DNA from: an uncultured virus (IMG/VR IMGVR_UViG_3300020162_002069)
Lineage: Duplodnaviria > Heunggongvirae > Uroviricota > Caudoviricetes
Length of the DNA: 20,000 nt
Virus record (IMG/VR): IMGVR_UViG_3300020162_002069
Direction: 5' to 3' (one strand)
This document shows, piece after piece, positions 1 through 20,000 of the stretch. The translations under genes and the position numbers were made by a program. How positions within the stretch are numbered: the first letter of the stretch is position 1; each line of letters opens with the position of its first letter. The notes beneath the pieces are model-generated. The model was not told the origin of the DNA, did not search any database, and saw only the letters and a program-made list of their open reading frames with translations.

Positions 1-3000
1 TCAGATATTTGGTGTACATTATTTGTGTTATCTGAAACTTGTATGATGAAATATGCACCATCGTAAATATCGGGATACTCACTGATAATGATCGGTGATG
101 GAGTTGATGTTGAAGCAATAGATGTGGATCTTCCTTCCAATCTAGCGTGTTTCATATCATAAGTGCCAATACCCACCGAGGTTGTACTTCCAAATGCAAC
201 CTGAATTGTGTTAATAGTTACTGCAATACCAACATTTGGAGTAAAATCAACTTTTAGTTCTGAACCAGATAGATATGGATAATATGTACCAAGTCCACTG
301 CTTGAATATGAATCAAATGAATGTGTGGTTAATTGTCCATATTCTAAGAATTCGACATTAGTCCCATCATGAATTACTGTTAACTCATCAAATTCATATT
401 GTTGATTATCTGACAAAATTGAAACTAAAATTTTTGTAGACCTATAAGTGTTAGCAATACTAACAATAGTTGTTGGTCCGGAAGAAACTAAAACACTATT
501 TGATTTAATATCAACTATTCCTCCAAAATTAGTACTTCCAATTCCAGATAAATTGTCGTTGATATTATATGAGAGTGTTGTTACATCAAAATCATTAACG
601 CTAAATTTTGTTGGATAGAACAAAAGAACACCTTCAGATCCATCGATTGCAAAATCAAAAGATCCCATATCATAAGTGTTTTCAACCCTTGCATATTGAT
701 TTAAATATCCATTTCCGGCATCATCTCTAAGAGTTGTAACAAGTAATAGTTGTCTTTCTCCAACAAATCTTTTATCTCTAATATACGTAATATATTTTTG
801 TGATCTTACATCTGCAAGATTAAATCTGTGAACTTCAGAAAAACGAGTTGGTCTTGGATTACTATTGAATTGTGATCTAATATCATCTATTGACAAAACT
901 CTATTGCCAATAGACTCTGCATAATCAGTTAAAATTCTATTTGAGAATATTATTTCATCTGAAAAAATTTGAGATCCAATCTGAAGTGAATTTTCTCTCA
1001 CTAAATCAAAATCATAAACACAATTTAAATTTACAACACTAATGATGTCACTTATAACTTCAACCGATGTTAAATCTGATGGTAAGTTAATTGTAAGTGA
1101 ATTTGAGTCTTCTACGCTTAAGTTTGATTCTAACTGATAGTCTGAGAATTTTACAAATCCAGTTGTGTGATTTAAAGTGCTTACCACATCGTTCCAAGTG
1201 TCAAATGAAACTCTAGATTTAATCGAATATGAAAAGTTTTGATAATAAAAACTATCTTGTATTCTTTGTAAATTATCATTCAATACACCAGCATCAGATT
1301 TCCACCCATTTATAAATTTTGATGTTGCTGCTAGATTAAAAAATGCATCAAATCTATCAATTGAAGATGTTACTCCTTGGGTTTTTGAAGAAGATCCTTT
1401 TATAATTTCTCCTACTTTAAAATTATCTTTGGATAGTATTTTTATAAAATCTAATTTAGAATCCCAGTCTTCCACTGTTCCAGTAAATGACTCTGATGTT
1501 ACCGTTTCTCCAATTAAATAATCATTTTTTCTTAAAACTATATCAAAAATTGGGAATTGTTTTTGTGCAATAATTCTACCAGAAGAATTATTGGGATTAA
1601 ACGTGCCTGGAGATTCTGAACCGATAAGAAATTCATTAAGATTGTAAGTTACCGATCCACCAAGTCCACCAAGATTTTCAGTAACTGAAGTGAGAGTAAA
1701 CAACTGATAGTTATAATTTTCAGAGTTAAATCCTTTACCTGTAGACGTAACCCCCACGCTAATATTTTCAATTAAAACTTTATCATTTACTGCAAATGGA
1801 AATGAGTTTGCAGTACTAAATCCTACCGATAAAACTACTGTTACATTTTTTGTTATAGAATCATACTGAATAGATGAAATTCCAACTCCATTTGAATTCT
1901 GAATTGGTAAAATTGTTGGAGTTATATTGTTTAGACCAAAAGTGTTTTTTAAAATTTCTATTTTATTGTTACCTAAAGTAAATTTTAAATCAATTTCAGG
2001 AACAATGTTGTCAGTCTTTCCGTCCAAAACTATGAGTTTTGGTGCAGAAGTATATCCTCTTCCAAATGAAGATATTCCAATAGATTCAAAAGATGAAAGA
2101 GGATCAACTTTTACAACTTGTGGAATTGATACACTTGGTCTTATAGTCAAATCTGAGGGAAAATCGAAACCAATATCATTAATTTTTACTGATTTAATTT
2201 TACCAATAGAAGTACTTGAGGGTTCTAATATTTCTCCGGTTCCGATTCCAGATGTAACACTCAAAATTTGTGGAAGGGAATAATAATTTTGTCCTCTATT
2301 TAATATTTTTATTTTGGAAATAGAACCATTAGTATTTGAGGAATTGGTTTCGTATTTTATACTAGATATACCTGAAATATATAAATCTTCTTCTGGAACT
2401 TTTGCAACATCATAAGTAAATGATGTGCTAGATCCTACTATAATATTGTATATTCCATTATATTGACTGCTAAGAATTTGGATTTCATTATTTGATAAAA
2501 CTTCACGATCTTCAGTAATTAATTTTTTATTTTCGGGAAGGTTTCCATCATAAATTGGAATTAAATTATAATAAAGATTTTCTGGCGTATTTTCATTAAC
2601 CGATAAAATAACTTTTGCATCGCTAGTAACTCCAACTGTTCCTATCTTTTGGACTTCGAAAACTTGATCATCAGAATTACTATTATAATTTTTTGTAAGA
2701 TTAGAATCATTGAAAAATTTTAAATCAAATGCAGGATACAGAGTTGATTGTTGAGTATATGAAAGTGACGAATCTGATAGATCAAAAATAACTGAAGAAT
2801 TTTTGTATACTTGTATTGGTGGGTTAATATTGGATAATGTTCCGTTAGAAGCACTAGTGATTCCAACAATGTTTGGTTTTACATTAATAGAATCATAATA
2901 AGTATTAGTAAGTCTAATATTATTTGTATCAACTACAAAAATAAAATATTCTTTATTATTTTCAAGACCAATCGCAGGGATTGATGCAGTGTGAATTACT

Positions 3001-6000
3001 TTTTGTCCACTTTCAAATTTGTGATCAATGATAGTAATTGTATTTGTAACTGTATTAATTCCTGCAGAAATAAAGTCTTTTGGATTTACTAATAATTTTC
3101 TGTTGTAGTCATTATATTTAAAAGTAAATGTGGTTGATATTGATGGGTTTACATCAATAAAAACTGTATCGTTATTTAAAAGTCCATGAGTTTGTGCAGT
3201 GGATACTGTGACTGTATTTTTTGAAATATCTCCAATTAATCCATTATAAGTTGTTTTAAAACTATGGTTTTCTCCTGTACCTACGCTAGTGAAATGTAAG
3301 ATTCCCGTTCCACTTGTCTGACTTGTAATTCCAACAAAAGTTCCTCCTGTTCCAAGACCAACTTTGAATGTAGAAATACCAATTAAATCATCTGATATTC
3401 TTGCAACATATACTATCGACTGATTTGAAAGTGATACTGAAGTGGATATTCCATTTGTAGAAACTCCAATTACAGATCCATTATTTGTAGAGTATATTAA
3501 TTCATCACCAGTATTTAATTGATGATTTGGTATATAAATGGATCTTGTAGGAATGAAAATCTGAGTGATACCAACTCCTGGATTTGAAAAAATTAAAGTA
3601 ACACCAATTCCAATTCCAGAGGTTGTACCTAAACCAACTGCATCAATTGGATTAAAATAAATTTCACGATTAATTTGATAATCATACTGAGATCTAAACC
3701 CAGCATTTATTATAAGTTTTCTTGAATTTTCATACAGAACATCAGTAACACTATGAGAGGATCCTACTGTCCCATTTATTGCACGAAGAGCTCTAATTCT
3801 TGATGACCTTGCATCAACATTTAATACTTTAATCTGTTCTGTACCAATACCTAAAATATCATTTTCACGAATATTAGGATAATTTAAGTTTCCTGCAACA
3901 GAAAAATAAGTAACTATTCCAGTTGTTGCAGTGCTACCAATACCAGCAGTAAGAGCAATTGTATTTGTTGTTACTCCAATTCTATAAGATCCCTCAATTA
4001 AAGATGAAGTTGTATTTAATCCCGAGACAACAATTAAATCAGAATTTGTAAAATTATGAGGATTTTCTGAAAATACTAAGAAATTTCCCTGAGATGTAAT
4101 TGGATAAAATTCAACATTTGATATTGATGTAGTTGCAACACTAATGGAATTTACAGATCGTCCAAAAATTCTTTCAACTTCAGCAGAGACATTAGAACCA
4201 TCAGTACCCTCGTTATCAAATACTAACTTGTCTCCAATTTTATATCCAGAACCACCAGAAGATATATTTATTTTTTCTACAGATCCAGGAGTAGCATATT
4301 TAATATCAACAGTTTGATTTAAAAGATTTGGTATATCCAAGTATGCATAAGAAGCACCATTTTCAATTAAATTATATGGATTAGTATTTCTCGAAAAATT
4401 TGTTTGATTTAAGTCAAGATCATTTTGATTTGATGCTGCTTTAAAATTAAATTCATTTGGTTTTGAATTAAAATTATCTCCAATCAAATATGGAAATACT
4501 GGCGACTTATACCCAGCAAAAGGTCCTGAAGAATCCGCAGCAGAATTACTAATCGTTGCAAAATATACATATGCACCATTTGGATATTCTGGCGTAACAC
4601 AAAATCTTCCGTTGTTTTTATCCAATACAGTTTCATCAGAGACTTCAAAATGACTATAATCTTGAATAAAAAATCCTGCAGGAAAAGCAGAAACTGAAGG
4701 TCTATTTGATTTTAAATCAAGTTTATATCCAGACCTCATTTGAGATATTATACCACCTTGTTTAGTGGAATATCCATATGGACCATAAATTGGATTTCCG
4801 TCATATGCCCACCCAATAATCGGTGAGTGATTATTTGATAATACCTCTTTATTGCCAGATTTTATTAAGTCTTTTCTTCCATATAAAATATTTCCTGCTT
4901 GATCTGAAGCATAGACAATTTCTCTAAGTTTCCTTGGCGCATACAAATAAGAATATTCTAATTCAAAATTTTGATTAATTCCTTCAGATAAAACTCCATC
5001 GTCATCAGAAACAATTGTTGAATTTTTTTGAAAAAGATTAACATTCCAAGATTGTATTTTTGTATTAAATTCTGCCAAAAGTCCTGTAGTAATGACATTT
5101 ATTGCAGTAGTACTTGGTAAATATCCGATGCCAGATTCAATTACGTTAACTTTAATTAATTGTCCATTTTCAATAATCGGAGTAAGTACTGCACCAAAAC
5201 CTTCACCATCAATTGTTAAATTTGGGGGAGAGTTATATCCACTTCCAGAAGAATTTACTAAAACTTCTATAATTCTTCCATTTGAAATAATAGGAATAAC
5301 TTTTGCACCAGAACCACTATTTAAAGTAATTAATGGTTGTCTGTTATAGTTTAAAATTTCAGATGATCCATAATTAGATCCATTACTTTCTAAATGAACT
5401 GAAGTAATTTCTCCTCTAAAAATTGGTTGAACAACTGCTTTAAAAGTAGTAGTCCCAATTGAAGAAATACCAACGTTACCAATAATTTCAACAGAAATTT
5501 CTGGATAATTAAATGATTGAATCCCAGAACCAATTGAAGTTAAATTGATAAATTGTTTTGTAGAATAATAAAAATTATTTTCTACAGATCCAGTTCCAAT
5601 TACCGATAAATTAAAACTATTATTATCAACTTTTGTTAGATAGTATTCTGTATTATTGGTTAGTCCTCCAATTATTGATCCATTTGTAGAGTATTTTACA
5701 ATTTCCCCAGATTCAAATTCATGATTTGAAATATTAATTTGATTTATTGAAGTATTAATACCCGCTACTGAACTTAAAACTGTTTTTTTCTTATTTTGAT
5801 ATCCAGAACCGGAATTTTCTATATTAACTGATCCTAAAATGGATTTTTTATTAAAAGATCTAAACTCATGATCTCCAATTCCATGTGAGGTTAAGTTGAC
5901 CGTATTAATTCCAGATATTGCATCACCTAAAGTATTGTGCAACTTAACTGTAGTTGATGATTGTACAGAAACAAAATATGAGGAATCTGTAGATAATCCA

Positions 6001-8576
6001 CCAACTCCCCTTTGTCCTTTAGTATCATAAATTATTCTTTCAGTATTTCGGAATTTATGGTAAGTATTAAATCCAACAGTATTACTTATTAAAGATACTT
6101 GTTCAGAATTAATTTCAGAATTAAAAATTGATTGATGGTCAACTAATTTCATACCAGCATAAGCTTTAGCACCTATACCATTTCCACCGGTTATTCTAAT
6201 TGATGGTATTTCTGCATAATCAAATCCAGAATCAACTATTCTTATTTGACTAAGAGAACCTCTTACTGCACAATATGCCGTGGCGCCAGAACCTACGGGG
6301 TCGCTAATTGATAAAATAGGAGGATTAATTATATCATAATCAATCCCAGGAGCGGTAACTTCTATTTCATTTAATGATCCATAATATACAATATCTCTAG
6401 ATTTGTAATTTAATACTTCAACACCATTAATTAAGATTCCAGTAAATCCAGGTTCTGTTGGATATTCTGCTCCATCATTAATAGGAGAAGAAATTTCCCT
6501 GAAAAGATTTTGTGATTGTAGTGTTTTTGATTTAAACTTATAATATTCAAGTTTATTTGAATTTATTGTTACTGGACTATCAACAGAAACAAATTTTGAA
6601 TAGTAAATATCTGATTTACTCTTAGCAAGTTTAATATTACTTGAATCTATTCTTTTAATAAAATATGTACCCTCATCAAACAACTTACTCAGAATTTGTG
6701 CAGTTTCAATAATAGTACCATCTTCATCAAATGATTCTGATACTATTTTTTCAGGAGTATAGTAAACTAAATCTCCAGTATAAAATCCATGATCTGTAGT
6801 TGAAGTAATTTTAAAAGTGTCTGAATTAAATGTTCCTGAAAAAATTATTTCTCTTGAAGATGCATTTAATGATATATTGTTGTAGTAGGGAAGAGATGTT
6901 GATGCAACTATAGTTTTATCTTTATCTTTGTAAATATTTTGAATGTTTGCATTATTAACAGAAATTTTTGGAAACGTTGAAGAGTTTGGTTTTAAAATAT
7001 TTCTTTTTACTGCATACAAATTGGTAATTAATAATTCACCCTGACCCTTTATGTTAAATGATTTTTCTGAAACAACATCAATTATGGTAGAGTTCTTTTC
7101 TATTCCACTACTATCAATTATTTTTAAACTGTCACCTATTCTAAAAATGTGATTTAACTTTGTATTGACTCTATAAGTATTATCTGTACTATCAATCAAA
7201 GAAATTGATTCAACATTATATGAAGTTGAAATATTAAAAAACCAATTATTAGAAACTACATCTTCTGAATTAACTCCTAAAGTTTTAATTTGTGAGGTAT
7301 AATCCTTTTTAAGATAGTATGTATCATCGATTAAATTAAAATCTTTTATAACTGAAGTAATTCTTACTTTAACGGTATTATCAAAATTTTGTGCGTAAGT
7401 ACTAATACCAATATTTGTAGAATCCTCAATAATTCCTGTGATATTTGAACATCCAAAGAATTGATTTATATTTTTTGACTCATATTTTATAATACCTCTC
7501 GTTGTATCATTATATGTAACGTACAGTTCACCACTATTTGGAAATCCTACAGTTGAATCAACATCAAGAGTCTTAAGTTCATTAATAGAATCTGCATTAT
7601 ACTGCCCAATTACCTTAGTTTGTGGATGAACTTTAAATCCTCCATACAATGCACCATCAAATGTAATATCTTTATTATATCCAGAATCAAAACTAAGTCT
7701 ATAATATTCTTTTGCATCTTTAGAAATTATTTTTTCTACCTTTGTAATTGGCGCATATGCTTTTGAAAAATCTAGATATTCTTCTTGAATTAAAGTGGAA
7801 TTTATTAAATTTTCTGGATTTCCCTCAATACTTTCTACAACCAAATCAGATGTAACTTGGAATTGTGCGTCTGAAGGTCTAAAGAGATATTCTTTAGGTC
7901 TAATAATGCTTGCATCTTCACCATAAAGAACTTTAAATAAAATTTCAAACGATTCATCAGTACCCTTACTTCTATAGAAATCCTTTGACTGCTTAATGAA
8001 TAAAGAATTATTTAAATCCTTAGTTAAAGTTCTATTTTCAAATCCAGGAGTTAATTGATACTTAATTTTGAGTAAAAATTCTTTTAGGAATAAAGAACTC
8101 AAATTAGTAATAGTAGATTCAGCAGAATGATCTGCAGATTCTGATTTAGAAAATACTAATTGGTCTGGTTGATTTTGGGACTTATAAGAACTTATCCCAC
8201 TAAATCCTCTTATACACCCAGTAAAAGAATTAAAAGTTTTTCCAGTATAAGTAATTACTTCGTCATTAATTTTTAACAATCCATATTTTTCAGGAAACCC
8301 ATTTGTTCCTGTTGGCGTTGAAGATACATCTACAAATATAATATTATCAAACGAAGAAATATTTTCAAGTAAAATAGCAGACTCTGCTTGACTAGTTACT
8401 TCATCAACTTTGATATATTTATCAATATTTTGAATTAAATCAATAGGAGATCCTTGAAACTCTTGAGAACGATAGTATTGGGATAAAAATTCTGATACTA
8501 ACGGAAACTCCTCCCTTACATAAGATGGAAGTTGATTGTTAACGATGTTGCTGAACTGAATTCTTTTCTCTAACAT
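1..8576 (-). CDS. gp7: Giant baseplate wedge initiator (gp7-like, cyanomyovirus type), C-terminal end beyond the window, >2850 aa
   Basis: ATG at 8576, 4 nt after the gp6 stop. It reads MLEKRIQFSNIVNNQLPSYVREEFPLVSEFLSQYYRSQEFQG..., and the same frame reads sensibly at 4479-4829 and at the window edge (...YDGAYFIIQVSDNTNNVHQIS). It is absent from the ORF track, presumably because no stop lies in the window. Synteny gp25-gp6-gp7 and the Gly/Ser/Thr-rich motifs are typical of cyanomyovirus structural proteins. Confidence 0.85.
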   Translation of the reverse strand, partial: MLEKRIQFSNIVNNQLPSYVREEFPLVSEFLSQYYRSQEFQGSPIDLIQNIDKYIKVDEVTSQAESAILLENISSFDNIIFVDVSSTPTGTNGFPEKYGLLKINDEVITYTGKTFNSFTGCIRGFSGISSYKSQNQPDQLVFSKSESADHSAESTITNLSSLFLKEFLLKIKYQLTPGFENRTLTKDLNNSLFIKQSKDFYRSKGTDESFEILFKVLYGEDASIIRPKEYLFRPSDAQFQVTSDLVVESIEGNPENLINSTLIQEEYLDFSKAYAPITKVEKIISKDAKEYYRLSFDSGYNKDITFDGALYGGFKVHPQTKVIGQYNADSINELKTLDVDSTVGFPNSGELYVTYNDTTRGIIKYESKNINQFFGCSNITGIIEDSTNIGISTYAQNFDNTVKVRITSVIKDFNLIDDTYYLKKDYTSQIKTLGVNSEDVVSNNWFFNISTSYNVESISLIDSTDNTYRVNTKLNHIFRIGDSLKIIDSSGIEKNSTIIDVVSEKSFNIKGQGELLITNLYAVKRNILKPNSSTFPKISVNNANIQNIYKDKDKTIVASTSLPYYNNISLNASSREIIFSGTFNSDTFKITSTTDHGFYTGDLVYYTPEKIVSESFDEDGTIIETAQILSKLFDEGTYFIKRIDSSNIKLAKSKSDIYYSKFVSVDSPVTINSNKLEYYKFKSKTLQSQNLFREISSPINDGAEYPTEPGFTGILINGVEVLNYKSRDIVYYGSLNEIEVTAPGIDYDIINPPILSISDPVGSGATAYCAVRGSLSQIRIVDSGFDYAEIPSIRITGGNGIGAKAYAGMKLVDHQSIFNSEINSEQVSLISNTVGFNTYHKFRNTERIIYDTKGQRGVGGLSTDSSYFVSVQSSTTVKLHNTLGDAISGINTVNLTSHGIGDHEFRSFNKKSILGSVNIENSGSGYQNKKKTVLSSVAGINTSINQINISNHEFESGEIVKYSTNGSIIGGLTNNTEYYLTKVDNNSFNLSVIGTGSVENNFYYSTKQFINLTSIGSGIQSFNYPEISVEIIGNVGISSIGTTTFKAVVQPIFRGEITSVHLESNGSNYGSSEILNYNRQPLITLNSGSGAKVIPIISNGRIIEVLVNSSGSGYNSPPNLTIDGEGFGAVLTPIIENGQLIKVNVIESGIGYLPSTTAINVITTGLLAEFNTKIQSWNVNLFQKNSTIVSDDDGVLSEGINQNFELEYSYLYAPRKLREIVYASDQAGNILYGRKDLIKSGNKEVLSNNHSPIIGWAYDGNPIYGPYGYSTKQGGIISQMRSGYKLDLKSNRPSVSAFPAGFFIQDYSHFEVSDETVLDKNNGRFCVTPEYPNGAYVYFATISNSAADSSGPFAGYKSPVFPYLIGDNFNSKPNEFNFKAASNQNDLDLNQTNFSRNTNPYNLIENGASYAYLDIPNLLNQTVDIKYATPGSVEKINISSGGSGYKIGDKLVFDNEGTDGSNVSAEVERIFGRSVNSISVATTSISNVEFYPITSQGNFLVFSENPHNFTNSDLIVVSGLNTTSSLIEGSYRIGVTTNTIALTAGIGSTATTGIVTYFSVAGNLNYPNIRENDILGIGTEQIKVLNVDARSSRIRALRAINGTVGSSHSVTDVLYENSRKLIINAGFRSQYDYQINREIYFNPIDAVGLGTTSGIGIGVTLIFSNPGVGITQIFIPTRSIYIPNHQLNTGDELIYSTNNGSVIGVSTNGISTSVSLSNQSIVYVARISDDLIGISTFKVGLGTGGTFVGITSQTSGTGILHFTSVGTGENHSFKTTYNGLIGDISKNTVTVSTAQTHGLLNNDTVFIDVNPSISTTFTFKYNDYNRKLLVNPKDFISAGINTVTNTITIIDHKFESGQKVIHTASIPAIGLENNKEYFIFVVDTNNIRLTNTYYDSINVKPNIVGITSASNGTLSNINPPIQVYKNSSVIFDLSDSSLSYTQQSTLYPAFDLKFFNDSNLTKNYNSNSDDQVFEVQKIGTVGVTSDAKVILSVNENTPENLYYNLIPIYDGNLPENKKLITEDREVLSNNEIQILSSQYNGIYNIIVGSSTSFTYDVAKVPEEDLYISGISSIKYETNSSNTNGSISKIKILNRGQNYYSLPQILSVTSGIGTGEILEPSSTSIGKIKSVKINDIGFDFPSDLTIRPSVSIPQVVKVDPLSSFESIGISSFGRGYTSAPKLIVLDGKTDNIVPEIDLKFTLGNNKIEILKNTFGLNNITPTILPIQNSNGVGISSIQYDSITKNVTVVLSVGFSTANSFPFAVNDKVLIENISVGVTSTGKGFNSENYNYQLFTLTSVTENLGGLGGSVTYNLNEFLIGSESPGTFNPNNSSGRIIAQKQFPIFDIVLRKNDYLIGETVTSESFTGTVEDWDSKLDFIKILSKDNFKVGEIIKGSSSKTQGVTSSIDRFDAFFNLAATSKFINGWKSDAGVLNDNLQRIQDSFYYQNFSYSIKSRVSFDTWNDVVSTLNHTTGFVKFSDYQLESNLSVEDSNSLTINLPSDLTSVEVISDIISVVNLNCVYDFDLVRENSLQIGSQIFSDEIIFSNRILTDYAESIGNRVLSIDDIRSQFNSNPRPTRFSEVHRFNLADVRSQKYITYIRDKRFVGERQLLLVTTLRDDAGNGYLNQYARVENTYDMGSFDFAIDGSEGVLLFYPTKFSVNDFDVTTLSYNINDNLSGIGSTNFGGIVDIKSNSVLVSSGPTTIVSIANTYRSTKILVSILSDNQQYEFDELTVIHDGTNVEFLEYGQLTTHSFDSYSSSGLGTYYPYLSGSELKVDFTPNVGIAVTINTIQVAFGSTTSVGIGTYDMKHARLEGRSTSIASTSTPSPIIISEYPDIYDGAYFIIQVSDNTNNVHQIS

Positions 8577-8580
8577 TTTT

Positions 8581-10509
8581 TTATGATCTTACTAAGTTCC
8601 CGTTTGCGTAGCTTGAAGTTACAATATAGTTTGATGCTGAAGGATCTAGACCCGAAGATATTTCATCCGTCACCATTTCAAATAAACTATTACTAATATC
8701 TAGTTGTAAATATAAATCTTGTAATCCAATAACATCATTGGATTTTGGAATAACTGAAATTTGAATAATTGATTGTTCATCTTTTATTTTTCCAGTAGAA
8801 AATATATTGATTGGATTTAATGTAATAATTCCAGTTTTGTATATAATATTTCCAACATTTCTTTTAACAATTGTTGGTGTTAAAGAATTTGTTGCAGGAA
8901 GAACAAATAAAAATAAAGATCCAGTTTCTCTGTTGGTATTTGGAACATCTGATAAGTATACTTCCTGTTGTACATCAGAAACTCTAAAAGGTGTGGTTTT
9001 AATATTAAACCCATTCATACTTTTAATATGAAATTCATTTCCAAATCCTATCTGATACTCTGCAAAAGTATTTAACACAACTCTTAAATCTCTTCTCATT
9101 TGAATAGTTGTTATATTAGATGTAACCGACTCATGACTATCATCAATAACTTTTAAAAATTTACTATATTTAAATCTTGCTCCATACTTATTCAGTTCCG
9201 TTGATTCTGCATATTTTGTAGTATTGTTTTGTATAATACTTGATACAAAGTCTGAACTTGGTGCAAGATTTGTATTATAATAAATTTTTGAGATTATTTC
9301 AATATAAAGATATTTTAAATCTAAAATCTCAGGAACAATCCCTGCAACAGCATACTTTTTAAGTTTAAGTTTAATATTTTCTTTAATTAAATTTGGTAAA
9401 AAGTCTCCTGATCTTGGTTTAATACTTATAAAGACCTTTCCATACTGTGGCGGAATTAATTCTTCACCACCAAATACAGAAATAGATTCGGTTTCTGGGT
9501 AAATTTTTGCAGGAATTAAAGTTTCATAATCATTTGCAGTAAGAGCTCTATTTTGTGATGCATAAATTCTTGGCGCATATTTCTTAATTGACTCAACCGA
9601 TTCAATATTTTCTCCACCAGATGCAATTAATCCTGTGGTTAATAGAGAAATGCCAGAAGTAATTATATATTCTATAGAATTTCTATTATACGTAATTCTT
9701 CCGGCAAATGTAAATTGACTTATACCATTTGCACTATCACCATTTGAAGTAATATATCCAATTTCTATAAAGTTTCCTTCCTCAAGTTTTTTGCCAAAGA
9801 TTCCATCTCCAAAAATAAGTTCATATCTTTCATCTTCAATCTCCTGTAAGAAGAAAATTTTAGATTCCTTATCAATATCAAAAAGACTATCTTGTCGACT
9901 ATATTTTACTGAGCGTGTAGACTGTTCATTATTTCTTACAATTACTGAAATTAAATCAGTATCAATACCACTATTCGGTAAAATAAATCTTTGATTTGGA
10001 TTATTAGAACTAAAAGTAAAATTGCTTGTTAAACGAGTTCCTTGATAAACTTCAAGATCTTCAAATGTTGCTATACCATTGAAGACTGGAACTGTAATAT
10101 CTTCTAAAATACAGAACACAAAGGACTGATTACCAAAACTACCTGAGGTGCTTGCTACAGGTCCTTTACGGAGGGTTAGAGAGGATGGTGTGGGAGTTAT
10201 ATTCGAAGCATCTATAAAGAAACTTATTGTTGCTCTTGCTGCTTTTCTTGATCTAGGAATGTAACCAATATGTCTAGCAAGTGCTACTACATTTTCTCTC
10301 AGAGTGGCACTATCGATAAAGACTTCATTTGCCACCATATTGGCATTATATGAAGTAATATATGTGTTATATGCTAATACATCAATAATAGTTGACAGAT
10401 TTGATCCTTCAAAATCATAATCTGTAAAGTTTGAATTAGATCTTAAATAATCTTTAAGAGTAATTTTTATCTGATCGAAATCAAGATTTGAAAAGTTTAC
10501 TAGGGGCAT
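8581..10509 (-). CDS. gp6: Baseplate wedge subunit gp6
   Basis: 642 aa. N-terminal LDFDQIK...FTDYDFEGSNLSTIIDVLAYNT...EVFIDSATLRENVV, FGDGIFGK and SQNRALTANDY motifs match T4 gp6; directly follows gp25. Confidence 0.95.
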   Translation of the reverse strand: MPLVNFSNLDFDQIKITLKDYLRSNSNFTDYDFEGSNLSTIIDVLAYNTYITSYNANMVANEVFIDSATLRENVVALARHIGYIPRSRKAARATISFFIDASNITPTPSSLTLRKGPVASTSGSFGNQSFVFCILEDITVPVFNGIATFEDLEVYQGTRLTSNFTFSSNNPNQRFILPNSGIDTDLISVIVRNNEQSTRSVKYSRQDSLFDIDKESKIFFLQEIEDERYELIFGDGIFGKKLEEGNFIEIGYITSNGDSANGISQFTFAGRITYNRNSIEYIITSGISLLTTGLIASGGENIESVESIKKYAPRIYASQNRALTANDYETLIPAKIYPETESISVFGGEELIPPQYGKVFISIKPRSGDFLPNLIKENIKLKLKKYAVAGIVPEILDLKYLYIEIISKIYYNTNLAPSSDFVSSIIQNNTTKYAESTELNKYGARFKYSKFLKVIDDSHESVTSNITTIQMRRDLRVVLNTFAEYQIGFGNEFHIKSMNGFNIKTTPFRVSDVQQEVYLSDVPNTNRETGSLFLFVLPATNSLTPTIVKRNVGNIIYKTGIITLNPINIFSTGKIKDEQSIIQISVIPKSNDVIGLQDLYLQLDISNSLFEMVTDEISSGLDPSASNYIVTSSYANGNLVRS

Positions 10510-10911
10510 TTATCTGGTTGGTTGTAAAACAAACTCTAACTGTTGTGCTGGAATATCAACACCAACTACTCTGTAGATAATAATTACATCAAATGCTCCA
10601 TTATCAAAATCAGGAATTGTTTGAACATCTATTAAACTAACTCTTGGTTCAAAATTATTAATCGAATTTCTGATTTCATCATTAATAATTGATGCTGATA
10701 TTTCATCAATATTTTCAAATAATGATCTACTCACTCTAGATCCAAAATTAGGATTGAAGAATTTTTCACCAGGAAGAGTAAATACAATGTTTCTTATCGA
10801 ACGTGCAATTGCAGTTTCATTTTTAAGAGCAATTAGATCACTATTCAGAGGATTATTCTGAAAAGTCATACTAATGTCTCTAAAACCTTGACTTACCCTT
10901 TCTAAAGGCAT
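10510..10911 (-). CDS. gp25: Baseplate wedge subunit / sheath initiator gp25 (GPW/gp25 family)
   Basis: 133 aa with AIARSIRNIVFTLPGEKFFNPNFGS and INNFEPRV motifs; abuts gp6. Confidence 0.95.
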   Translation of the reverse strand: MPLERVSQGFRDISMTFQNNPLNSDLIALKNETAIARSIRNIVFTLPGEKFFNPNFGSRVSRSLFENIDEISASIINDEIRNSINNFEPRVSLIDVQTIPDFDNGAFDVIIIYRVVGVDIPAQQLEFVLQPTR

Positions 10912-10931
10912 TGATTATTACAATTCTATCT

Positions 10932-10939
10932 TATTTATC
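10932..10939 (-). promoter_or_regulatory. T4-type late promoter (GATAAATA) for gp25-gp6-gp7
   Basis: NATAAATA box about 20 nt upstream of the gp25 ATG; matches the gp55-type late consensus TATAAATA at 7/8. Confidence 0.7.
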
Positions 10940-11108
10940 ACCGATTTTTTGATTCATAAAGTGGTTCAGTACCATATTCCCAGTCATCATAGTCTTCATC
11001 ATTGCGAATTTTCTCATGAATTTCATTTTGGACAACAAAATCGTGTTTTTTGGGTGTTATATCATCATTTGCAATCTCTCTAAGCATTTTTTTCTGGTTG
11101 ATTTCCAT
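10938..11108 (-). CDS. Small acidic hypothetical protein (56 aa, MEINQKKMLREIANDD...DWEYGTEPLYESKNR)
   Basis: Manually translated. AGGAG SD 7 nt before the ATG; fills the gap before gp25; overlaps the low-complexity tail of the upstream ORF. Confidence 0.7.
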   Translation of the reverse strand: MEINQKKMLREIANDDITPKKHDFVVQNEIHEKIRNDEDYDDWEYGTEPLYESKNR

Positions 11109-11784
11109 TGTTTTGCTCCTGATTAGTTGAATCAGAACTTTTTGCGGGGTTGCTATCCCGAATTTCTATAATTTCATACATAAAATCGTCAGAAGTCTCA
11201 ATTTTGCGACGATTTTCAACGGTATATTCATTTAAATCAATTTCGTACTCTGGATTTTTGGTAATTCTATTTTTTATCCATGCATCATCGTACCATAAAA
11301 TTTTATTATTTGGATATGCGTAGAAATTTCCATTATCCATTTTAAAAAAGTGAGCACATTTATGTTCTGGTGTCTCACTGAAGTTAGTATTCAGAGTTGA
11401 TTTTGACTCCCAAGACCAATCAAGAGTAAAAAGATATACTCCTTCATTCTTTTCACCTTTATAATTAATTAATTCTGCTCTTAGACCTGATAATCTTGAT
11501 CGAATCTGAACATCGATGTATGGTGAAAAGCAGTCCCACCACATACACTCTTCTAATTTTGGTATTGGCGCATCAGGTTTCCAACAAAGTGCATGAATAG
11601 GTCTTCGTGTCCAGTTAACCCCATTCTCTAGAAACGTCTCAAAGAGTGGTACGTGCTTCTCTAAGGATGCTACTGAATGCACATCACATAAAGTTACCTC
11701 ACCATGACCTTTCTTATGATTATAGAGAAACTCATTGCGAATATAACATGTAAACGTAGGTAAATTATGATTTAAATATGACAT
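11080..11784 (-). CDS. Cyanophage-type hypothetical protein (234 aa)
   Basis: Long ORF with Trp/Cys/His-rich motifs (WWDCFS, FTLDW, PEHKCAH, GNFYAYPNN). The last ~25 aa look like read-through of a structured element. Confidence 0.85.
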   Translation of the reverse strand: MSYLNHNLPTFTCYIRNEFLYNHKKGHGEVTLCDVHSVASLEKHVPLFETFLENGVNWTRRPIHALCWKPDAPIPKLEECMWWDCFSPYIDVQIRSRLSGLRAELINYKGEKNEGVYLFTLDWSWESKSTLNTNFSETPEHKCAHFFKMDNGNFYAYPNNKILWYDDAWIKNRITKNPEYEIDLNEYTVENRRKIETSDDFMYEIIEIRDSNPAKSSDSTNQEQNNGNQPEKNA

Positions 11785-11799
11785 TAACCTTTTAATAAT

Positions 11800-11827
11800 A
11801 AAAAAACCAGAGATTTCTCCCTGGTTT
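11800..11827 (-). terminator. Rho-independent terminator
   Basis: AAACCAGGGA-GAAA-TCTCTGGTTT stem with a GNRA loop followed by a T-run, 11 nt after the stop of the 48-aa ORF. Confidence 0.85.
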
Positions 11828-11838
11828 ATCTATATTAC

Positions 11839-11985
11839 TTAACCTTTTCCTTGTCCTCTATATTTCTTTTGTTTTCCATTGCGAGAAGTTGCTGAAAGCA
11901 ATGTACGAGCACTTCTTCCTTGACGAGTTTTCTTAGGTGTTCCTGATTCAAACACCGTCTTATTCATACCACCTTTAGATGCCAT
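11839..11985 (-). CDS. Small basic protein (48 aa, MASKGGMNKTVFESGTPKKTRQG...KKYRGQGKG)
   Basis: Manually translated. GGAGG SD and TAATG coupling with the upstream ORF; KKTRQG/KKYRGQG pattern recalled from T4-like cyanophages. Confidence 0.8.
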   Translation of the reverse strand: MASKGGMNKTVFESGTPKKTRQGRSARTLLSATSRNGKQKKYRGQGKG

Positions 11986-12137
11986 TAAAGATCCTCCATT
12001 TCTAGTTCATTAGGATTAATATTTTCTCCGGAGAAATAACGCTCAGAGAATTCTTGAAGAATATCAGCACATTCTTCTGTGCTGATATTTGTATAAATCT
12101 TACGCCCTTTATATAAAAGATTGTAAAGTTTACTCAT
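11985..12137 (-). CDS. Small hypothetical protein (50 aa, MSKLYNLLYKGRKIY...ELEMEDL)
   Basis: Manually translated; TAATG stop/start overlaps at both ends. Confidence 0.8.
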   Translation of the reverse strand: MSKLYNLLYKGRKIYTNISTEECADILQEFSERYFSGENINPNELEMEDL

Positions 12138-12904
12138 TAGATTATGCGAGTCTTTTCATGTCCCACGCGAATCCGAGGGTCACACCAAATCTCAAAACCT
12201 TTCTCAATCGCATCAAGACAGAATGAAACATCCTCTCCACACATATCTTGAACCGCACCAGATTCAAATACTTGCATCTTAGGAGCAAACCAAGGATATT
12301 CAAGATTCTCAAAAACTCCTTTCTTAATCAACACCCAACCAAATCCAGTGTAATCAACTGTAAAAGGTTTACGACGCTTGCTGATAGACTCTACAGTTTC
12401 ATGATTCATCACTCCACCATTCTTGCGGAAATCATCTTCTTCTAACCAGTGTGCGACAGAGGTTGTGTGTCCATCTTCTGTTGCATACCAACCACCAACG
12501 ATTTCCTTTTCTTCTCCTTCTGCATTCAGAGACATATCACAGAGTTGCCAGAACTTGTTAGAGTCAAAGACAATATCCGAGTCAATCCAAAGTTGATAAT
12601 CATACTGAAGTTTTCCGTCCCATGGAATTTGTTTAGGTCCACGAAGAACATTTGCTCCGAGACACTTACATCTTGCAAAGTTTACCATTGATGAGTAATC
12701 TTGTGAGATTTGAATACTCATTCCATTTTGAACTAAATCAAAACAAAGTTGTACAAATGCTTTGAGAAAGATAAAAGAACATCCTCTGCCGGGGAGACAG
12801 AAAACAATGCTTTTTCCTTTCATTCTTTCCTTAATTGCTACATAGTCCCAATCTTCAGTCTTGGGAGTAGGTGCTGCTGCTTTAACTGTGAAACCACGAG
12901 CCAC
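12137..12904 (-). CDS. Putative GT-A (family 2-like) glycosyltransferase
   Basis: 255 aa with a DxD motif (YDYQLWIDSDIVF), TGFGWVLIKKGVFE, GEDVSFC and RVGHEK, typical of GT-A fold phage proteins. GTG start with GGAGG SD. Confidence 0.8.
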   Translation of the reverse strand: MARGFTVKAAAPTPKTEDWDYVAIKERMKGKSIVFCLPGRGCSFIFLKAFVQLCFDLVQNGMSIQISQDYSSMVNFARCKCLGANVLRGPKQIPWDGKLQYDYQLWIDSDIVFDSNKFWQLCDMSLNAEGEEKEIVGGWYATEDGHTTSVAHWLEEDDFRKNGGVMNHETVESISKRRKPFTVDYTGFGWVLIKKGVFENLEYPWFAPKMQVFESGAVQDMCGEDVSFCLDAIEKGFEIWCDPRIRVGHEKTRII

Positions 12905-12907
12905 GAA

Positions 12908-13384
12908 TTAATCCTCCAATAAATGCTTATAAGTTTTGTTGTTTATGATATAAGAGATTGTAGAACGATGAACATTATACATTTCTCCAAGTTTTAAAGT
13001 TGTATATTTTTTTGAGATATACAACTTTCTAATTTCTCTTACTTGGTTATCAGTAAGTTTTGATCCTCCATTATTTTCTCCTTTTTGATTTCCAGTATAA
13101 CATCTACCTTTTTGAACTTTATCTTTCATATTATCAAGATTTGTTCCGGAAAATAAATGTAAAGGATTTACACATTTTCTATTATCGCACTTATGAAGGC
13201 AATGAAGATTTTCTAATGGTTCGGCGTAGTATACTTCATACATTAATCTATGAGATTTTACAGTTTTTCCTTTATATGAAAAATTTCCATACCCATAGGC
13301 ATCAATTGTTCCTTTCCATTCCCAACAACAATTTTCGTTAAGAATATCTGGCAGTTTATTATAAAATTTTTCTAATAGAGACAT
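12908..13384 (-). CDS. Free-standing HNH homing endonuclease with C-terminal HTH
   Basis: CWEWKG..GYG..HRLMY..LHKCDNRKCVNPLHL..GTNLDN HNH motif, followed by GENNGGSKLT..VREIR..LGEMYNVHRSTISYI helix-turn-helix. Confidence 0.92.
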   Translation of the reverse strand: MSLLEKFYNKLPDILNENCCWEWKGTIDAYGYGNFSYKGKTVKSHRLMYEVYYAEPLENLHCLHKCDNRKCVNPLHLFSGTNLDNMKDKVQKGRCYTGNQKGENNGGSKLTDNQVREIRKLYISKKYTTLKLGEMYNVHRSTISYIINNKTYKHLLED

Positions 13385-13408
13385 AGGTTATTTTTAAACC
13401 TCAGATCA

Positions 13409-13437
13409 ATTTTATCAGGTATATATGGTTTTGTCAA
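13409..13437 (-). promoter_or_regulatory. sigma70/SigA-type promoter
   Basis: TTGACA-17 nt-TAAAAT with an extended TG, upstream of the HNH and GT genes; the -35 overlaps the stop codon of the upstream ORF. Confidence 0.85.
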
Positions 13438-13625
13438 TAAGAAGAGTTTAGTGATATGAGTTTATTTACAGATAACTCTTCATATGACAAGTCTTCTATT
13501 TTATAATCAGTTTTCATTAAACCAACCATATTGTTTAATGTTTTCCACGTAACTCCAAATTCTTCTTCTTTGATAGAATGAAATAAACATCTATCCTTTG
13601 CATATATGTGGTATATTTTTTCCAT
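13434..13625 (-). CDS. Hypothetical protein (63 aa)
   Basis: ORF track; tight packing on the coding strand. Confidence 0.75.
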   Translation of the reverse strand: MEKIYHIYAKDRCLFHSIKEEEFGVTWKTLNNMVGLMKTDYKIEDLSYEELSVNKLISLNSSY

Positions 13626-13666
13626 GCGGGGTGAAAAATATTTTGAGAAATTTTTTGTAGCAAATC

Positions 13667-13825
13667 TTAATTTACTACCGCATTATATATCAATACTATT
13701 AAAAATCCAATAGGCATCCACACAATTTTTGGATATCTTATTACCCACCCTGCAAGTACAACTCTATAGAAATTCCAATAAGGTTTCCTACGATTATATC
13801 TGCGGGGGTTTCGAGGACTTATCAT
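13667..13825 (-). CDS. Small membrane protein (52 aa, MISPRNPRRYNRRKPYWNFYRVVLAGWVIRYPKIVWMPIGFLIVLIYNAVVN)
   Basis: Manually translated; basic N-terminus and hydrophobic C-terminal helix. Confidence 0.65.
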   Translation of the reverse strand: MISPRNPRRYNRRKPYWNFYRVVLAGWVIRYPKIVWMPIGFLIVLIYNAVVN

Positions 13826-13969
13826 ACTTCCGGAAAAATTTTATGAGATTGATATTTAGAGGTCGATTTGTCACCTCTGTAGGTTAGGGTAGTGGTCGAT
13901 TTTTAATAACGCCCCCCGCACCGCAACGCCCCCAAGGGCAAAACACTGCTCTCAGGGGTATACTGCCAA

Positions 13970-13998
13970 AGTCTAACATAAGTGCCCTCCGGAGTCAA
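13970..13998 (-). promoter_or_regulatory. sigma70-type promoter with its -35 in a hairpin loop
   Basis: TTGACT-17 nt-TAGACT with an extended TG. Confidence 0.6.
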
Positions 13999-14008
13999 CC
14001 AGAGGGCA
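13982..14008 (-). terminator. GC-rich stem-loop closing the early cassette region
   Basis: GTGCCCTCTGG-TTGACT-CCGGAGGGCAC followed by TTATGTT, just after the stop of the 44-aa ORF. Confidence 0.6.
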
Positions 14009-14023
14009 CACAGAGAGTTATAT

Positions 14024-14158
14024 TCAGACCTCGAAGACCTCCGCGCAACTGTTAATACCTTCCTGCTCAATATCAGAAACAAGTGTATTCAGGATAGTCA
14101 AGATTTCATCACCGTTGTTACCTTGTGCAAGGAGACTAAGTGCAACTGAGAGAGTCAT
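14024..14158 (-). CDS. Small hypothetical protein (44 aa, MTLSVALSLLAQGNNGDEILTILNTL...)
   Basis: Manually translated; lies between a structured leader and the terminator hairpin. Confidence 0.7.
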   Translation of the reverse strand: MTLSVALSLLAQGNNGDEILTILNTLVSDIEQEGINSCAEVFEV

Positions 14159-14236
14159 AATAAGAAAGAAAAGAGTAAGAAACTGTGTGTGTACTGAGTG
14201 TCTTTATGGGGCGCATCTCATTCCCTTGTGTGATGC

Positions 14237-14482
14237 TTACTCTGCACCTTCGAAGATGTACTTATCCATCAAACTTTCGATTGGACTAGATGAGCAAAGG
14301 TTGACGAATTGAGTAACAGCAAGAGTAATATCCTGCTGATTAACTTCCATATCAATGTCGTCGCATTCATAACTCACAAAGTCCTGATAATACTTCGAGC
14401 GCATACCAATCCGCACAAGATCACGGAGCATACTCATCTCTTCATCGTTGAGTTTGATGGTATACTTAGTGGAGGTTTTCAT
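14237..14482 (-). CDS. Hypothetical protein (81 aa)
   Basis: ORF track; second gene of the cassette behind repeat copy 1. Confidence 0.7.
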   Translation of the reverse strand: MKTSTKYTIKLNDEEMSMLRDLVRIGMRSKYYQDFVSYECDDIDMEVNQQDITLAVTQFVNLCSSSPIESLMDKYIFEGAE

Positions 14483-14522
14483 GATGAAAGGTGTTAGTTA
14501 GTGAAGAACGAGTGAGTGTAAC

Positions 14523-14714
14523 TTAATAAGACTTTGTTACGTTGTTGATGTAATTCAGTCCCCAGGAGTAAGCATCATCAGGGCGCTTTAATGTCTGCTG
14601 GACAGAATACTTGTGACCTTCATCAGTTGCTCTCTGATAGACCCACACATTCCACCTTCCAGACTTACTTTGTTCTACGAAGAATGGACGGGTTTCAGTG
14701 TTAGGGAAGATCAT
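14523..14714 (-). CDS. Hypothetical protein (63 aa), likely paralog of 18131-18355
   Basis: First ORF after repeat copy 1; shares the PF.V..G.NVWVY motif. Confidence 0.75.
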   Translation of the reverse strand: MIFPNTETRPFFVEQSKSGRWNVWVYQRATDEGHKYSVQQTLKRPDDAYSWGLNYINNVTKSY

Positions 14715-14740
14715 AAGATTTGAGGTTGGTTGGTCTCTAC

Positions 14741-14775
14741 ACTATAGAAACACTTTGGACGATCCTAACTTTAAT
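14741..14775 (-). repeat. Cassette/promoter repeat copy 1
   Basis: + strand ACTATAGAAACACTTTGGACGATCCTAACTTTAAT; TATAGT -10 on the minus strand. Confidence 0.95.
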
Positions 14776-14811
14776 ACGTAAGAGATTGTAACTTACGTGT
14801 AACTTAATAAA

Positions 14812-15000
14812 TCAAACTTGGGTTACAAAGTTAGTGCCACTGGAACGGTTAGTTCTACAACGATTTCCCTTAGTTTGTGATAGAGTTAGATCTGACTTAC
14901 GGGGTTTTGCTGATGCTAACCGTGTGACCTTTATCTTACCCTGGACTTCAGCAATTGCGAGATCCAGTGTAGACAACGAAGCAAACTCAGAGACTGTCAT
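14812..15000 (-). CDS. Hypothetical basic protein (~62 aa; ATG at 15000 preferred over GTG at 15006)
   Basis: Single-gene cassette between repeat copies 2 and 1. Confidence 0.7.
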   Translation of the reverse strand: MTVSEFASLSTLDLAIAEVQGKIKVTRLASAKPRKSDLTLSQTKGNRCRTNRSSGTNFVTQV

Positions 15001-15033
15001 GATCACAAATAAGTGGGGTTGATTGGTCCCTAC

Positions 15034-15068
15034 ACTATAGAGACACTTTGGACGATCCTAACTTTAAT
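15034..15068 (-). repeat. Cassette/promoter repeat copy 2
   Basis: ACTATAGAGACACTTTGGACGATCCTAACTTTAAT. Confidence 0.95.
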
Positions 15069-15071
15069 ACC

Positions 15072-15326
15072 TTAGAAATCGAACACGTCAGAGTTAATCT
15101 GAACCACGTTAACTTTGGGGTCGGCAAACTTAACTCCGTCCTTTGTTTCATTCACTCCATACTCATTGTAGAGACAATCTACAAAGGTTTCATAATCACC
15201 ACACCCCATAGCAAGGTGATACAGACCCTCCTCATTGTTGATCCAGAGAGCTACATTCCAGGTCTCATAGTTCTCCCAACCGTTATAGGAGATATCAAGA
15301 GCATTGCGTTGGTAGGAAGTAGTCAT
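15072..15326 (-). CDS. Phage hypothetical protein (84 aa, YNGWENYETWNVALW motif)
   Basis: Single-gene cassette between repeat copies 3 and 2; stop 3 nt from the repeat; motif recalled from cyanophage small ORFs. Confidence 0.85.
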   Translation of the reverse strand: MTTSYQRNALDISYNGWENYETWNVALWINNEEGLYHLAMGCGDYETFVDCLYNEYGVNETKDGVKFADPKVNVVQINSDVFDF

Positions 15327-15358
15327 TTAGAAGAAAGTTGGTTTTGATTGGTCTCTAC

Positions 15359-15393
15359 ACTATAGAGACACTTTGGACGATCCTAACTTTAAT
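15359..15393 (-). repeat. Cassette/promoter repeat copy 3
   Basis: ACTATAGAGACACTTTGGACGATCCTAACTTTAAT. Confidence 0.95.
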
Positions 15394-15433
15394 ACGTAAG
15401 AGATTGTAGATTATGAGTATAAATCCAGACAGC

Positions 15434-15467
15434 AAAAAATCTCCAAAAAGTACACTGCTTTTTTGGA
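15434..15467 (-). terminator. Putative terminator
   Basis: TCCAAAAAAGCA-GTG-TACTTTTTGGA hairpin followed by GATTTTTT on the minus strand. Confidence 0.5.
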
Positions 15468-15570
15468 TACTTAAGTTCTTGGATATACCTTAACCTGATA
15501 ACCTATTTCACATCGATGCGGCAAATTGGGAACACTAGCATTAAACCCTGTACGCCTGTATAATATAAAC

Positions 15571-15737
15571 GAATCAACTCATAAGATAGTAACAATTATT
15601 GACGGAATGTAGCAGGGAATTCTAATGATCCAAAGCGAAAGACTTATCTCACCAGGTTAACTGTCTGTTGTGCTTTCTAGGTATAGAATTGTGCTGAATG
15701 TTCTGTCGTTTAATGTTAGTCTCTTATGAGGTTATTT
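15571..15737 (+). ncRNA. Candidate rod-like structured ncRNA (~160 nt)
   Basis: Nested complementary segments over 15578-15730 with no ORF. G-U pairs favour the + strand. TATAAT at 15559-15564 lies just upstream. Confidence 0.55.
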
Positions 15738-15740
15738 ATA
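15733..15740 (-). promoter_or_regulatory. T4 late promoter TATAAATA
   Basis: Perfect consensus pointing into the non-coding hairpin region. Confidence 0.6.
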
Positions 15741-15755
15741 CACTTAAGAACGCAA

Positions 15756-15929
15756 TTACCATCTATCAGGTACACTGAGTGACTCAACATAGGCTGACAC
15801 CTTCTCTGCGGGTTCGAGGTCAAAGATCTTCTCCCAGTCCAAATTGTGCGGGTCAAAGTCACTGAGGACCTCTAATTCAATAGTCACACGATACTTTTGC
15901 TTCTGTGCTTGATGATATGCAACGGACAT
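15756..15929 (-). CDS. Small hypothetical protein (57 aa, MSVAYHQAQKQKYRVTIELEVLSDFDPHNLDWEKIFDLEPAEKVSAYVESLSVPDRW)
   Basis: Manually translated; AGGAG SD and its own consensus promoter. Confidence 0.85.
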   Translation of the reverse strand: MSVAYHQAQKQKYRVTIELEVLSDFDPHNLDWEKIFDLEPAEKVSAYVESLSVPDRW

Positions 15930-15957
15930 AAGAGTGCTCCTGATGTGTTATAAGGGT

Positions 15958-15986
15958 ACTATAAGATACCTGAGAGTGAATGTCAA
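15958..15986 (-). promoter_or_regulatory. sigma70-type promoter, with a tandem late box CATAAATA at 15999-16006
   Basis: TTGACA-17 nt-TATAGT upstream of the 57-aa ORF. Confidence 0.85.
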
Positions 15987-16059
15987 GCACCTTGGGGGTA
16001 TTTATGTGCCTCTGTGGACTTTTGTGAGGGATCTGTGGGGATTTTGTGACCTTGGGGGG

Positions 16060-16088
16060 TTGACAATTTGCGTTCCTTAGTGTATGCT
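16060..16088 (+). promoter_or_regulatory. Divergent sigma70-type promoter firing into the DnaA-box cluster
   Basis: TTGACA-17 nt-TATGCT with no credible ORF downstream. Confidence 0.65.
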
Positions 16089-16188
16089 TGCTAAGATAAC
16101 AAGACTCTGAGGGGTTTATAAGGTACAGAGACAATAACCTCCCCACATTATAGTCACACAGAGACAATAATACTCCATAGATTATAGG

Positions 16189-16229
16189 TTTTCCACAGAT
16201 TAACATAGGTTTTCCACAGGTTTTCCACA
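16189..16229 (+). repeat. Three DnaA-box matches TTTTCCACA
   Basis: Exact copies at 16189-16197, 16210-16218 and 16221-16229, each inside AGGTTTTCCACAG. Confidence 0.8.
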
Positions 16230-16314
16230 GAGAGATAATAAAGTACTTTATATTCTTTAATACATTTTTAATTGATTTTAATGTATTTTTAACCTTATTT
16301 TGATTAAAAAGCAT

Positions 16315-16344
16315 AAAAAAGCAGAAGGAACCACCCCTCTGCTT
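16315..16344 (-). terminator. Rho-independent terminator
   Basis: AGCAGAGGGG-TGGT-TCCTTCTGCT stem with a T-run, ending the cassette transcribed from repeat copy 4. Confidence 0.8.
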
Positions 16345-16437
16345 ATAATCACCTATACCAACCTTAAGTCAATTATCTATACTCTACGATGTAACTTTGT
16401 TGTATAGCAGAGGCCAACATCTTCCTCTTCTTGATTA

Positions 16438-16575
16438 TTATACCATATAAGACTTTGATCCACAAGAGAGATAAAACCTTACCATACTTTCTGCTTCTTG
16501 AAGTGTATTAAAGAATTGTGATCTCCATTCCTGATTGTTATAAGGAGTTTGGAATCGGACTTCGTAACGTATCAT
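16438..16575 (-). CDS. Small hypothetical protein (45 aa, MIRYEVRFQTPYNNQEWRSQFF...FYLSCGSKSYMV)
   Basis: Manually translated; tight packing with an A/C-rich leader. Confidence 0.75.
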   Translation of the reverse strand: MIRYEVRFQTPYNNQEWRSQFFNTLQEAESMVRFYLSCGSKSYMV

Positions 16576-16584
16576 TTTGTTTGA

Positions 16585-16722
16585 TTAGTGAGTAAGTTCA
16601 GTAACAATCTTTTCACGAAGAGGTCCTATATCAAAACCCCACACTTCTTTCACCTCATCATAATCATCATGAAAATCAATCAGTGTAAGTAAGTTTTGAA
16701 GATCAGTTTCGTTAAGTGTCAT
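16585..16722 (-). CDS. Small acidic protein (45 aa, MTLNETDLQNLLTLIDFHDD...)
   Basis: Manually translated; tight packing. Confidence 0.7.
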   Translation of the reverse strand: MTLNETDLQNLLTLIDFHDDYDEVKEVWGFDIGPLREKIVTELTH

Positions 16723-16729
16723 TTTGTGT

Positions 16730-16882
16730 TTAGTATTGTGGTGAGATGAGTGATGCAGTAGACCTTAATACTTCAGCAGTTGTATACCTTACTGATGGGA
16801 AGACTATAAAACTAATGACAAAGATAAGTGCAATAAGTTTCATCTTTGAGGGTGATTTGAGTGTTAGTTTTTTAGTTCTCAT
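16730..16882 (-). CDS. Small membrane/secreted peptide (50 aa, MRTKKLTLKSPSKMKLIALIFVISFIVFPSVR...)
   Basis: Manually translated; one hydrophobic segment; starts 2 nt after the upstream stop. Confidence 0.7.
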   Translation of the reverse strand: MRTKKLTLKSPSKMKLIALIFVISFIVFPSVRYTTAEVLRSTASLISPQY

Positions 16883-16884
16883 TC

Positions 16885-17199
16885 TCAGTTAAGACGCATA
16901 CCTGAGAAGAAAGGAATAGCACCTCCAACTTGATTCACAAACCAGTTAAAGTTCTTTTGAAATACACTTTCACCAGGAAGTCCGTGCTCTTTCAGAATAG
17001 CATTTAGACGGGACTTAGTGGTTGCTGATTGATAACCACCATCAAACAGTTGAATAAAGTTTTCTCCAATAGTTGCGATTTGATTACCATGAAGAAACAC
17101 ACGGGAGATGTTACCTTCTGTAAGAACTTGAGTATTAGCATTGCTCCAATTCTTTTGATTGGAGATTGCATCATTCATTTGGATTTCGATTTTTCTCAT
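16885..17199 (-). CDS. Cyanophage-type hypothetical protein (104 aa)
   Basis: MRKIE..M, LHGNQIA and GGYQSATTKSRLNA motifs; first gene after repeat copy 4. Confidence 0.85.
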   Translation of the reverse strand: MRKIEIQMNDAISNQKNWSNANTQVLTEGNISRVFLHGNQIATIGENFIQLFDGGYQSATTKSRLNAILKEHGLPGESVFQKNFNWFVNQVGGAIPFFSGMRLN

Positions 17200-17226
17200 T
17201 TTGGTTTGGTTTGGATTGGTGCTTAC

Positions 17227-17261
17227 ACTATAGAGACACTTTGGACGATCCTAACTTTAAT
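17227..17261 (-). repeat. Cassette/promoter repeat copy 4
   Basis: ACTATAGAGACACTTTGGACGATCCTAACTTTAAT. Confidence 0.95.
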
Positions 17262-17262
17262 A

Positions 17263-17424
17263 TCACCAATATTGTCGGTCATACTTTACATCTTCCCATC
17301 CATCACGTTGATATGCTTTGCGCTCATAATCTTCTGCTGTTAGATTATCATCATGTTCGTGATCCTCATAATAAGCATCAGACTTTGAGTAAGAGTTGCC
17401 TTTGTAGAAAGAAGTTGTGATCAT
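17263..17424 (-). CDS. Small acidic/Tyr-rich protein (53 aa, MITTSFYKGNSYSKSDAYYEDHEHDD...DRQYW)
   Basis: Manually translated; stop 1 nt from repeat copy 4. Confidence 0.7.
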   Translation of the reverse strand: MITTSFYKGNSYSKSDAYYEDHEHDDNLTAEDYERKAYQRDGWEDVKYDRQYW

Positions 17425-17429
17425 TTTGT

Positions 17430-17594
17430 TTAAGAGACTTTTACGAAACGAGTATCAATCCAAACACCTTTATCAGTGCCGATTGTGAATGAATGATCCC
17501 ATACAAAATGAGTTGCTTGTTGTCGTGAGAGAGGAAAGTTTGTAGTGAGAAAATCTACTGCTTCAAAGAGATTAGTGAACCTTTGTGTAGTCAT
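17430..17594 (-). CDS. Small hypothetical protein (54 aa, MTTQRFTNLFEAVDFL...)
   Basis: Manually translated; tight packing. Confidence 0.7.
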   Translation of the reverse strand: MTTQRFTNLFEAVDFLTTNFPLSRQQATHFVWDHSFTIGTDKGVWIDTRFVKVS

Positions 17595-17605
17595 TTGCTG
17601 TTTAC

Positions 17606-17830
17606 TCAGTTTAGGATAGAGAATGAACCGCAGAAGTTACGAACCCAGTTAAGAGTGTCATAGTGACTGCGTGGGTTAGACATTACCATACTCACATTCT
17701 TTTCGGGATTGTAAGCAATAGCAACGTATTTGTGATCACATTCTTGATACTCAGGAGTGATTTGTTGAATCCACATTTGATTCACTTTACCTTCTTTCCA
17801 GTTGGTAGAGTAGGAGAAGACTTGATCCAT
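17606..17830 (-). CDS. Hypothetical protein (74 aa, start MDQVF)
   Basis: The track start at 17845 abuts the -10 box and would lie upstream of the predicted TSS; the ATG at 17830 follows an A/C-rich leader like the other cassettes. Confidence 0.75.
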   Translation of the reverse strand: MDQVFSYSTNWKEGKVNQMWIQQITPEYQECDHKYVAIAYNPEKNVSMVMSNPRSHYDTLNWVRNFCGSFSILN

Positions 17831-17845
17831 TTGGGTGTTGCTCAT

Positions 17846-17880
17846 ACTATAGGGACACTTTGGACGATCCTAACTTTAAT
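17846..17880 (-). repeat. Cassette/promoter repeat copy 5
   Basis: ACTATAGGGACACTTTGGACGATCCTAACTTTAAT. Confidence 0.95.
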
Positions 17881-17890
17881 CACTTGAAAC

Positions 17891-18073
17891 TTACATTCCA
17901 TTGATAAAGTCAGCAACTGCATCATCATACTCTTCTTTAGTCTCAAATATGCGTCCATGAATGATACGGGGATAGGTTACGTTTGTTTCACCTACCGCAG
18001 CAACATTGCGGCAGTCTTGTTCATTGTATCCCATCTCGATTAGGGTATTCACATAAGGGTTGTAATGAGTCAT
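17891..18073 (-). CDS. Hypothetical protein (60 aa)
   Basis: ORF track; last gene of the cassette from repeat copy 6. Confidence 0.8.
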   Translation of the reverse strand: MTHYNPYVNTLIEMGYNEQDCRNVAAVGETNVTYPRIIHGRIFETKEEYDDAVADFINGM

Positions 18074-18130
18074 TTTTGTATTAGGATTAGGATTAGAGTT
18101 GGTTTGTTTGGTGTGCTTTAGTTTATAGGT

Positions 18131-18355
18131 TCAGGTGGCACAGTGATCGTAGGAGTGGTTTTCGATATAATGCCACGCTACAGCAGTTGCATCCTCCCGT
18201 GAGTGATACTTGCCGTGGGTTGTTAACATTTTGTAGTGGTGACGGATGACACCATCAGGGTGAGTTTCACTGCTAGTTTTATATACCCAAACGTTATAAC
18301 CCTTGGTGCCTTTGTTAACTTTGAAGGGAGCGTGGTTGTTGCCTTTGATGATCAT
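18131..18355 (-). CDS. Hypothetical protein (74 aa), likely paralog of 14523-14714
   Basis: ORF track; A/C-rich leader; NVWVY motif. Confidence 0.75.
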   Translation of the reverse strand: MIIKGNNHAPFKVNKGTKGYNVWVYKTSSETHPDGVIRHHYKMLTTHGKYHSREDATAVAWHYIENHSYDHCAT

Positions 18356-18396
18356 CTTGGTTTGTTTGGTGTAATTAGGAGAAGAAAGTGTGCGTA

Positions 18397-18603
18397 TCAG
18401 ACCTTCATTTTTGCAAGATCTTTCATACAGGAAGGCATCATCTCCTGAACGTACTCATAGAAGTAAGAGTTGTTCATTGATGCAAGTTGTTGACGTTCTG
18501 CTTCCTCACTTCCATCAACAAACTCCGACTCGGTATCAATCAGGCAGTCAATATACCAGTCGATGAGTATTTGTCGTTGTGCTTTGGTGAGAAAAGTAGT
18601 CAT
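18397..18603 (-). CDS. Hypothetical acidic protein (68 aa)
   Basis: First gene after repeat copy 6. Confidence 0.75.
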   Translation of the reverse strand: MTTFLTKAQRQILIDWYIDCLIDTESEFVDGSEEAERQQLASMNNSYFYEYVQEMMPSCMKDLAKMKV

Positions 18604-18629
18604 TTAGAGTTGGTTTGATTGGTCTCTAC

Positions 18630-18664
18630 ACTATAAGGACACTTTGGACGATCCTAACTTTAAT
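18630..18664 (-). repeat. Cassette/promoter repeat copy 6
   Basis: ACTATAAGGACACTTTGGACGATCCTAACTTTAAT; identical to copy 7 over 53 bp (18610-18662 vs 19180-19232). Confidence 0.95.
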
Positions 18665-18807
18665 TACTTGAAACTTACATTCACTCCGATTACTTTTGCA
18701 GTAGGATTTCGATTTTGTGCAGTATAACGTGCATCTTGTGGGTTGTTTGCTTGTACTTCTTCTTTGAAGACTTTACCACCAACGTATAAATCAACAATAT
18801 ACTTCAT
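18664..18807 (-). CDS. Cyanophage-type small protein (47 aa, MKYIVDLYVGGKVFKEEV...RNPTAKVIGVNVSFK)
   Basis: The ATG at 18807, 1 nt after the upstream stop, is preferred over the overlapping track start at 18849; the stop touches repeat copy 6. Confidence 0.8.
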   Translation of the reverse strand: MKYIVDLYVGGKVFKEEVQANNPQDARYTAQNRNPTAKVIGVNVSFK

Positions 18808-18808
18808 T

Positions 18809-19009
18809 TTAGTTACCTTCTGCAATTTGATTGAGAATGTTACGGGCAAAAGTCATAAAGGTATAAGGAGTTACACCATTGTGCTCATAGAAGTCTAACA
18901 TATCAGTTTGATTGTAAGTGTTCACAATCAACAGACAAGCACCATATAGTGCTGCTTGATGTTCCCCTTTAGAAGTGAATGAAATTGCATTGTGAGTTGG
19001 AAGTACCAT
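18809..19009 (-). CDS. Hypothetical protein (66 aa)
   Basis: ORF track; tight packing. Confidence 0.75.
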   Translation of the reverse strand: MVLPTHNAISFTSKGEHQAALYGACLLIVNTYNQTDMLDFYEHNGVTPYTFMTFARNILNQIAEGN

Positions 19010-19011
19010 AA

Positions 19012-19179
19012 TCAGTAGTTAGAAACAGTGGTGTAGATTGTACCAGTGTGGTTATAGTGAATGTTCACGTCACACTGATAATCTTCGGACAATGAATAGG
19101 CAAGGTCGATTGCACTATCAAGGTCGGTAGTAGTGTTCTCCCAAGGTGCTTGTCCGCAACGGACATCATATCTGGTCAT
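19012..19179 (-). CDS. Small hypothetical protein (55 aa, MTRYDVRCGQAPWENTTTDLDSAIDLAYSLSEDY...)
   Basis: Manually translated; first gene after repeat copy 7. Confidence 0.8.
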   Translation of the reverse strand: MTRYDVRCGQAPWENTTTDLDSAIDLAYSLSEDYQCDVNIHYNHTGTIYTTVSNY

Positions 19180-19199
19180 TTGGTTTGATTGGTCTCTAC

Positions 19200-19234
19200 A
19201 CTATAAGGACACTTTGGACGATCCTAACTTTATT
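19200..19234 (-). repeat. Cassette/promoter repeat copy 7
   Basis: ACTATAAGGACACTTTGGACGATCCTAACTTTATT. Confidence 0.95.
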
Positions 19235-19646
19235 AACAAGAAAATGTGAGCCCACCTATACTTGCACCAAGTGCAGTTGCCCATCCACGATTATTGCGAT
19301 TATTGCGAGTGCTAGTCATAGATCTACCAATCGCACCACCAAGTACTGCTCCTAATATAGTTCGAGATGGATTACAGTTAGGGTTAGTGCGACGACCATA
19401 ATAACCTCCACCATTGTTATAGTAAGGTTGTGGATTTACCACTACATTATTGTTACAAGGAACACGATTGCGAGTATTATTTACATAACCACCCACATAG
19501 TTTCCATAAGCATCATAATACCCAGGAACGTATTGCTCTATGTTAGTATAACAATAACTTTCACCATAAACATTCACTTGCTGTGCTTGAGTTGGTGCAA
19601 CAAATACAAATGGAAGTAGGAGTGAAAGAGTGAGTAGATGTTTCAT
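19233..19646 (-). CDS. Exported protein with C-terminal glycine-zipper (2TM) segment
   Basis: Signal peptide MKHLLTLSLLLPFVFVAPTQA; ILGAVLGGAIG and ALGASIGG GxxxG motifs; the stop touches repeat copy 7. Confidence 0.85.
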   Translation of the reverse strand: MKHLLTLSLLLPFVFVAPTQAQQVNVYGESYCYTNIEQYVPGYYDAYGNYVGGYVNNTRNRVPCNNNVVVNPQPYYNNGGGYYGRRTNPNCNPSRTILGAVLGGAIGRSMTSTRNNRNNRGWATALGASIGGLTFSC

Positions 19647-19910
19647 TTACCATTTACCTGTTTGGATAAGGATTTGTCGGATTTCGGTGTAGATGAAATG
19701 ACGGAGTTTTTCATCTGTGCTATTATCAAACGCATAATAGAGGCGATTGAGATATTCGTCTTGTGTTGCACATTTGACTACTTTTGCGTTCGTTACACCA
19801 ATATCATTTAGTGGTGAACCTGCTTTAGATTTTGGAACACCAAAGTTTCCAGTGACGTTACCTTTAGTTCTAAACTTGGTTTTGATTTTGGAGAGGTTAG
19901 AGTAAGTCAT
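19647..19910 (-). CDS. Hypothetical protein (87 aa)
   Basis: ORF track; abuts both neighbours. Confidence 0.8.
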   Translation of the reverse strand: MTYSNLSKIKTKFRTKGNVTGNFGVPKSKAGSPLNDIGVTNAKVVKCATQDEYLNRLYYAFDNSTDEKLRHFIYTEIRQILIQTGKW

Positions 19911-20000
19911 CGTGCAATAATGTCCAGAGTTTCCATCAACATCATAGCAAGTTCTGTGCGATTGTATTCATCAACCACAGGAATGTTAATCTCTACAAAA
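19907..20000 (-). CDS. C-terminal fragment of a hypothetical protein (...FVEINIPVVDEYNRTELAMMLMETLDIIAR)
   Basis: Open frame from the window edge ending in an ATGA overlap with the next start. Confidence 0.65.
   Translation of the reverse strand, partial: FVEINIPVVDEYNRTELAMMLMETLDIIAR

What the first reader, a model, noticed from the sequence alone, without database searches (positions are those of the whole stretch)
14741..19234. Integron-like array of micro-gene cassettes delimited by seven copies of a 35-bp promoter/recombination repeat
Seen: an invariant 24-bp core ACACTTTGGACGATCCTAACTTTA occurs 7 times in one orientation (35-bp units start at 14741, 15034, 15359, 17227, 17846, 18630, 19200; spacings 293, 325, 1868, 619, 784, 570 bp). 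Each copy is followed on the minus strand by a short leader and 1-4 tiny ORFs. In four cases the previous gene's stop lies within 3 nt of, or inside, the repeat (15072, 17263, 18664, 19233). Known: the PeSL elements of T4-type phage RB49 are repeated early-promoter cassettes that shuffle ORFans by recombination and form mini-circles. Inference: this is a cyanophage analogue, with each repeat acting as both promoter and crossover site for gain, loss and reordering of host-takeover or anti-defence peptides. No integrase is present in the window.
Basis: partly seen in the sequence, partly recalled or inferred. Interest (0 to 1): 0.85.

Follow-up and report, generated by a model that had tools for sequence, protein, structure and literature searches.

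The report
Repeated promoter-like signal in lake cyanophage
Seven identical copies of a short DNA signal sit in front of groups of small genes in a virus of lake cyanobacteria; they most likely switch those genes on and only now and then serve as seams where gene blocks are lost or swapped, a cyanophage version of something already known from T4-type phages.

Summary
The 24-mer occurs 7 times exactly, on one strand, at the stated spacings, and 12 times in the 31.6-kb contig.

The contig is a freshwater T4-like cyanophage (Kyanoviridae layout: helicase, small genes, gp25-gp6-giant gp7). The repeat is about 45 bp and always sits directly upstream of a gene group:
- stop codons;
- a 24-nt core;
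- five variable bases;
- a -10-like TATAGT/TAGTAT;
- a conserved A;
- then a short C/A-rich leader or an embedded ATG.

The exact core is in 21 other viral contigs (120 copies, all in gene orientation). Cultured cyanophages (SynMITS9220M01, S-SM2) carry sister elements. They share the 3' half but have a private 17-nt 5' box, and they are confined to the same region.

Best reading: a lineage-specific promoter lacking a -35, possibly read through its box by an unknown factor.

Recombination at the repeats is real. One clean hybrid repeat deletes an 871-nt cassette, and 3 of 23 events run repeat to repeat. But breakpoints are not enriched at repeats (an end at a repeat in 11 of 23 events, 11.7 expected).

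There is no integrase, attC structure or stem-loop. This is PeSL-like, not integron-like. This scan noted the same kind of element before on other DNA (e1-5402425, e1-6054196).

The parts
19190..19234 (-). Repeat copy 7 (core 19209-19232). It heads ORFs 19012-19179 (55 aa), 18809-19009 (66 aa) and 18664-18807 (47 aa, phrog_685). Subtype with a C/A-rich leader.
18620..18664 (-). Repeat copy 6 (core 18639-18662). It heads ORFs 18397-18603 (68 aa), 18131-18355 (74 aa) and 17891-18073 (60 aa, phrog_649).
17836..17880 (-). Repeat copy 5 (core 17855-17878). An ATG inside the repeat (17843-17845) opens the 79-aa ORF 17606-17845. ORFs 17430-17594 and 17263-17424 follow.
17217..17261 (-). Repeat copy 4 (core 17236-17259). 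It heads Kyano_Gp96 (16885-17199) and three ORFs of 45-50 aa. The unit ends at a terminator-like hairpin at 16319-16344.
15349..15393 (-). Repeat copy 3 (core 15368-15391). It heads the DUF7249 gene 15072-15326.
15024..15068 (-). Repeat copy 2 (core 15043-15066). It heads the 62-aa ORF 14812-15000.
14731..14775 (-). Repeat copy 1 (core 14750-14773). It heads ORFs 14523-14714, 14237-14482 and 14024-14158. A hairpin lies at 13982-14009.
18099..18113 (-). 15-nt leader repeat CACCAAACAAACCAA, first of two exact copies flanking the 74-aa gene.
   Evidence: a contig of run X7 lacks 18089-18356
18357..18371 (-). Second copy of the 15-nt leader repeat.
15958..15986 (-). The only near-consensus sigma-70 promoter of the region (TTGACA-17-TATAGT, 11 of 12), before the 57-aa ORF 15756-15929. 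It is listed here as a contrast class to the repeats.

Best explanation
Each repeat is the promoter cassette of one transcription unit (1-5 genes) in the small-gene region between the helicase and the baseplate genes of a freshwater T4-like cyanophage.

Read in gene direction, with position 1 as the first base of the core, the cassette holds:
- stop codons for the upstream gene;
- a core, TAAAGTTAGGATCGTCCAAAGTGT (1-24);
- five free bases (25-29);
- a -10 hexamer, TATAGT (28-33) or TAGTAT (30-35);
- a conserved A at position 40, the likely start of the RNA;
- then a short, G-poor C/A-rich leader without a Shine-Dalgarno sequence.

There is no -35 hexamer. Its place (about -40 to -25) is taken by the part of the core that is private to this phage lineage. 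I infer that this box is read sequence-specifically by a host or phage protein, as the MotA box is in T4 middle promoters.

Because all copies are direct repeats of about 45 bp, the phage's homologous recombination sometimes crosses over between them. That deletes, inserts or swaps the genes in between. This is a by-product, not a dedicated site-specific system.

Shown: the anatomy, its conservation, the sister elements and the recombinants. Inferred: promoter activity, the start site and a box-binding factor.
For: Position and orientation:
- 120 of 120 copies (up to 6 mismatches) in the contig and 21 related contigs lie in gene orientation, directly upstream of a gene.
- None lies in the structural half of the window.
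- Units start with conserved genes as well as ORFans.

A -10 element:
- Positions 30, 31, 33 and 35 read T, A, T, T in 93-99% of copies, and A40 in 92%.
- Divergent copies keep a good TAnnnT there (TATTAT, TAGAAT) while other parts change.
- The region's one canonical promoter also uses TATAGT.

Constraint on the core:
- In 250 orthologous pairs the core stays 95-98% identical whatever the divergence of the gene behind it.
- Positions 25-29 fall to 52-74% in pairs whose downstream gene is under 90% identical.
- Positions 25-29 are more alike within a genome (0.80) than at the same site in other genomes (0.68). One contig has 13 of 13 ACCTA.

Sister elements with a private box:
- SynMITS9220M01 has 9 copies, all on one strand, within 38.9-50.0 kb of its 190 kb. 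S-SM2 has 5.
- The shared 3' half occurs in 116 stretches of viral contigs, with 78 distinct box-plus-core sequences.

Variable distance to the start codon (14-47 nt past position 34) fits a promoter better than a translation signal.

Recombination:
- The single repeat of contig c15 joins the left flank of one repeat of c04 to the right flank of the next, removing 871 nt.
- 3 of 23 indel or replacement events run repeat to repeat.
Against: - There is no expression or 5'-end data. All runs found are assembled contigs that break at the repeats.
- A generic sigma-70 scan calls none of the 7 copies, because no -35 is present.
- In 52 of 91 distinct copies an ATG sits at positions 34-36, upstream of the predicted start. 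It opens the downstream ORF in 50 of 52, and 14 of 52 have no other ATG within about 75 nt. Those genes would need read-through transcripts or a start site further upstream.
- Other TAnnnT hexamers exist in the core (TAGGAT at 7-12, CAAAGT at 17-22), so the start site is not settled.
- Breakpoints are not enriched at repeats. Against 30% of 390 gene junctions carrying a repeat: left ends 10 of 23 (6.9 expected, P=0.12), right ends 4 of 23 (6.9 expected), any end 11 of 23 (11.7 expected).
- No box-binding protein was identified.
Confidence: 0.65

Rival explanations
1. The element works in RNA, not DNA. It would be a processing, stabilising or ribosome-loading signal inside long read-through early transcripts. 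Cleavage or ribosome entry just before the embedded ATG would give each gene group its own message.
For: - The ATG at positions 34-36 is the start codon in 50 of 52 copies that have it, so RNA must cover the element there.
- Stops in all three frames lie inside the element (read).
- In a subset of sister lineages the box pairs with the shared GTCCC into a hairpin followed by the A/U-rich UAUAGUAU (z -3 to -5).
Against: - In the window's lineage the element has no structure beyond shuffles (mean z 0.02).
- Across the family, the share with a stem of 5 or more pairs is 0.55 against 0.48 +/- 0.06 after shuffling the box.
- The distance to the start codon varies from 0 to 47 nt.
- Rfam gives no match.
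- Divergent copies keep a TAnnnT hexamer, a DNA-level feature.
Confidence: 0.13
2. An integron-like system: the repeats are sites of a site-specific recombinase that captures, excises and reorders promoterless micro-gene cassettes.
For: - Direct repeats bound small-gene units.
- Some units are present or absent as a whole between relatives: the [repeat F62 F63] unit, and the F20-F16 cassette of c04 against c15.
Against: - No integrase among 43 ORFs of the 31.6-kb contig.
- No palindromic attC-like structure.
- Each unit carries its own -10-like signal.
- The crossover in the c15 hybrid lies inside a run of identical bases, as in homologous exchange.
- 12 of 23 events have no end at a repeat.
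- A 15-nt leader repeat supports a deletion just as well.
- The sister elements of a complete 190-kb genome sit in one 11-kb region, upstream of conserved genes.
Confidence: 0.03
3. The core is an operator. A phage or host repressor binds the imperfect palindrome (centre at position 13) to shut the early units off together. The promoter itself would be only the -10 region.
For: - The arms AAAGTTAGGA and TCCAAAGTGT match in 7 of 10 positions as an inverted repeat (read).
- The core is far more constrained than a -35 needs.
- Boxes are private to each lineage, as with repressor-operator pairs.
Against: - 7 of 10 is weak once all possible centres are considered (my estimate, no formal test).
- The boxes of sister lineages are not palindromic in the same register.
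- No candidate repressor was found.
- This reading still needs the element to be a promoter, so it refines the best explanation more than it rivals it.
Confidence: 0.12

Closest known systems
PeSLs (promoter-early stem-loops) of T4-type phages RB49/phi1, T4/PST and KVP40/nt-1 (Arbiol 2010, PMC2839356, passages read; Comeau 2014, PMC4122927, parts 1-2 of 3 read)
   Same: - Repeated composite regulatory cassettes in one orientation, between small genes of a hyperplastic region of a T4-like genome.
- They end at the start codon.
- Close relatives differ by gene indels and replacements next to them.
- Exchange between two copies removes what lies between.
   Different: - No -35 hexamer.
- No stem-loop upstream of or in the element in this lineage.
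- No Shine-Dalgarno sequence.
- A 24-nt near-invariant core whose 5' part is private to the lineage.
- Breakpoints are not enriched at the repeats here.
- Mini-circles were not tested.
- Puxty 2015 (PMC4503421, passages read) found no dense PeSLs in cyanophage S-PM2.
T4 middle promoters (MotA box at -30 plus a -10, with sigma appropriation by MotA/AsiA); their geometry is recalled from general knowledge, and the proteins are described in PMC5780444 (passages read)
   Same: A -10 TAnnnT without a -35. A conserved box replaces the -35, with about 10-12 bp between the box and the -10 (inferred).
   Different: - The box sequence is unrelated and differs between cyanophage lineages.
- Cyanomyoviruses are reported to lack motA and asiA (PMC2984593, passages read).
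- No activator is known.
- Dependence on phage protein synthesis is untested.
Unannotated sister elements of cultured Kyanoviridae: SynMITS9220M01 (MT408532), S-SM2 (GU071095), S-B05 (MK799832)
   Same: - The 3' half AAAG(T/C)GTCCCTATAGT(A/G)T(G/A)AGCA.
- The same embedded ATG, with a second in-frame ATG 15-18 nt on.
- The same genome region and orientation.
   Different: - The 17-nt 5' box differs: TAATGTTACTCACCTCT in SynMITS9220M01 and GCAAAGGGGGGTCGCCT in S-SM2.
- The records show only CDS features there.
- I found no paper that prints these motifs.
Integron attC/cassette arrays
   Same: Short repeats bound small gene units in one orientation.
   Different: - No integrase and no attC palindrome.
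- The units carry their own promoter-like signal.
- Exchange looks homologous.

Membership tests
PeSL (promoter-early stem-loop cassette) | Repeated intergenic cassette in the hyperplastic small-gene region of a T4-type genome, in gene orientation | tested here: met
   The layout is Kyanoviridae. 12 of 12 copies in the contig and 120 of 120 in 22 contigs lie in gene orientation upstream of genes.
PeSL (promoter-early stem-loop cassette) | Sigma-70-type promoter with both a -35 and a -10 hexamer about 17 nt apart | tested here: not met
   A -10-like TATAGT/TAGTAT is present. The consensus scan of 7 copies because no -35 reaches 4 of 6.
PeSL (promoter-early stem-loop cassette) | Stem-loop (terminator) just upstream of the promoter | tested here: not met
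   Folding z-scores of the 12 copies: 50 nt upstream, mean -0.18; the element itself, mean 0.02. Some sister lineages have a hairpin overlapping the box.
PeSL (promoter-early stem-loop cassette) | Shine-Dalgarno sequence and start codon at the 3' end | tested here: inconclusive
   The start codon is embedded or lies 14-47 nt on. The leaders are C/A-rich, with no GGAG-type sequence (read).
PeSL (promoter-early stem-loop cassette) | Indels and replacements between close relatives occur at the cassettes | tested here: inconclusive
   They do occur: 3 repeat-to-repeat events and one hybrid repeat. They are no more frequent than at other gene junctions: any end 11 of 23 against 11.7 expected.
PeSL (promoter-early stem-loop cassette) | Mini-circles formed by exchange between neighbouring cassettes | not testable with these tools
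   Only assembled contigs of the runs were available, and they break at the repeats.
Integron | Tyrosine-recombinase integrase (IntI) beside the array | tested here: not met
   Pfam on 43 ORFs of the 31.6-kb contig found no integrase. The contig is only about 15% of a genome.
Integron | attC sites: imperfect palindromes that fold as single strands | tested here: not met
   No structure beyond shuffles.
Integron | Promoterless cassettes read from one common promoter | tested here: not met
   Every repeat carries its own -10-like hexamer and a conserved A40.
T4-type middle promoter (activator box in place of the -35) | A -10 TAnnnT, no -35, and a conserved box centred near -30 | tested here: inconclusive
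   The geometry fits if the RNA starts at position 40-42. The start site is not measured.
T4-type middle promoter (activator box in place of the -35) | MotA/AsiA-type activator and co-activator encoded by the phage | not tested
   Only 31.6 kb of the genome is held, and no such Pfam hit appears in it. A review states that cyanomyoviruses lack motA and asiA (PMC2984593).
Kyanoviridae shared-core/private-box element (unnamed; also noted by this scan as e1-5402425) | Shared 3' half, lineage-private 5' box, many same-strand copies confined to the helicase-to-gp25 region | tested here: met

The most novel reading that the evidence does not exclude
The private 17-nt box is the recognition site of an as yet unknown, fast-evolving phage-encoded transcription factor. 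This would be a functional analogue of T4 MotA in a family said to lack MotA/AsiA.

Under this reading:
- A few consensus sigma-70 promoters (such as the one at 15958-15986) fire first.
- The repeat-type promoters form a second, phage-dependent wave.
- Box and factor co-diversify between cyanophage lineages, as T7-type polymerase-promoter pairs do. That keeps each lineage's early programme private during co-infection.
Probability: 0.25. Interest if true: 0.8.

Novelty: new variant of a known kind. Interest (0 to 1): 0.5.

Why it matters
How T4-like cyanophages time their early and middle genes is an open question. They lack the T4 proteins that retarget the host polymerase (PMC2984593).

A dense family of promoter-like cassettes gives a concrete handle on that question:
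- The half near the -10 is conserved across many Kyanoviridae.
- The upstream box is private to each lineage yet tightly constrained within it.
- The family can be tested in cultured phages that carry sister elements (SynMITS9220M01, S-SM2).

The finding also tempers the PeSL idea for cyanophages. The repeats do recombine, but in this sample gene turnover is no more frequent at them than at other gene junctions.

Tried and rejected
- **Chimeric assembly (40% against 28% G+C).** Rejected as far as tested. Independent contigs c08, c13, c02 and c14 run across the composition change to window ~11270. SynMITS9220M01 shows the same trend.
- **Rfam scan of the window at E<=1.** No match.
- **T7-type promoter on the opposite strand.** The reverse complement reads ACTATAGGGA, and the paper-search hits were T7 primers. 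Rejected: conservation lies on the wrong side of that would-be start, it points against the genes, and T4-like phages have no such polymerase.
- **N4-type hairpin promoter.** No stable hairpin in this lineage.
- **-10 at CAAAGT (17-22) with a start at position 29.** This would put every start codon inside the RNA. Disfavoured: position 22 is C in 6 of 120 copies and in 3 of 5 S-SM2 copies, while those copies keep a good hexamer at 28-35.
- **-10 at TAGGAT (7-12).** Not kept in sister lineages.
- **Host-site mimicry.** The 20-mer GTTAGGATCGTCCAAAGTGT is absent from 185,579 prokaryote genomes. An exact match is a harsh test.
- **Link to the HNH endonuclease at 12908-13384.** Rejected: relatives without the gene keep the repeats.
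- **Sequencing runs.** 20 of 24 listed runs hold part of the stretch (12 studies, lake and freshwater). All are kept as assembled contigs. Laid on the window, DNA and RNA contigs alike stop at the repeats, so they give no transcript starts, circles or strand. An RNA-library run (X15) covers the region but does not show transcription.
- **The joint 18092->17828 ('goes back', sides 24-36 nt).** It reads as a variant gene order, not a circle junction.
- **PDB sequence search of DUF6267 and DUF7717.** Nothing.
- **Doron et al. 2016 (Syn9 transcriptome).** Not held. What I say of it is recalled.
- **Papers describing such a cyanophage motif.** Searches found none.

Full report
**Observation.** The 24-mer ACACTTTGGACGATCCTAACTTTA occurs seven times with no mismatch, all on the + strand, at 14750, 15043, 15368, 17236, 17855, 18639 and 19209. 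No looser copy appears with up to three mismatches, and none in 200 shuffles. The genes run on the minus strand. The window is the reverse strand of bases 9066-29065 of a 31,647-base viral contig rated about 15% complete. That contig holds 12 copies, 9 exact and 3 with one mismatch, all in one orientation.

**What the DNA is.**
- The small genes match Synechococcus myoviruses only (124 phage records).
- Pfam finds gp25 and gp6 baseplate proteins and Kyano_Gp96 in the window. Upstream in the contig it finds two helicases, two DNA methylases, DUF6267 and DUF7717.
- The order is helicase, small genes, gp25, gp6, then a giant ORF (3,718 aa called). Synechococcus phage SynMITS9220M01, family Kyanoviridae, has the same order.
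- Runs that hold the stretch are labelled lake or freshwater metagenomes.
- Independent contigs run across the fall in G+C from 40% to about 30%. It is not an assembly join as far as window ~11270.

**Anatomy.** I number the element in gene direction, with position 1 as the first base of the core. Over 120 copies, conservation runs from two bases before the core to about position 43:
- AT;
- the core TAAAGTTAGGATCGTCCAAAGTGT;
- five variable bases (25-29);
- T30 A31 G32 T33 R34 T35;
- RAGC;
- A40 (92%).

This gives TATAGT at 28-33 or TAGTAT at 30-35, both of TAnnnT form. Three of the 12 upstream genes use the TAA at positions 1-3 as their stop. Most of the others end within 12 nt.

There are two subtypes:
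- ...TATAGTGTAGAGACCAATCAAACCAA-ATG, with a C/A-rich leader and no Shine-Dalgarno sequence.
- ...TATAGTATGAGCA..., in which an ATG lies at 34-36.

Of 91 distinct copies, 52 have that ATG. It opens the downstream ORF in 50 of 52. A second in-frame ATG follows exactly 15 nt later in 25 of 52, and 14 of 52 have no other ATG nearby.

**Relatives.**
- The exact core occurs in 21 other IMG/VR contigs. With up to six mismatches I count 120 copies, all forward.
- No cultured phage has this core.
- SynMITS9220M01, S-SM2 and S-B05 carry sister elements. They share the 3' half AAAG(T/C)GTCCCTATAGT(A/G)T(G/A)AGCA but have other 17-nt 5' boxes.
- In the complete 190-kb SynMITS9220M01 genome the nine copies all lie on one strand within 38.9-50.0 kb, the helicase-to-gp25 region.
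- The shared half, searched as a pattern, occurs in 116 stretches of viral contigs, with 78 distinct box-plus-core sequences.
- This scan noted the same shared-half, private-half design before on other DNA (e1-5402425, e1-6054196). I reached it independently, before that look-up.

**Constraint.** In 250 pairs of copies that stand before the same gene family in different contigs:
- the core stays 95-98% identical whether the gene behind it is 31% or 99% identical (ungapped);
- positions 25-29 fall to 52-74% in the pairs whose downstream gene is under 90% identical.

Positions 25-29 are more alike among different sites of one genome (0.80, n=402) than at the same site in other genomes (0.68, n=250). 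One contig has ACCTA in 13 of 13 copies. So the copies of a genome are homogenised, by gene conversion or by common selection. On top of that, the core is held by sequence-specific selection. Since the 5' part of the core differs completely in sister lineages, I infer a recognition partner that differs between lineages. It could be a host or a phage protein. The 20-mer of the box is absent from 185,579 prokaryote genomes.

**Promoter or not.**

For:
- Strict position and orientation.
- Restriction to the non-structural region.
- The TAnnnT hexamer and the conserved A40.
- Divergent copies keep a good hexamer (TATTAT, TAGAAT) at the same place.
- The distance to the start codon varies.

Against:
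- A generic sigma-70 scan calls none of the seven copies, for want of a -35.
- The embedded ATG lies upstream of the predicted start.

The same scan finds one near-consensus promoter at 15986-15958 (TTGACA-17-TATAGT). It stands before a 57-aa gene that is 66% identical to a SynMITS9220M01 gene. In that phage the same spot carries two perfect 12-of-12 divergent promoters. These phages therefore have a few textbook promoters and many box-type ones. That fits two promoter classes but does not prove them.

I weighed two other hexamers:
- CAAAGT at 17-22 would put all start codons in the RNA. But it loses its last T in 6 of 120 copies and in 3 of 5 S-SM2 copies.
- TAGGAT at 7-12 is not kept in sister lineages.

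The fixed second ATG 9 nt after A40, kept in frame with the first, is what one expects if element-started RNAs use the second ATG and read-through RNAs use the first. The 14 copies with only the first ATG remain unexplained.

**Recombination.** A gene-order map of the 22 contigs shows a conserved backbone with many small-gene gains, losses and swaps.

Among contig pairs at least 88% identical I listed 32 gaps. By eye I merged those seen twice in near-identical contigs and was left with 23 events:
- the left end lies in a repeat in 10;
- the right end in 4;
- both ends in 3;
- neither end in 12.

Of 390 gene junctions, 117 (30%) carry a repeat. The expected numbers are therefore 6.9, 6.9 and 2.1, and 11.7 for any end against 11 seen. 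None departs significantly. The events are not fully independent.

The clearest case is contig c15. Its single repeat has the left flank of one c04 repeat and the right flank of the next, with the exchange inside the identical bases. It removes 871 nt carrying four genes (alignment A1). Contig c18 carries repeats whose first eight bases belong to another box type, in front of a cassette 95% identical to the window's.

Other short repeats do the same work. A contig of run X7 lacks 18089-18356, the 74-aa gene between two exact copies of CACCAAACAAACCAA.

So the repeats are substrates of homologous exchange, but not special hot spots in this sample.

**Comparison with known systems.**
- PeSLs are the closest published kind (PMC2839356, passages; PMC4122927, parts 1-2). 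The -35 and the stem-loop were tested here and are not met. I therefore file this as working like a PeSL, not as a member.
- Integron features fail: there is no integrase, no attC fold, and each unit has its own promoter-like signal.
- The geometry of a -10 plus an upstream box resembles T4 middle promoters (recalled). A review says cyanomyoviruses lack motA and asiA (PMC2984593, passages).
- Puxty et al. found no dense PeSLs in S-PM2 (PMC4503421, passages).
- I found no paper describing this element. Doron et al. 2016, which may bear on it, is not held, and its supplements could not be seen.

**Verdict.** The element is most likely the lineage-specific promoter cassette of the small-gene region of a freshwater T4-like cyanophage (confidence 0.65), with occasional recombination between copies. 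It is not integron-like. It is a new variant of a known kind, and interest is moderate.

The boldest reading left open is a phage-encoded factor that binds the box and defines a second transcription wave (probability about 0.25).

Noticed in passing
window 15958-16344: A non-coding hub. It holds a terminator-like hairpin (16319-16344), an A/T-rich stretch with three copies of an 18-nt iteron-like repeat, further repeats of 13 and 16 nt (16125-16292), and divergent sigma-70-like promoters (15986-15958 on the minus strand, 16060-16088 on the plus strand). SynMITS9220M01 has a terminator and two perfect divergent promoters at the same place. This is a candidate replication origin of the promoter/R-loop kind, or a regulatory hub.
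   Followed up: partly
window 12908-13384 (-): A 158-aa HNH_3 endonuclease gene lies in a ~500-bp insertion. Contigs c08, c13, c02 and c14 lack it and have 20-27 nt there. Contig c10 (99.9% identical) has it. It looks like a homing endonuclease.
   Followed up: partly
contig G000: early genes against gp6/gp7 (window 3-10509): Third-codon G+C is 0.38 in the helicase and DUF6267 genes but 0.13-0.15 in gp6 and the giant gp7-like gene. SynMITS9220M01 shows a milder drop in G+C at the same boundary.
   Followed up: partly
window 15738-15755 and 16068-16085: 18-nt inverted repeats (89% complementary) bracket the 57-aa gene together with its consensus promoter.
   Followed up: no
window 15392-15755: About 360 nt without a convincing ORF, between the 57-aa gene and the next repeat. 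It has long imperfect inverted repeats (36-nt arms) and a hairpin followed by a T run. Rfam gives no match.
   Followed up: no
window 18099-18113 and 18357-18371: Two exact 15-nt C/A-rich leader repeats flank the 74-aa gene. A metagenome contig (run X7) lacks the stretch between them. C/A-rich leaders without a Shine-Dalgarno sequence are general in this region.
   Followed up: partly
   Followed up: no
L047 (contig 1-9100): Genes headed by repeats include a helicase of the ResIII/DEAD type and an Eco57I-like DNA methylase. The stretch also holds a second such helicase (at the contig start) and an N6_N4 methylase, neither headed by a repeat. In relative c08 a different 333-aa gene replaces the N6_N4 methylase.
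   Followed up: no
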